Of a DNA stretch of 64,000 nucleotides, positions 1 to 64,000 are shown piece by piece. The stretch is from a virus. Made by a program: the position numbers and the translations under genes. The stretch lies in IMG/VR virus record IMGVR_UViG_3300046514_000542; one strand, 5' to 3'. Below the pieces are notes generated by a model that had not been told where the DNA came from, searched no databases, and saw nothing but the letters and a program-made list of their open reading frames with translations. Each line of letters opens with the position of its first letter. Position 1 is the stretch's first letter.

Positions 1-1
1 T

Positions 2-169
2 CCGGCAGAAGGTCTTGGTGCACGCTTTGTCGGTAATGTCCGGGTATGGGTAGATCCCAAAATTCCAGGCAAGAACCAAGATGCTAAGCGAGTTTGGTGC
101 GAATGTCCTGCGTGCAACAAGGTTCTTACAGCGGGTAAGCTTCATCAACACATGAAGATCCATCGTTGA
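2..169 (+). CDS. 3' end of a CDS cut by the window edge; zinc-finger-like C-terminus
   Basis: Frame 2 is open from the window edge to TGA 167-169. The tail reads ...VWCECPACNKVLTAGKLHQHMKIHR (CxCPxC ... HxxHxxxH). A terminator hairpin follows directly. Confidence 0.4.
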   Translation, partial: PAEGLGARFVGNVRVWVDPKIPGKNQDAKRVWCECPACNKVLTAGKLHQHMKIHR

Positions 170-172
170 TCG

Positions 173-199
173 GAGCCGACCTTCGGGTCGGCTCTTTTT
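173..199 (+). terminator. rho-independent terminator
   Basis: Stem GAGCCGACC (173-181), loop TTCG, stem GGTCGGCTC (186-194), then TTTTT (195-199). Confidence 0.8.
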
Positions 200-266
200 C
201 TTTCTCAATCTTTTGGATAGAATCCGCGGATAGCGTCTGCCTTCTTTCCGCCGTCATTCCAATCTC

Positions 267-347
267 GCATCCCTGTCATGCATGTCTTTCTGCATCCCTG
301 TCATGCTTGTCTTTCTGCATCCCTGTCATGTCCGCATCCCTGTCATG
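267..347 (+). repeat. four direct copies of GCATCCCTGTCATG
   Basis: Exact 14-mers at 267-280, 292-305, 317-330 and 334-347 (spacing 25, 25, 17). The first two extend to 25-bp units GCATCCCTGTCATGC(A/T)TGTCTTTCT. Confidence 0.9.
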
Positions 348-427
348 CATCTTCGTGCTAACTCATCTTTGCATATCAGTTATGTCAGCATAACTGCCAT
401 GCATTTGCACGTCACATTTAAACAACG

Positions 428-445
428 CGCGAGCGCGCGCTCGCG
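428..445. repeat. perfect 18-bp GC palindrome CGCGAGCGCGCGCTCGCG
   Basis: The sequence equals its own reverse complement. It lies in non-coding DNA between the 14-mer repeats and the promoter-like motif. Confidence 0.85.
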
Positions 446-519
446 TAGCAAATACCGTGCCAACATGTGGTCACTAACCCCTGTGTCTTCCGCATACCAG
501 CCATGCAAATTCTTCTGCA

Positions 520-533
520 TAAAATGCTTTACA
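520..533 (+). promoter_or_regulatory. promoter-like motif TAAAATGCTTTACA (plus-strand copy of a window-wide family)
   Basis: Same -10-like hexamer plus GCTTTACA core as six minus-strand copies. It is oriented toward ORF 622..1149. There is no good -35 at 17 bp. Confidence 0.45.
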
Positions 534-621
534 ACGAGCCCTAATGCCATTAGGTTACATGCATGCCAGCTAGGTGCTGGCGCAACCGCCCCCTAGGGGC
601 ACAACCTGAAAGTACCATACC

Positions 622-1149
622 ATGTCCAAGTCCACTGCAAAGCTCGCCAAGTCCGTTGCTCCCAAGTCCGTCGCCCCCAAGGCACCCCCGGTCACCCCGG
701 TCACCATCCCGGCAGCACCGCACCAAGCGCCGATGGGTATTGCCACCAAAGGCGGGCACCATATCGCCAACGCTCTGTGTCTCCGAGCGCAACGCACTGG
801 TAACCTGTTCGTGCCTGCTACCACGCTCACCCTACAGGGTGCTAACCCGTGGCGTCCCAATACCCCGGGCCACGTCATGTACACCAAGGTCCTTGCACCC
901 TTGGCGGCGGCCGGTAATGGCACGTTCACTTACGAGGCGTTCTGCACAGCGGCTGTCGCCGCTGGGTTCAAGGCAACCGGTACTTACGGCGCTACGGCGC
1001 ATCTCATTTGGCTCTACACCTACGGCGTGTATCTGCAAGCCAATGGCTTGTTGTACGGGCAACAGGGCGCCTTGCCCGTGGCCGCTACCCCTGTAGCGGG
1101 CACCAATCAGCCCGCTACCACGGCCCTTGCTAGCCCGCCTGTAGCGTAA
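622..1149 (+). CDS. hypothetical protein, GC-rich moron-like gene
   Basis: ATG 622, TAA 1147-1149. The gene is visibly more GC-rich than the rest of the window. It has an N-terminal low-complexity linker (AKSVAPKSVAPKAPPVTPVT) and then a globular part. Two hairpins follow it. Confidence 0.55.
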   Translation: MSKSTAKLAKSVAPKSVAPKAPPVTPVTIPAAPHQAPMGIATKGGHHIANALCLRAQRTGNLFVPATTLTLQGANPWRPNTPGHVMYTKVLAPLAAAGNGTFTYEAFCTAAVAAGFKATGTYGATAHLIWLYTYGVYLQANGLLYGQQGALPVAATPVAGTNQPATTALASPPVA

Positions 1150-1156
1150 TCAAAAT

Positions 1157-1180
1157 GGTGCAGGGCCATGGCCCTGCACC
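1157..1180. repeat. perfect 24-bp palindrome GGTGCAGGGCCATGGCCCTGCACC
   Basis: Self-complementary, 8 nt after the stop of ORF 622..1149. There is no U-tract, so it is a hairpin or a protein-binding site. Confidence 0.7.
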
Positions 1181-1202
1181 CCACATCAAGGTCCATACCA
1201 CA

Positions 1203-1230
1203 GGGTGCGGTGTTATGCCGCACCCTTTTT
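1203..1230 (+). terminator. rho-independent terminator
   Basis: Stem GGGTGCGG (1203-1210), 7-nt loop, stem CCGCACCC (1218-1225), then TTTTT (1226-1230). Confidence 0.8.
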
Positions 1231-1329
1231 CTTACCAGAAAACACAGTCATCCTCTATTTTCGCTCTCAATACCCACCAGACAAGGTGAGACCCCTCTAT
1301 CCCAGAATGATGAGACGAGATCCAAGGCC

Positions 1330-1587
1330 CTACCCCCCTACCTCCTTAAACCCAAAATACCACCTTGGACTGTGAGTAAACTCCATCGTTCCCCTTACTC
1401 CATCCACCCGCCTTCGCACCACTACATATGGTGCTAAGAACCCTATTACCTCAAAATCTCGCTGCAACTCCTGTGTATCCCACCGGTCACCTCCCGCCTC
1501 CATCACCCGCTCCAAATCCTTCTGCGGCTGGCCGCTTTCTATCATCGCTCGTCGCACCGGCTCGGTATCATCCTTCATCTTCTTCAT
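1330..1587 (-). CDS. hypothetical protein (85 aa)
   Basis: ATG 1587 (MKKMKDD...). Composition is protein-like. No domain recognised. Confidence 0.5.
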   Translation of the reverse strand: MKKMKDDTEPVRRAMIESGQPQKDLERVMEAGGDRWDTQELQRDFEVIGFLAPYVVVRRRVDGVRGTMEFTHSPRWYFGFKEVGG

Positions 1588-1906
1588 CCTCTATACGTTT
1601 TTCGAAGTACTCTATAACCTTAAACCATGCTTCCTCATTTTTCACACCACCACGGCCATTCATTTCTTCAGTCACACACGCAGCGCAGATATTATACCGG
1701 CTATTCGCTAATCGTTTTCTCACCGCCTCAGGCATTTTATCCACATAACCCATATATCTCCACCCTATATCTCCACCAATGAAACACCGGCTCTTATTTC
1801 TTGCCATTGCAAAATACCCCTTGTCAAACCCGGCAAACTGTGTTATGTCCCTTGTCCCATTGATGGACGCAGAGCCTATGCCACGTCTATCCCTGGAACC
1901 TTCCAC
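1568..1906 (-). CDS. hypothetical protein
   Basis: The ORF runs from GTG 1906. ATG 1807 (MARNKS...) is an alternative start that would leave room for divergent promoters. The C-terminus is acidic (EDEEDEG). Confidence 0.4.
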   Translation of the reverse strand: MEGSRDRRGIGSASINGTRDITQFAGFDKGYFAMARNKSRCFIGGDIGWRYMGYVDKMPEAVRKRLANSRYNICAACVTEEMNGRGGVKNEEAWFKVIEYFEKRIEDEEDEG

Positions 1907-1933
1907 GCTGGCAGGTCTTCCCGCCCATGTCCT

Positions 1934-2302
1934 ATGCCCAAATTTCCTCCATACACGCCTTTGACGTCAGCTGATGCTGACGTTAAGGGCGTTGTTGAGC
2001 ACAAATACGATAAATATGGTATTCCGCCCAAAGACTTTTTGAACGAAGTTGTATGGGATCCCCGGCTACCAATGCCCGTCAGGATTGATGCTGCGAAGGC
2101 GGTCGCTGTGTACGAACACCCGCGCTTGGCCCAGCAGACCCAGGATGTCAACGCCAACCTTAACATCAGAATCCATGGCGGTCTGCCCGCCCTCCCTGGA
2201 ACTAACATCATCATGCCCTCAGGTGATACTTCGGTCGACGACTCCCCCAAGGTCATCACCCCGGCTGAACGAGCTAAGGGCAACGGCCATGGTCCCGATT
2301 AA
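1934..2302 (+). CDS. hypothetical protein; weak small-terminase-like motif
   Basis: ATG 1934, 122 aa. RIDAAKAVAVYEHPRL resembles a motif recalled from small-terminase-type phage proteins (memory-based, weak). Confidence 0.45.
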   Translation: MPKFPPYTPLTSADADVKGVVEHKYDKYGIPPKDFLNEVVWDPRLPMPVRIDAAKAVAVYEHPRLAQQTQDVNANLNIRIHGGLPALPGTNIIMPSGDTSVDDSPKVITPAERAKGNGHGPD

Positions 2303-2511
2303 CCGGTACCACCAGCTTCACGTATTTCCTTAGCAACGTCTTCTAGAATCAGTGGCAGTGCTGTTAATGTTTGAATATCAGCTTGAACAGAAAACCCACT
2401 ACCCCTATCCCCATCTATTACAATAACGATCACACCTCCTCTGCCTTTTATTTTCGCGCCATCAAACGCAGTGGTACATAGATCATCGTATTTTCCTGGC
2501 CCCCAAGGCAT
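2299..2511 (-). CDS. hypothetical protein (70 aa)
   Basis: ATG 2511 preceded by GGAGG. Confidence 0.55.
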   Translation of the reverse strand: MPWGPGKYDDLCTTAFDGAKIKGRGGVIVIVIDGDRGSGFSVQADIQTLTALPLILEDVAKEIREAGGTG

Positions 2512-2515
2512 CTTC

Positions 2516-2749
2516 TTACCTCCCTACCAACTCAGGCGGATACGTGATCCCCTTGCCCTTCACCCATTCCATGTTGACGCAGTCACCACCGTCGGTGAGA
2601 ATCACCCGGTCAATCACGCCCATCTTCACGGCAACCGAGTTTGTGTAGTGCTGGAACGCTTTGACAGCTTCCTCAGCTCCGACGTAGCGCCGCACGTATT
2701 CGTAGTTGCCATCTACGAAAAACTGGCAGACCGAGAACTTGTCAGCCAA
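2516..2749 (-). CDS. small hypothetical protein, paralogue of 2983..3195
   Basis: TTG 2749 with GGAGG 5 nt upstream is preferred over GTG 2803. The C-terminal half aligns to ORF 2983..3195 (..A..AF....VG...L..G...EW...KG..YP.EL). Confidence 0.45.
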   Translation of the reverse strand: MADKFSVCQFFVDGNYEYVRRYVGAEEAVKAFQHYTNSVAVKMGVIDRVILTDGGDCVNMEWVKGKGITYPPELVGR

Positions 2750-2951
2750 GGCCCCCTCCCCGTTCAAGCTTGTCCGCGCATGTGTTGCAATAGGCGTATT
2801 CACGCTTTATCTTAACACTCCTCCCACACCCGGCACACTTTTTCTGCACGCTCTGCCTCTGCGTTTCGTGATAGAAAGTGACATCCTCTTCGCTCTCTAT
2901 ATCATAGAAGCCATAGTTATCGTCGTAGTATGTTGGTTTTCCCTTGTTCAT
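2742..2951 (-). CDS. zinc-ribbon-like small protein
   Basis: ATG 2951 (MNKGKPTYYDD...). Two CxxC pairs (CAGCG ... CNTC). Confidence 0.45.
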   Translation of the reverse strand: MNKGKPTYYDDNYGFYDIESEEDVTFYHETQRQSVQKKCAGCGRSVKIKREYAYCNTCADKLERGGGLG

Positions 2952-2982
2952 AGCTTTGCCCTTTCGTTTTGAACCGTATACA

Positions 2983-3195
2983 TCACACCAACTCTTTTCT
3001 AGGATAGACGACACCTTTACTGGCGTGCCATTCTAGGGTGATATACCCCTTATATAGCAATGTCACACCGACGGTTTTGCTATCACACATATGGATTCTA
3101 AAGGCATCGAGTGCCTCGAATATGCTGATATCTTTGTGTGTGCGGTCGTGATTACGATATATCGTACACACACGTTCGTCTTGTGCTATGTTCAT
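2983..3195 (-). CDS. small hypothetical protein, paralogue of 2516..2749
   Basis: ATG 3195 with GGAG/AAGGA upstream. 70 aa. Confidence 0.55.
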   Translation of the reverse strand: MNIAQDERVCTIYRNHDRTHKDISIFEALDAFRIHMCDSKTVGVTLLYKGYITLEWHASKGVVYPRKELV

Positions 3196-3271
3196 GTTCC
3201 TTACTCCTCTGGTGGTGCGGCGATCGGTACCCTTGAACGGTTACTATGACGGCGCGCCTCTAAGGCACACC

Positions 3272-3350
3272 ACCCGGTTGAATCCGCAGGATACCTTTCT
3301 GGGAGCAACCGACCTCGCCGCTAGCCGACTGAAAGTACATTCAACCGGGT
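3272..3350 (-). promoter_or_regulatory. long hairpin in the 5' leader of the 3195-2299 operon
   Basis: ACCCGGTTGAAT (3272-3283) is the exact reverse complement of ATTCAACCGGGT (3339-3350). That gives a 12-bp perfect stem and a 55-nt loop. It lies between promoter 3359-3395 and ATG 3195. Confidence 0.6.
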
Positions 3351-3358
3351 TAACTGTT

Positions 3359-3395
3359 TGTAAAGCATTATGCCACAACCGGCTATGGACCGCAA
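3359..3395 (-). promoter_or_regulatory. sigma70-type promoter with GCTTTACA core
   Basis: The minus strand reads TTGCGG (3395-3390), 17-nt spacer, CATAAT (3372-3367), GCTTTACA. Confidence 0.6.
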
Positions 3396-3409
3396 CTGTG
3401 AATACATTC

Positions 3410-4069
3410 TCAATAGCGGCACACCTTCTGCCTCATAGCAAACCATCGCTGGATCGGCACGCTGTTGACGTCAGGCGTTATTCCCAACCCGGCTGCGTAC
3501 TGAGTTAGAAACACCGGCCAATCCTGAGCACTCTTGCTCAAGTTACATCCATCACAAAGCCATTGCATGTTGTGCAAGCTGTCTGTTCCGCCCCGTGCTC
3601 TTGGTACAATATGATCCCAATGGGGCGCACCGCCCCTTAGATCCATGTTACAATACGGGTTCGCGCACTTATGACCCTGTAGAGCCATAACCCTGTTTCG
3701 CTCTTCACGGGTTGCACGTATGAACGGAAGCACATTGTTTGGCGTTCCTCCCTGACTTTCCTGGACCGGTAATCTCAACCCCGGTTCAGGCCCTTTTCTG
3801 CAAACCCAGTGAATACAGCTTGCGATACATATGATAAGCAGCGTTGGGATGTATAACAGTACGCTGATAATAAACGGAATATAGTTGTCTTGCCAGATAC
3901 CCAGACAAAACAATCCAGCGATAATAGCAAATCCCAACCCGGCTAAGCCCCTATCGTATTCTCCATTGCGCAGCCATTTGATGCTTTTCCACGCAATGTA
4001 CCCGATACCAAGAGTCACCAACATTGGCGGTATTATTAGGACCCCAGGTCCCATAAGTTTTCTCGACAT
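3410..4069 (-). CDS. HNH endonuclease with N-terminal transmembrane region
   Basis: ATG 4069 with an AAGGAG RBS; the upstream ATG 4108 overlaps the promoter. The N-terminal ~110 aa carry 3-4 hydrophobic helices. The C-terminal HNH core reads HKCANPYC...HWDHIVPRARGG...HNMQWLCDGCN. Confidence 0.8.
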   Translation of the reverse strand: MSRKLMGPGVLIIPPMLVTLGIGYIAWKSIKWLRNGEYDRGLAGLGFAIIAGLFCLGIWQDNYIPFIISVLLYIPTLLIICIASCIHWVCRKGPEPGLRLPVQESQGGTPNNVLPFIRATREERNRVMALQGHKCANPYCNMDLRGGAPHWDHIVPRARGGTDSLHNMQWLCDGCNLSKSAQDWPVFLTQYAAGLGITPDVNSVPIQRWFAMRQKVCRY

Positions 4070-4090
4070 AGTAATCTCCTTTGGGTTGTG

Positions 4091-4127
4091 TGTAAAGCAT
4101 ATTGCCATGCCAAGTTGTGGAATGCAA
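4091..4127 (-). promoter_or_regulatory. sigma70-type promoter with GCTTTACA core
   Basis: The minus strand reads TTGCAT (4127-4122), 17-nt spacer, CAATAT (4104-4099), GCTTTACA, then the AAGGAG RBS of the HNH gene. Confidence 0.65.
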
Positions 4128-4140
4128 CAGTGAATGCCTC

Positions 4141-5445
4141 ATGAACTATCAACCTCTTGCACGTGACATAAAGTCTGGGTACGATATCGAACTCCCAGAC
4201 CTCCACCCCGGTCAAATTGAGGCGTTTAACCTTAGAGCCCGGTTTCGTGCAATCCGCTGCGGTCGGCGTTGGGGTAAGACCGTCTTCCTTAAAACCGTGG
4301 CCTGCGATCTTGCAGCCAAGGGCGCTTCTGTGGGATGGTTTGTCCCAAACTATCGTTACGCATCCGAAGCCTATTCCGAGAATGAGGTCACTCTAGCCCC
4401 GGCCATTCAATCGTCTTCTCGCAACCTCGGTCTTCTGCGCACCAACACCGGCGGACGTATCGAACTGTGGACCCTAGAAGATGAAAAAGCAGGACGATCT
4501 AGGCATTACCACCTTGTCATTATCGATGAAGCTGCGTTTACGAAACCTAATGCAACGGCTGTTTGGGAAAAGGCCATCCGGCCGACCTTACTCGACTTCC
4601 GTGGCGCGGCCATCGTCGCCTCCAACACCAACGGAATCAACGAGGACAATTTCTTCTGGCGCATCTGCAATCTCCCCCAATACGGTTTCACAGAATATCA
4701 CGCCCCATCCCATAGTAACCCATTCCTACCCGCGGACGAGCTGGCTCGACTTGAAGCGGATAACCACCCGCTCGTATACGCACAAGAGTACTTGGCTGAA
4801 TTCGTAGATTGGTCTGGTGAAGCCTTCTTTTCGTTAGCAAACTTGCTAACAGATGGGAAGCCTGAACCATTCCCTTCACGCTGCATGTACGTTTTCGCTA
4901 CGATGGACACTGCCGTCAAAACCGGTAAAGAGAACGACGGAACAGGTGTAGTCTACTGGGCCTATGAGCAACTAGGCGAGGAAAAGTGGCTCAAGATTAT
5001 TGATTATGAATACCTGCAGATCGAGGGCTCGGTTCTTGAATATTGGTTGCCTGCGGTTTATAGAAATCTCGAAGAGTATTCTGTAAGCTGCAAAGCACGG
5101 CTAGGATCGCGTGGTTGCTTTGTTGAGGACAAAGCTTCTGGCAGCATTCTTCTTCAGCAAGCGCGCCGTCGCAATTATCAAGTTCACGAGATGCCGCAGA
5201 AGCTGACACAGCTTGGTAAGGCCGAACGTGCTTTGAACGTTTCTGGTTATGTCTATCGTGGCAAAGTCAAGCTACTAGAAACAGCGTTTAATCGCATCAT
5301 TTCTTTTAAGCAAGTAACCAAGAACCATCTTCTTGGTCAGGTTATGGGCTTTCGTGTAGGTGACGTCGAGGATCGCCATGACGATCTGCTTGACGCTTTT
5401 ACCTACGGTATAGCGATCAGTCTTGGGAACTGGGAGGGGTGGTAA
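4141..5445 (+). CDS. terL: terminase large subunit
   Basis: Walker A-like GRRWGKT and Walker B-like LVIIDEAAF, with a C-terminal nuclease-sized half. ATG 4141 is preferred over TTG 4102. Confidence 0.85.
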   Translation: MNYQPLARDIKSGYDIELPDLHPGQIEAFNLRARFRAIRCGRRWGKTVFLKTVACDLAAKGASVGWFVPNYRYASEAYSENEVTLAPAIQSSSRNLGLLRTNTGGRIELWTLEDEKAGRSRHYHLVIIDEAAFTKPNATAVWEKAIRPTLLDFRGAAIVASNTNGINEDNFFWRICNLPQYGFTEYHAPSHSNPFLPADELARLEADNHPLVYAQEYLAEFVDWSGEAFFSLANLLTDGKPEPFPSRCMYVFATMDTAVKTGKENDGTGVVYWAYEQLGEEKWLKIIDYEYLQIEGSVLEYWLPAVYRNLEEYSVSCKARLGSRGCFVEDKASGSILLQQARRRNYQVHEMPQKLTQLGKAERALNVSGYVYRGKVKLLETAFNRIISFKQVTKNHLLGQVMGFRVGDVEDRHDDLLDAFTYGIAISLGNWEGW

Positions 5446-5448
5446 ATC

Positions 5449-5985
5449 ATGCCCACAATCACAGAAGCTGAAGTTGGCACCATCATCGCTACTGATGGCA
5501 TACTTGCCAGAGTTACGATGATAACCTCACCAACCAGTTATGATGATGACTACTTCAGTTTAACGGATGGTACCAGTGTGCTCTTTAATATACATCTTAC
5601 AACTTCTCATATTGGCGCTGGGAGTGATTTGTTATCGAATGGGCTTGTCCTATTCAAGGAACTAACTGTTAAGAGCATTCCCAAAGGTGCTACATTCGAG
5701 ATCGAATATGGAGTACCACCGACGCTTGCGTCACTCAACCCGGCTATGGCGGTGTCTGGTGACCCAGATTTCGTGATGTCGTGTATTGGCACAGGATTCA
5801 CGGCGGGTTCGGTCATTAGGTTTGGTGATTTTGATGAACCGACGACCTTGGTTTCTGATACCGAGATAACAACCGGTGTGAAACCATCGCTCTTTGCTCC
5901 TGCTGTTGTACCGGTGCTCGTTCGTAATGGGCCGATCTATACGGCACCACTTGACTTTACCTTTACGGAGCCTGTGGCACAATGA
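5449..5985 (+). CDS. Ig-like (IPT/TIG-type) domain protein
   Basis: GGGAGGGG RBS. The C-terminal ~85 aa (LNPAMAVSGDPDFVMSCIGTGFTAGSVIRFGDFDEPTT...FTFTEP) fit the IPT/TIG pattern. Confidence 0.6.
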   Translation: MPTITEAEVGTIIATDGILARVTMITSPTSYDDDYFSLTDGTSVLFNIHLTTSHIGAGSDLLSNGLVLFKELTVKSIPKGATFEIEYGVPPTLASLNPAMAVSGDPDFVMSCIGTGFTAGSVIRFGDFDEPTTLVSDTEITTGVKPSLFAPAVVPVLVRNGPIYTAPLDFTFTEPVAQ

Positions 5986-6317
5986 GCCAACGTCTGCACA
6001 TAAAGTGGAAACTTGGGCAAGATCATCATCGGCGGATGCAGGAGGCTGCATTTAGCCTAGATTCATTGTCACCTGATACGGTTGTTTCTGGGAGTGATGA
6101 TCTGACGCTATCTTGCATTGGATCTAGTTTCAATGCAGAGACAATTATCAAGTTTGGTGATTTTGATGAGCCTACGACGTTAGTATCTTCAACTGAAGTT
6201 ACAACGATCGTTAAACCTTCGCTCTTTGCGCCAGCCGTGGTTCCTGTACAAGTTCACAATGGCCCAGTATACTCGGCTCCATTGTATTTCTCATTCACTG
6301 AACCAGTTACCGCGTGA
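5982..6317 (+). CDS. Ig-like (IPT/TIG-type) domain protein, paralogue of upstream gene
   Basis: ATGA overlap with the upstream stop. The C-terminal domain is close to the upstream gene's (FGDFDEPTTLVS.TE.TT.VKPSLFAPAVVPV.V.NGP.Y.APL.F.FTEP). Confidence 0.55.
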   Translation: MSQRLHIKWKLGQDHHRRMQEAAFSLDSLSPDTVVSGSDDLTLSCIGSSFNAETIIKFGDFDEPTTLVSSTEVTTIVKPSLFAPAVVPVQVHNGPVYSAPLYFSFTEPVTA

Positions 6318-6323
6318 GCGGTA

Positions 6324-6650
6324 ATGGTGGAAGCGGCCATCGGCTGCCCCAGGGGACCCGATGTTGCTAGGGCGGATCGGGTCCCTACTACCATGCGAAA
6401 TGAAGAAGATCCTCGGTGGAACTCTAGGTGGCCATCACCCCCGGTTATCCTTAAAGGTGAGGAACCGGAGATCATTAATGCTGATGGTCAGAAATTGCTT
6501 CGTGTACTAGTAGCTATGAATTTTCTTCATATGAATGATGCCACGCGCGCCATGTTACGTGATAGATATCCTGAAGCCTATGCGCGCTTATTAGAAGCAC
6601 AATATAATGATGCTGAACAAAAGCTTGTTACTCTGTTAATGCGGGAGTGA
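6324..6650 (+). CDS. hypothetical protein (108 aa)
   Basis: ATG 6324. No domain recognised. Confidence 0.5.
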   Translation: MVEAAIGCPRGPDVARADRVPTTMRNEEDPRWNSRWPSPPVILKGEEPEIINADGQKLLRVLVAMNFLHMNDATRAMLRDRYPEAYARLLEAQYNDAEQKLVTLLMRE

Positions 6651-6654
6651 CATC

Positions 6655-6831
6655 ATGGGCGCAAATATCTGGTTTTGGATAATCTACGTGTTCACATTGA
6701 TTTTTGGTATCTGGGGAATGAACCCTTGGCGACCTTCTGGTCAACCTTGGGCACCATTTGGTGGCTGGTTGATTTTGTTTATTTTGACAGGCATTCTAGG
6801 GATATCAGTTTACGGTTCACCGATTAGGTAA
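6655..6831 (+). CDS. small membrane protein (58 aa, not in the ORF track)
   Basis: ATG 6655 to TAA 6829-6831: MGANIWFWIIYVFTLIFGIWGMNPWRPSGQPWAPFGGWLILFILTGILGISVYGSPIR. Two hydrophobic helices. It fills the gap before the portal gene. Confidence 0.45.
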   Translation: MGANIWFWIIYVFTLIFGIWGMNPWRPSGQPWAPFGGWLILFILTGILGISVYGSPIR

Positions 6832-6833
6832 TC

Positions 6834-8375
6834 ATGACTTCAATTCCCTATTCTGTTGTTGGAACGACACCCGGTAACGCTCTTCAAGAGCTGCTGGTAG
6901 CTCCGGATATCATTCCTGGGGATGTGATTTCATATCAAACATGCAAAGAGATTTACCTCTATCACCCGCTTGGTGCACGTATTACCGAAGGCCCAGTGTC
7001 CCTCGCTTTAGCACAAAAACGCAACATCAAGGTTCCTGACAGCCCTGCTGAATTTTGTGTGAGTGCTTTTGAAAATGAGTGGAAAAACATTGGTGGTGAT
7101 TTTCTTGTTCATAATCTTCTTACTGTCAGTCGCATTTATGGGGTTGCATCTATCGCAGTCTTGGTAGATGGGTTAAAGAGCAATGAGCCGATTGACTATT
7201 GGGATCTACCTGATCTTAATCTTAGCTTTAATATATTGGACCCTCTTAATACATCTGGTTCTCTCGTTCTTAACCAAAATCCCAATGCTATGGACTTCAT
7301 GAAGTATCAACAAATTGCTGTATCTGGTACAGCGTACCACCCTTCTCGCTCTGTGACTGTCACCAATGAAAAGCCCATATACCTTGGCTATACTACTTCT
7401 GCTTTTGGCTTTGTCGGTCGTAGTGCTTATCAGCGTGCTTTCTACCCATTAAAGTCATATATTAAGAGCCTTATTGCTGATGATCTTGTTGAGACTAAAG
7501 TCGGTGTTCTCGTTGCTAAGATTAAGCAACCCGGCAACTTTGTTGATAATATCATGGCGTGGGCCAATTCTTTTAAGCGTTCCATTGTTAAAGAAGCAGA
7601 AACCGGCAACGTAATCAATATCACACCGGAAGAAGAAATTGAATCGCTTAACATGCAAAACCTTGAAGGTCCTCATGTTCTTGCCCGTCGCAATATTCTC
7701 GAGAATATCTCCAACGCGGTTGATATGCCCGTAAAGCTCCTCACCCAAGAGTCTTTCGCCGAGGGGTTTGGGGAAGGTTCGGAAGACGCGAAAGCGGTTG
7801 CTCGCTATATAGACCGACTCCGGGAGACCATGGACCCGGTATACCGGTTCTTAGATCGTATAGTGATGCACCGGGCTTGGACTCCGGCCTTCTTTAAGTC
7901 GCTGCGTAAGAAATACCCGGAAAAATACAGGAGTATGACATACCGGGAAGCTTTTTACGAATGGACGAACTGCTATACGGCTGTGTGGCCTTCATACTTG
8001 CGCGAGCCTGATTCCGACCAAGTTAAGGTCGATGACACTAAAATGAAAGCTGCAATCAGTATTTATCAGATTTTGGAAATTGGTTTTGACCCAGAGAACA
8101 AGGCGCGGCTCATTCAATGGATTGCTGATGCAGTTACGAATAACAAGCTTCTGTATTCCAGCCCATTAGAATTGGATTATGAGGTGTTGGTTGAACACCT
8201 TAAAAAAGAACATGATATGGTGCAGCAATCGCGTGAACAGGCGTTGCAAGCAGGTGGTGAAGGTGGTGATGAGATAGAACCAGCGACACCGAGTCTGCCA
8301 AAGGTTAAGATGGCAAGAGCTGATACCGCTGTAGTCAAGTTGATAGAGCATATTAAAAATGCCACAGCGAAGTAA
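6834..8375 (+). CDS. portal protein (by size and position)
   Basis: 513 aa, between the terminase module and the head maturation/scaffold/capsid genes. There is no motif-level proof. Confidence 0.7.
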   Translation: MTSIPYSVVGTTPGNALQELLVAPDIIPGDVISYQTCKEIYLYHPLGARITEGPVSLALAQKRNIKVPDSPAEFCVSAFENEWKNIGGDFLVHNLLTVSRIYGVASIAVLVDGLKSNEPIDYWDLPDLNLSFNILDPLNTSGSLVLNQNPNAMDFMKYQQIAVSGTAYHPSRSVTVTNEKPIYLGYTTSAFGFVGRSAYQRAFYPLKSYIKSLIADDLVETKVGVLVAKIKQPGNFVDNIMAWANSFKRSIVKEAETGNVINITPEEEIESLNMQNLEGPHVLARRNILENISNAVDMPVKLLTQESFAEGFGEGSEDAKAVARYIDRLRETMDPVYRFLDRIVMHRAWTPAFFKSLRKKYPEKYRSMTYREAFYEWTNCYTAVWPSYLREPDSDQVKVDDTKMKAAISIYQILEIGFDPENKARLIQWIADAVTNNKLLYSSPLELDYEVLVEHLKKEHDMVQQSREQALQAGGEGGDEIEPATPSLPKVKMARADTAVVKLIEHIKNATAK

Positions 8376-8595
8376 AGTTGTCAGTGCGCTTAGGTTCATT
8401 AATAAGAATCCAAAGGTGCCGGAAAAAGGTATCAAGTACATTGGGCGCAAGCTACAAGAAACTGAGGAAGAGCCTGGGCAAACGCAGAAGTATTTAAAAT
8501 CAGCATATCAGTATTTGCAAAGGCAATCTAAAGGATCACCGATATTAAAGAATATTCGACGCTTGAGTACTGCAATTGGTAAACCTGGAAGATAA
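8359..8595 (+). CDS. hypothetical basic protein (78 aa)
   Basis: ATG 8359 overlaps the portal 3' end. Lys/Arg-rich. Confidence 0.35.
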   Translation: MPQRSKVVSALRFINKNPKVPEKGIKYIGRKLQETEEEPGQTQKYLKSAYQYLQRQSKGSPILKNIRRLSTAIGKPGR

Positions 8596-8597
8596 CC

Positions 8598-8762
8598 ATG
8601 TCTCTTGGTTTAATCCTAGTTATCATTATTGTTGTTATTTTGATTGGTGGTAATGGACCATGGATCTCTAGTCCAGGCTATGGTTATGGTCATGGTCTTA
8701 ATGGTGCTCTTGGGGTGATATTAGTTATCATCTTAATTCTGTATTTACTAGGTAGATTTTAA
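8598..8762 (+). CDS. small membrane protein (54 aa, DUF3309-like; not in the ORF track)
   Basis: ATG 8598 to TAA 8760-8762: MSLGLILVIIIVVILIGGNGPWISSPGYGYGHGLNGALGVILVIILILYLLGRF. The helix/Gly-aromatic loop/helix layout resembles DUF3309 (memory-based). Confidence 0.5.
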   Translation: MSLGLILVIIIVVILIGGNGPWISSPGYGYGHGLNGALGVILVIILILYLLGRF

Positions 8763-9139
8763 TGGCTCCTATTCCTCCATTACAGGTTTTAGATGGCCCT
8801 ATTATTCAGGCTGGTGAATCTGTTTCTGATGCGTTAGACACAGGAGTTTTGCATCCTGTTCGTATTACGATGCCAGCAGAATGGGATTCGGCTGTAATTT
8901 CTTTTATTGTTTCAACTGATGGTATTAATTATTATGATTTGTACCATAGTAACGGTAGTCCAGTTACAGTGACTGTAGTTCCTGGGGCTACGATGGTTGT
9001 TCCAACTGACACTGCTCGTTCTATTCGACATCTTAAAATTCGTTCTGGGAATCCTGGCTCTCCAGTTATACAACAGAAAACTCGTGTATTTAGAATTGTT
9101 GTTGTAGAGCCCGGTGCTGATATAACGTCCCCGGAGTAG
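8762..9139 (+). CDS. hypothetical protein (125 aa)
   Basis: ATG overlaps the preceding stop. No domain recognised. Confidence 0.5.
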
Positions 9140-9141
9140 GT

Positions 9142-9504
9142 ATGGCTCTAATTCCTGGGGTAGCTACGTCTTTAATCTATGGAGTAGCTATGCCTTTAGC
9201 CGCTGGCAAGTCCAAAGAAACTGTTAGTAAGAATATATCTGAATTGCGACATTCTGGACGTCCGCAAGAACAAGCTGTAGCAATAGCTATGAAGACTGCT
9301 GGCAAGTCTAAAAGCGACGATAATCAAAAAATGGGGTTTACGAGCGAAGGGGCCAAGAAGATATCAGAGATGTGCGACGCCCTTAGTGCTCGTATGGATG
9401 CCTTTGAAAAGCGCAAGGCGCAGAGTCAACCGGTAGATGTTAAGCCTAGGACCAAAGATGGGATGCAACCGAGCAACCCGCACCCTAAGGAACCTGGTGG
9501 TTAA
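9142..9504 (+). CDS. hypothetical Lys-rich protein (120 aa)
   Basis: [26 protein letters not shown] resembles DUF6496-type small proteins (memory-based). Confidence 0.5.
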
Positions 9505-10613
9505 TGACCGTTGCGGCAGGTATTCTATTCAGGGCACAATCTGGCCGCATCTTGTTGTGCCGTCGTGTTGATGGATTGGGGTGGTGTATCCCTGGTGGTG
9601 GTCAAAAGGAAGGTGAGTCTTTAGAAAACTGTGCGGTAAGAGAATGCGTAGAAGAAACTGGTTACAACCCCGGCCACGTAGGAAAGTTGCTTTGTCGAAG
9701 AATTAAAGACGGTGTGGATTATACGACTTATCTGCATAATTGTCCAGATGAATTTGTACCTAAATTGAACCATGAGCATGATTCTCATGTTTGGCTGCAC
9801 CCTGAACATGCAGAAACAACACAGATACATCCTGGTCTTCGTATTGCCTTGCGCAAGCTACACGGTATGAATGAACTGGAAATAGCTGAGGCCATACGGG
9901 ATCAAGAACTTACTTCACCACAGTTTGTTGAACATGTATGTTTACTTGATATGCGTATTAGTGGAACTGGTTTCAGCTATCGCCCTAAGCTTGATGAGTG
10001 GGTATTTCGACGTGAAAGTATTTATCTTACACCTGAGTTTTTACGGCGTTGTAATGGGCTCCCTATTATCTGGCAGCATCCAGGTTCACAGATTCTTAAT
10101 TCTGATGAATTCTCTAAGCGGGTTGTAGGGACGATGTTTGTGCCGTATATCAAAGGTGATGATGTTTGGGGAATAGCTAAGATTTATGATGCTGCTGCTG
10201 CTCATGCCATCTTATCAGAAGATATGTCAACATCACCTAGTGTGGTGTTTCGTGATCCTAAAGTTAATTATAACATTGAAATGGGTGATGGTAGTACTCT
10301 GCTGGTTGAAGGTAATCCCAGCTTTGTAGATCATCTGGCTATTTGTGAAAAGGGTGTTTGGGATAAGAGCGGCCCTGCCAGCGGTATTCGCGTTGACTCC
10401 GAAACGTCAACCGGTGAAGCGCGTGAAATGGCGGTTACTGCAAAGCTAGATCAGCTTCCTGAGCCCAGTGCTGCACTTGTTGGAACAGGTGTAGAACCTA
10501 CAGAAAATATGCCGACCATCCCACCCGGCATTAATGACTTGGCGGTGGGGCTGAGTGCATTAGCGTCTAGGCTCGATAAGTTTGTATCGAGACGAGATCT
10601 AATGGTGCGTTAA
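9504..10613 (+). CDS. Nudix hydrolase fused to a DUF2213-like head maturation/protease-type domain
   Basis: Intact Nudix box G-x5-E-x7-REUxEExGU (GGQKEGESLENCAVRECVEETGY, nt 9597-9665). The C-terminal ~220 aa (LPIIWQHP...VGTMF...STSPSVVF...VDHLAICEKG) resemble DUF2213 (memory-based). Confidence 0.7.
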   Translation: MTVAAGILFRAQSGRILLCRRVDGLGWCIPGGGQKEGESLENCAVRECVEETGYNPGHVGKLLCRRIKDGVDYTTYLHNCPDEFVPKLNHEHDSHVWLHPEHAETTQIHPGLRIALRKLHGMNELEIAEAIRDQELTSPQFVEHVCLLDMRISGTGFSYRPKLDEWVFRRESIYLTPEFLRRCNGLPIIWQHPGSQILNSDEFSKRVVGTMFVPYIKGDDVWGIAKIYDAAAAHAILSEDMSTSPSVVFRDPKVNYNIEMGDGSTLLVEGNPSFVDHLAICEKGVWDKSGPASGIRVDSETSTGEAREMAVTAKLDQLPEPSAALVGTGVEPTENMPTIPPGINDLAVGLSALASRLDKFVSRRDLMVR

Positions 10614-10644
10614 AATTGTCGCTGCTAACTAAGAGGAGTTGATC

Positions 10645-11670
10645 ATGCCAGCAGCTAATGTCAGCAGCGATAATCTCATCGCTGACGCCATCGCGAAGAT
10701 GGATGCGATTGTCAAGCGCATGGATGCGCTTGAGACTGGTGAGGGGTCTAAGAACCCTGTCACCAAGGGAGATGACGACGATGATAAGAAGTCGAAACGC
10801 GACGATGCAAAGTCGAAGGCCGACGACGATGACGATGACGATGATAAGAAGGCCGATACAACGGCCGTCAAGAATAAAATCCTCGACGATGCGGCGGGAA
10901 GTAAGAAAAAGTCAGATGCTTCTGAAGTACCTCCGCCGCCTTTGAAGAAAGACTCTAAGAAGGCCGATGCTAAAAAGTCCGACGATGGCGAGCTTGAAAT
11001 CAAGCACGAGCCTGAGAAAAAGGGTGATAGTAAGAAGACTGACGCAGCCAAGAAGGCTGATGATGACGATGATGACGATGACGATGATGATAAAAAAGAC
11101 GATGCATTGACTATGAAGACTCGGTCATTGCATAAGGATGATGATGACGATGATAAGAAGGATGATGCTGTGGCCAAGGCAGACGATATCGGCGACTTGA
11201 AGCAGCAACTGCTCAGTCAGGCCGCAATTATTGCCAAGTTGCAGTCAATGATGAAGCCTCGGTCCGATGATGAGCACGCAGCGTTTGCTGATGCTCAGGC
11301 TAAAGCCGATGCTGTTTTCCAGGGCTTTGGGAAACACGCTCCTCGGCCCTTGGAGGGTGAAGATGTAATGGATTATCGCAAGCGGTTGGCAAAGGACCTA
11401 AAGATCCATTCGCCAAGGTGGAGCAAGACTAAGTTTTCTCGGATGGACGATGAAACTTTCGGCCAGATCGAAGAACAGGTCTATGCAGACGCGACGACTG
11501 CTGCTGCCAACCCGGTAGATCTGGAGGCAGGTGAACTACGTATGGTTACTAAGGTTGATCCTGCGACCGGTATGCGTTCTAACGTCTTCTATGGCAAAGA
11601 ATCGTTTGTCAAGCAGATGGGTCGTCCGGGTCGCAGAGTAGCTGCCTTTCGTACCTTGTCTTCGGTCTAA
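10645..11670 (+). CDS. scaffolding-like protein, extremely D/K-rich
   Basis: ATG 10645 with a GAGGAG RBS. It has runs such as DDDDDDDDDDKKDD and a helical C-terminal half. It sits just upstream of the capsid gene. Confidence 0.55.
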   Translation: MPAANVSSDNLIADAIAKMDAIVKRMDALETGEGSKNPVTKGDDDDDKKSKRDDAKSKADDDDDDDDKKADTTAVKNKILDDAAGSKKKSDASEVPPPPLKKDSKKADAKKSDDGELEIKHEPEKKGDSKKTDAAKKADDDDDDDDDDDKKDDALTMKTRSLHKDDDDDDKKDDAVAKADDIGDLKQQLLSQAAIIAKLQSMMKPRSDDEHAAFADAQAKADAVFQGFGKHAPRPLEGEDVMDYRKRLAKDLKIHSPRWSKTKFSRMDDETFGQIEEQVYADATTAAANPVDLEAGELRMVTKVDPATGMRSNVFYGKESFVKQMGRPGRRVAAFRTLSSV

Positions 11671-11705
11671 TCGCGCTAGTCTGCGCCTGAAAAGAGGGAC
11701 TCCCA

Positions 11706-12326
11706 ATGGCTGTCGCTAACATCCAATTCAACCCGTACATTCAGACCACTGCGGCTGGAATGTTCACCATCGAGTCAGATGGTTTCATTGTGGGGACGGC
11801 AATGCCGGATCCTTCAGCTCGCTTCGCACTTTCGGGTGGCACTCTAGCCGCAGCGGAAACTATTCCGATGTTTGGTGGTGTTGCCATCTCGGAAAATATT
11901 CCGTATGAACCTAGTGCGACACCTCGCCCGGTTGTTCCGCTGGGTGGCATCATCGCGCGCGCAACGACATATGCGAACCTTACCGGGTTCAGTGTATTCG
12001 ATCAAAACTTTGCGGCGGTGAATACACCTCAATCACCGGTTCCTACAGTTGGGAATGGTGGTTTGGTGAATTTCTATCGCCTTGGTTCTGGTATCCGTGT
12101 AGCGTTGCAAATTGATCCTACACTGATAACGCTGGAAGGCGGTCTTATCAACGCACAAGTTTCATGGGACTTTACTAACAATAAAATCATCGCTTTTTCT
12201 ACTACTGCTTTGGCGGTGAAAATCCTTGCTATCAAGGCAACAGGGTGTATGGTTCCATCTTACTCGGCTGGAACTGGGTTGACAACTTGGGCGTACAATG
12301 GAGCAGCGGCACTCTGCTTGCTGTAA
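11706..12326 (+). CDS. hypothetical head protein (206 aa)
   Basis: Lies between the scaffold-like and capsid genes. AGAGGG RBS. Confidence 0.5.
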   Translation: MAVANIQFNPYIQTTAAGMFTIESDGFIVGTAMPDPSARFALSGGTLAAAETIPMFGGVAISENIPYEPSATPRPVVPLGGIIARATTYANLTGFSVFDQNFAAVNTPQSPVPTVGNGGLVNFYRLGSGIRVALQIDPTLITLEGGLINAQVSWDFTNNKIIAFSTTALAVKILAIKATGCMVPSYSAGTGLTTWAYNGAAALCLL

Positions 12327-12374
12327 TCTATCACAAGGCCGGGGCCTCCCTGGGCCTAATATAGGAGAATAACC

Positions 12375-13403
12375 ATGGTTGCGATTTCCCCGGCATTTGT
12401 GCAGGTTCATCCATCTTATATGATGCCTGATACACTGATGCCATATTCTCAGGCGTCTGGTGCATTTGACTTGCTTGCTTCTGGTGCACCTATGGTCAGG
12501 CTATCGGAAGGTGACCTGTATGCCTACATCAAGCGCGTTGATATTCGCACCAGAATGGCGGCTGGTCAGTCCGCGTACAATCAGTTGCCGGGTGTTGCCT
12601 TCTCACTATCTCAAATCAGTGCCCCGACTTATCTACTGCGGGTACGGGCAGAATACGATCATCACGACACTGCTGCTATGTCTCGATGGGGTCTATCCAT
12701 TGTAGATGCTCACCGGCTTGGGATGCGGCAGGCAACGTTCCAGCTTATGCGGAATGCGCTGCTATACGGGTTCAACCCGGTTAATGGCGAGGGCTTGCTG
12801 AATGCGGCTGGATCCACAGCTATCACACTACCGGCAGATAGTGCAGGTAACTCAACGGTGGTGACCTATGATAACGGACAAATGGCATTCTTCCTCATTT
12901 CTGTGGTGAGTGCCATTAAGAGCCGAACCAATCAGCTTGGCATTGGGCGTAAGTTCGTATTCGTTGGGCCACAGCGTACCCTCGGCGCCATGGAGTACCA
13001 GAATATTGTCCAACTCACTAGCTATCAGCGTAAGGGTGGTGGTGTTGCATCCACGGCAGGTCTTGTCAAGGATGTGCTTGAAATGAATGATGATGAGATC
13101 ATCTGGGCTTATGATGATACTCTGATCGGCAAGGGTGTCGGTGGCGGTAACAATGATGCGGTCATCGTTGTTATGCCTGAGGTTGAGCAGCCCAAGGGCT
13201 CGAAGATCAATACCAATGAGTTTGCAAAGCTGACCCCGTCCATGGAAGCATGTACGCTTCAGCTTTGCGATATGGCGGCACCAAAGGAAATCCCGGTCCC
13301 GCTGGCTGGTGGTGCTATCGACGTGTTGGCTGAGCTTCGGTGTACTTCAGGTTGGGGAGTTCGTCCTGAAGCTATCACCGTAGTAACTATGCTGTATCAG
13401 TAA
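12375..13403 (+). CDS. major capsid protein (by position and size)
   Basis: 342 aa after the scaffold-like gene, with a strong RBS. The sequence type resembles the DUF2184-type capsid family (memory-based). Confidence 0.65.
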   Translation: MVAISPAFVQVHPSYMMPDTLMPYSQASGAFDLLASGAPMVRLSEGDLYAYIKRVDIRTRMAAGQSAYNQLPGVAFSLSQISAPTYLLRVRAEYDHHDTAAMSRWGLSIVDAHRLGMRQATFQLMRNALLYGFNPVNGEGLLNAAGSTAITLPADSAGNSTVVTYDNGQMAFFLISVVSAIKSRTNQLGIGRKFVFVGPQRTLGAMEYQNIVQLTSYQRKGGGVASTAGLVKDVLEMNDDEIIWAYDDTLIGKGVGGGNNDAVIVVMPEVEQPKGSKINTNEFAKLTPSMEACTLQLCDMAAPKEIPVPLAGGAIDVLAELRCTSGWGVRPEAITVVTMLYQ

Positions 13404-13455
13404 GTTTCTTTTCTCTACAAAGGAAATCGTTCGTATACTCAACAAGGAGAAGAAT

Positions 13456-13809
13456 ATGGCTTACTATGCAAAGAGTGATACTCCGATTTCTACAGTACCG
13501 GGTGATCTTGTAATTTGGGGACCGGGCGATCCACGTCCGACACTTCCTATTGCAGGATGGAACCCTGGCTCTGGTACGTGGCCGCAGCAACCTCCATCAG
13601 AACCACCTCCTGGTACTTGGGGCGGTAGCGGTGAACGCTTTCCTACGGTTCCAATTGCTGAACCGCCGTGGGGATGGGGCAATCCACCACCGAAGCCTAG
13701 TGTTCCGGATGTGCCGGGGTGGCAGATAAAGTATGGTTGGACAGCAACGACTGGATGGTTTGTATTTGCTCTTCCAACTGGTCCGGTTCCAACACCATCG
13801 AAGAAATAA
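13456..13809 (+). CDS. Pro/Trp/Gly-rich hypothetical protein
   Basis: AAGGAG RBS. PPWGWGNPPPKPSVPDVPGW low-complexity segment. Confidence 0.45.
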   Translation: MAYYAKSDTPISTVPGDLVIWGPGDPRPTLPIAGWNPGSGTWPQQPPSEPPPGTWGGSGERFPTVPIAEPPWGWGNPPPKPSVPDVPGWQIKYGWTATTGWFVFALPTGPVPTPSKK

Positions 13810-13906
13810 CTTTGTTTCACGGGAGACTGTGCACTAGCACGAACTAACGTGCTTCAAACTGTAGGGGCGACTGCAAGCGTCCGGTGCAACCTTTTTGGAG
13901 GAAGTA

Positions 13907-14431
13907 ATGCCTGAGCTTTATATTGGTAATTTCTCTAAGCAAATTCATCAATTTGCTTATCGTGCCTTAGAACGTAATGGTGTGATTTATCAAACAATTC
14001 CGATTGGTGGTCAAATTCGAATTGCACCCAATGGTTCTAAAACTGATTTATCAACACAAGAAATTGATTATGTTATTGATCAATATCGGCATTATGGTAT
14101 AATACCGATTGATGAAATATCAAAGATTGATGCATTCAGTAGTCTTTGTTATTCGATTGGTAAGCCAATTTCTGCTGAAAAGCTAGGTAGGTTGATGCGT
14201 AAGAAAGAAGAAGCTTTAATCGCACAAGGTAAAACAATTCAACAAGAAGCGGCGCTTGCTGTGAATTCACAGATCGAAGAGCAAATTGGTGCACCATTGC
14301 GTCAGTTGGAAATGAGTGTGACTGAGGATGAACCTCGGGCTGGATTTGCTGAAGATACAATTCATGTAGCTGAAGGTGTTCGTGTTACTAGGTCAGAACC
14401 ACTTGAACAGAGTCGTCGCAGTAGACACTGA
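13907..14431 (+). CDS. hypothetical protein (head completion candidate)
   Basis: ATG 13907 after GGAGG; the track start 13895 is TTG. Confidence 0.5.
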   Translation: MPELYIGNFSKQIHQFAYRALERNGVIYQTIPIGGQIRIAPNGSKTDLSTQEIDYVIDQYRHYGIIPIDEISKIDAFSSLCYSIGKPISAEKLGRLMRKKEEALIAQGKTIQQEAALAVNSQIEEQIGAPLRQLEMSVTEDEPRAGFAEDTIHVAEGVRVTRSEPLEQSRRSRH

Positions 14432-14946
14432 TGCCCAACGTAGTTTTACATTCAGCGCAAGTAACTGTGACTGGACCAGACTATCCAGTGGGTGGTCCAA
14501 CTTATGCTGGATTTGTGGTGTGGGTGTCTGAAATTATGGGTGTGCCACCTGAAGCTATGCCTAATGATTTTACACTTCAAATGGCATATGATACAGCTTT
14601 AAATCTAGCATATATTGGATTAGCAACTATTCCTAGCCAACCAACATCACCATCTATTTATGCGATTGCTGTCTATAATCTTGGTGGGGCGTTCTTAGTT
14701 GAGTTTGCGCAAGATGTACCACCGAGTACATATTGGACTGACTTACGAAATAAGCTAGGTATTTATTCAGCTTCGTTTGGGATTATTACTTCTGCTCATG
14801 ATCAAGGGACATCTGATAGTTTATATATTCCTGAAACAATAAAAAATATGACATTATTAGATCTTCAGTTAATGAAATCCCCATGGGGCCGTATGTATCT
14901 TATGCTTGCTGGTGAATGGGGTTCACTCTGGGGTATTACAATATGA
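14431..14946 (+). CDS. hypothetical protein (head-tail connector candidate)
   Basis: TGATG overlap with the upstream gene. Lies between the capsid and sheath genes. Confidence 0.5.
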   Translation: MPNVVLHSAQVTVTGPDYPVGGPTYAGFVVWVSEIMGVPPEAMPNDFTLQMAYDTALNLAYIGLATIPSQPTSPSIYAIAVYNLGGAFLVEFAQDVPPSTYWTDLRNKLGIYSASFGIITSAHDQGTSDSLYIPETIKNMTLLDLQLMKSPWGRMYLMLAGEWGSLWGITI

Positions 14947-15263
14947 AAATAAATTTTGGGTTTGAATCTATTACATATCCTGTTCGAACAGTAACCTCAT
15001 TGTCAGGAGTAGGTATTATTTCTGCATTACCAATGAAGAAGCAACTGGTTAAGAAATCTTCTAAGGTCGCAACGCTGCCTTCTAAAACGGCACCATCTGT
15101 AACGATTAAAGCGGTTTCTAAAAATGAACATGGGTTTTCTTCTGAAATGGAACGCCAATATCGTGAGTGGCGGCGTGGTGGTGCGGCTGGTCCTTCTCAT
15201 GCCAGGACTCTTTGGGCAGAGCAGTTTGAAAAACGGCTAAAGAAAGATTTAACTGGAAAATAA
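14943..15263 (+). CDS. hypothetical protein
   Basis: ATGA overlap at 14943. Confidence 0.45.
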   Translation: MKINFGFESITYPVRTVTSLSGVGIISALPMKKQLVKKSSKVATLPSKTAPSVTIKAVSKNEHGFSSEMERQYREWRRGGAAGPSHARTLWAEQFEKRLKKDLTGK

Positions 15264-15266
15264 AAG

Positions 15267-15614
15267 ATGAGCATCACAACAGTTGCTATAGCTAAGATAT
15301 TAGAAGAAAAATATCATATTGTTGAAAATTTTTATATAATGGAAGAAGACTATATAAGTGATTTAATAGAAGAAGCTTTTGGTGAAGAAATTGAAAAAGT
15401 AATGATGATGAAACGACTTACTAAAAAAAGTAGAGGGTTTTCAGATAAAACTACTGATAAAATAGTGAAAAGATTTCAGCGAAATTTGGCAAGAAGAGCT
15501 TATGATGGATTTATTACTGGGGTTCCAACTAAAGCTTCAATAAAAGATTCTCGCCCTAGTTTTATTGATACTGGGTTATACTCACAGTCTTTTCGTACAT
15601 GGGTAGAAGATTAA
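15267..15614 (+). CDS. hypothetical protein (115 aa)
   Basis: ATG 15267. Charged and helical. Confidence 0.5.
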   Translation: MSITTVAIAKILEEKYHIVENFYIMEEDYISDLIEEAFGEEIEKVMMMKRLTKKSRGFSDKTTDKIVKRFQRNLARRAYDGFITGVPTKASIKDSRPSFIDTGLYSQSFRTWVED

Positions 15615-16931
15615 ATGGCCTCAGTAACTGATGCCTTAAACTCTAAACCTCCGTTAGGCGCTACGCTTGAAGCTGGTGTACGACAGTTATCAGCTAATCA
15701 ACAGTTATCATTTTCTCTATATCGTAAATACATCTTTCCTCTCGATGGTATGAATTATTGGATAAGAGTGCCGTCTAGTCCAAACCCGGTTACAACTCCT
15801 GGTATCTTACCAATGCCGGGATTAGCCACGCAGACGGTCCAAGATGGTGAAGCAATACAAGTTTCCCCTGGTGGGCCTCTTGCACATTTTATCGTTGGTG
15901 GTACTATCTATAATCCTCTTAGTGCTAATGATCAAGGGCTTAGCAACGTCGAGTCTCTTTTTGTGGACTTTACTGGTCCAGCTTATTCTTATTCTACTGC
16001 CACCACACGTGAATTAAAGCCTGGAAGTAATATAGATATCCCGGCTAACTGTACTCCTGGTGCATGGGTTTGTGCTGCGAGTGGAAAACACAAATTCGTA
16101 TGTATGTTGCAGCGAACTACTCCTTCTGTTACTTTGCCTACAGATGTAGATGTAGTTGGTTCATTTCACTATGCAACAACTACTAATCAAGAGGAAGATT
16201 CAACATTTGATGTTAATGAGGTTGTTTTTACATCGTTATCAGAAATTCAACAGTTTAATCAAATAGGGCCAGATTTTTTATACCTCTGTCATTATGATGA
16301 TTTAATATTTGCTTTTGATTCTAGGGCTTGGTTATATGAACAGGCCGATCTTTACCATTATCGTGGTAGGGCGTTGAAAAGTAAGAATGTAACACAGATT
16401 GTTGAGGATCCTACTAATTTTCATCCTACACTTTCAGTTTCTAATTCTCTCCCTATTTGGTTGTATATGCAGATCTATGTGCCACCGTATCCGGGATTTA
16501 CATGTCCGTTTGTTTTATATCCATCTTTTCTAGTTGATGATAACTTACCGCCTCCGTTTGGATCTGTGCATATTGAAGATACCAGCGTACTTCAAATGAA
16601 TGCATATTTAGGACCAAGGCTCCAATCTAGTCAACTATGTCGGGAAACAGTAAAGATTCACTTGTTTGGTGTGAATAATGAAAAAGCAATTGATTTTATG
16701 AATTTTGTGACACAATATTCTCGTGACTGGAATTATATTGGGCTTGCAGAAAGCCCAGCTATAAATGATGAAAAGGATGTACAACCGGAAATGAAGATTA
16801 TCAGTAAACGGAAATACATAGAATTTGATATTAATTATTGTCAGTCAGTTAGCCGTGACATGGCTCGTCAGTTAATAGAACATGCTAAAGTTCAGTTCTA
16901 TAACCCACGTTGGTTTATAGACGCAACTTAG
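15615..16931 (+). CDS. hypothetical structural protein (438 aa)
   Basis: Contiguous with its neighbours in the late operon. Confidence 0.5.
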   Translation: MASVTDALNSKPPLGATLEAGVRQLSANQQLSFSLYRKYIFPLDGMNYWIRVPSSPNPVTTPGILPMPGLATQTVQDGEAIQVSPGGPLAHFIVGGTIYNPLSANDQGLSNVESLFVDFTGPAYSYSTATTRELKPGSNIDIPANCTPGAWVCAASGKHKFVCMLQRTTPSVTLPTDVDVVGSFHYATTTNQEEDSTFDVNEVVFTSLSEIQQFNQIGPDFLYLCHYDDLIFAFDSRAWLYEQADLYHYRGRALKSKNVTQIVEDPTNFHPTLSVSNSLPIWLYMQIYVPPYPGFTCPFVLYPSFLVDDNLPPPFGSVHIEDTSVLQMNAYLGPRLQSSQLCRETVKIHLFGVNNEKAIDFMNFVTQYSRDWNYIGLAESPAINDEKDVQPEMKIISKRKYIEFDINYCQSVSRDMARQLIEHAKVQFYNPRWFIDAT

Positions 16932-16940
16932 GGGTTTATC

Positions 16941-17531
16941 ATGCCACAGACAACAATGCTTCCAATTTTTCGGGCTGAATACCCAATTCTGGCCAAGGCC
17001 CAGAAACCGGGAGGCGTGACTGTACTTTCGACTGTAACGTCTAATGACGTGCCAAATAAGCCAACATATGCGGCTGGTACAGTTTCTGGTTCGATTTATG
17101 CGACCGGCACGATTACACTAAATGACAATACTATGACAACGCAGAATATTGTTGTCAATGGTACGACAGTGGCATTTGGCACGAATGTGACAGTCGGTGG
17201 TTCTGCTGCTGCGACTACGACTAATCTTTTGACTTATTTGCAAGGTTCAATAGACCCTAATATTTCTTTAATGACGTATTCAGCACAATCGGCAACTGTG
17301 ATTCTTTGTACGTCGAAAGTTGCTGGTGCTGTAGGAAATACTTACACACTATCTAATGGGACTTCTACTACGCATGTTACGATGTCTGGAACAACCTTGG
17401 GCGGTGGGTTCTTGCCCGGTGGTCTTATGGTAGAAGAAGCTTCTGCAGAAGCAGCTCCTCCTGAAGAAATAGTTGAAGAAGCATCTGTGGATGAACCAGA
17501 GGGGTCTCCTCGGTCTCGCAGAAGGCGCTAA
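16941..17531 (+). CDS. hypothetical structural protein (196 aa)
   Basis: T/G/S-rich beta-type sequence with an acidic tail. It lies directly upstream of the sheath-sized gene. Confidence 0.5.
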   Translation: MPQTTMLPIFRAEYPILAKAQKPGGVTVLSTVTSNDVPNKPTYAAGTVSGSIYATGTITLNDNTMTTQNIVVNGTTVAFGTNVTVGGSAAATTTNLLTYLQGSIDPNISLMTYSAQSATVILCTSKVAGAVGNTYTLSNGTSTTHVTMSGTTLGGGFLPGGLMVEEASAEAAPPEEIVEEASVDEPEGSPRSRRRR

Positions 17532-17565
17532 GCCGTGCTTAGTTTCTTATAAAGGAACGTGAACC

Positions 17566-19065
17566 ATGCCTATTCAAACGCAGTTTAGCACGGACCCCAA
17601 TGCGATTGTAACGGTTCACGTTTCAATCATTGAGGCACCTACCCCGATTAATTATCAGAGGACCGGTGCATTTGTGTCCTTTGGTGCGACTACGATGACT
17701 TCTGGTGACACTGAGTTATTGACGCAGCTTTCTGATCTAAATCAATGGCTTCAACCACCCATGGCCATTACATCTGCAGTCTGGGCAGCGGGAGTAGTGA
17801 CTGTTACGACAACTGCCAATCTTCCTGGTCCGCCAACGATTGGTGATACTTTTCATTTAGAAATCACTGGGTTTACCCCAACTGGATACAATGGCTATTT
17901 TACATGTACAGTGACAGGAGTAAAGACATTCACATATCCGTTGGTGTCTAGCCCTGGAACCACATCTGTTATGGGAACGGCCACATTGCAAAATGCTAAT
18001 GAGCTTTCGCAAATGGCCACGACGTATTTTGGTCAAGGTAATATGATAGGCCCATGGATTTTGGAACTAGGTTATCAAAGTTCCATCAATAATAAAGTCA
18101 CTGCTTTACAGACTTGGCTGAATAACAATCCAAAGACGATTTATGGGTTCTTGATGCCGCGTGAATTTGGTTCAGACCCATTAGCAATTCCGGCATGGCC
18201 TGGACTCCCTACACCGGCTCCAGCACCTACGGCATGGATGAATCTATTGAAACAGTATCAAGCTCCAGAAAAGATGGAATATTTCTGGATTACGGTTTTG
18301 CCGACAACTATGTTGACATTGGGGCCGACTTATAAGAATGTAATTCAAATGGTTGAGGCGCCTACATTGTATGATCCTGCTGGGGCAAATCTTCTTGATT
18401 CTAGTGGTGAATTTACACTTGCGGCAATGTTCTATAATGCGATAGCTTTTCGGCCATCTAATACAAATCGTGTTGCTCCTATGGCATTCAAGTATGTCTA
18501 TGGTGTGACACAATATCCGCAGAAGAACAATGGCCCATTGCTCGTGAGCTTTAAGGCAGCAAATACGAATTATATCTCAACTGGTGCTGAAGGTGGTATC
18601 AGTTTTACTATGGTTTATGAGGGAGTTACGTTGGATGGACATGATTATTTCAACTGGTGGTATACAATAGATTGGGTTCAAATTGAAATCAATTTGAACC
18701 TGAGTAATGCTATTATCAACGGATCTAATAACCCGCTAGCTCCGCTTTACTATAACCAGGATGGTATCAATTATCTGCAGACTGTTCTTTATGACACCAT
18801 GGTAAGTGCCAGCACTTTCGGCATGGTCTTGGGCCATATTAAGATGACAGTGTATGATGGGCCAAATCTTACTAATGCTATCAATGGTGGTGAATTTGCT
18901 GGTGAATGTGATGTTAACGCTGTTCCGTTCTTGAACTATACGCTGGCGAATCCAGGTGACTATAAAATCGGGGAGTATGACGGGCTTTCAACTTTATTTA
19001 TCCCTGCCCGTGGGTTCATACACATTCTTGTGAATGTGGTCGCAACAGACCTAGTCTCACTCTAG
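17566..19065 (+). CDS. tail sheath protein (by order and size)
   Basis: 499 aa. A 145-aa tube-sized gene, a chaperone pair and the tape measure follow it. Confidence 0.55.
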   Translation: MPIQTQFSTDPNAIVTVHVSIIEAPTPINYQRTGAFVSFGATTMTSGDTELLTQLSDLNQWLQPPMAITSAVWAAGVVTVTTTANLPGPPTIGDTFHLEITGFTPTGYNGYFTCTVTGVKTFTYPLVSSPGTTSVMGTATLQNANELSQMATTYFGQGNMIGPWILELGYQSSINNKVTALQTWLNNNPKTIYGFLMPREFGSDPLAIPAWPGLPTPAPAPTAWMNLLKQYQAPEKMEYFWITVLPTTMLTLGPTYKNVIQMVEAPTLYDPAGANLLDSSGEFTLAAMFYNAIAFRPSNTNRVAPMAFKYVYGVTQYPQKNNGPLLVSFKAANTNYISTGAEGGISFTMVYEGVTLDGHDYFNWWYTIDWVQIEINLNLSNAIINGSNNPLAPLYYNQDGINYLQTVLYDTMVSASTFGMVLGHIKMTVYDGPNLTNAINGGEFAGECDVNAVPFLNYTLANPGDYKIGEYDGLSTLFIPARGFIHILVNVVATDLVSL

Positions 19066-19076
19066 GAGGTTATATC

Positions 19077-19514
19077 ATGGCATTCGCATTCACACCTCCT
19101 GGGGTCCTAAACCGGCTCCGGGCGTCGGTAGTATTTGCCAATTTTCCTGAACTTAATGTTACATCTAATTTCCTCACAACTGAAGGAATTAGATTGGCAT
19201 TAGAGGGAAATGCTACAGATCTACTACCGGCCATGGTGAGCTTGGTTAGCAGCCCGGCCCCATATATGGCAGCTTCGATAACAATGTCCATTGTTCGAAG
19301 TTCTGCATTGGCGAATTTATTTAAGCTTCAATTTGAAAATACAACGCTGATGGGGGTTGCAACAATCTGGCCTGATACAGATGTAATTCCTGTATTTAGT
19401 ATCAACAACGTCGCTCTTGAAAGTATTCGAGAGATGGCGTTTGCAGGAATGGAAGCTGCAATGGTGGTGACGGCTCGAGGTTACTACAACGTGAACACGG
19501 GGTTCTTTAGCTAA
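19077..19514 (+). CDS. tail tube protein (by order and size)
   Basis: 145 aa. AGGAGG RBS. Confidence 0.5.
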   Translation: MAFAFTPPGVLNRLRASVVFANFPELNVTSNFLTTEGIRLALEGNATDLLPAMVSLVSSPAPYMAASITMSIVRSSALANLFKLQFENTTLMGVATIWPDTDVIPVFSINNVALESIREMAFAGMEAAMVVTARGYYNVNTGFFS

Positions 19515-19525
19515 TAGGAGCGTAC

Positions 19526-20101
19526 ATGGCGACCATTAAGTTAAACCGGAAACTTAATCTGGTTGTGAAAATAGAAAATACAGATGTTGGTGACATTTAT
19601 ATTCATTCTACACCTATAGGTCGTGAAGTATTTGAAGCTAACTTTCTTGTGATTTCTCGCACGTTTACAGCAATCTACACTAATGGATTAGGACCAGTGA
19701 CAGGGCCGCGCGTTGCGGCTCTTTTGCTAAAACAAGAAGCACAAGCTCTTGGTATATGGGAACGTACCCAGCAATCTCTTATGGCTGAAATTTACCGGCT
19801 CACAAATATTGTTGCGCCAGGAAGTGAAACTGGTTGGGAACCTATGCCATGGGATGTAGCGAAAAAGCGTGAATTTATCGATGCAGAAATTGCAGCACAA
19901 GTGGAGAACTGCATCATATATTTTACTTGTGCCTCGTCGATTCACCTGAAAGCCGAATTGACAGTGGCGCTGGAAGGCTTGAGCACACTCTGGGGCGCGC
20001 AAACTACCTTATCGAGTATTACGGAATACATGAATTTATTGCAGACATCGATGCGGGAAGAGACTATTGGAGAGAATCAGCCAATGGCAGTGAATCAGTA
20101 A
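19526..20101 (+). CDS. tail assembly chaperone (G-like)
   Basis: 191 aa, directly upstream of the tape measure. An overlapping -1 frame ORF follows. Confidence 0.5.
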   Translation: MATIKLNRKLNLVVKIENTDVGDIYIHSTPIGREVFEANFLVISRTFTAIYTNGLGPVTGPRVAALLLKQEAQALGIWERTQQSLMAEIYRLTNIVAPGSETGWEPMPWDVAKKREFIDAEIAAQVENCIIYFTCASSIHLKAELTVALEGLSTLWGAQTTLSSITEYMNLLQTSMREETIGENQPMAVNQ

Positions 20102-20232
20102 TTCAGTCTTGTTTGTCATGGGTAATGGATGAAGGGTTTAGCAGCTTCTTCGATCAATTTGAATTATCATGGCCTCATAGTACCCGGCTTCAATGGCAGC
20201 AACGATATATGATAGCGATGTGGAAAGCGTGA
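19927..20232 (+). CDS. -1 frame extension of the tail chaperone (GT-like)
   Basis: The ORF is open in the -1 frame relative to 19526..20101 and overlaps its last ~175 nt. It ends 2 nt before the tape measure ATG. No canonical slippery heptamer was found by eye. Confidence 0.35.
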   Translation: MCLVDSPESRIDSGAGRLEHTLGRANYLIEYYGIHEFIADIDAGRDYWRESANGSESVIQSCLSWVMDEGFSSFFDQFELSWPHSTRLQWQQRYMIAMWKA

Positions 20233-20233
20233 T

Positions 20234-23200
20234 ATGGCAGTAATGAGAGTTGCCATACCGCCGCAGTTTGCGACGTCCGTGAATAACTTCGCGGCACAGA
20301 TGAATAATCTTCTGGCTGCGACTACACAACTCAATGCGCAGATGGCCGCTGCACAACGACCAGCTACACCAACAGTTTTTCCAACATTTCGACAAACCTT
20401 TACTCATAATCTTACTAGTCGTTTCCAACAAATGAATCAATTGTTTGTTCGATTTGAAAGAACAATACGTTATTCGGTAGATCGTATGTTGTGGACATTT
20501 GGCCCACATGTTCGTTCATTTGTTCGTACAGTTAGACCGATTGCGAACTTATTAAATGTTACTGGATTTTTAAGATCGATTAGACCAGTTATGACTTTTG
20601 GTAGATATATTGCGTTAGGGTCTGCTGCTGGTTATGCGGGAATGGCGATAACCGGTGCGGGTTCTGCAATTGCTTTGATTATTGGTACTCTGAAATGGTT
20701 AGCGTCAACTTTTTATGATGCATTCTATAAGGATCTTTTGCAGGCTAGAGCTATAGGTGCCAGTGTAGGCGGACTACGTGCATTTCGTATTGGATTTAAT
20801 GAATTACCAGAAGATCCTATGTTTTTGGAATCTATATTTAGGATACATAATGATTTTGCGAGTAATCAAGCTGCTATATTTCAATTATTCAAAGTTAAGA
20901 AATCTGCCGATATGGCAGAAACTATGGTTAATCTTCTTGTGGCATTGCAGCAACATATGCTGACTAATACTACTTCTGGGTTACAACTCCCACCCGGTAG
21001 TCCACTACTTAAACTTGCGAGCCCTCAGTTTCTTTTATCATTGCGGCAAATGTCTCCAGAACGACTACAGTTATTGGTACGTCGCTTTTATGCTACTCGT
21101 CCTGGTTTACAAGCTACCCCTGAATCAATGGAGGCGTGGTTAGAAGTTAGTCGTAAGTGGGGAGCGCTAACGGATGGTGCAGCAAATCAATTTATCAATA
21201 TTCTTACTGAACTTAATGTAGTTTGGGTATTGACAGAAACTGCTAGAATATTGACAAAAGCCACAGATAAGATTACTGAGGGATTAGTAGGAAAGCCTAA
21301 GCCTTTAGATCCTACAGATTGGTCGTCTTGGATAACGGCTGATACTACTCTTACAATTAAAAAGACGATTAAATCTGTAAAACTAAAACTTACTGAACTA
21401 AATCTTGAGTTAAAGAAATTGATAACATATCTTGGGAAACAAATTGATCGATTAAAAAATTATTTAAGAAATGCCAACATTTCTATAGTTACTTCTGCAA
21501 AAGCAGAGGGGTTACCTTTCAGTCCTGGGCCAAGATTTCGACCTGGAGTAGGACCTGGGCAACGTGATAGTAGAGATACCAGATATACTCGTCCTACTGG
21601 CCCTACGTTTAGACCAGGAATAAGACCTAGTGGTCCTTCGTTTAGACCAGGGGTAGGTCCTAGGAGTACGGTACCAAGTGGTCCTAGTGAACCTAGTAGA
21701 CCGACTGGTCCTACGTTTCGTCCTGGTAAAACTCCAGGAACTCGACAAGCACCCGGTCAACCCGGTGAACCTTTACCTTTAGAACCTACGCCTTCTGCAA
21801 GACCGGGGCGCGGTGCTCGTGAAGCTGCACCAACTGAGTATGACTTTGCAGCAACTCAAGAAGCAACAGGATTACCTCGTGGTGTTATTGATGCTGTGCG
21901 TAGTCAGATACAACAACAGGAGTCGAGTTTTCAATACAGTATGAATAATCAACGTGGTAAAATGCGTTATTCGTATCATGAAAACTTTGGTGCTTACCAA
22001 TATAATGAGGAAGATGTTGCTAATGCTGCGAGGTATTTTGGTGAACAACCACCAACTCGCCAGCAATTATTAGCGAGTCCCAAGCTACAAGAAAAGTATA
22101 TGGAGGGTTATTGGCTTTCTCGTATGAAATCAACAGGTTTAGATAAAGATCCTGTTTTTATGGATTTGCGTAATCGCGCTAAGAATGGCGATAAAGCTGC
22201 GCAAGATCGTATGGCACGTATGCTGATATCTCAGCAAACGTCTCATGGTCGTGAAGCGGTGCGTGGATTACCATGGGCTGGTGACCCAACTCAGAATTAT
22301 ACATACTGGTTGCGTGGATTTAATGAAAGATTAGCAAAAGCTAGACGTGATGGCACCCCTACTGCTCCTGGTGGAGGACCTGTTTGGCCAGGGGATCCAG
22401 TTCCAACTGCTCCTGTAACTTCTGCTGTACCCAGAGGACCTGCAGAACAAAGAAGTTCTGGTGGTTTAGTTTCTCCAATTCCTGGAGTAGATAATTTTGG
22501 AATTGGATCATCTAATGTTTATGGTGCTTCTAGAAGTGGAGGTGGTCGTGCTCACTCAGGCAACGATCTCCATGCTCCTAATGGAAGCCCAGTTGTTTCA
22601 ATGAATGGTGGAACTGTTCTTTATACTGGTTACGATCCAGGAGGTTATGATCATTACATCGTTATTAAAGGAGATGATAACGTTGTCCGAAGATATGCTG
22701 CACATGCCGCCGTTGAACAGCTTGCACCAGGATCTAGAGTTCAACAAGGTCAACGAATTGGTACTGTGGGCCTAGGACATGTTCATTATGAAGAAATTCC
22801 AGAAACAATTAACGGAAGACCCAATCCTGTTTATCAAGAGTTTATAGCAGGTGGTCATCCATCTACGTCACATCAGCGTGGTACTGTTGATCCTTCTGGT
22901 CCCGCAGGTACTCTTCGTCGAATAGGAAGAGATTTTCAACCCCCGGCAACTCCTGGTGTCCCAGGTACCCCCGGTTCTACTGCTATTCCAGGTCAACCTC
23001 CAGTGTGGCCTGGAGATCCGGTGCCTACACATATTCGTAATCAATTAGGTGTTTCACCAAACCAATTGGATCGTCCTTATCATACGCAAGGTGATGTTAC
23101 AATCGATGGGCAAACATTTCAATGGGCGTCTGGTGGTGGGCAACGTGGCAGTATTCCATACGGTACATTTCCATTACATATTGGTGAAGGTGATATTGGG

Positions 23201-24484
23201 CCAGTTGGTCAACGCATTGGATCTGTTGCTACTGTTGGTGCACCCGGTGGTGTAATTCCTGATCCTAAATTTCCTGGTAATCCTCGTGTGGGGATACAGA
23301 TACATCCCTGGAGCGCACGAAGTCTTGATGAACTGTATACGGCTGGTTGTTTTGGTATTCCTTCTGCACAATGGCCCGCATTTAGAGCCGCTCTATTAGC
23401 GAAAGCGAAAACTGGTTCATTGGTTTTGTCTATTCAGCCAAATGGCCGTGCTTCTATTATGACAAAAAATGAATTTGATATTCAAAACAACCCGCCTGCA
23501 TCATCTAATGTAGGACCTTCTACTGCTCCTGCATCAAGCCCGTGGCCAGAAAATGCACCAGTTCAAACACCTGGGACTAAACCTTCTGCTACTACAAAGC
23601 CATGGCCTGGAGAACAGGGAGAATCAGATCATAGCGGTGATAGTGATGAGGCGGAGGATCATAAAATTAAAGTAAAGAACCATGGTTCACCAAATGGTGT
23701 ACAAGAAGAAGATCATCATGGTGGTGGGTCTTTAAACAAAGGAGCAACAATAGATAATCGTTCTGACCATGATGTTAACATAGAACCTGATTCTAGTGTT
23801 ATTGTTCCTGAGGAACATTCTCGCCCAGACATAATAAGGCGACCTGGGGCAGCTAGAATTCCACGTAATCAAAAGACCATCGAGGCTAAACCAGCCCCAT
23901 TAAGAGATGATGCAACACCAGAGGAAAGACAAAAGGCTGCTGTTCATGCTATTGGACAAACTGAAACTGGGTTTAGTCAAAAGGAAGCTTATAGAGAAGA
24001 ATATAATAGCCCTGTACCGATTAAATTGCCGAGCGGTAAAATCATAGCAGCTAATGCGAATGTTAAAAAGGAAGGTGAACGTGCAGCCGATTATGGTTAC
24101 TATCAGATGAATCAAAATGATGTTGAAGAGGGTATTAAGTTGGGAATGGACCCAAATACAGCTAAGCATCTTAATGGTGGTGGTAAAGGTGGAGCATCAA
24201 CATTGGAAGAGCAAACTGGGGCAGTGACAGAATATACGAAATTAAAATATTCATCTTTGTTTAGTAAGGTAGGTGCTGGTAATTTTGAAGCATTTCGAGT
24301 TAGTGCTAAACAGGGAGGTGCTGGTACTAAATGGTTCGGACTTACTCGTGATAGAGGTGAGCCGGCTAGAAAGGCGTATGGTGCAGAATTGAAACGGTTG
24401 AAATCTCAGAGGGAAGATATGCATTATATTTCTCCTGAGCAGCAACCACCGGCTGAGCAATATGCTGAAGAATCAGTAGAATAA
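20234..24484 (+). CDS. tape measure protein with several embedded cell-wall hydrolase-type domains
   Basis: 1416 aa with N-terminal TM/coiled-coil regions. M23 motifs HSGND (from nt 22553) and HVH (nt 22778-22786). A Tlde1/DUF2778-like segment GSIPYGTFPL...IQIHPW...TAGCFGIP. Two SLT-like E...GxYQ segments. Confidence 0.8.
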   Translation: MAVMRVAIPPQFATSVNNFAAQMNNLLAATTQLNAQMAAAQRPATPTVFPTFRQTFTHNLTSRFQQMNQLFVRFERTIRYSVDRMLWTFGPHVRSFVRTVRPIANLLNVTGFLRSIRPVMTFGRYIALGSAAGYAGMAITGAGSAIALIIGTLKWLASTFYDAFYKDLLQARAIGASVGGLRAFRIGFNELPEDPMFLESIFRIHNDFASNQAAIFQLFKVKKSADMAETMVNLLVALQQHMLTNTTSGLQLPPGSPLLKLASPQFLLSLRQMSPERLQLLVRRFYATRPGLQATPESMEAWLEVSRKWGALTDGAANQFINILTELNVVWVLTETARILTKATDKITEGLVGKPKPLDPTDWSSWITADTTLTIKKTIKSVKLKLTELNLELKKLITYLGKQIDRLKNYLRNANISIVTSAKAEGLPFSPGPRFRPGVGPGQRDSRDTRYTRPTGPTFRPGIRPSGPSFRPGVGPRSTVPSGPSEPSRPTGPTFRPGKTPGTRQAPGQPGEPLPLEPTPSARPGRGAREAAPTEYDFAATQEATGLPRGVIDAVRSQIQQQESSFQYSMNNQRGKMRYSYHENFGAYQYNEEDVANAARYFGEQPPTRQQLLASPKLQEKYMEGYWLSRMKSTGLDKDPVFMDLRNRAKNGDKAAQDRMARMLISQQTSHGREAVRGLPWAGDPTQNYTYWLRGFNERLAKARRDGTPTAPGGGPVWPGDPVPTAPVTSAVPRGPAEQRSSGGLVSPIPGVDNFGIGSSNVYGASRSGGGRAHSGNDLHAPNGSPVVSMNGGTVLYTGYDPGGYDHYIVIKGDDNVVRRYAAHAAVEQLAPGSRVQQGQRIGTVGLGHVHYEEIPETINGRPNPVYQEFIAGGHPSTSHQRGTVDPSGPAGTLRRIGRDFQPPATPGVPGTPGSTAIPGQPPVWPGDPVPTHIRNQLGVSPNQLDRPYHTQGDVTIDGQTFQWASGGGQRGSIPYGTFPLHIGEGDIGPVGQRIGSVATVGAPGGVIPDPKFPGNPRVGIQIHPWSARSLDELYTAGCFGIPSAQWPAFRAALLAKAKTGSLVLSIQPNGRASIMTKNEFDIQNNPPASSNVGPSTAPASSPWPENAPVQTPGTKPSATTKPWPGEQGESDHSGDSDEAEDHKIKVKNHGSPNGVQEEDHHGGGSLNKGATIDNRSDHDVNIEPDSSVIVPEEHSRPDIIRRPGAARIPRNQKTIEAKPAPLRDDATPEERQKAAVHAIGQTETGFSQKEAYREEYNSPVPIKLPSGKIIAANANVKKEGERAADYGYYQMNQNDVEEGIKLGMDPNTAKHLNGGGKGGASTLEEQTGAVTEYTKLKYSSLFSKVGAGNFEAFRVSAKQGGAGTKWFGLTRDRGEPARKAYGAELKRLKSQREDMHYISPEQQPPAEQYAEESVE

Positions 24485-25813
24485 ATGCGATATTACCGTA
24501 TAACGATTGATGGTGGAAGTGGTTTGTATGGGCCTTGGGATTCATTTCCTAATGGTCAGAATGATCCTAATGCCCAGCAAATAGAAATGATGTTAGAGTT
24601 ATGGTCAACAAGAGATGCCCCGTCTAATAATTCTACTTTAGAAATTCATGGTGTTTCGTGGGAACAGATCAAAAACTGTAATCAGTTAATTGATAAGCAA
24701 ATCACTATAGAAGGTGGTATGAGTAAAATCGGGTTACCATTATCGGTATATCAATCTCGCCATCAAGGACTATTACTTCGTGGAACTATTCAACAATGCT
24801 ATGGCAATTGGGTTGGAACCAATATGTCCATAGGATTTGTTATTGCTGCTGCGCATAGTAAAGATAGTGGTGGAGGTGGAGGTGGAGGAGGTGGTGGTGA
24901 CAGTGGAGGTGGTGGTGACAGTGGAGGTGGTGCTGGTGCTCAATCGTTAACTCGTACTGGTGCGCGGTCTATTGATCGGATGCGATATGCTAGATCGAGA
25001 ACTTCGTTTGCAGCATTGAGACCAACGGTAACTGGAATGGAAGCTGGTGGAGGTGGGCTTGGTGGAAGTGGAGGTGGGGGTGGATTTGCTAATTTTATAG
25101 GTGGAACTATATCTAATTTTATTGGCGGCGGCACTCCTGGCATCACCAACCCGCTTAATCTAATTCACAATTTGTTGCCAAATATGCCATTGTCTGGTGC
25201 TATTCAGCAAACTCTTTCTAAAGCACTTTCTGGTGTACCTTTGCGAATAGCTATTCATCCATCGCTGAAATTAGCTTATCAAGATGCTGGTATGTATCAG
25301 AATATGACTCAGTATATAGGTTATCTAAATAAATTAAGTCAGTCGATACTTGGTGCAACACAAGGTGATAAGAACTATTTAGGTGTTGCTGCAAGTTCTA
25401 AGGGTTTGTCTTTAGATATTTGGGATGGAACAAAAGCATTTGGAACTACAGATGTAACTGCTGGTGATCTTATTGGTCAGCCAACGTGGGTAGGTCGTTA
25501 TCTTGTACAAGTTAAAGTCGTAATGCGGAATGATATAGACATTAATACAGATGTCACACTACCGGCAACGATATATAATGTTGGACCAGAAGGTAATTTA
25601 CCTTTCGCAACCAGTGCTCAAATAAGCAATATTACGATACCAACAACAATTCGGGTACAGCATGTTCGTCATATTGGTGATTTTCGTAATCCTGATGGCA
25701 ATAGCTGGTGTACGATTATTGAAGGTAATCCAGTTGGTGGTTTGATTTCTTTAACACCAGAACTTGTAGCTGAACAACTGAAACAAAACCCGGTCCCTAA
25801 TCTTCCTTTATAG
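24485..25813 (+). CDS. tail/baseplate protein with poly-Gly linker
   Basis: 442 aa. SGGGGGGGGGDSGGGGDSGGG run. Immediately follows the tape measure. Confidence 0.5.
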   Translation: MRYYRITIDGGSGLYGPWDSFPNGQNDPNAQQIEMMLELWSTRDAPSNNSTLEIHGVSWEQIKNCNQLIDKQITIEGGMSKIGLPLSVYQSRHQGLLLRGTIQQCYGNWVGTNMSIGFVIAAAHSKDSGGGGGGGGGGDSGGGGDSGGGAGAQSLTRTGARSIDRMRYARSRTSFAALRPTVTGMEAGGGGLGGSGGGGGFANFIGGTISNFIGGGTPGITNPLNLIHNLLPNMPLSGAIQQTLSKALSGVPLRIAIHPSLKLAYQDAGMYQNMTQYIGYLNKLSQSILGATQGDKNYLGVAASSKGLSLDIWDGTKAFGTTDVTAGDLIGQPTWVGRYLVQVKVVMRNDIDINTDVTLPATIYNVGPEGNLPFATSAQISNITIPTTIRVQHVRHIGDFRNPDGNSWCTIIEGNPVGGLISLTPELVAEQLKQNPVPNLPL

Positions 25814-25816
25814 CAC

Positions 25817-27568
25817 ATGGCCCGACAACCCACACTAACAGTTCAAGTTAATGCTTCACAGTTTGCTGCATTTCAGCAGAATGTGACAGCTTTGTCGAAT
25901 ACGATGACACAATTGTTGACGCAATTTCAAGGTGTCCAAAATGTCGTTAATCAAACATCACAACAAATTCAAACACTAACGACCGCTGTTCAAGGTGTGC
26001 AGAATGCTACTAGAACAGCTTTAGGAACCATTAATCAAATCACAACTCATTTTGGCAGATGGTTCACACTCATATATGGTATCGGTGCAATGCTAGGCAC
26101 TGGTGCTGGGATGCATGGAATCAATAAGTTAACAGAAGCTGTTGTTCAGCAACGTCGACAGCAATCACTATTAGGAGGCGATCAGGGAGCTAATCAGGCT
26201 GCGATTCGTGCTGGTGGTGTTGTAGATCCTAATTCAAGAACTGCTCTAACAAATATTGCATTAGGAAAAGCTGGTGTAATTCCTCAATTGAGAGGATTAC
26301 AAGGTGTTCTTCAAGGAGATTATGACCCAAAAGATAAAGTTGAAAGAATGTATGAAAAATTTATGGAGCATTTAGTTAAAATAGGAGAGACATCTGCAAA
26401 CCCGATGCAGGAGGCTTTGGCAAGAGGTGCAGGAAATATTATTGGTGAGGATGTTATCGCACGAGTGACCGGTGAAGGTGGTCGTGGAGAGTGGAATAAG
26501 ATGCAGGATTTGATGAAAAACAAACCTGCTGAAATGACAAAGACGGCCCAGGATGCTTGGACTGATTTAGGTCAAGCGTGGAAGAACTTTTCTGATAATT
26601 TCATTAATAGAATGGCGGAAGCATTAGTGCCTCTTGCTAAAGGATTGACTTGGGTAGCAGAAAAGATGACGTTCTTGACTAATTTGTCAACAAATAAAGA
26701 TGCGAATAAATGGGCAGATGAGTTTTTAGAAAGAAATAAAGCTTGGTTATCAGAACATCTTTTCAAACCACTTGATGAAATGGAAAAACCACTTGAAACA
26801 TTAAAAGGATGGTTTGTTGAATTAGGTACTAAAGTTGGTGATTTGGTTTCACAAATAGGTGCACTCTTAAATAGTTGGTTTTGGAAATTTGTACAGAGTT
26901 TTACGGGTGGTGGTGGAGATACTGGTAATAGTAAAACTCCAGGTGGGAGTCAAGATTTCAGTGCTGGTGACACTCCTCCGATACCCCCTAATATGACTTC
27001 ACCTTCTTCGACACCTTCTATATTACCCGGTGGAAAGACACCATTGACACCGGGGGTGTCGCCAGGAAGCTTGCCTGTTCCTGCTCCATTTCCAGGTAAG
27101 GTAATGCCTGGGATACCATTAATTCCGTCTACATCTGGAGCTTCTGGTGCATCTGGAGCTTCTGGTGCATCTGGAGCTTCTGGTGCATCTGCCATTCCTA
27201 CTATTCCTTGGGGAACTGGTGGTGCTCGTACGTTTAACATGCCAACACCTTGGGATCCACCCATATTGAATACACCGGGTAGAGCTGGAGACGCATTTCA
27301 GAATTATGATATACAAGGTATGCGAGGTGGGTCAAGTAGTATAGATGCCAGTTCCAAATTTGCTGGTGCTGCTCAAAAATCTAATCCCGGTGGTGGTAAT
27401 ATGATGGCAATGTTATCTTCTAACCAGACAAATGTAGGTGGCAGGGGTCGAAGAGGTGGGGGTGCTTTAGATTCAAACAATTGGCAGAGTTCACGAACGG
27501 CTTCGCTACGGATAGATAATATTGCTGGAGCGAATATACACACATCAGCAAATGCGATGTCATCCTAA
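25817..27568 (+). CDS. second tape-measure-like/tail tip protein
   Basis: 583 aa. The Q/T-rich N-terminus is like that of the tape measure. The C-terminal half is Pro/Ser-rich with (SGA)x7 encoded at 27128-27190. Confidence 0.5.
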   Translation: MARQPTLTVQVNASQFAAFQQNVTALSNTMTQLLTQFQGVQNVVNQTSQQIQTLTTAVQGVQNATRTALGTINQITTHFGRWFTLIYGIGAMLGTGAGMHGINKLTEAVVQQRRQQSLLGGDQGANQAAIRAGGVVDPNSRTALTNIALGKAGVIPQLRGLQGVLQGDYDPKDKVERMYEKFMEHLVKIGETSANPMQEALARGAGNIIGEDVIARVTGEGGRGEWNKMQDLMKNKPAEMTKTAQDAWTDLGQAWKNFSDNFINRMAEALVPLAKGLTWVAEKMTFLTNLSTNKDANKWADEFLERNKAWLSEHLFKPLDEMEKPLETLKGWFVELGTKVGDLVSQIGALLNSWFWKFVQSFTGGGGDTGNSKTPGGSQDFSAGDTPPIPPNMTSPSSTPSILPGGKTPLTPGVSPGSLPVPAPFPGKVMPGIPLIPSTSGASGASGASGASGASGASAIPTIPWGTGGARTFNMPTPWDPPILNTPGRAGDAFQNYDIQGMRGGSSSIDASSKFAGAAQKSNPGGGNMMAMLSSNQTNVGGRGRRGGGALDSNNWQSSRTASLRIDNIAGANIHTSANAMSS

Positions 27569-28347
27569 TGCCTACAGCAAATACCCCGGTTCAATTATCT
27601 TATCAAGTTTGCCCTATAATTATGACTGGTGGTGCCGCCAGTCAGATTCCTGGTGGTGCGTTGCCATTACTCAGTTTATTTCATGTGACAGGATCAGCGT
27701 TACTTTTGCCATATGATATAGATGATTTAGATAATGCGTTTGGTGCATTCAATGTGTTGCCGGGTGGAACACTGGTTTCCCAGACTATAGGAAAGTATCC
27801 ATTTGCAAATCAATATGTTGCTGCAAACGCCACGATACGTGAACCTCTAACTGTATCGGTAATAATGGATACACCGATGCGAAAACCGAATGCATGGGAA
27901 ATTAAGAACACGGTAATGACAGCTTTGAAAGCAACATTGGATGCTCACAATGTTCAAGGTGGGACGTACACAGTTGTAACTCCATCTTATGTATACCAAA
28001 ACATGATCTTAACATCATTGACAGATAATTCACGCGGCAATAACTCCATACCGCAAAATGCGTGGCGATTTGATTTTGAAAGACCGTTAGTGGCACTTGC
28101 TGAATTAGCGGGTGTTCAGAATTTATTGATGCAGAAATTGACAAACAAAGTATTTAGTGATGGAACTGTAACTGGTACTCAAGTTGGTACACTTGTTGGG
28201 AATATAGCAACAGGAGCTAATCCACAAACTATGGGAGCTATATCTGGAGGAAATGCGTTCCCATCTCTAGGAGCACCAACATCTACATTTATGAATTTTC
28301 CAGCAGCTACTCCTATATCAGGATTTCCATTTACTGGGATGTCGTAA
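27568..28347 (+). CDS. baseplate/tail tip protein candidate
   Basis: 259 aa, with overlapping stop/start on both sides. Confidence 0.5.
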   Translation: MPTANTPVQLSYQVCPIIMTGGAASQIPGGALPLLSLFHVTGSALLLPYDIDDLDNAFGAFNVLPGGTLVSQTIGKYPFANQYVAANATIREPLTVSVIMDTPMRKPNAWEIKNTVMTALKATLDAHNVQGGTYTVVTPSYVYQNMILTSLTDNSRGNNSIPQNAWRFDFERPLVALAELAGVQNLLMQKLTNKVFSDGTVTGTQVGTLVGNIATGANPQTMGAISGGNAFPSLGAPTSTFMNFPAATPISGFPFTGMS

Positions 28348-28871
28348 TGACGACTGTAGTTCCATTTATTCCTTCTAATATAAACCCATATGAATTTGCT
28401 GCTACATTAGATGGAAATGACTATAAGATAATTGTTACATGGAATGTATCTGCACAGCGGTTCTATATTAATGTTAATGATTCTAATGGTGCTTGGATAA
28501 CAACAGTTCCACTCATTACAACACCACCGGCTAGGCGACTTGCTTCAGTGGTATTTAATCCATTTCAACTCGTGTTAGAAGTTACGATGGTAGATCCAAC
28601 TACTTGGCCAATTCCATTACCACCTGATGCACTGGCTACTGCTCCTGGCACAATCGTTGATTACACACTAGAAGGATTTACCCCGACTACCTACAATGGA
28701 CTCTATCGCGGTATGCACATCAATCCAATTAAGTTTACAGTTCCAATGTCTACTGATCCTGGTCCAGTTAATATTATGGGATTTCTCAGTCGTCGATTAA
28801 ATATGGTGGCTGGTGTGTTCAAAACATCTACACTGGTATATCGAAATGGTGCCTTTGAGGTTGATCCATAA
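28347..28871 (+). CDS. baseplate protein candidate
   Basis: 174 aa, with overlapping stop/start. Confidence 0.5.
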   Translation: MTTVVPFIPSNINPYEFAATLDGNDYKIIVTWNVSAQRFYINVNDSNGAWITTVPLITTPPARRLASVVFNPFQLVLEVTMVDPTTWPIPLPPDALATAPGTIVDYTLEGFTPTTYNGLYRGMHINPIKFTVPMSTDPGPVNIMGFLSRRLNMVAGVFKTSTLVYRNGAFEVDP

Positions 28872-29782
28872 TGGGTAAATATGATTCACATAAACATCAC
28901 TTTCAAGCGCGCCTTAACCAGTGGCAGCGAAACCAGAGTAATAATCATCGTGAACAACAAACGAAAGCGATGCCTGTTCATGTAGTTGAAGTGGCAAAGG
29001 ACTTTATCAAGGTAGCGTTTGAAACTGCAAATGGAATATTTACACCACCGATCGTTAAAATACCGAAGGGTCATTCTCAATATTCACGTGAGCCTACACA
29101 AGTTGGTGATAAAGGCCATGCGGCTCCTGGTGATTATTACCAAGGTGGTGCAACTGGTGATGCTGGTGGTAATACGAATTTTTATCCTCGTAGTAATTTA
29201 ACATCTTTGGTATTCCATGGTCTTAGTCAAGTAGCTAATCCTTCTCGTATTGTCGATCAGTTGACCCATATGGCTGGTCCTGCTGGGTGGATCGTTAATG
29301 CTTTTGTTAAGCAAGCTCAACAACAGAAACAGGGTCAACAAGGTCAACAAGGAACTAGTGGACAACAACAATCAGTTATTCCACGTAATATTCAACATGC
29401 ACAAGGTCAACGTGCCGCTGCTATGAACGTGCAACGTAGGATAATGGCTAAGGCTCGTGGTGTATCAGTTCAGAGTTTATTGACACCAACAGTGTTGGAT
29501 ACTGCCAATGCTGGGGGTAGTCAGTCTGGGCAAGATCAATCACAACAGCAACAACAAGATAACGATAAAACGAACTTTAGTTTTGATAAAGATGCATTGG
29601 CTACTGTGCAATCAAAAGATACAGATCATAACATTACTGTAGATTCAAAAGGAAAAAAGATAACACTTAATGTTCCTGTTGGTGAAAAGGTTTATGTTGG
29701 TGGAGACGGTAAGAAGGGACAGTATGCTAGGATTATGACTGAAAAAGGGCCAAGTAAAAACTCATTAGCACGGATCGGATAA
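28871..29782 (+). CDS. baseplate hub/spike (gpV/gp45-like) candidate
   Basis: The N-terminal segment VHVVEVAKDFIKVAFE...PTQVGDKG has the OB-like spike pattern. A Q-rich linker follows. Confidence 0.45.
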   Translation: MGKYDSHKHHFQARLNQWQRNQSNNHREQQTKAMPVHVVEVAKDFIKVAFETANGIFTPPIVKIPKGHSQYSREPTQVGDKGHAAPGDYYQGGATGDAGGNTNFYPRSNLTSLVFHGLSQVANPSRIVDQLTHMAGPAGWIVNAFVKQAQQQKQGQQGQQGTSGQQQSVIPRNIQHAQGQRAAAMNVQRRIMAKARGVSVQSLLTPTVLDTANAGGSQSGQDQSQQQQQDNDKTNFSFDKDALATVQSKDTDHNITVDSKGKKITLNVPVGEKVYVGGDGKKGQYARIMTEKGPSKNSLARIG

Positions 29783-30174
29783 TGCGTACATATGGCCGAA
29801 CGCAAGACGTGCTGACAGGAAAGAAAACTTGGTGGCAAGTTAATACTGATGTTAATGGCTTCAATGATTCTGTTTATCTTACCGCGCTTGCACAAGTACT
29901 CAAATTAAATTTAGGTGAATCTCCATTCTTCGCTAATTACGGCATACCTGCACATCAATCTGTTGTAACACAAGTATTCCCTAATTATTATATGGCTCGT
30001 ACTCAACAACAGTTTGCAGGTTTCTTCGCATCATTAATCTTAACCATATTGCCTGATGCTATAGATGACGACGGAAGACCTGCTCCTTCTTATAATATCT
30101 CTGTTCTTACTAATTATGGTTCTAGGATTGGTGTTCAGACCCGACCTGGCTATCCTCGTTTTCAACCTATTTAG
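29782..30174 (+). CDS. baseplate wedge protein (gp25/gpW-like)
   Basis: 130 aa. LKLNLGESPFFANYGIP resembles the GE-P-x-x-G signature of gp25/W-type proteins. Confidence 0.5.
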   Translation: MRTYGRTQDVLTGKKTWWQVNTDVNGFNDSVYLTALAQVLKLNLGESPFFANYGIPAHQSVVTQVFPNYYMARTQQQFAGFFASLILTILPDAIDDDGRPAPSYNISVLTNYGSRIGVQTRPGYPRFQPI

Positions 30175-30180
30175 GGTATC

Positions 30181-31599
30181 ATGGCTGTACTCCCATTAGT
30201 TATGACTTCTCAAGGCTTGCAACCGGTATCACCGGCAGACTTGCGGTCGCAGTTAATTTCGCTTGTTGCTGGCACAAACCCAGACTATACAGCGAATCTA
30301 CCGGGTTCTCTTATCGAAGATATCTCTAGTACCGATGTTTATGCTCTTGTAGAAAGTGATAGTTTCCTCGTCGATCTAGTGAACTCTGTAACACCGTTTG
30401 GTGCGAATGCATTTCTGCTTAATCAGCTTGGTATTTTGTATGGAGTTGATACACAACCGATCACTAATACTTCTGTCTATGTTCAGTTTACTGGGCCACC
30501 CGGATATGTCATAGCACAGGGATTTACGGTTTCTGATGGTACATATCAATACGTATGTCAGCATGGTGGTATCATTGGTGAAGATGGTAATTCGCTCCCA
30601 ATGTATGCACTTGCAACAGATTCAGGTGCGTGGCCAGTTCAGGCAAATATAGTTGTTCAATTAGCAACATCAGTTCCTTCTAATATCATTCTTACGGTAA
30701 CAAATCCAGTTTCTGGTATTCCATCTACATCTGGTGAGCCTATCAGCGTATTTCGTGAACGATGCTTCACGGCTGGGCTTGCGGCTAGTACAGGGATGGC
30801 GCGGTATCTAAAGACGCTAGTTGGGAATGTACCGGGTGTCCAACAGCGTCTAATTTCAGTACAACAAGAAGGTGATCAGTTTGTTATAATCGTGGGTGGG
30901 GGTGATTCATATCAAGTTGCATCTGCTATCTGGCAAGCTGATTTTTATACACCGGGATTATCTGGCGCTACGATAAAAATCGCGGGGGTGTCCAACACCA
31001 ACCCGGTTGTTATCACTACTGCTAATAATCATAATCTACAAACTGGTGATTTAGAGATTATTGCTGATGTAGTCGGTATGCCGTTTCTTAACAATCAAGT
31101 TCTTCCTATTACGGTGCTTGATGCACAAAGATTTAGTGTTCCATTAGATGCAACCATATGGGGACGATATCAATATGGTGGGACAGTAGCTCCAAATCCT
31201 ATCAACTTATATGTCACCATAACAGATTACCCAGATTCATTTTTAATACCATATGTTAATCCACCGCAAGAGTTAGTAGATATCACGGTAACTTGGATAA
31301 CAATCTCACCTAATTTTGTTTCACCTGTAGCTATGGCACAAGCGGCTGTTCCAGCTATTGTGGATTATATTAATTCACTGCCAGCAGGCACATCGCCTAT
31401 TAATTTCAATGTGTTGAATCAAGTATTTCTTCAAGCTGTGGCGGGTGTGCTACAACCAGAGTATATCGTTAATTTGTTATTTCAAGTATCTATTGGTGGT
31501 GTGGGTACGTCTCCTGCTCCTGGAACAAATGTAATTTTTGGTGATCCATTCAGTTATTTCTATACTGAAAATGGCCGTGTGACGGTGATAGAAGGATGA
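30181..31599 (+). CDS. baseplate J-like protein (by order and size)
   Basis: 472 aa, after the W-like gene. Confidence 0.5.
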   Translation: MAVLPLVMTSQGLQPVSPADLRSQLISLVAGTNPDYTANLPGSLIEDISSTDVYALVESDSFLVDLVNSVTPFGANAFLLNQLGILYGVDTQPITNTSVYVQFTGPPGYVIAQGFTVSDGTYQYVCQHGGIIGEDGNSLPMYALATDSGAWPVQANIVVQLATSVPSNIILTVTNPVSGIPSTSGEPISVFRERCFTAGLAASTGMARYLKTLVGNVPGVQQRLISVQQEGDQFVIIVGGGDSYQVASAIWQADFYTPGLSGATIKIAGVSNTNPVVITTANNHNLQTGDLEIIADVVGMPFLNNQVLPITVLDAQRFSVPLDATIWGRYQYGGTVAPNPINLYVTITDYPDSFLIPYVNPPQELVDITVTWITISPNFVSPVAMAQAAVPAIVDYINSLPAGTSPINFNVLNQVFLQAVAGVLQPEYIVNLLFQVSIGGVGTSPAPGTNVIFGDPFSYFYTENGRVTVIEG

Positions 31600-32861
31600 C
31601 ATATAAATTCTTATCACCAGGGTTAACTTCGACTGTGTTGACCGGTGGTATATCCATCCAAGTAGCCAATACCAATATGGGAGTGAATGGTGGGTTGATA
31701 ATCAACCCACTGGATGCAGTAGACCAAAATATTCATATAGCAGAATCGTTGTTTATTAGTCTTATTTCAGATGCTCATTTACAGAATAATTATGATAACG
31801 TAGAACTAATGCCGGGAGAATCGTTTATTGTCCCTGCACAATCAAATGTTTGGGTCAATGCTGTTACTTCTGGTCACAAGTTTACTGCCATATTTTCTTC
31901 ACCATATGAGATTACATACCCTCCGTCATTAGTCCCCGGTCAACCGGGTAGTGGACAAAGTGCTCTTGGTGGCACAGGTGAGTTTCCTCCGGCAGGTGTG
32001 ACGGGATTAACTACAGTTATTTCATCATACCTATACCAAGAGTATTCTGATGATGATGATCTTCAGGGCTTTGTGCAAGCTCAGAATACAATGCAACAGG
32101 ATTATGTTGATACATTCAATGCATTAAATTTACCGATATACACTGGTCCTATTGTTCAAAAGGCATTGCTTGATTGGGTGGGACAAGGTGTATATGGAAT
32201 GGCGCGGCCATCTATTGGCACGGGTCTTCCACTCCAAATAGGACCACTCAATACATGGGCGCTAAATTGGCGACCGTATGATACACCACCGGTTGTGGAA
32301 GTATCTGCGGTTAATATGTTGGAGCAGGTATCGGTTGGTGATGTAGTTTTAACAAATGATGATCTTTATCGCCGTATTCTGACATGGCACTTTTATCATG
32401 GTGACGGTAATTATTTTAGTACAAGATGGTTAAAGCGTCGTATATGGCGGTTTCTGTTTTGTCCTGATGGCAGAATACGCAATTGGTGGCCTGAAGATGC
32501 GTATGGCGATTGGGGCGCTAATGATTTAGGGCAAATTAATGAAGACCAAGATGATTGGAGTATTGCTAATACCGAACAGATTAGTATCTCTATAGGTGTC
32601 AACCGCAATATCACTATTCGCTTTGTTTTAGGGAAGCGAACAGTGACAGGCGGTGAAATGATTAATACATTTGGGTGTAATGGATTTGGGCCATTTCTTG
32701 GTACAAATGCACCAAATCATAATGTTATTGCATTGAATGAATTAAGATCAACATATGTATCGTACAAACCATTACCGATGATGGCTGAGTTTAAAGAAGC
32801 TGTGGATATAGGTGCGTTAGAACTACCCTATCAGTTTAACTACACCGTTCATATCGGTTAG
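31596..32861 (+). CDS. baseplate/tail fibre attachment protein (gpI position)
   Basis: ATGA overlap with the J-like gene. 421 aa. Confidence 0.45.
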   Translation: MTYKFLSPGLTSTVLTGGISIQVANTNMGVNGGLIINPLDAVDQNIHIAESLFISLISDAHLQNNYDNVELMPGESFIVPAQSNVWVNAVTSGHKFTAIFSSPYEITYPPSLVPGQPGSGQSALGGTGEFPPAGVTGLTTVISSYLYQEYSDDDDLQGFVQAQNTMQQDYVDTFNALNLPIYTGPIVQKALLDWVGQGVYGMARPSIGTGLPLQIGPLNTWALNWRPYDTPPVVEVSAVNMLEQVSVGDVVLTNDDLYRRILTWHFYHGDGNYFSTRWLKRRIWRFLFCPDGRIRNWWPEDAYGDWGANDLGQINEDQDDWSIANTEQISISIGVNRNITIRFVLGKRTVTGGEMINTFGCNGFGPFLGTNAPNHNVIALNELRSTYVSYKPLPMMAEFKEAVDIGALELPYQFNYTVHIG

Positions 32862-32869
32862 GACATAAC

Positions 32870-34309
32870 ATGGCGATACTTTGGAGTAATAATGCTTCTT
32901 CTACAATCGCAGGGAGCATAGCTCCATCTACAACTTCTGTTGCACTTGCGGCCGGTACGGGGGTTAAATTTCCATCACCAACTGGTGGTGACTATTTTTG
33001 TGCCACATTCTATGATCAGGCAACCAAGACTATAAATGAAATTGTACATGTCACTGCGCGTGTGGGTGACACTTGTACGATTGTTCGTGCCCAAGAGGGT
33101 ACAACGGCACAGTCTTGGAGTGCTTCGGATATTTTTGCTAATCTGGTAACCGCTGGCACTCTGGCTGCTTTTGTTCAAGCTGGTGTTGGTCCTGCTAATA
33201 CATCACTTGTTTATGTCGGTACAGATGTTTCTACAACACCGGGGCTTATTGTATGTCCTACTATCCCAGTTCCTGCATCTTATGCAGTGGGGATGTTATT
33301 CAATATTAAAGTTAAGAATACAAACCCTGGTCCAGTTCAACTTCAACTAAATGGTATTGCTGCTGTTCCTGCTGTGCGGACAGATGGCAGTCCAATGGTT
33401 GGTGGCAATCTTATTTCTAGCCAAGAAATGACTTTTATCTATAATGGTGTTAACTTCAATGCGTTAATTCCTCCAATTCCACAAACACCTCCACAGACCA
33501 CATTCTATGTTAGAACAGATGGTAATGACAATAACTCTGGGTTTGCTAATACCACAACAGATGCTTTCCGCACTATTTCTGGTGCGATGGCTGTGATAAA
33601 ACAACGATATATTTCACAAAATACGATTACATTACGTGTGGCTGATGGTTTATATGTAGATGGGTTTGCTGAAAGTGAGGCTTATATTGCTGCGTGGAAT
33701 ATTGTAGGAAATTCAGCAAATCCGGGTAATGTGGTAATAGATGCTTCTCCAACGAGTTCAGGATCGTATATTTCACCTTATTCTTCTGTCGGTCGTAGTT
33801 GTTATACGGCAGGGCAGGGAAATATAACAGTAAATGGATTTACTTTTAAATCATACTATGAACAAGCAGTATCTGATGGAGGAATATTAAATGTCTTTAA
33901 TTGTAATTTCACTGCTCCTACATCAGGTGCTTGTCCACCAATTGCTTCTTATCATGGTTGGATTGGGATTTACGGTAATTGTCAGTATAGTGGTGCAACA
34001 AATTCACCAGCTATTTTTCAATGTTCATTATCAGGATTTATGGAATTAGGATATCATGATAATTTAGAGACTGTTAATCTTGTATTTAATATTGCGGGTA
34101 CTCCAATAATCACAGGTGCGACAGCAATTGCTAGCGGGGCAGGTGCTATTGGGGTTTGGGAACCGGCAGTTGTATTTACAGGTGGTGTTCCTAATTGTCT
34201 ACAATACTCATGTTCAGCGGGGGGTGGTATTAGCTTTTTAACGGGTGTCACTACAATCTTCCCCGGTACACAACCCGGTATTGTTCAGTCTCCAGGATGG
34301 ACAGCTTAA
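32870..34309 (+). CDS. tail fibre/tailspike with beta-helix (pectin-lyase-fold-like) region
   Basis: Fibre-type N-terminus (...VHVTARVGDTCTIVRAQEGTTAQSW). Then FYVRTDGNDNNSGF...AFRTISGAM, typical of DUF1565/beta-helix starts (memory-based). Confidence 0.6.
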   Translation: MAILWSNNASSTIAGSIAPSTTSVALAAGTGVKFPSPTGGDYFCATFYDQATKTINEIVHVTARVGDTCTIVRAQEGTTAQSWSASDIFANLVTAGTLAAFVQAGVGPANTSLVYVGTDVSTTPGLIVCPTIPVPASYAVGMLFNIKVKNTNPGPVQLQLNGIAAVPAVRTDGSPMVGGNLISSQEMTFIYNGVNFNALIPPIPQTPPQTTFYVRTDGNDNNSGFANTTTDAFRTISGAMAVIKQRYISQNTITLRVADGLYVDGFAESEAYIAAWNIVGNSANPGNVVIDASPTSSGSYISPYSSVGRSCYTAGQGNITVNGFTFKSYYEQAVSDGGILNVFNCNFTAPTSGACPPIASYHGWIGIYGNCQYSGATNSPAIFQCSLSGFMELGYHDNLETVNLVFNIAGTPIITGATAIASGAGAIGVWEPAVVFTGGVPNCLQYSCSAGGGISFLTGVTTIFPGTQPGIVQSPGWTA

Positions 34310-34321
34310 GGATAAAATCAC

Positions 34322-34633
34322 ATGGCAACTCCTATTTCTGGTCCTGCAGTTATTACATCTGTGACTCCTGGTACAGCGGTCATAGCAATCGCTACGAATC
34401 AGGCTGGTGGGTATATTGTTAACCCAACCATAGCTGCTGATCAAGGTCTTGCTACGGCAGAAGTGCTGTATGTAAATCAAGTCACCAATGCCACGCTTCA
34501 GGCTAATGGAACGACCATAGCATTACAACCCGGTCAATCATATACAGTTATACCGTATACGACTACTCCAGTAACAGTGAGTGCGCCGAGTGCTTCGCAT
34601 AAATTCACCGCTGTTCAATGGGCAACATCATGA
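34322..34633 (+). CDS. hypothetical tail fibre-associated protein
   Basis: 103 aa, within the fibre cluster. Confidence 0.45.
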   Translation: MATPISGPAVITSVTPGTAVIAIATNQAGGYIVNPTIAADQGLATAEVLYVNQVTNATLQANGTTIALQPGQSYTVIPYTTTPVTVSAPSASHKFTAVQWATS

Positions 34634-34962
34634 CTGTCGTGGCTAAATTATCGTCGCCAACTCAGCAAACCACCGGTCCTCTTGGGTATGGGCCGGGTGG
34701 GCCACTCCCATCTCCATCACCATGGACATTTTATGGATCTTGGCTTTCTTTTAACGGTGGTATCGTTGTTGGAGCCCCGGCCGGTGGTAATCAAGGTCCT
34801 GGTACAATCAACGCTATTGCATTCTACATTAATGGAGCCCCATTTGATTTAGGAAACTATCTCCCATTAACCGGTGGAACTGTTGGTGGTCCTTTAACTG
34901 TTAATGGAACGTTTACGGTAAACGGTACAGTTAACTTGACTCTTGATCCAGGAACATATTAA
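34630..34962 (+). CDS. hypothetical tail fibre-associated protein
   Basis: ATGA overlap at 34630. Gly-rich. Confidence 0.45.
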   Translation: MTVVAKLSSPTQQTTGPLGYGPGGPLPSPSPWTFYGSWLSFNGGIVVGAPAGGNQGPGTINAIAFYINGAPFDLGNYLPLTGGTVGGPLTVNGTFTVNGTVNLTLDPGTY

Positions 34963-36299
34963 TGACAAGTATCCTTAAAGTTCTTCGATCTGCTATATTC
35001 GGTAATCGCCCGGCTGTTGGTGCTCAGCAAGAAGGTGTGCCATATGTCAATTTTGCTGATAAGCAGTTTGGTGTTGTAGATTCTTCGCAGACTCCTCGAG
35101 ATTTGGTTGGTGTTCCATTTTTTTCAACAACAGCGAATTATAACGCTGGTCAACCGATTAATTATTTAGGGAATCTATATGTTGCTCTTGTAAATGTGAC
35201 AGCAGGTGCATGGAATGCGACACAGTGGTCATTGGTTACGTCGAAGCAAATTTTAGATTCTAAAACAGTATATCCTATTCTATCGATTAATGGCTCAATG
35301 TCGATAAGTCAGGAACTTGGTACGACTGGAATAACTGGTTTCCGTACTTACGCTTACATATTAGATGGATTTGGTGCTGGAACAGGAGGAACTCCAGCAA
35401 TTACTGCTGCTCAGCAAACGCCATGTGGCGTTCCTGGTTTTGTTTATCAAATGAATGTTCTAATATCTACTGCGGCTGCATCGCTGTCTGCTGGTGATGC
35501 TGTATATGCTTGTCAGACTATTGAGGGGACACGCGTTGCACGGCTTGGATGGGGCACTGCGAATGCGCAGCCTATGTCGATAGGATTTTGGGCATATTGC
35601 ACCATCACCGGAAATATTGCTGTCGCCGTTAGAAATGCTGCCGCTAATCGAAGCTATGTAGTCGATGTGGCGATTACTGCCGCGAATACTTGGCAGTGGT
35701 GCACGGTAACTATTCCAGGGGATACTACGGGAACATGGCCAATTGGAACTGTATTAGGATTAGTTGTAAATTGGTGCGTGGCTGCTGGAACAACTTATCG
35801 CACCACAGCGAATACATGGCAGGCTGGTAATTTGCTAGGTACGGCAGCAACTATGAATCTTGCTGCATCAACATCAAACTCTTTCAATATTACAGGTGTG
35901 ATTATTGTTCCTGGCACGGTGCTACCGCCCGCAAGCATGGTTCCATTTGTTTTGCCGACCTATGCTGATGAACTAGTGGCGTGTCAGCGATATCTTAGAT
36001 ATATTGGATATGGTATTCAAGGCCAAGCGGAATCAGCGACGCAACTGATGTTTTCGTACATTATTTACATGCCTATGCGAGTAATACCAACGGTAACGGT
36101 GCCTCTACCTTCTGTAAATGTTCGTCGATTTTATACCGGGGGGGATACTAATCTTACTATTTCACCTACTATTGACGTAACTGTCGGTTTGTTCGGTGGT
36201 CGTTGGGCATGGGTGATGGGTGGAGGTGCAGCGGTCAATGCTGGTGAGAGATTTCAGCTACAAACAGATAATGTCCTCAAGCTAGATGCAAGGCTCTAA
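34962..36299 (+). CDS. tail fibre protein
   Basis: 445 aa. The N-terminus (GNRPAVGAQQEGVPYVNFADKQFGVVD) is of the common fibre-shaft start type. Confidence 0.55.
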   Translation: MTSILKVLRSAIFGNRPAVGAQQEGVPYVNFADKQFGVVDSSQTPRDLVGVPFFSTTANYNAGQPINYLGNLYVALVNVTAGAWNATQWSLVTSKQILDSKTVYPILSINGSMSISQELGTTGITGFRTYAYILDGFGAGTGGTPAITAAQQTPCGVPGFVYQMNVLISTAAASLSAGDAVYACQTIEGTRVARLGWGTANAQPMSIGFWAYCTITGNIAVAVRNAAANRSYVVDVAITAANTWQWCTVTIPGDTTGTWPIGTVLGLVVNWCVAAGTTYRTTANTWQAGNLLGTAATMNLAASTSNSFNITGVIIVPGTVLPPASMVPFVLPTYADELVACQRYLRYIGYGIQGQAESATQLMFSYIIYMPMRVIPTVTVPLPSVNVRRFYTGGDTNLTISPTIDVTVGLFGGRWAWVMGGGAAVNAGERFQLQTDNVLKLDARL

Positions 36300-36300
36300 C

Positions 36301-36567
36301 ATGTCAGATTATCAACTTACTGCAACTGACACTGTGATTCGCATCGCAGATAGCGCATGGATTCCAAATGACCCAGCTAATCGTGATCGTATTGAATATG
36401 AACAGTGGCTTGTGGATGGTGGGGTACCAGATCCTTATATACCACCCGACCCTATACAACCAACGGCGGATCCACAATCAACAGTGCTTTTTGATCATGA
36501 AAATCGTTTGCTTGCGCTAGAAGGTCAACCACCATTGACGTTAGTGGATTTTTTAAAAAAGATGTAG
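36301..36567 (+). CDS. hypothetical (fibre assembly candidate)
   Basis: ATG 36301, just after the upstream stop. 88 aa. Confidence 0.45.
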   Translation: MSDYQLTATDTVIRIADSAWIPNDPANRDRIEYEQWLVDGGVPDPYIPPDPIQPTADPQSTVLFDHENRLLALEGQPPLTLVDFLKKM

Positions 36568-36570
36568 CCA

Positions 36571-37482
36571 ATGACGCTAACTCTTACAAATTGCGCCATT
36601 GGTGATGCACGTCCAGTAACTGTTCCTATAGATATCTATGGGAATACTTCTCAAGTAGTTGCGATAGCTCCATCAACAGATACTGTCGATACAAACCGTG
36701 TTCTATTTACCGGTAGCTCTTCATATAATGTTACTGTTACATCTTTAGGTGTTGGGCCGAGTTGGGATATTACAAAAGAAGTAATTTGGAATCCTGTAAG
36801 TGCTCATACTATCGTATTACAGAATAATGCTGGTTTGATTTTGCTTGGTCATGCAACCAGAACTATTTCAAATAAATCTATTGGCACGTATCATTGGGAT
36901 TATATTTCTCAAATTTGGACAGAAGAAAACTTTGTAGACACCACGGTTGTTGGAGGTGGCGGCGGACCAGCAGGGCCTCCAGGTCCAGCAGGTCCCACCG
37001 GTCCAACTGGAGCAACTGGTCCCCCAGGTCCTACTGGCCCAGCTTCTACAGTCCCAGGTCCAACTGGCCCTACAGGTCCAACTGGCCCTACAGGTCCAAC
37101 TGGTACTACAGGATCTACTGGTGCAACTGGTCCTGCCGGTGTAGACGGAAACACAGTTCTCTATGGCACTGTTAATCCAACTTCTGGATTAGGGGTCAAT
37201 GGCAATTTTTATATCAATACAACTACGAATTTTATCTTTGGACCAAAGGCTGGAGGAGCATGGCCTGCTGGTACATCACTCGTAGGTCCTACTGGTGCAA
37301 CAGGTCCAACGGGTCCTACTGGTGCAACAGGTCCTACAGGACCAGCAGGTGCAGGTTCACCATCCACCGTATTACCATTGATGAATGGTACTGCTGCGAT
37401 TGGTACTTCGACTAATTTTTCTCGCGAAGACCATGTGCATCCCAGTGACACTAACCTAACAATAGATTGCGGTACGTTCTGA
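36571..37482 (+). CDS. collagen-like tail fibre protein
   Basis: Two G-X-Y tracts, at about nt 36952-37143 and 37282-37353 ([26 protein letters not shown]...). Confidence 0.75.
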
Positions 37483-37715
37483 TGAACTTTACAGAGCAGA
37501 GTGCTGAGGTAGCAAATACCGCGCTCAATGCTATGAAGAGTACGCCGTTGGCCATCGCCTTGTTGATGGTGAATGTAGGCTTTCTTGCCTTTGCTACTTA
37601 TGTTCTTGGTGAAGTATCAACTAACGCGAGTGAACGCAATAAGGCACAATTTGAATTGATAACAAAGCTAGTAACTGATATACGTGACTGCCGACAAGGA
37701 ACACCAACGCTATGA
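37482..37715 (+). CDS. holin-like small membrane protein
   Basis: ATG 37482 overlaps the upstream stop. One TM segment (TPLAIALLMVNVGFLAFATYVLG). Directly upstream of the endolysin. Confidence 0.45.
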   Translation: MNFTEQSAEVANTALNAMKSTPLAIALLMVNVGFLAFATYVLGEVSTNASERNKAQFELITKLVTDIRDCRQGTPTL

Positions 37716-38818
37716 AAGTCCGCGGCACATGCTCATGGTTTGGTGGCCCTGACGATACCGGTGTATCGCCTAGTGAAGGATTGGCATTCATCTATAATGT
37801 GGATATGGCACCACATCTATTTCTACCTACACAGCCACCCGGCACAACCGGGTTAGCGAGGCGATTAGACCCCGAGGTAAACTATATCGCATGTCGTTGG
37901 GATTACGAAGCTCCTGGTACGTCTCGAGACGATCTACTCACCGCCAAGGTAATGGTCCGAGCTATTAAGACAGGAAAAATAATTCGAACCGTTTCTCCTG
38001 CCGACTGGGGACCACACGTAGACACCGGCCGGGTGGCTGATTTGAGTCCTGGCTTAATGAAAGAGCTTGGTATCGATACAGATGACGAAGTAGAAGTTAC
38101 TTTGCTTGATGATGCGGAGGCTACAATGCCATACGGTAGCGTTGTGATATCATCTGGCCATGGCAAATACATCAGGGGAGCAAGCGGTATACTAGATGAG
38201 GTAGATGAAGCTCGTGAAGTAGTGGATGCTGTTGCAGATTACTTGCACGCTGCCGGTATTGAAGTTACAACTTTTCATGACAACGTATCAACCAGCCAAA
38301 ATGAAAATCTGAACCGTATTGTCGATTTTCATAATGAGCAAACCCGCGATCTTGACATCAGTGTTCATTTTAATGCTTATGAAGATACATCTAAGCCCAT
38401 GGGTACTGAAGTACTGTACGTCACTCAATCCACCTTGGCCGCAAACATGTCGGCGGCGATTAGTTCCGCAGGCGATTTTATTGATCGTGGTCCTAAGAAG
38501 CGAACGGATTTATTTTTCCTTAATAATACTGAACAACCAGCTATCCTAATTGAAACTTGCTTTGTGGATTCATCTGCAGACGCAGACCTATACAATAAGA
38601 ACTTTGAAGAAATTTGTCGTGCTATTGTTGATGTTCTAGCTGGCCGCTCAACAGCTACACCAGACCCACCTCATCTTCCAGACGAACGTCCGCCACCAGA
38701 ACCACCGGCTGAGCAGCATGTGGATATAGTCATTACTGCGCCGCGTGGTGTCATAGTAAATGTCACACAAATGACCACCGGGGAGCCTGGTGTAAAGATA
38801 TTGCGTAAAACGCCGTAG
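37712..38818 (+). CDS. endolysin: N-acetylmuramoyl-L-alanine amidase (Amidase_3 type) with an extra N-terminal domain
   Basis: The central/C-terminal part (VVISSGHGKYIRGASG...DEAREVV...ISVHFNAY...GTEVLY) fits Amidase_3. The N-terminus GTCSWFGGPDDTGVSPSEG resembles RlpA/DPBB-type domains (tentative). Confidence 0.75.
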   Translation: MKVRGTCSWFGGPDDTGVSPSEGLAFIYNVDMAPHLFLPTQPPGTTGLARRLDPEVNYIACRWDYEAPGTSRDDLLTAKVMVRAIKTGKIIRTVSPADWGPHVDTGRVADLSPGLMKELGIDTDDEVEVTLLDDAEATMPYGSVVISSGHGKYIRGASGILDEVDEAREVVDAVADYLHAAGIEVTTFHDNVSTSQNENLNRIVDFHNEQTRDLDISVHFNAYEDTSKPMGTEVLYVTQSTLAANMSAAISSAGDFIDRGPKKRTDLFFLNNTEQPAILIETCFVDSSADADLYNKNFEEICRAIVDVLAGRSTATPDPPHLPDERPPPEPPAEQHVDIVITAPRGVIVNVTQMTTGEPGVKILRKTP

Positions 38819-38936
38819 GTGCAAGGGTTTGACCAGTTTTAACGATGCGTAAAACCTGGTTGTAATGCCATTAACGCAGGTGGGGGTAGGGGCCGTGCAC
38901 CCCCTAAAAACACCCTATTTTGCGGTTTTGAGCAGT

Positions 38937-38982
38937 AAAGGCCGAGGACTGTTACACTTGGTGAATATATGTCCTCGGCCTT
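38937..38982 (+). terminator. long stem-loop after the lysis genes
   Basis: AAAGGCCGAGGAC / GTCCTCGGCCTT with a ~21-nt loop. There is no clear U-tract. Confidence 0.35.
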
Positions 38983-39117
38983 CTGTGTACTGCGGTGTGC
39001 GCAAGGACGGAGAGTGGCGGCCGATCCAAATCCATCCGGACGTGACTACCCGTTTACACATTAAGATTCTAGCACCAAATTATGGCAGCACTATGGTAGA
39101 CCCAATAGGAGAAATCA

Positions 39118-39510
39118 ATGGCCTTCCAATATGGGACCACGCTGCGAAATAACCAAGTTTCGCAAATCCAAACCACGGTCGGTGCCAGTGGCACGTTGAA
39201 GATATTCTCTGGTGCTGAACCAGCAAACTGCGCGGCGGCTGATCCTACCGGGTTGCTCGCTACTATCGTGCTTCCGGCATCATTTCTCACCAGTTCTGGT
39301 GGTGTGACTACTATCGCAGGATCATGGTCTGTTGCAGCAAGTGGTGGTGGGGCTGGTACGAACGCACTATGTTTCCGTATGTATGATGGATCGTCGGTTT
39401 GTCATGTGCAGGGGAATTGCTCGACCGATCTAGTGCTAAACAATCCAAACATCGCCACTGGTCAAACTGTAACTGTCACAAGCTTTACGGTCACTGCTGG
39501 GAATGCTTAA
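39118..39510 (+). CDS. hypothetical protein (130 aa)
   Basis: AGGAG RBS. G/T/S-rich beta-type sequence. Confidence 0.55.
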   Translation: MAFQYGTTLRNNQVSQIQTTVGASGTLKIFSGAEPANCAAADPTGLLATIVLPASFLTSSGGVTTIAGSWSVAASGGGAGTNALCFRMYDGSSVCHVQGNCSTDLVLNNPNIATGQTVTVTSFTVTAGNA

Positions 39511-39821
39511 TGTCATGGATTAGATCTGGCTTCTGCAACCGTTGTGGTGAATGTTGTGTCGGCTCGCCTGGATGGGCGGGCCGATCTGATTTAGAGACTG
39601 ACGACTCCATGCGGCGTGAACCACCGGTCAAAGGCATGTGCCCTTTGTATGAACTACATGTCGGTGCACCCGAAGGCGATGGCTTTTGCATTGGGCACGA
39701 GCCTCCTAATCAGCATCCATACTATTTGACCGGGTGTAATGTCTGGCCACAACACCCGGATAATATTGCCAATTGCCCTTCATGTTCATATACGTTTACA
39801 TGGATAGCTGATGGCGACTAA
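39510..39821 (+). CDS. Cys-rich protein with CxxCxxCC motif (YkgJ/zinc-or-iron-chelating type)
   Basis: ATG 39510 overlaps the upstream TAA. FCNRCGECCVG plus further Cys residues (CPLY, FCIGH, CNVW, CPSC). Confidence 0.5.
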   Translation: MSWIRSGFCNRCGECCVGSPGWAGRSDLETDDSMRREPPVKGMCPLYELHVGAPEGDGFCIGHEPPNQHPYYLTGCNVWPQHPDNIANCPSCSYTFTWIADGD

Positions 39822-42800
39822 GGTTTTCTACGTTCTTAATACCGCTGCAACCACACCAGATTGGTTTGGGGTTCTGCAGGATGGTGGATCTGCGCCTACA
39901 GATGCAGCGTGCACATTCGGTTATGCTCCCGGCAAATTGGCGATTAGCAGTTATTGTCGTTCGAGGCTTGGTGCTTCTGGTACATCTGGCACTACGGCAA
40001 CCACATCATATATTAGTGGAGCAACAGGTCCAACAGCAGGTACTGGAGCAACAGGCACCACTGCCGGTGATTGTTTCAGTACTTCGTCTACTTATTATGG
40101 AACTTTTGCTTCTGGTACTTGGACATTCGTTTGGAACTTGCGTGGTAGCACGGCCGGTATGGTCGGCCGCTTGGGAATGCGGGTCTGGGCGAGTACCAAT
40201 GTCAGTGGTACTGGCGCACGTGAACTAACATCTGGTGAAATTTTTGGTACTTCACAAACAATATCAACAACTGTTAATACTAATTCTGGTATCAGTTGGG
40301 CGGCTCCTGCTATAACTCTTGCTAATGAATATTTATTCTTCCAGCTGGAGTGGCAAGAACAGACTACTGCAGGATCAAGCAACTCAGATAATGCTTTCTT
40401 CCGAGTTGGAAGTAGTATTACTACGACGAACTGGTCACCGATAGTTGATGGTGATCTTATTCTACCTCAAGCTGCGCAAACACTTTCAGCAGCCGGTAAC
40501 TCTATTGTTGATGGCGATCTGATTCTCCCGCAAGCCGTGCAGACCCTTTCAGCGGCGGGTGGACCAGTTGTTCGCGGCACGCTCGCCAGGACCGAGATTG
40601 ACGACACCCTGGCCGCGACGGGAACGAACGGCGCTGCTGCTGGTACAATTCTTTTCTATTGCCCAGCTAGTGTTGCACTCTCAAATAGTAACTTAACCGC
40701 AACAAAAATTAGTGGCTCAGGATATGCAACTACTTATTCTCAATCAACTAGAGGAGCAACTAAAGTTTATGCAGAGGTTCATATTGATTATTTTAGTACC
40801 GTAATTCATCTTATAGGAATAGGCACGACTGGTGAATCTTTAACTGCATATGTAGGGTCTTCTGCAACTTCATACGGTTGGAATGGTGGTGGTAATATCT
40901 ATCACAGTGGGACGTCCGGTGCCACGGTTTCAAGTTTTACTCAAGGAGATTGGCTTGCATTTGCACTTGATCGAACTGGGCCAATTTTTCAAATTCGAAA
41001 TATTACTCAAGGAGGTGCGTGGTCCAGCTCATTATCAGCTAGTGGGTTTGATACCACCGATGCCTGCTTAGGAGTATCTCTGTATGATAATTCTAATGCT
41101 GCCACTTTTAATTTTGATGGGACATTTTTAGGAACTCCCCCTGGCTCTGGCTATACGCGATGGGATGGCTCATCCATCAGCGGCGCTCCGGGCACCATCA
41201 CCGGCACGCTCAACCTTATTGAGGCCGACGACACGATTGCGGCGGCTGGCGGCTCTATTGTTGAGGGTCATCTCGGCACGGTTGGCGCAAGTGGCACTCC
41301 GACGACGGTCTACAACAATACGTTCGATGCGACCGATACCAATTGGGGTAATGAAACTCACGTTGTCCAAGTTGGAGCGGGTAACCTAGCCGCTGGGTCT
41401 GGCACACAGGTTCGGCTCACACTGGAATTTGCGGTCTTTGGCGCAGGCGAGACATGCAAGATTTATTTCGGGCAGCAGGCGATAAGTGGTGATCCGCAAG
41501 ATTTTGCCAATACGCCCGCACACGTCACGTTTGGCGGCGGCAATATCACAAGTGACGGATCGACGCTGGTTTATGTTTCGGACTGGGTCGATTTGCCAGA
41601 GGCTTACGACGAGACCAAGAACTATATTCATTGTCAGTATTACGCCCCCGGTTCCGTTAATCTACGAAACACGTTTCGAGTAGGGAATGATCAATGGTAC
41701 TTGGCCGCAGGCGGTGATGACGCGGCGACGGTCGACAAGACCGCTTCGAATTATCTGCATTGGGCTTCGAACAATGCAATTTTAGTAAGGACGATTGAGG
41801 TCCGTGGTGTCGCTGCGCCAGCGGGTATCGTCCAAGCCGATCAGACGCTCGCCGCCGCTGGCAGTGTCGGGGAGACAACCGGCATCTCTGGCGGGCTCAC
41901 CGTCATACAGGCTAACCAGACCTTAGTCGCCGCTGGCGTCGTTACGATTAACGGCACGCTCAGTGTCCAGCAGGCATCGCAAACCCTGGTGGCAATTGGT
42001 ACTGTTCTAGTTCGTGGCACGCTTTCTGCCCCACAGACTAACCAGACATTGGTTTCTGTTGGTGGGCCTGTTGTCAGTGGCGCTCTTAGTACTCTACAAG
42101 CAAATCAAACGATAGTTTCCGCTGGTACAGTTCAAGTCCGTGGCACGCTTTCTGCCCCACAGGCAAACCAGACACTAGTATCAATCGGTGGCCCTGTTGT
42201 TCGAGGCACTCTTAGTGCCCCGCAAGCCGCGCAAACTCTATCTGCCGGTGGTTCTGTTATTTCTGGTATCAGTGGTACACTCAATCTTCTTCAAGCATCA
42301 CAAACATTATCAGCTACCGGTACAGTTCCAGTCGTATGTTTCGGTAGTCTAAATCTTCCGCAAGCAGCACAGACACTTGCTGCTGCTGGATCACCAATTG
42401 TCAGTAGTACTCTTAGTACCCCACAAGCAAATCAGACACTTGTATCTGTTGGCAAGGTAACTGTTTCTGGTGTATTGAATAGCATCCAAGTAACCCAGAC
42501 AATTGTATCCACCGGCAAAGTGGTTGTTTCTGGTATTCTTAGTTCTGTGCAAGAGAGCCAATCATTACAAGCAACCGGCACAGTTTCAATTCGCGGTACT
42601 CTAAATGTTAATCAGTACTCTCAAACATTATCAGCTGCTGGCGCTGTCTATGGTACCGCTATCGGCACATTGCGTGTTACTCAACAAGATCAATGGATAA
42701 CAGCTACCGGTGTAGCCGGTGTTATAAAGGACTATTGGATATCAGACTCCATTCCATCACCAGATATAGTTATCCCACCACCCTATGTTCCTCCACCTAA

Positions 42801-42897
42801 TATTCCGTGGATGTCTAGTGAGGCTCCTTCATACCAACCCCCACTTCCTCCAGTAACTCCACCCCGGCAGGGCTGGTGGTCTGGGTCTATTCCTTAA
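39811..42897 (+). CDS. large repeat-containing fibre/adhesin-like protein with SPRY-like domain
   Basis: 1028 aa. SPRY-type pattern at about nt 40642-41130 (KVYAEVHIDYF..IGIG...SYGWNGGGNIYHSG...GDWLAFALDRTG..F). About 18 copies of a ~20-aa unit (..GTLSxPQAxQTLxSxG..V.V.). Pro-rich tail. Confidence 0.65.
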   Translation: MATKVFYVLNTAATTPDWFGVLQDGGSAPTDAACTFGYAPGKLAISSYCRSRLGASGTSGTTATTSYISGATGPTAGTGATGTTAGDCFSTSSTYYGTFASGTWTFVWNLRGSTAGMVGRLGMRVWASTNVSGTGARELTSGEIFGTSQTISTTVNTNSGISWAAPAITLANEYLFFQLEWQEQTTAGSSNSDNAFFRVGSSITTTNWSPIVDGDLILPQAAQTLSAAGNSIVDGDLILPQAVQTLSAAGGPVVRGTLARTEIDDTLAATGTNGAAAGTILFYCPASVALSNSNLTATKISGSGYATTYSQSTRGATKVYAEVHIDYFSTVIHLIGIGTTGESLTAYVGSSATSYGWNGGGNIYHSGTSGATVSSFTQGDWLAFALDRTGPIFQIRNITQGGAWSSSLSASGFDTTDACLGVSLYDNSNAATFNFDGTFLGTPPGSGYTRWDGSSISGAPGTITGTLNLIEADDTIAAAGGSIVEGHLGTVGASGTPTTVYNNTFDATDTNWGNETHVVQVGAGNLAAGSGTQVRLTLEFAVFGAGETCKIYFGQQAISGDPQDFANTPAHVTFGGGNITSDGSTLVYVSDWVDLPEAYDETKNYIHCQYYAPGSVNLRNTFRVGNDQWYLAAGGDDAATVDKTASNYLHWASNNAILVRTIEVRGVAAPAGIVQADQTLAAAGSVGETTGISGGLTVIQANQTLVAAGVVTINGTLSVQQASQTLVAIGTVLVRGTLSAPQTNQTLVSVGGPVVSGALSTLQANQTIVSAGTVQVRGTLSAPQANQTLVSIGGPVVRGTLSAPQAAQTLSAGGSVISGISGTLNLLQASQTLSATGTVPVVCFGSLNLPQAAQTLAAAGSPIVSSTLSTPQANQTLVSVGKVTVSGVLNSIQVTQTIVSTGKVVVSGILSSVQESQSLQATGTVSIRGTLNVNQYSQTLSAAGAVYGTAIGTLRVTQQDQWITATGVAGVIKDYWISDSIPSPDIVIPPPYVPPPNIPWMSSEAPSYQPPLPPVTPPRQGWWSGSIP
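41818..42714 (+). repeat. about 14 tandem ~60-66-nt coding repeats inside ORF 39811..42897
   Basis: Recurrent Q-x-x-Q-T-(L/I) cores (QADQTL, QANQTL, QASQTL, QTNQTL ...). Three more copies lie at about 40438-40635 and one near 41200. Confidence 0.75.
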
Positions 42898-42906
42898 GGA
42901 GACAAC

Positions 42907-43119
42907 ATGCGATCACCTTGGGCTCCTAATAAATACGGATATACCCCGGTTTATCCAACCATGACGGTGCGAGCTGATGGCACCTATCGATTAAAGCCAG
43001 TCAAACCGCCCCATGCTGTCTCATCCTTAGGCCATGGTTCCAAGCAAATTTCATACACAGTATCTTCATACGGCAAAGTTCGTGGGTTTACCAGTCACTC
43101 ACTTATTGTACGCTTTTAG
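42907..43119 (+). CDS. hypothetical protein (70 aa)
   Basis: AAGGAG RBS. Last gene of the plus-strand block. Confidence 0.45.
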   Translation: MRSPWAPNKYGYTPVYPTMTVRADGTYRLKPVKPPHAVSSLGHGSKQISYTVSSYGKVRGFTSHSLIVRF

Positions 43120-43564
43120 GATCTGGTGGGAAGAAGCCCGAAAACCGGCCCATGTTTTGATCAGCTTGAGATATAGTGAATTTACTTAATCTTGGTGTAC
43201 CATTCCTAATGATGTTTGCACTGCATGAATACTTTTCACCAGTTTTAAATTCTACAAGGACCATTACAGTTTCAACTCTATCTGGGTAATTAGATGGTCT
43301 AACGTTGCTAGCAATGTTATACTCTCTAACCGTCGTAGCCCAAGCTTCTGATATGAAAATAACAGCATCTGGTTCTAAGTGTTTAGTGACTGCTCTAATA
43401 GCAGTACTCATAATATCTTTTTCTTCATCATCCTCCATTGACAATGGCATCATAGCATGGTCATCGCCCTTAACAAAAACAGCCATTGCTTCAATACATT
43501 TTTGCTCATTAAATATGCTTGTGATTATTTTTAATTCTATTTCAACCAGTTCCTTTTTGTTCAT
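43103..43564 (-). CDS. hypothetical protein, AT-rich gene
   Basis: ATG 43564 with a GGAG RBS. Its 3' end overlaps the convergent plus-strand gene by 17 nt. Confidence 0.5.
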   Translation of the reverse strand: MNKKELVEIELKIITSIFNEQKCIEAMAVFVKGDDHAMMPLSMEDDEEKDIMSTAIRAVTKHLEPDAVIFISEAWATTVREYNIASNVRPSNYPDRVETVMVLVEFKTGEKYSCSANIIRNGTPRLSKFTISQADQNMGRFSGFFPPDPKSVQ

Positions 43565-43781
43565 CACAGTACTCCTCTGCCCAGATTTTCCATCTTTGAT
43601 ATAGTAAAAAAGGGCCTTGTCGTGACATTTGTAGTATCTGGCTAATTTCTCGCCAAGTACAGTGTTTCTTATCTCTCAGATCTATGATCGTAAATACTTT
43701 TGTAGGGTCTCTTGGTGCTCCATGCGGATATCTGCGTTTTGATCTCTGTGTCTGGCTACTATCCGTTGCTAAGTTTGTCAT
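43542..43781 (-). CDS. putative HTH protein (79 aa)
   Basis: CTWREISQILQMSRQGPFLLYQRW is HTH-like. Confidence 0.45.
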   Translation of the reverse strand: MTNLATDSSQTQRSKRRYPHGAPRDPTKVFTIIDLRDKKHCTWREISQILQMSRQGPFLLYQRWKIWAEEYCDEQKGTG

Positions 43782-43839
43782 TTGTAATACTCACTCTTTA
43801 CTAGGTTTATACCTATGGTACCACATAAATTGCTCGTTG

Positions 43840-45285
43840 TTAAATAAGCCATTGCCGGAATTCGTCGCCTTGTAGAGTAGACGACATACTGATTTTCTTG
43901 CGCAATACCTGTATCAGTTTTTCATCTATTGTACCGGGTGCCCGTAGATCGATGTAAGTCACATACTTGGTTTGTCCTATACGATGTGCTCTGTCCTCGC
44001 TTTGCTGGCGGTCTTCGTTATCGAAACTATTGGCGTAGTAGATAACGAGATTACACGCTGTCCAGGTATTGCCGAACTTGCCAACTGATTGATTGCTGAC
44101 AATAAACCGGCAAGCATCGTCGGCTTGTATTTTCTCACGAGCTTCCACGCGCTCATCAAGCGTGGTCTCCCCCCAGAATGTCACTGTGCTATCATCACCA
44201 AACTCCTTACGAAGCTTAGCAGTTATCTTGCGCAAAGCAGCCGGGTAAGGAGCCCAGATAATAGCCTTGCCGCTGTGCTGTTGAAGTATTTCGACAACAG
44301 CCTCGGTACGGTTTTCTGGTATGTGACCTATTCCATCATTTTCGGTATGCACATGCCCACACAAGATATGTTGCATCTTGCTTAGCTGGTCAAGCTTCAT
44401 ACTGGCGGTAGCATATTCACCATTCGCCAATTTAGTCGTAGCTATATCACGTATCTGCCGGTATGCCAGATCTTGCTCTGGTGTCAGATCAACATCCCAA
44501 AATTGATAGATCTTAGGCGGAAGGTCAAGGACTTCCGTCTTAGTCACTCTGTAACTACGAGCCATGATCTTTTTATTGAGTTCTTCCAAGTTTCTATAAC
44601 CTATGATAACCGTCGCTTCCCTGGTGCGTTTGCCTTCCACACGCAGATGAGCCGGTGTGAAGTTGACCTTCTGTGTAATGGCATAGCGATGCTTGAAGTC
44701 CCAGAAGTTCTTCAGGCCAATGATACTACGACTTAAGAACGCATATTGCGTGAATAAATCCATCGGACTCTCTGGCGCTACCAACCCGGTCAAAATCCTA
44801 CGGGCCTTGAACCTGTACGCCAAGCTGTTCAATATGAACTGTGTTCGCTGTGCTTCTTGGTGTGCGATAGTGGTGCTCTCATCGATAACACCAATGACAT
44901 TCCGATGGCCGATAAATTTTTCAATGTAGTCTCGTGCTGGGCCTTTGCGGTTCAATGCTTCAATATTCATGATCAAGCATCGTGGCTTAGTCGCATAGAT
45001 TAAGTCAGCAAGCTCTTTCTGCTGGGCCTTGTTGGCTCCGCTGCGCCACGCAGCTCGGCAATAGCTGAAATCAGTCGGTAGCCATGTATCTAGTTCTGTG
45101 AACCAATTAAGATACGTGCCTTTGGGAGCAATCACAACCAAGTCCATACGACCTTGGGTATTGCGCATTGTCCAATCATCAATCACTACACGAGATTTAC
45201 CGGTGCCCATTTCCATAAGCAACGCATAGACATCGTTCTTTTGGAGTAAATCCAGTGCGGTTACTTGGTGTTGATATCGGTTCAT
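43840..45285 (-). CDS. SNF2-family helicase/ATPase
   Basis: Motif I LLMEMGTGKS, motif II VIDESTTI, motif VI QSEDRAHRIGQTKYVTYIDL. Confidence 0.85.
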   Translation of the reverse strand: MNRYQHQVTALDLLQKNDVYALLMEMGTGKSRVVIDDWTMRNTQGRMDLVVIAPKGTYLNWFTELDTWLPTDFSYCRAAWRSGANKAQQKELADLIYATKPRCLIMNIEALNRKGPARDYIEKFIGHRNVIGVIDESTTIAHQEAQRTQFILNSLAYRFKARRILTGLVAPESPMDLFTQYAFLSRSIIGLKNFWDFKHRYAITQKVNFTPAHLRVEGKRTREATVIIGYRNLEELNKKIMARSYRVTKTEVLDLPPKIYQFWDVDLTPEQDLAYRQIRDIATTKLANGEYATASMKLDQLSKMQHILCGHVHTENDGIGHIPENRTEAVVEILQQHSGKAIIWAPYPAALRKITAKLRKEFGDDSTVTFWGETTLDERVEAREKIQADDACRFIVSNQSVGKFGNTWTACNLVIYYANSFDNEDRQQSEDRAHRIGQTKYVTYIDLRAPGTIDEKLIQVLRKKISMSSTLQGDEFRQWLI

Positions 45286-45287
45286 AT

Positions 45288-45509
45288 TTATTCCTTTGTT
45301 ATTGTAATCTTAACTCTATCTCCAGCCGTTATATTAGGTTCTTCATAACCCACAAATAATGCTTCCCATGAATCTTCAAGGCGGATATACCAGCCCATTG
45401 ACTCCTTACGGAAGATAGCTTCTTTCCCAAGCCCACAGACCCATTTAGTATCAAATCGTTCAGTAACAGATTGGACTAATACGCTGCGGATAACGATAGA
45501 TACTGCCAT
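45288..45509 (-). CDS. hypothetical protein (73 aa)
   Basis: ATG 45509. No domain recognised. Confidence 0.5.
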   Translation of the reverse strand: MAVSIVIRSVLVQSVTERFDTKWVCGLGKEAIFRKESMGWYIRLEDSWEALFVGYEEPNITAGDRVKITITKE

Positions 45510-45510
45510 A

Positions 45511-45780
45511 TTACTTGCCCCGTATCTTCTTAAGATCTAACTGCGTTTCACCACACGCGATCAATACAGCGGCCACAGTCGCAAATTGCGGGCGCTTAGT
45601 CTTACCGTTGAACCAATTGTAAAGAGTTGTTTTTGTGACACCACTGGATTCTGAGACTTCGTTAATGGTACCACTATCAGCAAAGACCTTGGTGCGGATA
45701 TAGTCGATAACAGGGTCCTTGTCTATGAAGTTATATGACTTGTAGACATGCAACGTCCGCTTATGGTTTCTTGCCAACAT
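45511..45780 (-). CDS. HTH DNA-binding protein
   Basis: ATG 45780 with AGGAGG 9 nt upstream; the track start 45813 is GTG. SGVTKTTLYNWFNGKTKRP is an HTH. Confidence 0.5.
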   Translation of the reverse strand: MLARNHKRTLHVYKSYNFIDKDPVIDYIRTKVFADSGTINEVSESSGVTKTTLYNWFNGKTKRPQFATVAAVLIACGETQLDLKKIRGK

Positions 45781-46126
45781 AGGTCCCATCCTCCTGGTGA
45801 AGTGCTGCCCCACGCCTTACTAAAGACCCAAGTGCCGAAGATACAGCTTGCTTATTATGTTTCTTCAATACAGCCATGACCTCAAATGCCCGCATTGGTT
45901 TTTCTGATATCTCCTTCAACACAGATTCAATTGTAGTTCCCGGTTGCGGGACATATGCACCATTCACACGCCGCGGTCTCCCCACTCTCTGTGCTTTCTT
46001 TGCTGGTGGCACCATATCAGCCAGCTTATCGATCCCTGCCACCTGTGCCCAGTTTGGCAACGAATTGATAAACTGTCCCACCTTCGTTGTGGGTACCCGT
46101 ACCCGTACATCCATATAGAATATCAT
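45761..46126 (-). CDS. winged-helix-like DNA-binding protein
   Basis: ATG 46126 with an AGAGG RBS. C-terminal PGTTIESVLKEI...AFEVMAVLKK...AVSSALGSLVRRGAAL..EDGTY is a wHTH-type pattern. Confidence 0.5.
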   Translation of the reverse strand: MIFYMDVRVRVPTTKVGQFINSLPNWAQVAGIDKLADMVPPAKKAQRVGRPRRVNGAYVPQPGTTIESVLKEISEKPMRAFEVMAVLKKHNKQAVSSALGSLVRRGAALHQEDGTYVGKKP

Positions 46127-46148
46127 AGTGTGCACCTCTTTGTTAACC

Positions 46149-46185
46149 TGTAAAGCATTTTAGCACACACCTATTTGGATTGCAA
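46149..46185 (-). promoter_or_regulatory. sigma70-type promoter with GCTTTACA core
   Basis: The minus strand reads TTGCAA (46185-46180), 17-nt spacer, TAAAAT (46162-46157), GCTTTACAG, then the AGAGG RBS. Confidence 0.7.
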
Positions 46186-46587
46186 CATTGAGCTTATTTC
46201 ATCCCAATTCCACCCACCCGGTCCTCCTCCCCATCGCATACCAGCAATGTTTATCAATCCACCTTCGGCTAATGCCTTGGCTTGATCACCACGCATCAAC
46301 CATAGTTCATCAGTCCCATCATGAATCAGGGCTGTAGGCGTTCGCCGCACTGCAATCCAGACGTTACCGCCGTAGCGGTATCGTTTGGATATCCAGGCGA
46401 CTTGCAGTGGTTTGATTTGGACGTGAAAGATTTTAGTGAATTTGAATTCTAGCCAACCCTGGACACCAACCGGTGTGCAGAATTCGGAGTCTGGTACTCC
46501 ACTCGCACTACCGGCAGTCTCAATAGATGTCCATTGCCATGTGCTGAAGCGACTACGGAATAGTGGTCGAAGACCCCCATCCTTCAT
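46171..46587 (-). CDS. PD-(D/E)xK nuclease (VRR-NUC-like)
   Basis: GVPDSEF...GWLEFKFTK matches the PD...ExK layout. Confidence 0.5.
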   Translation of the reverse strand: MKDGGLRPLFRSRFSTWQWTSIETAGSASGVPDSEFCTPVGVQGWLEFKFTKIFHVQIKPLQVAWISKRYRYGGNVWIAVRRTPTALIHDGTDELWLMRGDQAKALAEGGLINIAGMRWGGGPGGWNWDEISSMLQSK

Positions 46588-47291
46588 CGCCGCTGTAGGA
46601 CAGAGTCTATGGTGTGAGCAAGATCAGGATCAAGATTACCCTGTTTTCGCATCCATTGTAAATAATCCACTGGCACCTGATCAATCGGTGTATCTTTATG
46701 CTTGCCAAAGTTAAGAGCTTTGAGCCGTACTGGTGAATTAGACATAACCATCAATTGCTCGATGGTGTGCTTTTCCAACATTTTGAATAGTAAACCTGTG
46801 GTTGTAGCTACATCATATAAGGCTTGATGTGGATGCTTATGCTTGACCATTGGCTCGATATCAACAGGGTTGATATTGAGCCAATACCTCAGCACCTGAT
46901 TAGAATAACCGGGAGCTTCTGGCCAGATATGTTTTGCCAAACGAATGGTACAGAGCCATGGTCGGGTGACTTCGGGTAGAAACTTGGAATCAAATGCTGC
47001 ATTATGCGCAACGAGTATAGAATCAGGTTGTATGTGTTCTAAAAGAAACTTGATACCAGTTTCTCTATCATAAGCCCCGGATTGTTTAGTCAGCTTACAA
47101 ACCGGTATGTGATGGACTGCGTGCGCCTGTGGAGAAATAGGCCCAGTGTGTTGAAAGTAATAATCGGTGTGAAATGTTTTCTTCCATACCGGTCCATCTT
47201 GCTCTATTTCCATCCAGGCAAGCTCAAGCAACTTCGCTCCCTTAGCAGGGTCTAAATCAGAAGTCTCGGTATCTATCACTATCAACTTCAT
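46584..47291 (-). CDS. DEDD 3'-5' exonuclease with DUF3820-like C-terminus
   Basis: Exo I LIVIDTETSD, Exo II VAHNAAFD, Exo III HQALYDV. C-terminal FGKHKDTPIDQVPVDYLQWM. Confidence 0.8.
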   Translation of the reverse strand: MKLIVIDTETSDLDPAKGAKLLELAWMEIEQDGPVWKKTFHTDYYFQHTGPISPQAHAVHHIPVCKLTKQSGAYDRETGIKFLLEHIQPDSILVAHNAAFDSKFLPEVTRPWLCTIRLAKHIWPEAPGYSNQVLRYWLNINPVDIEPMVKHKHPHQALYDVATTTGLLFKMLEKHTIEQLMVMSNSPVRLKALNFGKHKDTPIDQVPVDYLQWMRKQGNLDPDLAHTIDSVLQRR

Positions 47292-47303
47292 GATTCTAAC
47301 CTC

Positions 47304-47398
47304 AAAAAAATTTAGGAGGGAAGGGGAAAGCCCATGCTAGCTTTCTCAGGGATGCATGTGTTCCCGGCTCGCACCCGCTGTGCGGGCAGCTCCTTCCC
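47304..47398 (-). terminator. compound stem-loop followed by a U-run (terminator candidate)
   Basis: On the minus strand, the outer stem GGGAAGG/CCTTCCC encloses three hairpins (CCCGC-ACA-GCGGG, GGGA..TCCC, GAAAGC..GCTTTC). TAAATTTTTTT follows. Confidence 0.45.
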
Positions 47399-47477
47399 AA
47401 AGAATGACAGGTGTTTAGGGGGCGACCTGTCGCGCCTATTTCGCGGGCGCTGTTAAAAGGCGACCACGCCTAATCTA

Positions 47478-48002
47478 TCATGCTGCGGCCGGTGGAGTTG
47501 TGGTCGGAGCAGGTGTCGGCTTGGGAGCCGGGGGCGGAGGCGGCGGTACATCAATCACGGTGGGACCAATGTGGATAAAATCATGATCCACCGCGTCCCA
47601 GCGTAGATCTGCTTGGGTTTGCCCCGCAGTTCGCTTGTACTTCTCTTCAATCTTCTTGACGTATTCCCCAACAGTCATGCCGGTAACGTATTCATCAAAC
47701 CGAAGTTTGGCAGCACGAGCCTTGGAGCCGGGTTTGAGTACGGTAATAATTAGTTCATCAGCATATTTGTGCAGTCGAGGTCGCGGGGCACCAGCTTCGC
47801 CTTCGGGCTTGGGCTCTTTAGCCTTCCTCACCCTCTTGGGCTTTGTGTCAGCCACAGGAGTATCAGTAGGGGCCGGGGTTGCAGCAGAGGCAGAAACCGG
47901 AGCCACAGGCGGCTTCGCAGCGACCGGAGTAGGTGCCCCAGGCGGACGAGGTTGGACGGGTTGACCTGGATTCATAGGTTGACCGGGTAGGGGTGCGTTC
48001 AT
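47478..48002 (-). CDS. GC-rich gene; Pro-rich termini flanking a small wHTH-like core
   Basis: 174 aa. The N- and C-termini are P/A/T-rich. The core reads VLKPGSKARAAKLRFDEYVTGMTVGEYVKK...ADLRWDAVDHDFIHI. Confidence 0.5.
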   Translation of the reverse strand: MNAPLPGQPMNPGQPVQPRPPGAPTPVAAKPPVAPVSASAATPAPTDTPVADTKPKRVRKAKEPKPEGEAGAPRPRLHKYADELIITVLKPGSKARAAKLRFDEYVTGMTVGEYVKKIEEKYKRTAGQTQADLRWDAVDHDFIHIGPTVIDVPPPPPPAPKPTPAPTTTPPAAA

Positions 48003-48032
48003 GTATCCTCCTATTGGTTCTGTAACATAATC

Positions 48033-48061
48033 TATGTAACACGTCTTATAGAATGATGCAA
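48033..48061 (-). promoter_or_regulatory. sigma70-type promoter candidate
   Basis: The minus strand reads TTGCAT (48061-48056), 17-nt spacer, TACATA (48038-48033), then GATTATGTTACAG and the AGGAGG RBS of ORF 47478..48002. Confidence 0.5.
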
Positions 48062-48108
48062 GCCTTAAGATAGAATTATTTTGCTGTGTCCTCGGGTACT
48101 TCCGAGGA

Positions 48109-50121
48109 CTACGCCTTCTTTAATGTTCCCCAATCAGATCCACACTTTATATCTGTCAGCATCGGAATTGTTATGGTCGGTATTGCTTCCTCCATTATCT
48201 TGGCGCACGTAATCATATCCTTCTTGTTTGCAAAACTAAAGCCGAGCTCATCATGAATTTGTAATATTGGTCGATACCCAGCTTGCTCGATGTTTACCAT
48301 AGCTCTCTTAATCTGCCGTGCAGCACTTCCCTGTATGATACGATTAAATGCTTTATGTGTGAATGCCCGTTTCATACGTTCACGATACCATGGATGTAAA
48401 GGATCATTACGTCTGGCTTGCGCTTCTTTTTCATCACAGGGGTATACCTTGGCATTAGAATTTTTCTCCTTGTAAAAGTCTCTATACGCAGGTTCCCATA
48501 AACTGAAATGATTACGCGCTCCATCAAGCATCTGTATATATCCATTCTCGGCTGCAAACCGGCTGTACCAATTGGATACTTCACGAACGAATGGTAGTTC
48601 TCTATAATACAATTCCATCACCTCTCGTGCTTCTTCTATACCCATACCGGTCATGAGTGCAAACTTAGATACTCCTGCACCATAGCTCGTTGCGAAGTTA
48701 ACATCCTTAGCTCTGGGCCGTGGAAGGCGAGTGATAGTTGCAACATAATTATGAAAATCAGTATCAGGATTGCTGCGATATTGATCAGCAGCACGTTTGG
48801 CTCCTGTACAATTTTGTAATTCAGCATGGTATACAATGAGTCGATATTCTTGTTGCCGGTAATCGATACTGCCCCATTGTTCACCATCTTCAGGTATAAA
48901 ACAAGATCGAACCAATGGTGCGTACTCATCATCCCGGCTGGGCATCTGCTGCAAGGGTGGATCACTGTAGCTAAAACGATGGGAGCGAGCTCCCCCCGTT
49001 TCGCTACGAAACTGGTTGATGGATGGATGTACACGCCCATTGTGGGCATATTTAATGATGAATTTCTCTAGAAATTTATCAGCTATATCGTATGAATGTT
49101 TGATCTTATGGGCGGTGCGTGGAAACCAATGTTGATGGTTAGCCATGAAAATCTTATCAAAACTGGCTTGTCCATCCCCATAATGTTCTGTTGGCGCTGT
49201 TCTTGGGTACTGCAAGCCCAGGTTGTCAAACTGTGCTTGCATCCACCGGTTAGATCTTATCTCTTTTATTGATGCTCCTCGTTGCTTGAGGGACCTACTA
49301 AGTGTTGCACAGTCTTCTTCACATTGCTTTTTGATTTGAGCAGCGAGCCGGTGTGCTTTTGCTGTGTCAACCCGGATACCACGCTGCTTCATCTTTAATG
49401 TGATTGGCATAAGGTCACGTTCAACTTGGTATGCAATATCTAATCCTTCTTTCGTGATAAGAGGTCGTAATTTCGCTGCCAGTTTCAGCGTGCTGACCGC
49501 ATCTTGCTCAGCGTATGGCCCGACAAATTCGGCCCCTAGTTCATGTAAATATTGCTTGACCTTATTATCAGGTATACCTCGATCTTTACATGATTCACGC
49601 AGCAGTGTTTCATCTTTACCGGTGATGCCTTGCCAGAGGCACAAATTATCCAAACTAAATGAAGACAGGTTTTCATCTATCATGGATGCCATGGCCATGG
49701 TGTCATCCACCTTGGCCGGTGGGGCTACTCCAAATACAGCTCCCAACCATCCGCAGTCGTAGGCAAAGTTGTGGAAGATGAATCTGGTTTGACTCTGTAA
49801 AAAACAAGCTTTGAGCCATCTTCGTATAACATCGTGATCGAAGTAATTTTTCCTGTCGTGTCTAATGGGGATATAAGTTGCTTGATCTCGCCAAGCAATA
49901 GAGATTCCGGATATAAAGCCAGGGTTCGGACTTTCTTTTTTTCCAGCATACTTGTAGAACCCCGGTCCGTTGCCTTCGGAGAGCGAGGCGTCGCACGTCT
50001 CTGTGTCAATTGCCACCTCAGTTTCTTGAGATAAGTCAGGTAAAGCAGTTGGAAGAGACCAACTGCTTTGTACCGCGAACAGGTTACCTTGGTCTAGGCT
50101 TGCTTTTGCTGTGCGTGTCAT
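48109..50121 (-). CDS. family A DNA polymerase with 3'-5' exonuclease domain
   Basis: Exo I VAIDTETC, motif A DYRQQEYRL, motif B RAKDVNFATSYGAG, motif C LQIHDELGF. Confidence 0.9.
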   Translation of the reverse strand: MTRTAKASLDQGNLFAVQSSWSLPTALPDLSQETEVAIDTETCDASLSEGNGPGFYKYAGKKESPNPGFISGISIAWRDQATYIPIRHDRKNYFDHDVIRRWLKACFLQSQTRFIFHNFAYDCGWLGAVFGVAPPAKVDDTMAMASMIDENLSSFSLDNLCLWQGITGKDETLLRESCKDRGIPDNKVKQYLHELGAEFVGPYAEQDAVSTLKLAAKLRPLITKEGLDIAYQVERDLMPITLKMKQRGIRVDTAKAHRLAAQIKKQCEEDCATLSRSLKQRGASIKEIRSNRWMQAQFDNLGLQYPRTAPTEHYGDGQASFDKIFMANHQHWFPRTAHKIKHSYDIADKFLEKFIIKYAHNGRVHPSINQFRSETGGARSHRFSYSDPPLQQMPSRDDEYAPLVRSCFIPEDGEQWGSIDYRQQEYRLIVYHAELQNCTGAKRAADQYRSNPDTDFHNYVATITRLPRPRAKDVNFATSYGAGVSKFALMTGMGIEEAREVMELYYRELPFVREVSNWYSRFAAENGYIQMLDGARNHFSLWEPAYRDFYKEKNSNAKVYPCDEKEAQARRNDPLHPWYRERMKRAFTHKAFNRIIQGSAARQIKRAMVNIEQAGYRPILQIHDELGFSFANKKDMITCAKIMEEAIPTITIPMLTDIKCGSDWGTLKKA

Positions 50122-50525
50122 TTGAGGCTCTTTTTAAATTCGTCAACTTGCTCCTTGTTACCAACCATCCAATCAGGGGGACGAGGTATATCTATATTTA
50201 TAGGTCTCCATATATGAAGACAGTTTTTTGCTCTACCACCCAGCAACGTTCCATCTATGTATTCAGCTTTAGGAACATGGAGTTGAAATGCTGTTTCATT
50301 TTTATTAAAGAATAAGTTCTTTATTTGTTCCATCTCTTCCCAAGTAGGAGTTCTGTGGTGATGAGATACACTTACATGGTCCCACCCATAACCTGATGTT
50401 GCAATGATAACTAAATTTCGAAATAGAAATACTCCGTAATCAGAGTCACCAACGGCACCATATATTCGAAGCTCATTAACAAGGCTTCTTATATGATCAA
50501 GCTCTTTCAAGTTCCTCATCATCAT
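50118..50525 (-). CDS. hypothetical protein (135 aa)
   Basis: Overlaps the polymerase start by 4 nt. WDHVSVSHHHRTPTWEEMEQIK is a conserved-looking core. Confidence 0.55.
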   Translation of the reverse strand: MMMRNLKELDHIRSLVNELRIYGAVGDSDYGVFLFRNLVIIATSGYGWDHVSVSHHHRTPTWEEMEQIKNLFFNKNETAFQLHVPKAEYIDGTLLGGRAKNCLHIWRPINIDIPRPPDWMVGNKEQVDEFKKSLK

Positions 50526-50706
50526 CCTCCAACCTGAGCCATCCAGTTTTACTCTCTAATATACCCTCACCAGTTTTGAGCCTCGCATAAATCCGCTCAC
50601 CACATTCGGAGCAATAGTTCGGTAACCGGGGGTTGACATAGCAGAGTAGAGAGTGGCAGCACGGTGTTTCGATAAGACGGAATGGAACCTTTGTTAGACT
50701 GCCCAT
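50497..50706 (-). CDS. zinc-ribbon protein
   Basis: ATG 50706 (MGSLTKV...). CCHSLLC...CSECG. Confidence 0.5.
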   Translation of the reverse strand: MGSLTKVPFRLIETPCCHSLLCYVNPRLPNYCSECGERIYARLKTGEGILESKTGWLRLEDDDEELERA

Positions 50707-50827
50707 GGCAGTGTTGCCCCCTGGTTTTTGATGGCCCGCCACGCCTGCCAAATGGCCCGCCTGTACGTTCGGCTGGGGGTGGCGCTACCCCTGTAGCACC
50801 CCCGGCTAGCGCCCGCCAGCGCCCACC

Positions 50828-51154
50828 CTACAGCGTTTGAAGAAACTGTTTGGATCCAACAACGATCGCGATGTTACCGACCAGCACATCCGCATATGCT
50901 GCGAATGCTGCCTTGCCGCCACACATTGCCCAAAGAACTTGAGCAGGTTGGTTTACCGGCATATGCTTCAGCTTGCCTTCTTCATTACAGAATGCAATAC
51001 ACGGGCTCATTTCATAGGTGTTAAAATACGGTACTACTTCAATAGACCCACCCACGATTTCTTGCAGAGCTTCGAGTGTTGGTGTTTTCTTTATTGCTTT
51101 CTTTTTGATTTCGCCAGTCGGGTGTACGGCAATAAGCCAACGTTCATCAGACAC
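50828..51154 (-). CDS. DUF3846-like protein
   Basis: GTG 51154 with an AAGGAG RBS. LEALQEIVGGSIEVV...CNEEGKL pattern (memory-based). Confidence 0.5.
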   Translation of the reverse strand: MSDERWLIAVHPTGEIKKKAIKKTPTLEALQEIVGGSIEVVPYFNTYEMSPCIAFCNEEGKLKHMPVNQPAQVLWAMCGGKAAFAAYADVLVGNIAIVVGSKQFLQTL

Positions 51155-51174
51155 AGTATGCTCCTTTGTTTAGC

Positions 51175-51210
51175 TGTAAAGCATTTTACCATAAATTAGT
51201 TATGATGCAA
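51175..51210 (-). promoter_or_regulatory. sigma70-type promoter with GCTTTACA core
   Basis: The minus strand reads TTGCAT (51210-51205), 16-nt spacer, TAAAAT (51188-51183), GCTTTACAG, then the AAGGAG RBS. Confidence 0.65.
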
Positions 51211-51673
51211 ACTTTGAATGTTCTCCACCATCTTCTGGCGTGCCGGGGACATTAAGCTCTGCGTATAGTTTAGATACTAGCTCTTTATCGCGTGCCTCAC
51301 CCAATATACGTGTCAGCCATTTGCGGGCATTTAATAAGTCTTCAAGATTTATGAATGTGCACATCTTATAAATGAACATTTGGTCATACTCATTTAACTG
51401 GTTAGCATCAGCAAATCGTAAAACCTCTTGTCTTATTGCAGATGGTTCCAGTAACCGTTTCGATATCTTATCAAACTGAATAACCGTTATCAGTTTGTCG
51501 AGGTAGTGTCGCGCCTTTTGTAGATCTTGTATTCCATTTTTCTTGCGATATCGTGACACGTACTTGGTTGCGTTCCCTGCAAAATAATCCATGCCAACCC
51601 GGGCAACAAGGTCCCAGTGCTGATACTGAGTTTGATAATGTGTCCCACCAAATTGTTCTTTATTCGGATCCAT
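51200..51673 (-). CDS. DUF3310-like protein
   Basis: HYQTQYQHWD...GNATKYVSRYRKKNGIQDLQKARHYLDKL pattern (memory-based). Confidence 0.5.
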   Translation of the reverse strand: MDPNKEQFGGTHYQTQYQHWDLVARVGMDYFAGNATKYVSRYRKKNGIQDLQKARHYLDKLITVIQFDKISKRLLEPSAIRQEVLRFADANQLNEYDQMFIYKMCTFINLEDLLNARKWLTRILGEARDKELVSKLYAELNVPGTPEDGGEHSKFAS

Positions 51674-52277
51674 GTTTTTCTTCCCAACCGTTCGTATGCC
51701 ACCAATCGGATAATGGTGGCATTAGTGTAAAGCGTTGCTGCGCAAAAAACAATCGTATACGTATAATCACATAGCGTACGACCGGTGGGCTCGGCTCTTG
51801 ATCGTACAGAGCTCTTAGACACCGGTCAGCTACGATGAAGCCATGGCTGTTGCCAAGGTTCATTTCATCCATACCCCATTCAGCCATCTCAATAAGCTCG
51901 ATTTGTTTAACAAGAATCTTATCCTCTTCTGTCAACACAACCGGTTGATAAGCATTCCAATATTGGAGTTGTCGGTAATATGATTTTTGTTCTATTAGAT
52001 CCACTTGTTCTTTTAACATTGGGTTATCTTTCTTAACAGGATAAGGAAGATCCCCAGTGCTAATTTCACCAATATCGTGAAAGATCATGTGGTAAACCAC
52101 ATGCTCATCTGGTTGATGAGTAATAGAGAAATATATTCGTAATAGATTCCAACTATGTGATGCAACCGTTTGTGGTTGGATATGAGGCCAGACATGATAT
52201 CGTTTAAGTTGTCCAGCGAGCCGAGTATCAAGATAGACAGGATCTGCACTAGTCATTTCGATCTCCTCACTATCCAT
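51660..52277 (-). CDS. HD-domain phosphohydrolase (YfbR-type 5'-deoxynucleotidase-like)
   Basis: RYHVWP...QTVASHSWNL...IFHDIGEISTGDLPYPVK matches the HD/YfbR layout. Confidence 0.7.
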   Translation of the reverse strand: MDSEEIEMTSADPVYLDTRLAGQLKRYHVWPHIQPQTVASHSWNLLRIYFSITHQPDEHVVYHMIFHDIGEISTGDLPYPVKKDNPMLKEQVDLIEQKSYYRQLQYWNAYQPVVLTEEDKILVKQIELIEMAEWGMDEMNLGNSHGFIVADRCLRALYDQEPSPPVVRYVIIRIRLFFAQQRFTLMPPLSDWWHTNGWEEKHGSE

Positions 52278-53260
52278 GCAATACCAGCTTCTTGCCAGTC
52301 ATCCGCCTTTACCATACCAAGAGCATCGTATGCACCCTGGAGATATTTATCTTTAAACCTTTGATGTGCCAAGGCCATAGGGACAACGGTGTCACGCAAA
52401 AATGAATTGACTATGGTACCATTATATCCGTCTGAACCAGACTGTATGATTTCGATACAATCTATAGTCTCCTTAATATCGTCATCTATATTAGCTTCAT
52501 CATCTATTAACGGTTGTGTTTTTCCATATGGTGTATTATCAGATAATTGTTCTGATAAGAGATCTTCATTAGATATTCTAGATCCAAGCATATTGATATG
52601 GTGTTCATACAAGTGCAGGTTAGTGGTGACTTGCCAATACTCACCAAGACCTACCCCGATCTTACCGGCAAGGTACTCCTGTAATATTGGAAAATGAACT
52701 GCGTTAGCTCCACAGCAGCCCCAGATAACATCGTTGGACCGGTTGAACACTGTCATGTTGAGCCTTCCGTTAAGTATACGGAAGACTGCAACGAGGTTGC
52801 AGGGCTTAGCCGAATTGACGACAAGGTCACACCTACCGGCTCCCCACATCTGCAACACGGCTTGTCTCGTAGATGCGTCCTTACGCATCTGCGTAACAAT
52901 TTCATCTAACTGGTCTATATCTTCTAAACCATATCGCCATCTATATCCGTAGGCATCCATAATAGTGCCATCTTCATTACCATATGTCTTACTGAAATCT
53001 TTGATGTATGGATCCAAAAACTTACCATCATCCCTACCGGCTAGCATCCATATAGCTTCCATTAAATGGAAAAATGGGTTGGCATCTCTGACCGGATTTA
53101 ATAGGACATGTTGTTTAGGATACAGATAGTGGATAGTTACTGGACCAGGAGCTACGAAAGCTTTTCCTAGCCGGGTGTATTCTGTTCGTCCTTGAGCAAG
53201 AAGATATTGAACTGCTTTTGGTAAGGCATCTCTGACGTTAGTCGCTGTTATCACAAACAT
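52253..53260 (-). CDS. thymidylate synthase (ThyA) family homologue; TS or dUMP hydroxymethylase
   Basis: ATG 53260 with a GGAGG RBS. It aligns to E. coli ThyA blocks: FHLMEAIWMLAG, YGYRWR, IDQLDEIVTQMRKDASTRQAVLQMW, KPCNLVAVFRILNGRLNMTVFNRSNDVIWGCCGANAVHF, TNLHLYEHH. There is a ~70-aa C-terminal extension. Confidence 0.8.
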   Translation of the reverse strand: MFVITATNVRDALPKAVQYLLAQGRTEYTRLGKAFVAPGPVTIHYLYPKQHVLLNPVRDANPFFHLMEAIWMLAGRDDGKFLDPYIKDFSKTYGNEDGTIMDAYGYRWRYGLEDIDQLDEIVTQMRKDASTRQAVLQMWGAGRCDLVVNSAKPCNLVAVFRILNGRLNMTVFNRSNDVIWGCCGANAVHFPILQEYLAGKIGVGLGEYWQVTTNLHLYEHHINMLGSRISNEDLLSEQLSDNTPYGKTQPLIDDEANIDDDIKETIDCIEIIQSGSDGYNGTIVNSFLRDTVVPMALAHQRFKDKYLQGAYDALGMVKADDWQEAGIAWIVRRSK

Positions 53261-53927
53261 CTTTTCCTCCCACGATGTGCGCACCGCTCAGCCTTACGTC
53301 TAGTGGTGTTCCCCAGTCTATCGGTTGATATGTAGTCTCCTTTGCGATTTTTTCACCTGTTAGCTGATTGAATACATGGCTGATATATGGTTCTTTCATT
53401 GTTTCAACCAGTGTTTCTGCAATAGTCATAAATTCTCCTATAAATTTACTAGGAATCCAATATGCTCCTCTTACTGCGTATTGTGATATACGTTCCTTTT
53501 CTTTAATTAAATTAAAGAAACCTAAAGCATCAACATATGAAAATGCTGGGTTAGAACTTTTACTGACAAGAACTGCTGGACAATGTATCGTTGTAATCGC
53601 CAATAAATCATTAGTGAAATTTAATATGTCAGCATCTAATATCAGAGTATCGTCTAAAGAAATTTTGTTCATCACTTGAAGAGCCGTGTGTGCTGGACCT
53701 TTCGTATGTACCATCACTATCGCATTATTCATTTCTCCTATCCATTTAGGCGGAACACCGTACAATGTTTGTCCTCCCCAAAACTTAGGTGGAAGTGTCC
53801 AGAACACATGCTCCCACATAGGACAAGTATACCCGCGCCATTCAATATTGAGGAACGGCTTTGGTGTGGTGTATCCTTCTTCCTTAAAGCGGCGGCTTTC
53901 ACCAGCAGCTAAAATGATTGCACGCAT
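53238..53927 (-). CDS. nucleotidyltransferase (sugar/alcohol-phosphate NTP-transferase type)
   Basis: ATG 53927 with a GGAG RBS. The N-terminal MRAIILAAGESRRF is the LAAGxGxR signature. Confidence 0.65.
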   Translation of the reverse strand: MRAIILAAGESRRFKEEGYTTPKPFLNIEWRGYTCPMWEHVFWTLPPKFWGGQTLYGVPPKWIGEMNNAIVMVHTKGPAHTALQVMNKISLDDTLILDADILNFTNDLLAITTIHCPAVLVSKSSNPAFSYVDALGFFNLIKEKERISQYAVRGAYWIPSKFIGEFMTIAETLVETMKEPYISHVFNQLTGEKIAKETTYQPIDWGTPLDVRLSGAHIVGGKDVCDNSD

Positions 53928-54712
53928 GATTCCAACTCCCCGGCTATCCGTATGGCCCACTTCCCCGCGCTAGTATTAGTCGTATCGCGCAGAGCGATAC
54001 GCTTTAGACCCACCATACACCAGAACACTGCTCGTTTCAAAACTTCGTAGTCTTGTGCAAACTTTGGCCACAAGTATGGCTTATAGTCTACTCCACGCAA
54101 TATTACTTCCCAACCCAACATAGACTGTAGCATCTTGGCATGGTCTATCGCACGAATGCTAGGTCGCATTAACCGGTGTGGTGGAATTGGGTCCGCAATG
54201 CGGATATATCCTTTTCTATTAGTCAGTGTATTATCAAGCGTTGCATCACCATGGATAAGACAGATGTCATCGTGCAATGCCCAGTCTGGCACAGTAACTC
54301 CAATTGTTGATAGGAGTTCTTGTCGCCATGATTCATCACCTATTTGTTTTGTGAATGGTGCATCTACTAGCGACCTATTCCATACATGGTCTGTCAACAC
54401 TTTTTCCATTATACAAAGTGTGCGTTGATTATGCCATTGTGGAGTGAGATATTCCATTACATAGCTTGTATTGTTTAATGCGAATATCCGTGGGCATACA
54501 TTTTCGCCCAGATGCATCATAAACACAGCTTGCTCATATGCAAAGTCTGCAGTATCAGTTTCTTTATGCACGGCCAGTGTCAATTTAGAATGAGTAAAAC
54601 CGGCCATATCTACTTCATGACCATAAAGACATTCCGGTACATCAACTGGCGGGTATTCTTTTGAAATATACGATAGTATACGTAATGCTGATAAGAGATC
54701 ACACTGATACAC
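53909..54712 (-). CDS. APH/choline-kinase-fold kinase
   Basis: Catalytic loop ICLIHGDATLDNTL (HGDxxxxN), then IRIADP. Confidence 0.65.
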   Translation of the reverse strand: MYQCDLLSALRILSYISKEYPPVDVPECLYGHEVDMAGFTHSKLTLAVHKETDTADFAYEQAVFMMHLGENVCPRIFALNNTSYVMEYLTPQWHNQRTLCIMEKVLTDHVWNRSLVDAPFTKQIGDESWRQELLSTIGVTVPDWALHDDICLIHGDATLDNTLTNRKGYIRIADPIPPHRLMRPSIRAIDHAKMLQSMLGWEVILRGVDYKPYLWPKFAQDYEVLKRAVFWCMVGLKRIALRDTTNTSAGKWAIRIAGELESCVQSF

Positions 54713-55493
54713 GGGACTTCACTCCATCTTCGAGTGCCTTTTGCCATTGGCAGATCACTTCAACTCGAGGAACTGAAGCTGTGTACTTCTTTTCAGTCGT
54801 AGACACATAGCCGGGATGTAATTCTGCTAGCTTCTTTGCATCAGCGTTAGAACGTTCAATAGTGCGTTCATCACTGGCACCACCAGAAGCATCAAACTCA
54901 CGTTGGTCATTCACAGTATTGTGCCACACGGCATCAGGATAACCTTTACGAAGTAACTGCAATGTGACATCCATATCTTCTCTCGTCTCAATTCGCCCTA
55001 ATTCACACTCTTTCAACACTACCGGTAAATAATAGCCGAGCGAATATTGCATTCTACCGGGTGATTTCCATCCTGCTTCTTTCAAAGTGTTGTTACCCTG
55101 ACGTGGCCCAAAGCCCACGTGAGGGAACTCTGGCCCTAGTTTATCTTCAAGCCTTTGTATTTCATCTGCAAGCTGAACACCAGCAATTTCCTTCAAGTGC
55201 CAATCGGCATCACTCTTTCTGGTTGCAAACCTAAGATCATCGTCAAGCATGAGAATCTTATCATAACCCCGCTCAAGCCATTCAAAACAAATCCACTTGC
55301 GCTTTTGTGCTATGGTCCAAGTAGGGTCTGGCTGTGCCACCACTTCAATATCATCACGCAATGACGATAAACTGAATAATTCCTTTGGAGGACAAACAAG
55401 TGTCGTACGTTTGCGTGTATCCCCCGGTAAAAGCTGAAGCGTAAGCTGTTTAGCTGTACGCCCTCGTGTAGGAATTATGATACGCATTGCCAT
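54699..55493 (-). CDS. GT-A-like transferase (DDD motif), paralogue 1
   Basis: ATG 55493 with a GGGAGG RBS. IIIPTRGR, KILMLDDDLRF, EDMDVTLQLLRKG, SGGASDER. Confidence 0.5.
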   Translation of the reverse strand: MAMRIIIPTRGRTAKQLTLQLLPGDTRKRTTLVCPPKELFSLSSLRDDIEVVAQPDPTWTIAQKRKWICFEWLERGYDKILMLDDDLRFATRKSDADWHLKEIAGVQLADEIQRLEDKLGPEFPHVGFGPRQGNNTLKEAGWKSPGRMQYSLGYYLPVVLKECELGRIETREDMDVTLQLLRKGYPDAVWHNTVNDQREFDASGGASDERTIERSNADAKKLAELHPGYVSTTEKKYTASVPRVEVICQWQKALEDGVKSRVSV

Positions 55494-55547
55494 TGAAGCC
55501 TCCCCATATGTTATGCTAACACTAGATAAGACTGACCGCAAGTTGAA

Positions 55548-56291
55548 CTATACTATACCCCCAAGTCTTTTTGCTGCTCTCCAATTATAACGTACATCCT
55601 TTTCATCTTTAGCTGTTACGATTGTCGGCCATAGGGCAAGTATCTTCGCTTGTTCTTGCTGATACCTTTCAAAACAACGCCAATCGCTACATCCACCGTT
55701 GGCATTATGAGTATCAGTCTTAGACCACTCAGTGCTAACAGCGGTCTTAATTCCACGTGTAAGAAACTGGAGGTGCATGTCATGCTCTTCATGCCCAAAG
55801 TCTAATCTGAATTTAGGCCACGGGCACGGCATGGTATCCCGGTTAAAGCCGAGCACTTGATTGAACCGCTGGCATTCAGCATAGCCGCGCGGCTTAGTCT
55901 GGCTCATGAACTTATCAACTAACCCGACATATGGATATTGTTCCATTAGTACCCATAGATCAGTAATCATTGTGAGTGTATCTTCTAATGTCGCTTTGGT
56001 GAAATTACCTTCATCATTCCGTTTATAAAAAGTTAAATCATCATCCAACATAATCAACTTACCGGTTTTTGGCATACTCTGCAACATAAACTCGCGCTTC
56101 AATCCAATACCGGTTCCCCCAAATGGAATAACATCTAGTTCTATAGACAAGGCTGCACGATATGTATCGTATTGATCAAATGGCACAACAATACTGATGT
56201 ATTGCCATAGGTCATGAGACAAATTACTGATAGTCTTTTGGTTCCAGGGCCTGGATCTAGACGGTATCATTATGTGCAGATCATCATACAT
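55548..56291 (-). CDS. GT-A-like transferase (DDD motif), paralogue 2
   Basis: IMIPSRSR, KLIMLDDDLTF, EEHDMHLQFLTRG and NGGCSDWR align block-for-block with ORF 54699..55493. Confidence 0.5.
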   Translation of the reverse strand: MYDDLHIMIPSRSRPWNQKTISNLSHDLWQYISIVVPFDQYDTYRAALSIELDVIPFGGTGIGLKREFMLQSMPKTGKLIMLDDDLTFYKRNDEGNFTKATLEDTLTMITDLWVLMEQYPYVGLVDKFMSQTKPRGYAECQRFNQVLGFNRDTMPCPWPKFRLDFGHEEHDMHLQFLTRGIKTAVSTEWSKTDTHNANGGCSDWRCFERYQQEQAKILALWPTIVTAKDEKDVRYNWRAAKRLGGIV

Positions 56292-57174
56292 GTCTGAACA
56301 CCTGTCTTGGACGCCCGACCCCGGTAGCTACCTTAGTGAACTTGCTGAACTCACAAAGACAATTTTGGAGATCTTGGTTGTGCAGTCTATTAATTTCTAA
56401 TTCTTCAAGTCTTGGATTCACAATAGCACTTAACCGGTTGAGTTCCATTAACCATTCGCCCTTGGCCCATGACTGATCCATTGACCTACCAAGTACGATA
56501 TTCAACCCGCGCATACTTCCAGGCCCAGGCGCAGCCCATGTCCACCAGTCGGGTACAGTGGGCATACATGGTAGATACTTCAAATCGGCCACAATCTGGG
56601 CTCTCATAAACGAACCTAACCCCTCCCCGTTTATCCATTCATCTATTTCAGCTAATAGCGGTGGATTTTTGCGCCATACTTCCCATTGTGTGAGCCATGG
56701 TTTCTTGCACCATTCATGAAAATATGCGAGCACCCCTTGTCCTTTAGAATAACCAGGCATTCCATTAATAATATACGCTCCAGTTACATGAGGAGTTGGT
56801 AATTTATCTAAACAACAGATTAATATGGGCCAATCACGATCTATGAGATATTTTTCAAATACAGTCAGATTACTCAACATATCTGGCTGACTAAAGAATG
56901 CATCACAAGTTTCTGGTCGATTAAACCAACGATACAACATAGTGGCTGGAAGTACAGCAGATTCTTCGCCATAATGATCTCGGATAGTCTTTTGGTAATG
57001 TTTTGATACCTTATCATTTTCCCTATTTATATTAGTGAACCGGTATTGTTGGAGTATGGTCTCACTTGTCCATGGCCATGGATCTCCACGTTCACGCCGC
57101 ACACGTATGGCTTCACGCTCATAAATAAAAGCGACAAACCGTTCAATTGGATCTTTTATATCAACCAAGGTCAT
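56284..57174 (-). CDS. aGPT-Pplase-like DNA base hypermodification protein (tentative)
   Basis: The N-terminus ERFVAFIYEREAIRVRRERGDPWPWTSETILQQYRFTNINRENDKVS matches my recollection of the PWT-D-IL--YRF-N--RE-D motif of the alpha-glutamyl/putrescinyl thymine pyrophosphorylase family. Confidence 0.4.
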   Translation of the reverse strand: MTLVDIKDPIERFVAFIYEREAIRVRRERGDPWPWTSETILQQYRFTNINRENDKVSKHYQKTIRDHYGEESAVLPATMLYRWFNRPETCDAFFSQPDMLSNLTVFEKYLIDRDWPILICCLDKLPTPHVTGAYIINGMPGYSKGQGVLAYFHEWCKKPWLTQWEVWRKNPPLLAEIDEWINGEGLGSFMRAQIVADLKYLPCMPTVPDWWTWAAPGPGSMRGLNIVLGRSMDQSWAKGEWLMELNRLSAIVNPRLEELEINRLHNQDLQNCLCEFSKFTKVATGVGRPRQVFRHV

Positions 57175-57563
57175 GAAGACACCTGTTTCTTATACCACGG
57201 CACAAATTTTAGCAATGTTTGCGGGTCAAACATAGGGTTATGCCAGTCTCCATCAAACCTCATGCACCGGTCATCGATAGTTAAGAATGCATGAGGCTTT
57301 TCGTTAGCATAGTACAGTCGTGCTGCGATTGTACTATGGGGGCCTGCATGTTTTCTAATATAGGTTTGCATCGCAACCCTACCTTGATATGTTTTTGATC
57401 GACTGGAATACACATGTATTTCAAAATATATGAGTGCAGCTTCTAACCAATCAAATATCCCCGGTACCGGTGGGTCTGATATTACTTCATCCCCTTTCCA
57501 ACCAGAAGAGTATGAATGTATGCACCCATCGAAATCGAGGCAGAGTATGGGCTTTTTAGTCAT
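57171..57563 (-). CDS. HAD-superfamily phosphatase
   Basis: Motif I LCLDFDGCIH (DxDx), then SSRS, EKP and TIDDR. Confidence 0.6.
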   Translation of the reverse strand: MTKKPILCLDFDGCIHSYSSGWKGDEVISDPPVPGIFDWLEAALIYFEIHVYSSRSKTYQGRVAMQTYIRKHAGPHSTIAARLYYANEKPHAFLTIDDRCMRFDGDWHNPMFDPQTLLKFVPWYKKQVSS

Positions 57564-59110
57564 TCAAACAATCCTCCAAAGTGGTATTTCTTTTCTGGAG
57601 CTATAACGATAAGATCTTGGTACGTTCGTGTAATCCCCGTGTAGAACACCCTCGTTTCTTCTTCTATATTACTCGCAAACTGCTCCGATGGCTTTGCCGT
57701 ATCAGACAGCAGTACGACCGTGTTGGCCTGCCCTCCCTTAACGCGGTGTATAGTAGAGATATGAATCTTTGGCTTGTCACCAAGATGAAATCCATTGGCC
57801 AATACCTTTTTGAAATAGGTTATCTCTTCTGGTGTAATTTGTACAAACAACTCTTCCCACGGTCCCTCTGCCAATAGCCCATAGTTATCCTTTAATTGTT
57901 GCAGATTAAAATGTGGAGGATCTTTTTGATCGGAAATACTATTGAGCCGGGTTTTGTAGCCATATGCAACTCCAGGCTTTTTACCATGTCCTTCCGACGG
58001 AAGTAGATTGTAAATTGAGACGATCTGGGGCGATGGTATTGACCTACCGTCTTGCAATTCACGCCAAGCTGTGATTGCTTTGGCAATCGATGGTTTGATG
58101 CTGTTAGCATCGAAGTAACGATATAATAAGCCAAAATGTCGGCAATACGGTACGAACTTCTTCCTTAACATTTTCACTGTACGCCCTAAAAGCATAACGC
58201 TCTCTTGGGCGTTCAGATCTCTAGGGCTTAGCTCTGCTATTCCATTAACGATACTATAACTGCCTTCAGCATCCCTTGGCAACCAGACCTTTTCACGTCT
58301 GTTGATGACCTTGCGAATAATCTTATTCGCAAGATCATGCACTTTGCCTGGGACACGGTAGCTCTGCTTCAAAACTTGTGCTGCTCCTGGCATACTGATA
58401 AATTTCTCTGATGCTCCTGCCCAAGTGAAAATAGTCTGGTCATCGTCACCAGCAATGTAGATACGCTTAGCAGATCTGCATAAATGTTCCACCATACACC
58501 ATTGTAATTCACTAAGATCTTGAGCCTCATCCACCATTACAACTTCTAACCGGGGAGGGTCTTCTTGTTTAATAAAATGTTCCAACATATCTGTGAAATC
58601 AAGAAGCTTATTTTTCTCTTTATATTCCCGGTAATCTTTTATCACCTGCCACGCATGTTGAACATTTGGAAACATGTAATCATATTGATGAAAGACAATC
58701 TCAACCGGTGTTAGTGTTATCCTAGATAGATTTTCTAGGAATAGCACTAAATCATCTCCATAGAAACTGGTATATATCCCATCATCAAATGATTGACCTC
58801 CGTGGATATCGTGCCCATACGTGGAGCCAAATTCACGTATTTTATTCCCAACCATTACTTGATCAGTAGTCAGGCCCAAGTGTCTGAATGCCGCACTGTG
58901 AAGTGTGTTGAAATATCTGAATGCAGAGCGAGGCAGATTAAATCGCATACTAGCACGCGAAATAGCCTCCTCCACTCCACGTCGGGTAAATGTGAAAAAC
59001 CCAATACGGTCAGGTGGAATACCGCGCTCCATTTCTAGGAGCACGGTGTCTAGTAACGTGGTGGTCTTCCCCGTTCCCGGGGGACCGAGGAAGATGGTGG
59101 GGTCAAGCAT
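57560..59110 (-). CDS. UvrD/Rep-type SF1 helicase
   Basis: Walker A GPPGTGKTT, Walker B VMVDEAQDL, C-terminal IHRVKGGQANTVVL. Confidence 0.8.
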   Translation of the reverse strand: MLDPTIFLGPPGTGKTTTLLDTVLLEMERGIPPDRIGFFTFTRRGVEEAISRASMRFNLPRSAFRYFNTLHSAAFRHLGLTTDQVMVGNKIREFGSTYGHDIHGGQSFDDGIYTSFYGDDLVLFLENLSRITLTPVEIVFHQYDYMFPNVQHAWQVIKDYREYKEKNKLLDFTDMLEHFIKQEDPPRLEVVMVDEAQDLSELQWCMVEHLCRSAKRIYIAGDDDQTIFTWAGASEKFISMPGAAQVLKQSYRVPGKVHDLANKIIRKVINRREKVWLPRDAEGSYSIVNGIAELSPRDLNAQESVMLLGRTVKMLRKKFVPYCRHFGLLYRYFDANSIKPSIAKAITAWRELQDGRSIPSPQIVSIYNLLPSEGHGKKPGVAYGYKTRLNSISDQKDPPHFNLQQLKDNYGLLAEGPWEELFVQITPEEITYFKKVLANGFHLGDKPKIHISTIHRVKGGQANTVVLLSDTAKPSEQFASNIEEETRVFYTGITRTYQDLIVIAPEKKYHFGGLFE

Positions 59111-59984
59111 GCTTTTCTTCTAGCTCGAGGAACCCTTTATTCGTACCATACTTAACATCTTTAATGGTTTTATTCCCACAGAAAGCATTCCAGGCAAAGA
59201 TGCATCCTTGGTAAATCTGGGCAGGTGGAAGGGTTGTCTTAAATTTCTTTTCCAGCACCAGCACCAAGAACTCATCCAACGCTGTGGCTGGGTCACCGTC
59301 GATTTCTACACCACCTTTGCACACATCTTTCCAAAAATCTTGTGCGTTCATTTGGTCTTTTTGGAAAGTAGCGAACATAGCAGCTACAACCGGTATGTTC
59401 TTACATTCTCTCGTTTTACTCGACAGAATGTGGCCATTTCCGATCCAAAGAAAGAACGGATGCAAGTCAGTATCCTGCAACATAGCGTATGCTTGATCAC
59501 TAGTAGTCAGCTTTTTAATGCCTTCCACTGTTCGCTTATACCAAACAATTCCTTCAACTGCAAGCTTAGCGATAGGCTTGGGAACACTCTTTAGATCAGG
59601 TTGCAAGCCTTGATATGCTCCAGAAACATCGAGCGATGTGCGGCTCGATTGCCTACCATCTAGCTGCCTAAACAAGATTGCCAGATCGTCCATGGTTTCA
59701 CATCGATACCTGTCAATGTGCACCCTCAAATCGGATGGGAATTTACCACCCAGTTTCTTTAGCATCGCGCAACTGTGCTGCCCGTTAACTCGAAACACGT
59801 CAGCACCTACTTCTGCACAAGCAAAGTTGAACGGAACAAGAAGCCCCGCATTTGCCCTTTCAAGCAAATACTCTACCCGGCCCTCACTCAGATCTCGCTC
59901 AGTTGGAGACGGTGTCATCGTCTCAAACCTTACTGCAATCTCTGGAGTAAGGGTCCCGGATGTTGATTCAAGCAACTTAAACAT
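59103..59984 (-). CDS. ParB/Srx-fold (DGQHR-like) protein
   Basis: FRVNGQHSCAML resembles the (D)GQHR motif of the ParB-like/DndB-like nuclease superfamily (tentative). Confidence 0.4.
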   Translation of the reverse strand: MFKLLESTSGTLTPEIAVRFETMTPSPTERDLSEGRVEYLLERANAGLLVPFNFACAEVGADVFRVNGQHSCAMLKKLGGKFPSDLRVHIDRYRCETMDDLAILFRQLDGRQSSRTSLDVSGAYQGLQPDLKSVPKPIAKLAVEGIVWYKRTVEGIKKLTTSDQAYAMLQDTDLHPFFLWIGNGHILSSKTRECKNIPVVAAMFATFQKDQMNAQDFWKDVCKGGVEIDGDPATALDEFLVLVLEKKFKTTLPPAQIYQGCIFAWNAFCGNKTIKDVKYGTNKGFLELEEKHA

Positions 59985-60028
59985 AGGATTACTCCCTGGT
60001 AGGGAACATAGAAACGTGTTCCCAGGCG

Positions 60029-60745
60029 CTACTCTTTCTGATCATTGTAAAATTTCCTGAGTCTACCGGCTTCTATGGTAATCGACGGTATGGATATCGT
60101 CGCCATATTTTTCAGCCCTAGATCCTCAAGTTTACGAATGATAGAAATGAGTTCCTTGCGAGGTATTTTTACATACTCCGCGCAAACCTTTGGTTCTTTG
60201 GTCTTGGTTAGTTCCTTTTGAGGTTTTGGTTCTTCTTGAACCTGAACATGGTTTTGTTCATTGTGAAAGGCTTGAACATTCGCCTTATTAAAGGTTATTT
60301 GTTCTTCTCTCACAAGAACAGCAAGTTTTTTATGTGCTGGTCTGATTAATCTTACAGCTCTCACCATAGTGCCATGGCTAACATTAGCATATGTTGCAAG
60401 TCTGTTACGAAGTTGTATATTCTTTTGACAAAGTTCAGCTATTATCATTGCACGTCGCCCAACATCAAGATTTCGTTGCTTAATATTATTTTTGAAAATT
60501 AATTCTATAATATCGAACTCATCCAGTGCAGAATCAAGTTCTATGACATACGGCACCATATTAATTTCCAAACAAGCTCGCATTCGACTACGGCCATCAA
60601 TAATCATATTATCACGAATCATAATAGGATGGTTTATATTATTCTCCTTGATATTAGCCAACAATTTATAAAATTCCATATCTTTCATCAAAGGAAATAT
60701 CTCTAGTGCCGGGTGAATTGTGTATTTGCCTATCTGATTAGACAT
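60029..60745 (-). CDS. ParB N-terminal domain protein with HTH
   Basis: IHPALEIFPLM...HPIMIRDNMIIDGRSRMRAC is the ParB-like nuclease domain pattern. An HTH-like region follows (NVSHGTMVRAVRLI). Confidence 0.65.
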   Translation of the reverse strand: MSNQIGKYTIHPALEIFPLMKDMEFYKLLANIKENNINHPIMIRDNMIIDGRSRMRACLEINMVPYVIELDSALDEFDIIELIFKNNIKQRNLDVGRRAMIIAELCQKNIQLRNRLATYANVSHGTMVRAVRLIRPAHKKLAVLVREEQITFNKANVQAFHNEQNHVQVQEEPKPQKELTKTKEPKVCAEYVKIPRKELISIIRKLEDLGLKNMATISIPSITIEAGRLRKFYNDQKE

Positions 60746-60774
60746 GATACATCATCATTAGTTTGTGCATATGC

Positions 60775-60788
60775 CGTAAAGCATAACG
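60775..60788 (-). promoter_or_regulatory. GCTTTAC-core motif copy (CGTTATGCTTTACG on the minus strand)
   Basis: Upstream of the ParB-like gene. There is no good -35 at canonical spacing. Confidence 0.4.
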
Positions 60789-60842
60789 CACATTTTTATG
60801 GATTACAAGTTCGTAAAGGTTACCTGCCCGCTGTGCTCGGGG

Positions 60843-61619
60843 TTAAAACGGTATCTCGTCATTTCCACTGTCACCAGCATGGGCCGTGGGTGATTCTGCC
60901 CTTTTCTCTCCTTTTTGAACAGCTTGATAAAGGGTCTTGGCGGCTTGATATTCTGGCACCGTAACTGGACCAAGGTCTTGAAACTTGAGTCCAAACCATT
61001 TTCCCACTGCGTTGCTCGCAGGAACCGTTGTCAAACGGTACTTGCGAGCAAAACTTGGCATGACGTTACCGGTTTTAGGGTGCAGGAACTGATGAAATAA
61101 CATATTCCAGCTTCGCGCAAAGGTATGTTTCGTACCAGTGCATGGGAGTACATACGGTTGACCATCCACCAGTAGATAGAACTCACGGGTATCTTGAACA
61201 ATGTTCCCACTACCACCCCGCACGAGACTCTGTCGTTCCCGGCCATCATCACCACGAACAGTGCGCTGAGTCATGTCTTCTGGCGGAGAGTCATGTCGTG
61301 CCACAAATCCACCCCGGTTAGGAAGCCACTCAATCCATGTGCGTACCATCTCAACCGGGATGGCTATAATACCTTCTTCCCCATTACGAATGGGGATGAT
61401 GGCATTGCGCAACCAGAAGTCTCCTGGGTTCGCACCTTCAACATAACTGTCACCTCGTTTTTCAACAGCCGGTGAACCGGTTTGTAGCACATATATGAGT
61501 GGGAGTAACTGGTCTTCTGGTTTAAAGCTGACACCTGCCCCAGAGTCTTGTTCAGCCATATCCAACAATTCTTGAGATGTCAGTTCTTGTGACAATGCTG
61601 TCTGTAATTCATTAGCCAT
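60843..61619 (-). CDS. SSB-like protein with acidic C-terminal tip
   Basis: ATG 61619 with a GGAG RBS. The C-terminus ...GDSGNDEIPF mimics the D-D-D-I-P-F tip of bacterial SSB. The body is not a classic OB-SSB by eye. Confidence 0.45.
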   Translation of the reverse strand: MANELQTALSQELTSQELLDMAEQDSGAGVSFKPEDQLLPLIYVLQTGSPAVEKRGDSYVEGANPGDFWLRNAIIPIRNGEEGIIAIPVEMVRTWIEWLPNRGGFVARHDSPPEDMTQRTVRGDDGRERQSLVRGGSGNIVQDTREFYLLVDGQPYVLPCTGTKHTFARSWNMLFHQFLHPKTGNVMPSFARKYRLTTVPASNAVGKWFGLKFQDLGPVTVPEYQAAKTLYQAVQKGEKRAESPTAHAGDSGNDEIPF

Positions 61620-61653
61620 GGTGACACTCCTATCTGTGTTTAGTACCATATAC

Positions 61654-61667
61654 CGTAAAGCATTTGA
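61654..61667 (-). promoter_or_regulatory. GCTTTAC-core motif copy (TCAAATGCTTTACG on the minus strand)
   Basis: 35 nt upstream of ATG 61619. Confidence 0.4.
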
Positions 61668-61788
61668 GCGCAAGGGGCCGTGCAAACGGCCCGTACAGCG
61701 GTGTTACCAGGGGGCGGTACCACCCTAGGCGCCCCCTAGTCAAAACGCACGGGCGGCCCGTTTGCGGGGCTCCACGAGGCCCGCAAAT

Positions 61789-62154
61789 TTACTTATTGCA
61801 ACGCCAGTATCGCCACCCATGCTTCGTATAATAGGTGCGACCCAACTTTCCACATACTGTGTCAGTAACCAGATTAGGTTGTGTCAACATAACCTGTTTG
61901 GATCTTACCACCGGTTGATCAAGTTCAGGTTCAGATTTCGTTATTATTTCAACTTTGACCGGGGTTGGAGGTGGGACCGGAAATACCGGAGCAGGTATTG
62001 GCATCACCGGTCCTCCTGGCTTTGCAGAGGCTGTCTTAGGTGCCACAACAGATGCAGCGTGTTGTCTGATTAACAACACTGATGCTAGCGATAGTGGGAT
62101 TAAAGCACCTATGACAACTGCCTTGATGATGTTGCCTTTAGATTCACGGCGCAT
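61789..62154 (-). CDS. single-pass membrane protein (121 aa)
   Basis: ATG 62154. TM segment IIKAVVIGALIPLSLASVLLI, a Pro-rich linker and a basic Cys-containing tail. The start lies 7 nt after the last array unit. Confidence 0.5.
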   Translation of the reverse strand: MRRESKGNIIKAVVIGALIPLSLASVLLIRQHAASVVAPKTASAKPGGPVMPIPAPVFPVPPPTPVKVEIITKSEPELDQPVVRSKQVMLTQPNLVTDTVCGKLGRTYYTKHGWRYWRCNK

Positions 62155-62161
62155 AGTAGTG

Positions 62162-63431
62162 TCTTTCGCTTTATTGTGATGGGTTTCTAGGATGGGATGG
62201 CACGCTTCCGTGGTTTGGATTTCTAGCTTTGAATGGCTCGCTTGCTCCTATTGGATTCCTAGTAGTGGATAGCACGCTCTGCATCTATGGATTACTGGAT
62301 AGACATGGCACGCTTCAACGTTGTGGGTTTCTCGATATCGTTGGCTCGCTTATCACTTGTGGGTTTCTACGTCCGGATGGCTCGCTGATGCCCAATGGGT
62401 TTCTGTGCTTTTCTGGCTCGCTTGCTGCATCGTGGGTTTCTAATCTTCTTTGGCGCGCTTGGCCGATTTGGGTTGCTATATGATGAAGGCCCGCTAAGTC
62501 TTGTGGATTTCTGTACAACGTGGCTCGCTACGAGTTCTGGGGTTCCTTATGTATTGTGGCTCGCTTTTCTCCTATGGATTTCTACCCAATCTATGGCACG
62601 CTCCTGCAACGTGGGTTTCTGGTCATTTGTGGCGCGCTTGCGGTTTATGGGTTTTCTAAGGTCGACTGGCTCGCTTATCAGATCTGGGTTACTAGATCGC
62701 AATGGCTCGCTGTCGATGATTGGGTTTCTCGCGACTGATGGCACGCTGATTGGCTCTGGGTTTCTATGGTTGGTTGGCTCGCTGAATGTGCTTGGGTTGC
62801 TCTGGCGCAGTGGCTCGCTCGTGACGATTGGGTTTCTTGCTTTCAATGGCTCGCTGACGCATCACGGATTTCTCGATTTACGTGGCTCGCTTTGTCCGAC
62901 TGGGTACCTACCACTTATGGCTCGCTCACGTTGCTTGGGTTACTGATCCAAGATGGCTCGCTAATCACCTTTAGGTTTCTTGAGTTCCTTGGCACGCTTT
63001 CCTCCTACGGGTTTCTATCCATGTCTTGGCTCGCTCTTATGATAGGGGTTTCTGCAGGAGCATGGCTCGCTTCCCTCTCTTGGATTACTACGGTCGAATG
63101 GCTCGCTTGCGTGATCTTGGGTTTCTAGCCTCGATGGCTCGCTGGACAACTTGGTATTCTCTCGTATTCTGGCTCGCTGGCCATGGTTGGGTTGCTACGT
63201 TTATCTGGCTCGCTGGAGGATGATGGTGTCCTCTCGTTTTCTGGCTCGCTAAATTCCATTGGATTTCTTACTCCTGATGGCTCGCTCACCGTCTTGGGGT
63301 TTCTACCAACCTCTGGCTCGCTTGCATGATTGTGGGTTTCTAACCTCTGATGGCTCGCTGTGCCTCACTGGGTTGCTCATCCGGTATGGCTCGCTTCGTT
63401 CCTATGGGTTTCTAACCAACTTTGGCTATTC
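62162..63431. repeat. tandem array of about 36 units of 36 bp: TGGCTCGCT-N9-TGGGTTTCT-N9
   Basis: TGGCNCGCT motifs at 62198, 62234, 62270 ... 63387 (34 well-formed units plus degenerate end units at 62162 and 63423). 25 of 33 intervals are exactly 36 bp. 25 copies are exactly TGGCTCGCT and 12 are exactly TGGGTTTCT. The intervening 9-mers are unrelated to each other. Confidence 0.95.

Positions 63432-64000: not shown

Follow-up and report, generated by a model that had tools for sequence, protein, structure and literature searches.

The nine minus-strand genes at positions 51200–57563 of the analysed viral DNA (IMG/VR record IMGVR_UViG_3300046514_000542; 64 000 nucleotides, hereafter the window) are, on balance, probably a three-module pathway for placing glycosylated 5-hydroxymethyl-2'-deoxyuridine (5-hmdU) in the phage genome, as judged from gene sequences and predicted folds. 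The predicted product is most likely mono- or diglycosylated 5-hmdU, similar to base J. If this is true, the phage would carry base J-like DNA, protected from restriction and related nucleases; a sugar-modified thymine as a shield against bacterial nucleases has been predicted before and is chemically uncharacterised so far. The core proposal of the preliminary description, in which 5-hmdU-based hypermodification yields a glycosyl-type adduct from an NDP donor that the phage makes itself, passed all computational tests run.

ORF calling in the window gave nine ORFs whose span coincides exactly with the block (Table 1). The preliminary description had announced ten consecutive genes but listed nine, and the missing one is the UvrD-like helicase gene directly upstream. 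The genes had also been said to overlap or abut, which holds for eight of the nine junctions, the exception being the spaced TAGT2/TAGT1 pair. Junction lengths refer to start codons picked with the aid of homologue alignments and Shine–Dalgarno-like motifs. Neither a convincing minus-strand terminator nor more promoter-like matches than expected from shuffling were found within the block. Pfam, PHROG, motif, profile and Foldseek matches bore out each of the nine fold or family assignments, and the position between helicase and DNA polymerase was confirmed by Pfam on both flanks. Three small ORFs (DUF3846, an 84-aa ORF and DUF7694) lie between the DUF3310 gene and the polymerase gene. At least 12 related phage contigs from metagenomes carry the cassette in colinear form (38–75% amino-acid identity), with all nine genes in unchanged order in L005, L006, L008/9, L011 and L019–L023; the helicase gene is directly upstream of it also in L008, L011, L020 and L022. 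A P-loop 5-hmdU DNA kinase (5-HMUDK), an amino-acid:DNA transferase (ADDT), TET_JBP, a methyltransferase and a second ThyA/ThyX were searched for in the window and a 9-kb left extension, a scope that leaves about 5–14 kb of the genome outside the inspected sequence, and none was found.

Table 1. Genes of the cassette and its flanks in order of transcription, with proposed roles; junctions are those with the preceding gene.
Feature	Coordinates	Strand	Length (aa)	Start	Junction	Proposed role or match
UvrD-like helicase	57560..59110	-				Upstream flank; Pfam UvrD-helicase 2.1e-26, UvrD_C
HAD-superfamily phosphatase	57171..57563	-	130		4 nt overlap	Proposed AfhF-like removal of non-anomeric phosphate
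HMUDK_hel / aGPT-Pplase clade 1 protein	56284..57174	-	296		4 nt overlap	Putative DNA-glycosylase-like helical protein
TAGT (GT-A) glycosyltransferase, paralogue 2 (TAGT2)	55548..56291	-	247		8 nt overlap	Extra copy restricted to this clade
TAGT (GT-A) glycosyltransferase, paralogue 1 (TAGT1)	54699..55493	-	264	ATG at 55493 (ORF reaches TTG 55541)	54 nt gap (6 nt with TTG start at 55541)	Core transferase
Protein-kinase-like (APH/ChoK/FN3K-type) small kinase	53909..54712	-	267		14 nt overlap	Proposed anomeric sugar-phosphate kinase
Sugar-1-phosphate nucleotidyltransferase (NTase)	53238..53927	-	229	ATG at 53927	19 nt overlap	Proposed NDP-sugar pyrophosphorylase
ThyA homologue (ThyS)	52253..53260	-	335	ATG at 53260	23 nt overlap	Proposed dUMP hydroxymethylase
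YfbR-like HD 5'-deoxynucleotidase	51660..52256	-	198	ATG at 52256	4 nt overlap	Proposed dTMP or dTTP depletion
DUF3310 protein	51200..51673	-	157		14 nt overlap	Possibly dNMP kinase for 5-hmdUMP
Family-A DNA polymerase	48109..50121	-				Downstream flank; Pfam DNA_pol_A 6.3e-41, DNA_pol_A_exo1

At the DNA level, TAGT1 would transfer a sugar onto the 5-hydroxymethyl oxygen of 5-hmdU, and TAGT2 would add a second sugar or serve other sequence contexts. Both paralogues exceed the Pfam TAGT cut-off (PF20691, 27.5 bits) with 45 bits for TAGT2 and 60.8 bits for TAGT1 (E-values for the two paralogues: 1.5e-11 and 2.3e-16), both belong to phrog_842 (1e-25 and 1e-35, respectively), and both carry the DXD motif LDDDL (at residue 83 in TAGT2). 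TAGT1, whose ATG is preceded by the Shine–Dalgarno motif GGGGAGG, shares 38–47% identity with the single, orthologous kinase-adjacent TAGT of distant cassettes and 33% with PhiJL001 gp22. TAGT2 has orthologues in all related contigs and is only 23–28% identical to any other TAGT examined. The HMUDK_hel protein (Pfam PF18723, E = 2.6e-30, 106 bits, cut-off 25) is a homologue of M6 gp55 and PhiJL001 gp19, with 28–32% identity to M6-type phages and PhiJL001. It would act on 5-hmdU in DNA, perhaps by presenting the base or by processing unglycosylated leftovers. It retains the catalytic Cys–Glu dyad of the amino-acid:DNA transferases, which in that related clade (AADT) needs phosphorylated 5-hmdU; the preferred reading assigns it no defined reaction, a point against that reading.

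The sugar donor would be made by three enzymes, whose steps were proposed from their folds, from gene fusion in relatives and from a recurrent neighbourhood: the kinase would phosphorylate a host sugar phosphate on the anomeric carbon, the HAD phosphatase would take off the other phosphate to leave the sugar-1-phosphate, and the NTase would convert the latter into an NDP-sugar. The kinase matched nothing in Pfam, PHROG or NCBIfam; it possesses the invariant motifs K50, HGD(154–156)xxxDN161 and D174. Its AlphaFold2 model (pLDDT 90.2) was compared with the PDB by use of Foldseek, which retrieved FN3K, APH(2''), macrolide phosphotransferases and choline kinases (7e-4 to 1e-2, probability 1.0); in BFVD, the nearest viral models were NTase–kinase fusions, among them RB69 ORF052c, which corresponds to the AfhE sugar kinase/UDP-sugar pyrophosphorylase. 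The family has 505 representatives, and the kinase profile weakly picked out RB69 gp52 and RSL1 ORF236 from 25 comparator proteins. The likeness to AfhE-type kinases is remote (profile 17.5 bits; Foldseek 1.4e-5, TM about 0.5) and would also be compatible with a kinase for another substrate.

Motifs I–IV of the HAD protein (DFDGC, YSSR, EKP, IDDR) align with RB69 gp51 and six orthologues, and phrog_1238 was matched at 2e-10, a family that also contains RB69 gp51 (1.9e-42); Pfam gave no match at the gathering score, and pairwise BLAST against RB69 gp51 was not significant (E = 0.28). The NTase carries the N-terminal signature ILAAGESRRF...PKPF, with profile matches to PDB 4evw (9e-7), ST0452 (1e-6) and GlmU. 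Its AlphaFold2 model (pLDDT 94.8) resembles ST0452, RmlA, GlmU and GalU in Foldseek (1e-11 to 1e-9, TM 0.7–0.78), and it belongs to phrog_3980 (4.6e-19) together with the NTases RSL1 ORF235 and RB69 gp53. In distant cassettes of the kinase family, a TAGT–kinase–HAD–NTase unit recurs next to ThyS, HD and PolA; its HAD is of another subfamily than that in the window, which suggests that the phosphatase role was retained while the gene was swapped. Taken together, kinase, HAD and NTase look like split AfhE/AfhF enzymes. Since no P-loop 5-hmdU DNA kinase, ADDT, TET/JBP or methyltransferase was detected in the window or its 9-kb left extension, the kinase is most likely a sugar-donor enzyme and not one that phosphorylates DNA. 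Its grouping with NTase and HAD in donor synthesis, likewise the most likely arrangement, would also accommodate the HAD gene, which the preliminary description had left unexplained. The cassette contains no sugar isomerase, epimerase or mutase, which counts against the preferred reading in that the substrate stays unspecified.

The preliminary description had instead cast the APH-fold kinase as a substitute for the P-loop DNA kinase of the SP10, PhiW-14, ViI and M6 systems, working together with an aGPT-Pplase. In this alternative, which we regard as unlikely, the kinase would phosphorylate 5-hmdU in DNA, the HMUDK_hel dyad would drive elimination of the phosphate and trap a nucleophile such as a sugar or NDP-sugar hydroxyl, and the resulting ether-linked adduct would be extended by the TAGTs. 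It would fill the place of an activating kinase that is otherwise missing from the window. It would also give a task to the Cys274–Glu275 dyad, which is invariant over eight diverse HMUDK_hel members and is essential in clade-2 aGPT-Pplases, enzymes acting on 5-PmdU (PMC8989533), and the conserved basic kinase segment DPIPPHRLxRPSIRAIDHGK could bind the phosphodiester backbone. However, the closest viral structures are the NTase–kinase fusions of NDP-sugar pathways mentioned above, the kinase belongs to the recurrent unit of the distant cassettes, and in every context sampled its gene adjoins that of the NTase or has just a HAD gene in between. PhiJL001 has HMUDK_hel, TAGT and ThyS and no kinase-type Walker A in its first 50 kb, and the LuckyBarnes cluster has no adjoining kinase gene; a kinase is therefore not a requirement for HMUDK_hel. 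The kinase orthologues are uniformly acidic (pI 5.2–6.5), whereas M6 gp54 has a pI of 8.7; NTase and HAD orthologues are also acidic, like small-molecule enzymes, and those of TAGT2 and HMUDK_hel range from neutral to basic, a weak point in favour of the preferred reading. The framing by M6-type systems had to be revised as well: the aGPT-Pplase-like protein is a member of the HMUDK_hel clade (M6 gp55) rather than of ADDT (M6 gp51), of which the window has no homologue.

In the preferred reading, glycosylation of 5-hmdU is preceded by a module that, by M6-type homology and synteny, probably supplies 5-hmdUTP: the ThyA homologue would convert dUMP into 5-hmdUMP, the HD nucleotidase would deplete thymidine nucleotides, the DUF3310 protein would perhaps phosphorylate 5-hmdUMP, and the family-A polymerase, which must then accept 5-hmdUTP, would build in 5-hmdU instead of T. 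The ThyA homologue (Pfam Thymidylat_synt 1.3e-22; phrog_5131 3e-89) is 38–40% identical over 97% of its length to M6 gp58, PaMx11 and PhiJL001 gp24, M6 and PaMx11 being phages that produce 5-hmdU-derived bases (PMC8989533); identity to RSL1 ThyS is 34% over the full length. Active-site residues C146, R166, S167, D169, N177 and Y94 are kept. The HD protein matches Pfam YfbR-like (42.9 bits, cut-off 25.9, E = 5.4e-11) and HD_3, scores below the NCBIfam 5'-deoxynucleotidase cut-off (30 vs. 122), and is encoded in synteny with M6 gp59 and PhiJL001 gp25. The DUF3310 protein (Pfam 41.2 bits, cut-off 24, E = 1.7e-10) is encoded in synteny with M6 gp61 and PhiJL001 gp26. It may be a dNMP kinase on the basis of one 60-residue domain in common with the T7 gp1.7 nucleotide kinase (81.5 bits), pairwise similarity to which is marginal (E = 0.034). 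The order ThyS–HD–DUF3310–PolA is syntenic with M6 and PhiJL001, the polymerase being 28% identical to M6 gp62 and PhiJL001 gp28.

Position 143 of the ThyA homologue is Ala, as opposed to Asp in M6-type enzymes; within the clade it varies (A/Q/I/T, with Ile in two orthologues) and precedes an invariant Lys144. Because the Asp correlated with hydroxymethylation is missing throughout this clade, the product could be dTMP or something else. This would suit a second, quite improbable alternative, in which a divergent thymidylate synthase makes dTMP, and kinase, NTase, HAD and glycosyltransferases (GTs) glycosylate virion proteins or the host envelope. Phage glycosyltransferases with non-DNA targets exist. 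Pyle et al. (bioRxiv 2023.12.21.572611) note that in about 65% of GT-bearing phage contigs no base-modification gene lies near the GT. Against it, both GTs are members of the TAGT family, whose characterised T2/T6 representative glucosylates DNA-linked glucosyl-hmC (PMC13216743; PMC13390438), and they lie between HMUDK_hel and ThyS in a replication module, an arrangement found in four unrelated phage lineages. Moreover, the ThyA homologue has H147N, Q165N, C168N and the loss of W80 in common with M6 gp58 and misses all NCBIfam equivalog cut-offs for thymidylate synthase by a wide margin, and a YfbR-type nucleotidase would counteract an adjoining true thymidylate synthase. A cytosine-based pathway of the T-even or RB69 type, leading to glycosylated 5-hmC or 5-hydroxy-C, is very improbable: AfhE/AfhF-like donor modules and TAGT relatives have so far been characterised only in cytosine-modifying phages (PMC13326640), but Asn177 and Asp169 in the ThyA homologue are opposite to the published dCMP-hydroxymethylase and 5hodCMP-synthase signatures (Asp at 177, Asn at 169; PMC13326640) and indicate neither enzyme, MilA has Asp where the homologue has Asn, identity to RB69 gp48 is just 22% over a partial stretch, and neither a cytosine methyltransferase nor TET was found.

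Among known systems, the cultured phages PhiJL001 (gp19–gp26), Ralstonia RSL1 (ORF228–238) and Brevibacterium LuckyBarnes (gp38–41) share the ThyS, HMUDK_hel and TAGT core; a literature search found no published DNA chemistry for these three phages. PhiJL001 and LuckyBarnes differ in having no kinase/NTase donor module beside the cluster; RSL1 has an NTase 28% identical to that of the window and an ORF with an APH domain, but also an APS kinase and a sulfotransferase. ThyS, "secondary GTs" and an "APH phosphotransferase" near phage GT-A enzymes were noted, as survey statistics only and with neither a pathway nor a product, by Pyle et al. (bioRxiv 2023.12.21.572611).

The TAGT family includes the T2/T6 beta-glucosyl-HMC-alpha-glucosyltransferase and metavirome 5hmC GTs (PMC13216743; PMC13390438). 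Both window transferases resemble it in passing the Pfam TAGT threshold and in the DXD motif, and the two paralogues suggest stepwise glycan building by analogy to gentiobiosyl-hmC of T6; the acceptor in the window is likely 5-hmU from a ThyS route, in contrast to glucosyl-hmC or TET-made 5hmC. In the arabinosyl-5-hydroxycytosine pathway of RB69, DLP3 and HY126, AfhE (NTase and kinase) and AfhF (HAD) make UDP-arabinose (Lee et al. 2026, PMC13326640). That pathway likewise has a ThyA-family enzyme that installs the acceptor hydroxyl on the nucleotide, an NDP-sugar route through NTase, PKL kinase and HAD, and several glycosyltransferases that build the glycan on DNA; with RB69, phrog_1238 (HAD/gp51), phrog_3980 (NTase/gp53) and a structural neighbour of the kinase (ORF052c) are in common. 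It differs in its cytosine-type base (N177D, D169N, vs. uracil-type N177, D169), in one bifunctional protein in place of separate kinase and NTase genes, in an arabinose-5-phosphate isomerase, which the window lacks, and in Aat-type GTs in place of TAGTs; HMUDK_hel is a feature of the window, and the sequence similarity of the donor enzymes is remote.

The M6, PaMx11, ViI, PhiW-14 and SP10 systems (Lee et al. 2018, PMC5889632; 2021, PMC8989533) have the same order of ThyA homologue, HD, DUF3310 and family-A polymerase, an HMUDK_hel gene of the M6 gp55 type and the same logic of post-replicative 5-hmdU modification. In place of their P-loop 5-hmdU DNA kinase, ADDT, and PLP, radical-SAM, FAD and acetyltransferase tailoring enzymes, the window has two TAGTs and the kinase/HAD/NTase set, and its predicted adduct is a sugar rather than an amino-acid derivative. 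Like base J, the predicted product would be 5-hydroxymethyluracil in DNA bearing an O-linked sugar; base J, however, arises at few T residues by post-replicative oxidation (JBP1/2) followed by JGT, whereas in the window the ThyA homologue would supply hmU ahead of replication, with unrelated enzymes and a phage-made donor.

The boundaries assigned to the cassette in the preliminary description were exact: nine consecutive minus-strand ORFs fill the interval. Ten genes had been announced and nine listed; nine is the number in the block, and the tenth is the UvrD-like helicase gene, the stop of which overlaps the first cassette gene by 4 nt. Gene starts were refined with the aid of homologue alignments and Shine-Dalgarno-like motifs, and for the start of the nucleotidyltransferase (NTase) an identical product is called by JGI. 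With the refined starts, successive junctions overlap by 4, 4, 8, 14, 19, 23, 4, and 14 nt, the sole non-overlapping junction being a 54-nt gap between the genes of the two GT-A paralogues TAGT2 and TAGT1. A promoter/terminator scan was uninformative: nothing inside the block resembled a strong minus-strand terminator, and promoter-like matches were not above shuffle expectation. The flanking genes were confirmed by Pfam: upstream lies a helicase of the UvrD type, downstream a polymerase of family A. Family and fold assignment of the cassette ORFs bore out every earlier fold call, six of them outright by Pfam/PHROGs and three with further work; six of the nine proteins received no name from NCBIfam.

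Features of the window and of two related clusters, with gene starts after refinement
Feature	Coordinates	Strand	Refined start	Length (aa)	Remark
HNH endonuclease	3410-4108	-			back-to-back with large terminase
Large terminase	4102-5445	+			
Portal	6834-8375	+			
NUDIX-domain ORF	9504-10613	+		369	head-morphogenesis block, between portal and capsid genes
Replication/modification module	48109-61685	-			
DUF7694 ORF					between DUF3310 and polymerase
Small ORF				84	between DUF3310 and polymerase
DUF3846 ORF					between DUF3310 and polymerase
Cassette of nine genes	51200-57563	-			
HD protein		-	52256		cassette
ThyA homologue		-	53260		cassette
NTase		-	53927	229	cassette
TAGT1		-	55493		cassette
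UvrD-like helicase	57560-59110	-			
ORF with 'FRVNGQHS' motif	59103-59984	-		293	between Pam3_Gp34 homologue and UvrD helicase
ORF with ParB/Srx-like N-terminus 'IIDGRSRMRA'	60029-60745	-		238	between Pam3_Gp34 homologue and UvrD helicase
ORF adjoining the ThyA homologue, contig L025	149-778	+		209	
RSL1 cluster (NC_010811)	159995-174732				

The nine proteins were used as tblastn queries, and their genes were recovered in identical order across related contigs (38-75% identity); the block sits between the same helicase and polymerase wherever a related contig is long enough. Close homologues number only a few dozen apiece for kinase and NTase, and all are metagenomic. Among 50,697 phage records, the 6.4-kb block gave no megablast match and the kinase and NTase no tblastn match, that is, no cultured-phage relative in that set. 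Pattern scans of 185,579 GTDB species genomes, based on the alignments of these two proteins, likewise yielded no relatives of either, so that these scans offer no clue to the host or to the sugar.

Some features of the surrounding genome were recorded. The 293-aa and 238-aa genes next to the helicase gave only weak PHROG matches, no Pfam match, and no tblastn homologue in five related metagenomic contigs (L019-L023), where no more than a few hundred bases separate Pam3_Gp34 from UvrD; the two may be a ParB-like pair and have the look of an insertion specific to this strain. A link between ParB homologues and T-hypermodification clusters of phages has recently been reported (PMC13229309). The NUDIX domain occupies an unusual place and could belong to a virion-associated or a nucleotide-pool enzyme. 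The portal shares 45-48% identity with its counterparts in phages of approximately 45 kb that infect Shewanella, Klebsiella, Pantoea, and Yersinia, and of which some are named as myoviruses, whereas synteny of the replication/modification module is with PhiJL001 and M6, both siphoviruses; judged from these two regions the genome is a mosaic, and a Gram-negative host is hinted at. The arrangement of HNH endonuclease and terminase is read as the common pairing of cos-type packaging.

In the preferred model, 5-hmdU would replace T, the kinase, HAD protein, and NTase would make an NDP-sugar, and the TAGTs would glycosylate the DNA. The earlier proposal, that the cassette hypermodifies thymidine by adding a glycosyl group from a donor which the phage makes itself, is thereby kept in substance; its mechanism was revised, the kinase being moved to a donor module and the aGPT-Pplase-like gene (HMUDK_hel) to an uncharacterised clade.

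The ThyA homologue (ThyS; 52253-53260, minus strand) was matched by Pfam Thymidylat_synt (E = 1.3e-22, 80.7 bits) and by phrog_5131 (3e-89), and is 38-40% identical over 97% of its length to M6-type dUMP hydroxymethylases. Its best cultured relatives, as well as those of HMUDK_hel, are PhiJL001 and the M6, PaMx11, and Ab18-like Pseudomonas phages; in M6 and PaMx11, 5-hmdU stands in place of T before replication and is hypermodified afterwards (PMC8989533). The protein was aligned to E. coli ThyA, the reference being checked against the residue list in PMC13326640. Tyr94 is retained, together with the residue set of the phage dUMP hydroxymethylases (M6 gp58/SPO1 gp29 type), namely Asn177 with Cys146, Arg166, Ser167, and Asp169, and the exchanges H147N, Q165N, and C168N are common to M6 gp58. 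Residues of canonical ThyA are changed (L143A, H147N, and W80S), the best scores against the NCBIfam equivalogs fell below the cut-offs (72.8 vs 174.6 and 67.5 vs 327 bits), and the protein is assigned to the Pfam Thymidylat_synt superfamily only. Asn177 is read as specifying uracil; dCMP and CMP hydroxymethylases carry Asp at this position. An identity as dCMP hydroxymethylase or 5hodCMP synthase was ruled out by the active-site signature: 5-hydroxy-dCMP synthases of the RB69 gp48 type are marked by N177D, L143E, and, as the diagnostic exchange, D169N, against N177, A143, and D169 in the window protein, and Asp169 excludes the D169N signature of these newly described synthases. A TET/JBP route to hmU was rejected, since the rest of the window contains no TET/JBP dioxygenase, and no DNA methyltransferase, dCMP deaminase, or second ThyA/ThyX was found there either.

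Position 143 is the exception. An acidic residue at the E. coli Leu143 position has been correlated in the literature, tentatively, with a hydroxymethyl rather than a methyl product, and the window protein carries Ala. Asp is found in the ThyS of M6, PhiJL001, RSL1, and three distant cassettes (L025, L026, and L028), and all other HMUDK_hel- or TAGT-linked ThyS compared keep it; the window clade has lost it, its orthologues (L005, L008, L011, L020, and L022) being variable here (Q, I, A, T, I) next to an invariant Lys144. This clade-specific change in the active site does not fit, and the product may be 5-hmdUMP or dTMP.

The two genes downstream of ThyS were assigned as follows. The HD protein matched Pfam YfbR-like (42.9 bits, cut-off 25.9, E = 5.4e-11) and scored below the cut-off of the NCBIfam 5'-deoxynucleotidase equivalog (30.3 vs 122 bits). 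The DUF3310 protein matched Pfam DUF3310 (E = 1.7e-10, 41.2 bits), a domain also carried by the T7 gp1.7 nucleotide kinase (81.5 bits); because similarity to gp1.7 beyond this domain is marginal or nil (BLASTP E = 0.034 over 70 residues), a role as dNMP kinase is only a hypothesis. The order ThyS-HD-DUF3310-PolA is common to the window, M6 (gp58, 59, 61, and 62), and PhiJL001 (gp24, 25, 26, and 28). In L025, a distant cassette, the ORF adjoining ThyS scored 22.6 bits (cut-off 23) against Pyr_excise (pyrimidine-dimer DNA glycosylase) and may be another DNA-base-binding protein recruited to such clusters. L026 (ENA ERZ650287 NODE_33, 80.5 kb) contains two HMUDK_hel paralogues, a DCD/dUTPase-like gene, DUF6378, and Nmad5 in addition to ThyS, TAGT, kinase, and NTase, and is a further combinatorial variant of the cassette.

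The families of the enzymes placed at the DNA level, TAGT and aGPT-Pplase, were reportedly defined by Iyer et al. in 2013. TAGT1 and TAGT2 matched the TET-associated glycosyltransferase model (Pfam PF20691, GT-A, cut-off 27.5) with 60.8 and 45.0 bits (E = 2.3e-16 and 1.5e-11) over profile positions 1-205 and 2-204, respectively; both carry the DXD metal/nucleotide-sugar motif as LDDDL, and both matched phrog_842 ('beta-glucosyl-HMC-alpha-glucosyltransferase'; 1e-35 and 1e-25). The two are approximately 26% identical and each has its own orthologues, so that the duplication is taken to be old and both copies to have been retained. TAGT1 is 38-47% identical to the lone kinase-adjacent TAGT of distant cassettes and 33% identical to PhiJL001 gp22; for TAGT2 the corresponding identities, gp22 included, are 23-28%. 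From these values, TAGT1 is read as the predicted base-proximal transferase and TAGT2 as a later clade-specific addition, which probably adds a second sugar, by analogy with the T2/T6 TAGT acting on glucosyl-hmC.

HMUDK_hel (296 aa; aGPT-Pplase clade 1) matched Pfam PF18723 with 106.2 bits (cut-off 25, E = 2.6e-30) over profile positions 5-275 of 281, as did, against the same model, M6 gp55, PhiJL001 gp19, RSL1 ORF231, and LuckyBarnes gp38. No match was obtained to the ADDT model PF18724, to which M6 gp51 belongs. When eight diverse members were aligned, one Cys-Glu pair proved invariant (motif LCEFSK; Cys274 of HMUDK_hel). HMUDK_hel is probably catalytic; the same dyad is essential by mutagenesis in clade-2 aGPT-Pplase transferases (PMC8989533), and M6 gp55, the closest characterised relative, is dispensable for glycine transfer in vitro.

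The enzymes that define the described thymidine hypermodification pathways are judged absent from the window and its 9-kb leftward extension. A P-loop 5-hmdU DNA kinase (PF18748, M6 gp54 type) gave no tblastn match in the window and no Pfam match among its remaining ORFs, and a single Walker A motif occurs in the window, that of the UvrD helicase. An amino-acid:DNA transferase (M6 gp51 type) gave no tblastn match in the window at E < 0.01, and no ADDT was detected among the other window proteins. PLP, radical-SAM, FAD, and acetyltransferase tailoring enzymes and Nmad5 were likewise not found in the window. The Pfam matches on record for called genes of the extension, which was taken from a near-identical contig, include no such enzymes.

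The 267-aa kinase matched no family in Pfam (the APH model included), PHROGs, or NCBIfam. Direct sequence searches of the PDB with the kinase, NTase, TAGT1, and HMUDK_hel returned nothing significant, and neither did a PDB search with the kinase profile; for the kinase, fold comparison alone was successful. Alignment of 19 metagenomic sequences revealed three invariant elements: the beta-3 Lys K50 (LAVHK), the catalytic loop HGDPTLDN (H154-G155-D156...N161), and the metal-binding D174. Together they make up the Brenner signature known from APH/choline-kinase enzymes. A PDB search with the AlphaFold2 model (pLDDT 90.2) retrieved only protein-kinase-like (PKL) small-molecule kinases (Foldseek probability 1.0, TM 0.4-0.55), namely FN3K, APH(2''), macrolide phosphotransferases (Mph), CcrZ, choline kinases (ChoK), LicA, and MTR kinase. 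Motifs and fold together place the protein among the APH/ChoK-type PKL kinases. In an exhaustive HMM search the family comprised 505 cluster representatives (298 at E <= 1e-10), the majority of which stand alone and are 170-300 aa long.

The NTase carries an invariant signature, ILAAGESRRF...PKPF (ILAAGxSxRF...PKPF), and scored below the Pfam NTP_transf_3 gathering score (19.7 vs 27). Its profile matched the NDP-sugar pyrophosphorylases 4evw (9e-7), ST0452 (1e-6), and GlmU, and its model (pLDDT 94.8) superposes on ST0452, RmlA, GlmU, and GalU with TM 0.70-0.78 (E of 1e-11 to 1e-10 for ST0452, RmlA, and GlmU); signature and alpha/beta fold are those of a sugar-1-phosphate nucleotidyltransferase of the RmlA/GlmU/ST0452 type. 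In the HAD protein (130 aa), motifs I-IV are kept in six orthologues and can be aligned with RB69 gp51. It matched phrog_1238 at 2e-10, of which RB69 gp51 is a core member (1.9e-42); the pairwise comparison of the two proteins gave E = 0.28.

Four lines of evidence favour the prediction that kinase, HAD protein, and NTase form a split donor module resembling AfhE/AfhF, the donor enzymes of RB69/HY126. According to PMC13326640, AfhE of HY126 corresponds to RB69 gp52:53 and unites two activities, those of an arabinose-5-phosphate 1-kinase and of a UDP-arabinose pyrophosphorylase; together with the HAD phosphatase AfhF (RB69 gp51) it makes the donor for arabinosyl-5-hydroxycytosine. The steps of such a module lead from sugar-5-P through sugar-1,5-bisphosphate and sugar-1-P to NDP-sugar, and a dedicated isomerase supplies arabinose-5-P. 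All three genes of this set are present in the cassette beside DNA-type glycosyltransferases and a ThyA homologue. The best viral predicted-structure neighbour of the kinase model is a stand-alone 'aminoglycoside phosphotransferase', followed by NTase-kinase fusions: a Tenacibaculum PTm1 'guanylyltransferase' (521 aa), an Indivirus 'nucleotidyl transferase domain' protein, and a Myoviridae 'NTP transferase'; a 563-aa neighbour was counted as a fusion from its length alone. RB69 ORF052c was also among these neighbours (Foldseek, 1.4e-5). At the sequence level, phrog_3980 is common to the window NTase, RB69 gp53, and the RSL1 NTase; the NTase profile gave 14 bits on RB69 gp53, and the kinase profile weakly but selectively picked RB69 gp52 (17.5 bits) and RSL1 ORF236. 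A search of the window for an SIS-type isomerase gave none.

Kinase, HAD, and NTase are also contiguous in distant relatives. Four distant members of the kinase family, chosen at random, were inspected in their phage contigs; TAGT, HAD, or NTase adjoined each of them, and ThyS was present wherever the contig was long enough. Two of the four showed the order TAGT-kinase-(137-157-aa ORF)-NTase and a third TAGT-kinase-NTase, with ThyS, HD, and PolA alongside in all three; the fourth contig (2.4 kb) held only the kinase followed by a HAD-like ORF. The small ORF of these cassettes opens with the HAD motif DxDGT and gave sub-threshold matches to several HAD models. Its HAD subfamily is not that of the window protein, which suggests that one phosphatase gene was exchanged for another and the role retained.

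The preliminary description had proposed that the APH-fold kinase takes the place of the DNA kinase. This reading is unlikely and was retained at that level because the donor model offers the HMUDK_hel dyad no phosphorylated substrate to act on, which is its chief unexplained point. As a complete scheme it is quite unlikely: a new, non-P-loop DNA nucleobase kinase would phosphorylate 5-hmdU in the polymer, HMUDK_hel (Cys-Glu dyad, exocyclic-methylene chemistry) would couple the C5-methylene, by a non-anomeric ether or phosphodiester link, to an activated sugar or polyol made by the phage, and the TAGTs would extend the product. If it were true, the cassette would represent a class of thymidine hypermodification without described precedent and would provide the first function for aGPT-Pplase clade 1. 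No kinase-like Walker A protein was found in the first 50 kb of PhiJL001, which has ThyS, HMUDK_hel, TAGT, and Nmad5, and LuckyBarnes shows the order ThyS-TAGT-TAGT-HMUDK_hel; judged from the gene content of these two cultured phages, HMUDK_hel is independent of a kinase. The kinase orthologues are uniformly acidic, which is consistent with a donor role and was treated as weak evidence, since acidity is also seen in M6 gp51, which does act on DNA. A phospho-alcohol adduct (CDP-choline/CDP-glycerol type) was set aside, short of strict exclusion, because the transferases are GT-A TAGTs with DXD rather than LicD/TagF-type enzymes and the nearest NTase structures are hexose-1-phosphate NTases.

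With approximately 500 representatives of the kinase family and recurring neighbours, the donor-plus-TAGT pathway is probably widespread in uncultured phages. If the model is correct, this would be the first reported phage with a sugar directly O-linked to hmU, a viral counterpart of base J reached by a pre-replicative route, and the M6-type 5-hmdU platform would be combined with the NDP-sugar/glycosyltransferase toolkit of cytosine-modifying phages, which widens the modular view of hypermodification gene pools. With its T residues glycosylated, the DNA would be resistant to many restriction enzymes, and effects on CRISPR and glycosylase defences could follow; the DNA glycosyltransferases and the compact three-enzyme NDP-sugar route are potential reagents. 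The core of ThyS, HMUDK_hel, and TAGT occurs in three cultured phages (PhiJL001, RSL1, and LuckyBarnes), in which the prediction is directly testable, and the recurrence of aGPT-Pplase clade 1 without any DNA kinase sharpens the question of its role. The combination of enzymes, the metagenomic breadth, the cultured proxies, and the HMUDK_hel question make up a concrete, testable lead.

No published description was found of the cassette pathway or of phage DNA with a sugar O-linked to 5-hydroxymethyluracil, nor any published DNA chemistry for RSL1 or LuckyBarnes. ThyS, 'secondary GTs', and an 'APH phosphotransferase' have been noted near phage GT-A enzymes by Pyle et al. at survey level only (bioRxiv 2023.12.21.572611). 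RSL1, a cultured jumbo phage, contains a richer version of the same idea: within its TAGT/NTase/APH/HMUDK_hel/ThyS cluster lie an APS kinase, a sulfotransferase (Sulfotransfer_2), three TAGTs, and a 477-aa APH-domain protein, and its NTase and ThyS are 28% and 34% identical, respectively, to those of the window; this gene content suggests a sulfated glycan on RSL1 DNA. The window cassette has the pre-replicative module and HMUDK_hel in common with M6-type thymidine hypermodification, the logic of the donor module with the arabinosyl-5hoC pathway of RB69/DLP3/HY126, and the transferase family with T-even and metavirome TAGTs, and its predicted product is like base J. To a specialist, the single parts would be familiar.

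Follow-up and report, generated by a model that had tools for sequence, protein, structure and literature searches.

A dual-repeat array of 35 units beside a tasA gene in an uncultured tailed phage is very probably a TIGR-TasA locus

A stretch of 64,000 nucleotides from an uncultured virus (IMG/VR record IMGVR_UViG_3300046514_000542; the whole of this stretch is hereafter called the window) contains a block of 1.27 kb in which two constant 9-mers alternate with two variable 9-mers, and the question raised by this locus is whether such a block is a new kind of genetic element. The original prediction, made from the sequence alone, held that no described element has this architecture, which is outdated: the architecture is that of the dual-repeat TIGR arrays (PMC12045711). 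Three hypotheses had been put forward, namely a centromere- or iteron-type array (the leading one), a repeat RNA acting as a guide, and a target or by-product of an adjacent recombinase, and of these the guide RNA is the one that fits. We regard it as very probable that the window carries the TIGR-TasA locus of an uncultured tailed phage, with the array serving as a source of guides, and the locus is clearly a further example of a known system and not a new kind of element. The phage genome around the locus is myovirus-like.

The array was parsed unit by unit on the minus strand (Table 1), where each unit consists of an edge repeat AGCGAGCCA, spacer A (~9 nt), a loop repeat AGAAACCCA and spacer B (~9 nt); on the plus strand the motifs TGGCTCGCT and TGGGTTTCT accordingly alternate with a half-period of 18 bp. 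The parse confirmed the predicted succession of two constants and two variable 9-mers and yielded 35 complete units, delimited by 36 edge repeats (34 full-length and two truncated terminal ones) and including 35 loop repeats. Unit length was 36 nt in 27 of the 35 units, the others being 34 nt (n = 1), 35 nt (n = 2) or 37 nt (n = 5) long, and spacer length was 9 nt in 59 of the 70 spacers, 8 nt in five and 10 nt in six. The same numbers of exact copies as in the original prediction were obtained for the two constants (25 for motif A, which varies at position 5, and 12 for motif B), substitutions being present in 9 of the 34 full-length edge repeats and in 23 loop repeats. Neither exact 9-mer had a further copy on either strand of the 64 kb. 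Compared pairwise, the spacers differ by a mean Hamming distance of 6.65, about the same as after shuffling (6.71 +/- 0.03), in line with the mutual dissimilarity noticed before. As had also been noticed, the array occupies all of the space between two ORFs on its own strand, the minus strand. The stop codon of the upstream ORF (63426-63428) sits inside the first truncated edge repeat, and the downstream ORF, with its ATG at 62154, encodes a membrane-type protein of 121 aa. The sole other record of the locus, a JGI contig of 2.5 kb that starts at tasA (L093), has an identical array, off-length units included, and may share its sample of origin with the window.

Table 1. Features of the putative TIGR-TasA locus (positions in the window)
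Feature	Position	Strand	Basis or remark
Dual-repeat TIGR array, 35 putative tigRNA units	62162..63431	-	Unit-by-unit parse, match to published repeats
First edge repeat, 5'-truncated, GAATAGCCA	63423..63431	-	AGCCA half kept; contains the tasA stop TAG
Last edge repeat, 3'-truncated, AGCGAAAGA	62162..62170	-	AGCGA half kept; 7 nt ahead of the next ORF's ATG
tasA, 3' part (C-terminal 190 aa and stop codon); gene runs off the window end	63426..64000	-	100% identical to P0001

Dual-repeat TIGR arrays are defined by two alternating repeats of 8-12 nt, spacers of ~9 nt and a unit of 36 nt (Faure et al., 2025, Science, PMC12045711). In each repeat the last three bases are box C (CCA) and the first two are box D, a dinucleotide (UG in TasR arrays) in which edge and loop repeats covary. 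Between its boxes the loop repeat is A-rich and tetraloop-like, and the edge repeat is distinguished by one additional Watson-Crick pair. The terminal edge repeats are incomplete, being truncated on the 5' side in the first and on the 3' side in the last, and a rho-independent terminator after the array is typical, not universal (PMC12045711). The window array agrees with this description in its unit layout, its boxes, its loop and edge anatomy, its truncated ends and its non-coding nature, the exception being the terminator: none was found on the minus strand after the array in a scan of positions 60500-64000, where the next ORF starts 7 nt past the last repeat. A scan for sigma-70 promoters and terminators gave background level, and the GC-rich intergenic region 61625-61800 folded no better than shuffles (z = -1.09).

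Both repeats of the window start with AG and, as the original prediction had recognized together with the co-orientation of the array and its flanking genes, end in CCA on the minus strand. In the loop repeat (AG-AAAC-CCA) the stretch between the boxes is A-rich and variation is confined to positions 3-6, and in the edge repeat (AG-C-GA-G-CCA) C3 and G6 are complementary and hardly vary, with variation falling on position 5. These variable positions (edge position 5, loop positions 3-6) coincide with bases that are unpaired in the TasR structure. Across 738 units from other loci the box positions (AG at the start, CCA at the end) are 93-100% conserved. The TaTIGR and ParTIGR repeats TGCGAGCCA / TGAAACCCA are each identical to those of the window at 8 of 9 positions, the first base being the one that differs in both, and the edge repeat of SpTIGR (the TasH array of a Salicola phage), AAGCGAGCCA, has the same core as the window edge repeat. 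A point against the assignment is that box D is AG in the window versus TG (UG in RNA) in both TaTIGR/ParTIGR repeats, although it is AG in both SpTIGR repeats.

The full-length product of the gene upstream of the array (P0001, 312 aa as called) was available from the intact tasA in record L093. Searched against the PDB, a family profile matched only TaTasR (9mty, E 3.8e-19) and SpTasH (21kl, E 1.9e-17), and in the profile alignment homology to TasR begins at TasR residue 123, i.e., past its RuvC domain. An AF2 model of P0001 (pLDDT 86.6) was compared with the PDB using Foldseek, and the top 11 matches, with TasR ranking first, were all TasR or TasH with a probability of 1.0, the next match having an E-value of 0.27. 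FpTasA aligned with P0001 from end to end at 31% identity (E 1e-30). Neither profile nor model contained a RuvC or HNH domain and no nuclease Pfam matched; the N-terminal ~110 residues of the model are helices with no beta-strand, and the complete homologues (311-316 aa) have only ~25 residues ahead of the conserved start. Since P0001 is without a RuvC or HNH domain it is assigned, by sequence profile and structural model, to TasA, a Nop-domain Tas protein without nuclease, and since it starts at the Nop part of TasR, cleavage would not be expected. Residues Y297/H304 of P0001 (TPTYHEAIQGH) align in the profile alignment on Y289/H296 of SpTasH, the Tyr/His dyad which, carried by a C-terminal loop, is responsible for pre-tigRNA processing in dual-repeat systems, and Y297 is invariant across the 44-sequence family alignment.

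This neighbor had been taken for an IS110-like gene. Weak matches to PF02371 (Transposase_20) were indeed found in 37 of the 44 family members, and Tas genes are annotated as "transposase" because their RNA-binding domain is homologous to that of IS110. This C-terminal domain is the only one in common, and with no N-terminal RNase H-fold domain in the protein an identity as IS110 transposon was rejected. The proposal that the array is a target or by-product of the adjacent recombinase fails for the same reason, the neighbor being a TasA that shares only the RNA-binding domain with IS110.

The search for arrays of the same repeats elsewhere, which the original prediction had suggested, retrieved 92 IMG/VR stretches. 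Among 94 sequences (93 loci plus the window) a co-oriented tas gene adjoins the array in 68, all 69 tas copies are on the CCA strand, and tas is the sole widely conserved neighbor of the related arrays, many of which are perfectly regular in their spacing. Ralstonia phage phiRSL1, a cultured phage, has an array adjoining its ORF034. Other searches were negative: a megablast of the 58-64 kb region against the INPHARED phages and a search of the whole window against Rfam at gathering thresholds returned no match, a tRNA/tmRNA scan prompted by the CCA ends detected none, and a full-text search of the literature for the four 9-mers returned only unrelated primer matches. The window protein or contig was not found in the accessible part of Table S1 of Faure et al.

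The array departs from perfect regularity, and a TIGR array in decay, released from selection and no longer working as a guide library, is conceivable, if improbable. Its 11 spacers of 8 or 10 nt, its 8 units that are not 36 nt long, the substitutions in edge repeats (9 full-length copies) and in loop repeats (23 copies) and the missing terminator could all be read as decay, especially next to the many related arrays with perfectly regular spacing. However, most units (27/35) have the exact length of 36 nt, spacers of up to 12 nt are tolerated in published arrays (PMC12045711), and the substitutions are nearly confined to positions which the TasR structure shows to be unpaired or tolerant, the AG and CCA boxes being kept. 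Moreover, tasA is intact in the full-length record and its Y/H dyad is conserved. Some units may nevertheless be non-functional, given that 11 of 70 spacers are off-length and 9 of 34 full edge repeats carry substitutions.

Less probable still is the hypothesis that the original prediction had favored, according to which the block acts at the DNA level as a protein-binding array of the centromere or iteron type that is bound by phage ParB-like proteins for partition or replication. The fixed 18-bp phasing of short conserved boxes does resemble iterons and centromeres, and a TasA-TasParB operon variant is known in which a parB-like gene lies in the tasA operon with arrays around or between the two genes (PMC12045711); such a ParB-like gene ("tasParB", Faure et al.) is located directly upstream of tasA among the arrays in 13 related loci. 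Both the window and record L093 end at tasA on its upstream side, and no tasParB was found upstream in the relatives of the window's own TasA subclade. The repeats, moreover, are strand-specific, being always co-oriented with tas (69/69), and they match RNA motifs that are bound by Tas in solved structures. No cognate partition or initiator gene co-occurs widely with the repeats in the 94 sequences, tas being the only gene that does.

The two downstream genes that had been described as ParB-fold genes could not be confirmed as such. Two other genes separate them from the array and they are conserved next to none of the related arrays. Sequence searches of both candidates against Pfam, PHROGs and the PDB were all non-significant, including for any ParB match. 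In the 238-aa protein a ParB-N-like motif is faintly recognizable (hhalign probability 34%; ParB 6t1f at E 0.56), but this protein scored 5 bits against the TasParB-like cluster of the 13 loci, and the 293-aa protein gave no score. A ParB candidate had two homologues only and an AF2 model whose low quality (pLDDT 44) precluded fold comparison. The profile of the TasParB-like cluster itself matched ParB in the PDB at E 0.15-0.24 only, with nothing significant in Pfam.

A 12-aa tandem repeat that encodes protein or did so until recently (SEPxxxRNPxxx in the minus frame, GSLxxxGFLxxx in the plus frame), suggested by a 36-bp period divisible by three and by open stretches of up to 183 aa, can be rejected with hardly any doubt, as the uninterrupted ORF that relatives might have carried across this region was sought and never found, even in related arrays with perfect 18-bp periodicity (in the 837-bp array of locus L009, which has no indels, the longest open stretch covers 28%), stop codons break all six frames in the window and in indel-free related arrays, the constant 9-mers are conserved irrespective of codon position, with random 9-mers in between, and edge-repeat variation falls on the second codon position.

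For the locus as a TIGR-TasA guide system, the likely function by analogy with characterized TasA proteins is RNA-guided DNA binding and repression. FpTasA binds 36-nt tigRNAs (PMC12045711) and MbTasA performs RNA-guided DNA binding with reversible repression, the repression by TasA having been demonstrated only in a distant, stem-loop-type or heterologous system. Judging from the relatives, tasA and the array would be co-transcribed from the minus strand. The Tyr/His loop would then cut within each edge repeat, the AGCG/AGCCA junction being the probable site, and the 36-nt tigRNAs thereby released would read 5'-AGCCA / spacer A / AGAAACCCA / spacer B / AGCG-3'. A TasA dimer loaded with a tigRNA is expected to recognize 18 bp of DNA and to need no PAM for this; spacer A would pair with one strand, and spacer B with the opposite strand in the neighboring half-site. 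This nuclease-free binding may block transcription of the target, or its replication, instead of cutting it.

The 35 guides could constitute a library directed against host genes or competing mobile elements; self-regulation of the phage by its guides is also possible, and no match supporting it was present within the window. Targets were searched with the half-sites arranged either as rc(A)+B or as B+rc(A). In the window itself this gave one match with two mismatches versus 0.4 expected (control mean), and 813 unique units compared with 1.5 Mb of loci gave no exact match and three with one mismatch, the same as partner-shuffled controls, so that the excess of spacer matches over shuffled controls raised in the original prediction was seen in neither search. 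As an uncomputed estimate, an exact 18-mer would have ~17 random matches in a 596-Gb genome collection.

The related loci also give some indication of how these arrays may change. Phages whose TasA proteins are 96-99.5% identical have 0-20% of their array units in common, the units common to close relatives are at non-colinear positions, and some of them match in one of the two spacers only. We tentatively suggest, with less than even probability, that arrays of this repeat family turn over by replacement and shuffling of whole 36-nt units and not by CRISPR-like polar addition or drift through point mutation. If this turnover were an active, unit-wise acquisition or recombination, 35-unit arrays would be fast-evolving guide libraries, and the comparison of close relatives could then reveal spacer acquisition in TIGR systems, a question raised in the TIGR papers.

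The block is still unannotated, lying beside a "hypothetical protein" or "transposase", and looks alien without the TIGR-Tas papers of 2025-2026; its recognition as TIGR therefore guards against mistaking it for something new. The array is a useful example and not a surprising one. A 35-guide array within a 64-kb phage stretch offers far more context than TIGR loci on short metagenomic contigs, and its guides would be a sensible starting point for a target search after identification of the host.

With CRISPR the locus has in common constant repeats with unique spacers, an adjoining effector gene and, presumably also in the window, transcription and processing into guides. CRISPR arrays, however, have a single repeat of 25-36 nt, whereas the window array has two different 9-nt repeats, and TIGR guides carry two 9-nt spacers each for opposite DNA strands, with no cas genes, known adaptation module or PAM (PMC12045711). 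In agreement with the original prediction there was no Cas-family match among the scanned neighbors and larger ORFs, and together with the two different 9-mer repeats this led us to reject an identity as CRISPR-Cas. IS110 transposases with bridge RNA possess a homologous C-terminal RNA-binding domain (Nop-like, Pfam Transposase_20), but they combine it with a DEDD/RuvC domain and a single bridge RNA with two loops; the window locus has neither, and a 35-unit array instead.

Closer to the window are the characterized TIGR systems. TaTIGR-TasR (Thermoproteota archaeon) and ParTIGR-TasR (Parcubacteria) have near-identical repeats, 9-nt spacers and a homologous Nop domain, but TaTasR/ParTasR (PDB 9MTY) have an N-terminal RuvC domain and cut both DNA strands, and the window protein is without RuvC. 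SpTIGR-TasH of the Salicola phage CGphi29 (PDB 9W03 and others) is likewise phage-borne, its Y/H dyad is conserved in the window protein, and its array also begins right after the tas stop codon with half an edge repeat; it differs in its HNH nuclease, its 10-nt repeats with 8-nt spacers and its loop repeat AAGACAACCA. FpTIGR/FpTasA from Flavonifractor plautii (PMC12045711) resembles the window locus in having a solo Nop-domain effector without nuclease (31% identity over the whole protein), an adjacent and co-oriented array, two spacers per 36-nt unit and box C/D logic, its repeats being AGTGTACC / AGTAACCC versus AGCGAGCCA / AGAAACCCA in the window. Compared with FpTIGR, the window locus stands out by an array of 35 units (published arrays usually have 5-15; PMC12045711), by the variation of spacer length within the array and by its location in a myovirus-like phage genome.

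By its sequence architecture the array is a TIGR array, a class described as [quoted passage not shown] (Faure et al. 2025, Science, PMC12045711). On the plus strand, direct reading and a motif-by-motif parse showed TGGCTCGCT alternating with TGGGTTTCT (motifs A and B) at a spacing of 18 +/- 1 bp, with 25 exact copies of motif A, which varies at position 5, and 12 of motif B, the same counts as in the original prediction; neither exact 9-mer was found outside the array on either strand of the window. The 70 spacers measure 9 nt (59), 8 nt (5) or 10 nt (6), and are mutually dissimilar as had been claimed, about as much so as shuffled sequence (mean Hamming distance 6.65 vs 6.71 +/- 0.03). Because half of each unit is unique, Tandem Repeats Finder reported just a small part of it. 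The 11 off-length spacers give 8 of the 35 units a length of 34, 35 or 37 nt, unlike many related arrays, in which the spacing is perfectly regular; the array of a JGI contig (L093) is identical to that of the window, off-length units included; provided that the two records are independent, this speaks against assembly noise.

Read on the minus strand, the edge and loop repeats (AGCGAGCCA and AGAAACCCA) agree with the published structure-based TIGR repeat rules. Both end in CCA (box C) and both start with the dinucleotide AG (box D); in TasR arrays box D is UG, the rule being that edge and loop repeats covary in box D. An A-rich stretch separates the boxes of the loop repeat (AG-AAAC-CCA), an additional complementary pair is present in the edge repeat (AG-C-GA-G-CCA), and variation within the array is limited to the unpaired positions, namely position 5 of the edge repeat and positions 3-6 of the loop repeat. 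The truncation of both terminal edge repeats also agrees with the published description (PMC12045711). All sequence-level features tested for dual-repeat TIGR-TasA systems were found, the optional terminator excepted.

Features of the window, with the minus-strand gene order around the array
Feature	Position	Strand	Remarks
Partial ORF (tasA)	63426 to beyond 64000	-	PHROGs "transposase", phrog_4285
First edge repeat, GAATAGCCA		-	5'-truncated; contains tasA stop codon
Array	62162-63431	-	35 units
Last edge repeat, AGCGAAAGA		-	3'-truncated
121-aa membrane-type ORF	61789-62154	-	starts 7 nt past last repeat
Gene order		-	partial ORF, array, 121-aa ORF, Pam3_Gp34-like gene, two unassigned genes (labelled "ParB-fold" earlier), UvrD-type helicase
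GC-rich intergenic segment	61625-61800		after 121-aa ORF; folding no better than shuffled (z = -1.09)
1028-aa ORF	39811-42897		probably tail-fibre protein; 126-bp tandem duplication at 41997-42227
303-aa ORF	36571-37482		probably tail-fibre protein; runs of 9-bp GGTCCAACT-type repeats (Gly-X-Y, collagen-like) at 36963-37353

The Tas protein beside the array is a TasA. The 190 residues encoded in the window are 100% identical to the full-length product (P0001, 312 aa), and a profile of its 44-sequence family matched exactly two sequences in the PDB, 9MTY (TIGR-TasR; E 3.8e-19), in an alignment that starts at TasR residue 123, past the RuvC domain, and TasH (E 1.9e-17). When the AlphaFold model (mean pLDDT 86.6) was compared with the PDB using Foldseek, the top 11 matches were all TasR or TasH with a probability of 1.0 each, the next match having an E-value of 0.27, and the experimentally studied FpTasA aligned with P0001 over the whole length (31% identity, E 1e-30). 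The assignment to TasA follows from the model, whose first ~110 residues contain helices but no beta-strand, and from the complete homologues, in which a nuclease domain would not fit. SpTasH processes pre-tigRNA with a Tyr/His dyad (Y289/H296; PMC13421893). This dyad, reported to be conserved across dual-repeat systems, aligns with Y297/H304 of P0001 in the profile alignment. Weak matches to Pfam Transposase_20 in 37 of the 44 family members account for the "transposase" annotations and for the earlier "IS110-like" label of this ORF, which the PDB profile and Foldseek matches replace.

An exact search of IMG/VR for A-N9-B-N9-A, as the original prediction had proposed, returned 92 stretches with arrays of about 100 bp to 1.5 kb, some contigs carrying two or three. 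Across 738 distinct units the constants were 93-100% conserved, and the variable positions were uninformative except for a purine immediately 5' of each repeat (minus strand). The upstream ORF was the only window protein with homologues in many loci. When the ORFs neighbouring the arrays were clustered for 94 sequences (93 loci and the window), 68 of them had this tas family, all 69 copies (69/69) lay on the CCA-ending strand, and tas directly abuts an array, sometimes upstream and sometimes downstream of it.

A centromere role for the array had been suggested from the two "ParB-fold" genes. A parB-like gene, "tasParB", is known from operons with some tasA genes (Faure et al., PMC12045711), and at 13 loci (L020, L025, L027, L032, L040, L041, L044, L060, L062, L065, L074, L075, L087) a conserved gene family, probably this tasParB, immediately precedes a shorter TasA; its products measure about 225 aa and carry a DGxHR motif (ParB-N-like), and arrays often flank it on both sides, lying before, between and after the two genes. 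Two tasA copies and three arrays were seen at L025. ParB matches of the DGxHR family were not significant in Pfam and PDB profile searches. In the window, the 238-aa protein is faintly similar to this family (5 bits; hhalign probability 34%) and to a ParB in the PDB (E 0.56), the 293-aa protein had no match in the ParB search, and the structure prediction for a "ParB-fold" candidate was poor (pLDDT 44); in relatives within the window's TasA subclade the upstream genes are unrelated, and in the window itself whatever precedes tasA falls beyond the end of the stretch. The array may or may not be linked to ParB-like proteins; a centromere function is unsupported. A 12-aa repeat protein, for which an uninterrupted ORF was sought in relatives, is ruled out, since no array forms an ORF and none of the six frames stays open even in perfectly 18-bp-phased arrays such as that of L009 (837 bp).

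Array content was compared within three groups of related loci (L021/L029/L031/L069/L089, L007/L010/L058, and L009/L013), in which TasA is 96-99.5% identical, yet only 0-20% of the tigRNA units are in common; in the pairs for which flanking DNA was compared, it is about 80-92% identical. Over the 18 variable bases, the distances to the best match have a bimodal distribution, either 0-3 or 8-11, the latter being the range for unrelated arrays, and common units sit at non-colinear positions, which suggests that array content changes by unit-wise replacement and shuffling, not by polar addition or drift. Some units have just one spacer in common between relatives, and one unit is duplicated within the L089 array.

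In the cultured jumbo phage phiRSL1 of Ralstonia (NC_010811.2), ORF034 (13180-14217; annotation "transposase") encodes a homologue of TasA (31% identity, E 2e-30). The next 1.4 kb (14218-15642) lack annotation and hold 18/36-nt periodic repeats of the AGTGnnCC / AGTCACCC type, apparently an unannotated TIGR array.

Targets were searched for in both possible half-site arrangements. The window with its array masked gave one 2-mismatch match vs 0.4 expected from partner-swapped guides, and 813 unique units from all loci gave 0 exact and 3 one-mismatch matches in 1.5 Mb of locus sequence, the same as controls. No target was identified in the window or across all loci, in agreement with the literature, according to which natural TIGR targets are mostly undeterminable at present.

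All genes flanking the array are on the minus strand. Since no terminator was detected between the array and the 121-aa ORF, whose product has a single hydrophobic helix plus a proline-rich stretch, the array transcript may read through into this ORF, so that the two may be co-transcribed. The window also holds terminase, portal, tail sheath, DNA polymerase, helicase and thymidylate synthase genes, the portal protein shares 45-48% identity with its counterparts in Shewanella, Klebsiella, Pantoea and Yersinia phages, and no close DNA relative was found in INPHARED; the window hence comes from an uncultured, myovirus-like phage.

By analogy with studied systems, tasA and the array would be transcribed together, and a TasA-dependent cut inside the edge repeats would release 36-nt tigRNAs. 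The cut would probably fall between AGCG and AGCCA, because the "half-edge" SpTasH construct starts at AGCCA and because the two terminal repeats are truncated. The guides would recognise 18 bp without a PAM, the two spacers pairing with opposite strands, and binding without cutting would lead to repression, as shown for MbTasA.

The locus departs from typical TIGR systems in its 11 off-length spacers, in the lack of a terminator and in its 35 units, compared with the usual 5-15 (PMC12045711) and up to about 40 at related loci. The repeats of the TaTasR and ParTasR arrays, TGCGAGCCA / TGAAACCCA, differ from those of the window only in the first base of each, and the TasH array of a Salicola phage has the edge repeat AAGCGAGCCA and the loop repeat AAGACAACCA (Table S1, PMC12045711). 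The window's repeats also serve TasA proteins only about 21-30% identical to its own, and one-base variants serve TasR (archaeal, CPR) and TasH (Salicola phage); with repeats so much more conserved than the Tas proteins, guides might be exchangeable among TIGR-Tas systems. The window's Tas protein was not found in the part of Table S1 (PMC12045711) that was covered, and the catalogue in a 2026 preprint comprises 6,685 arrays, drawn from 20,096 tas loci. The locus is a further case of TIGR-Tas, already published in 2025, and provides a clean TIGR-TasA example, rich in genomic context.
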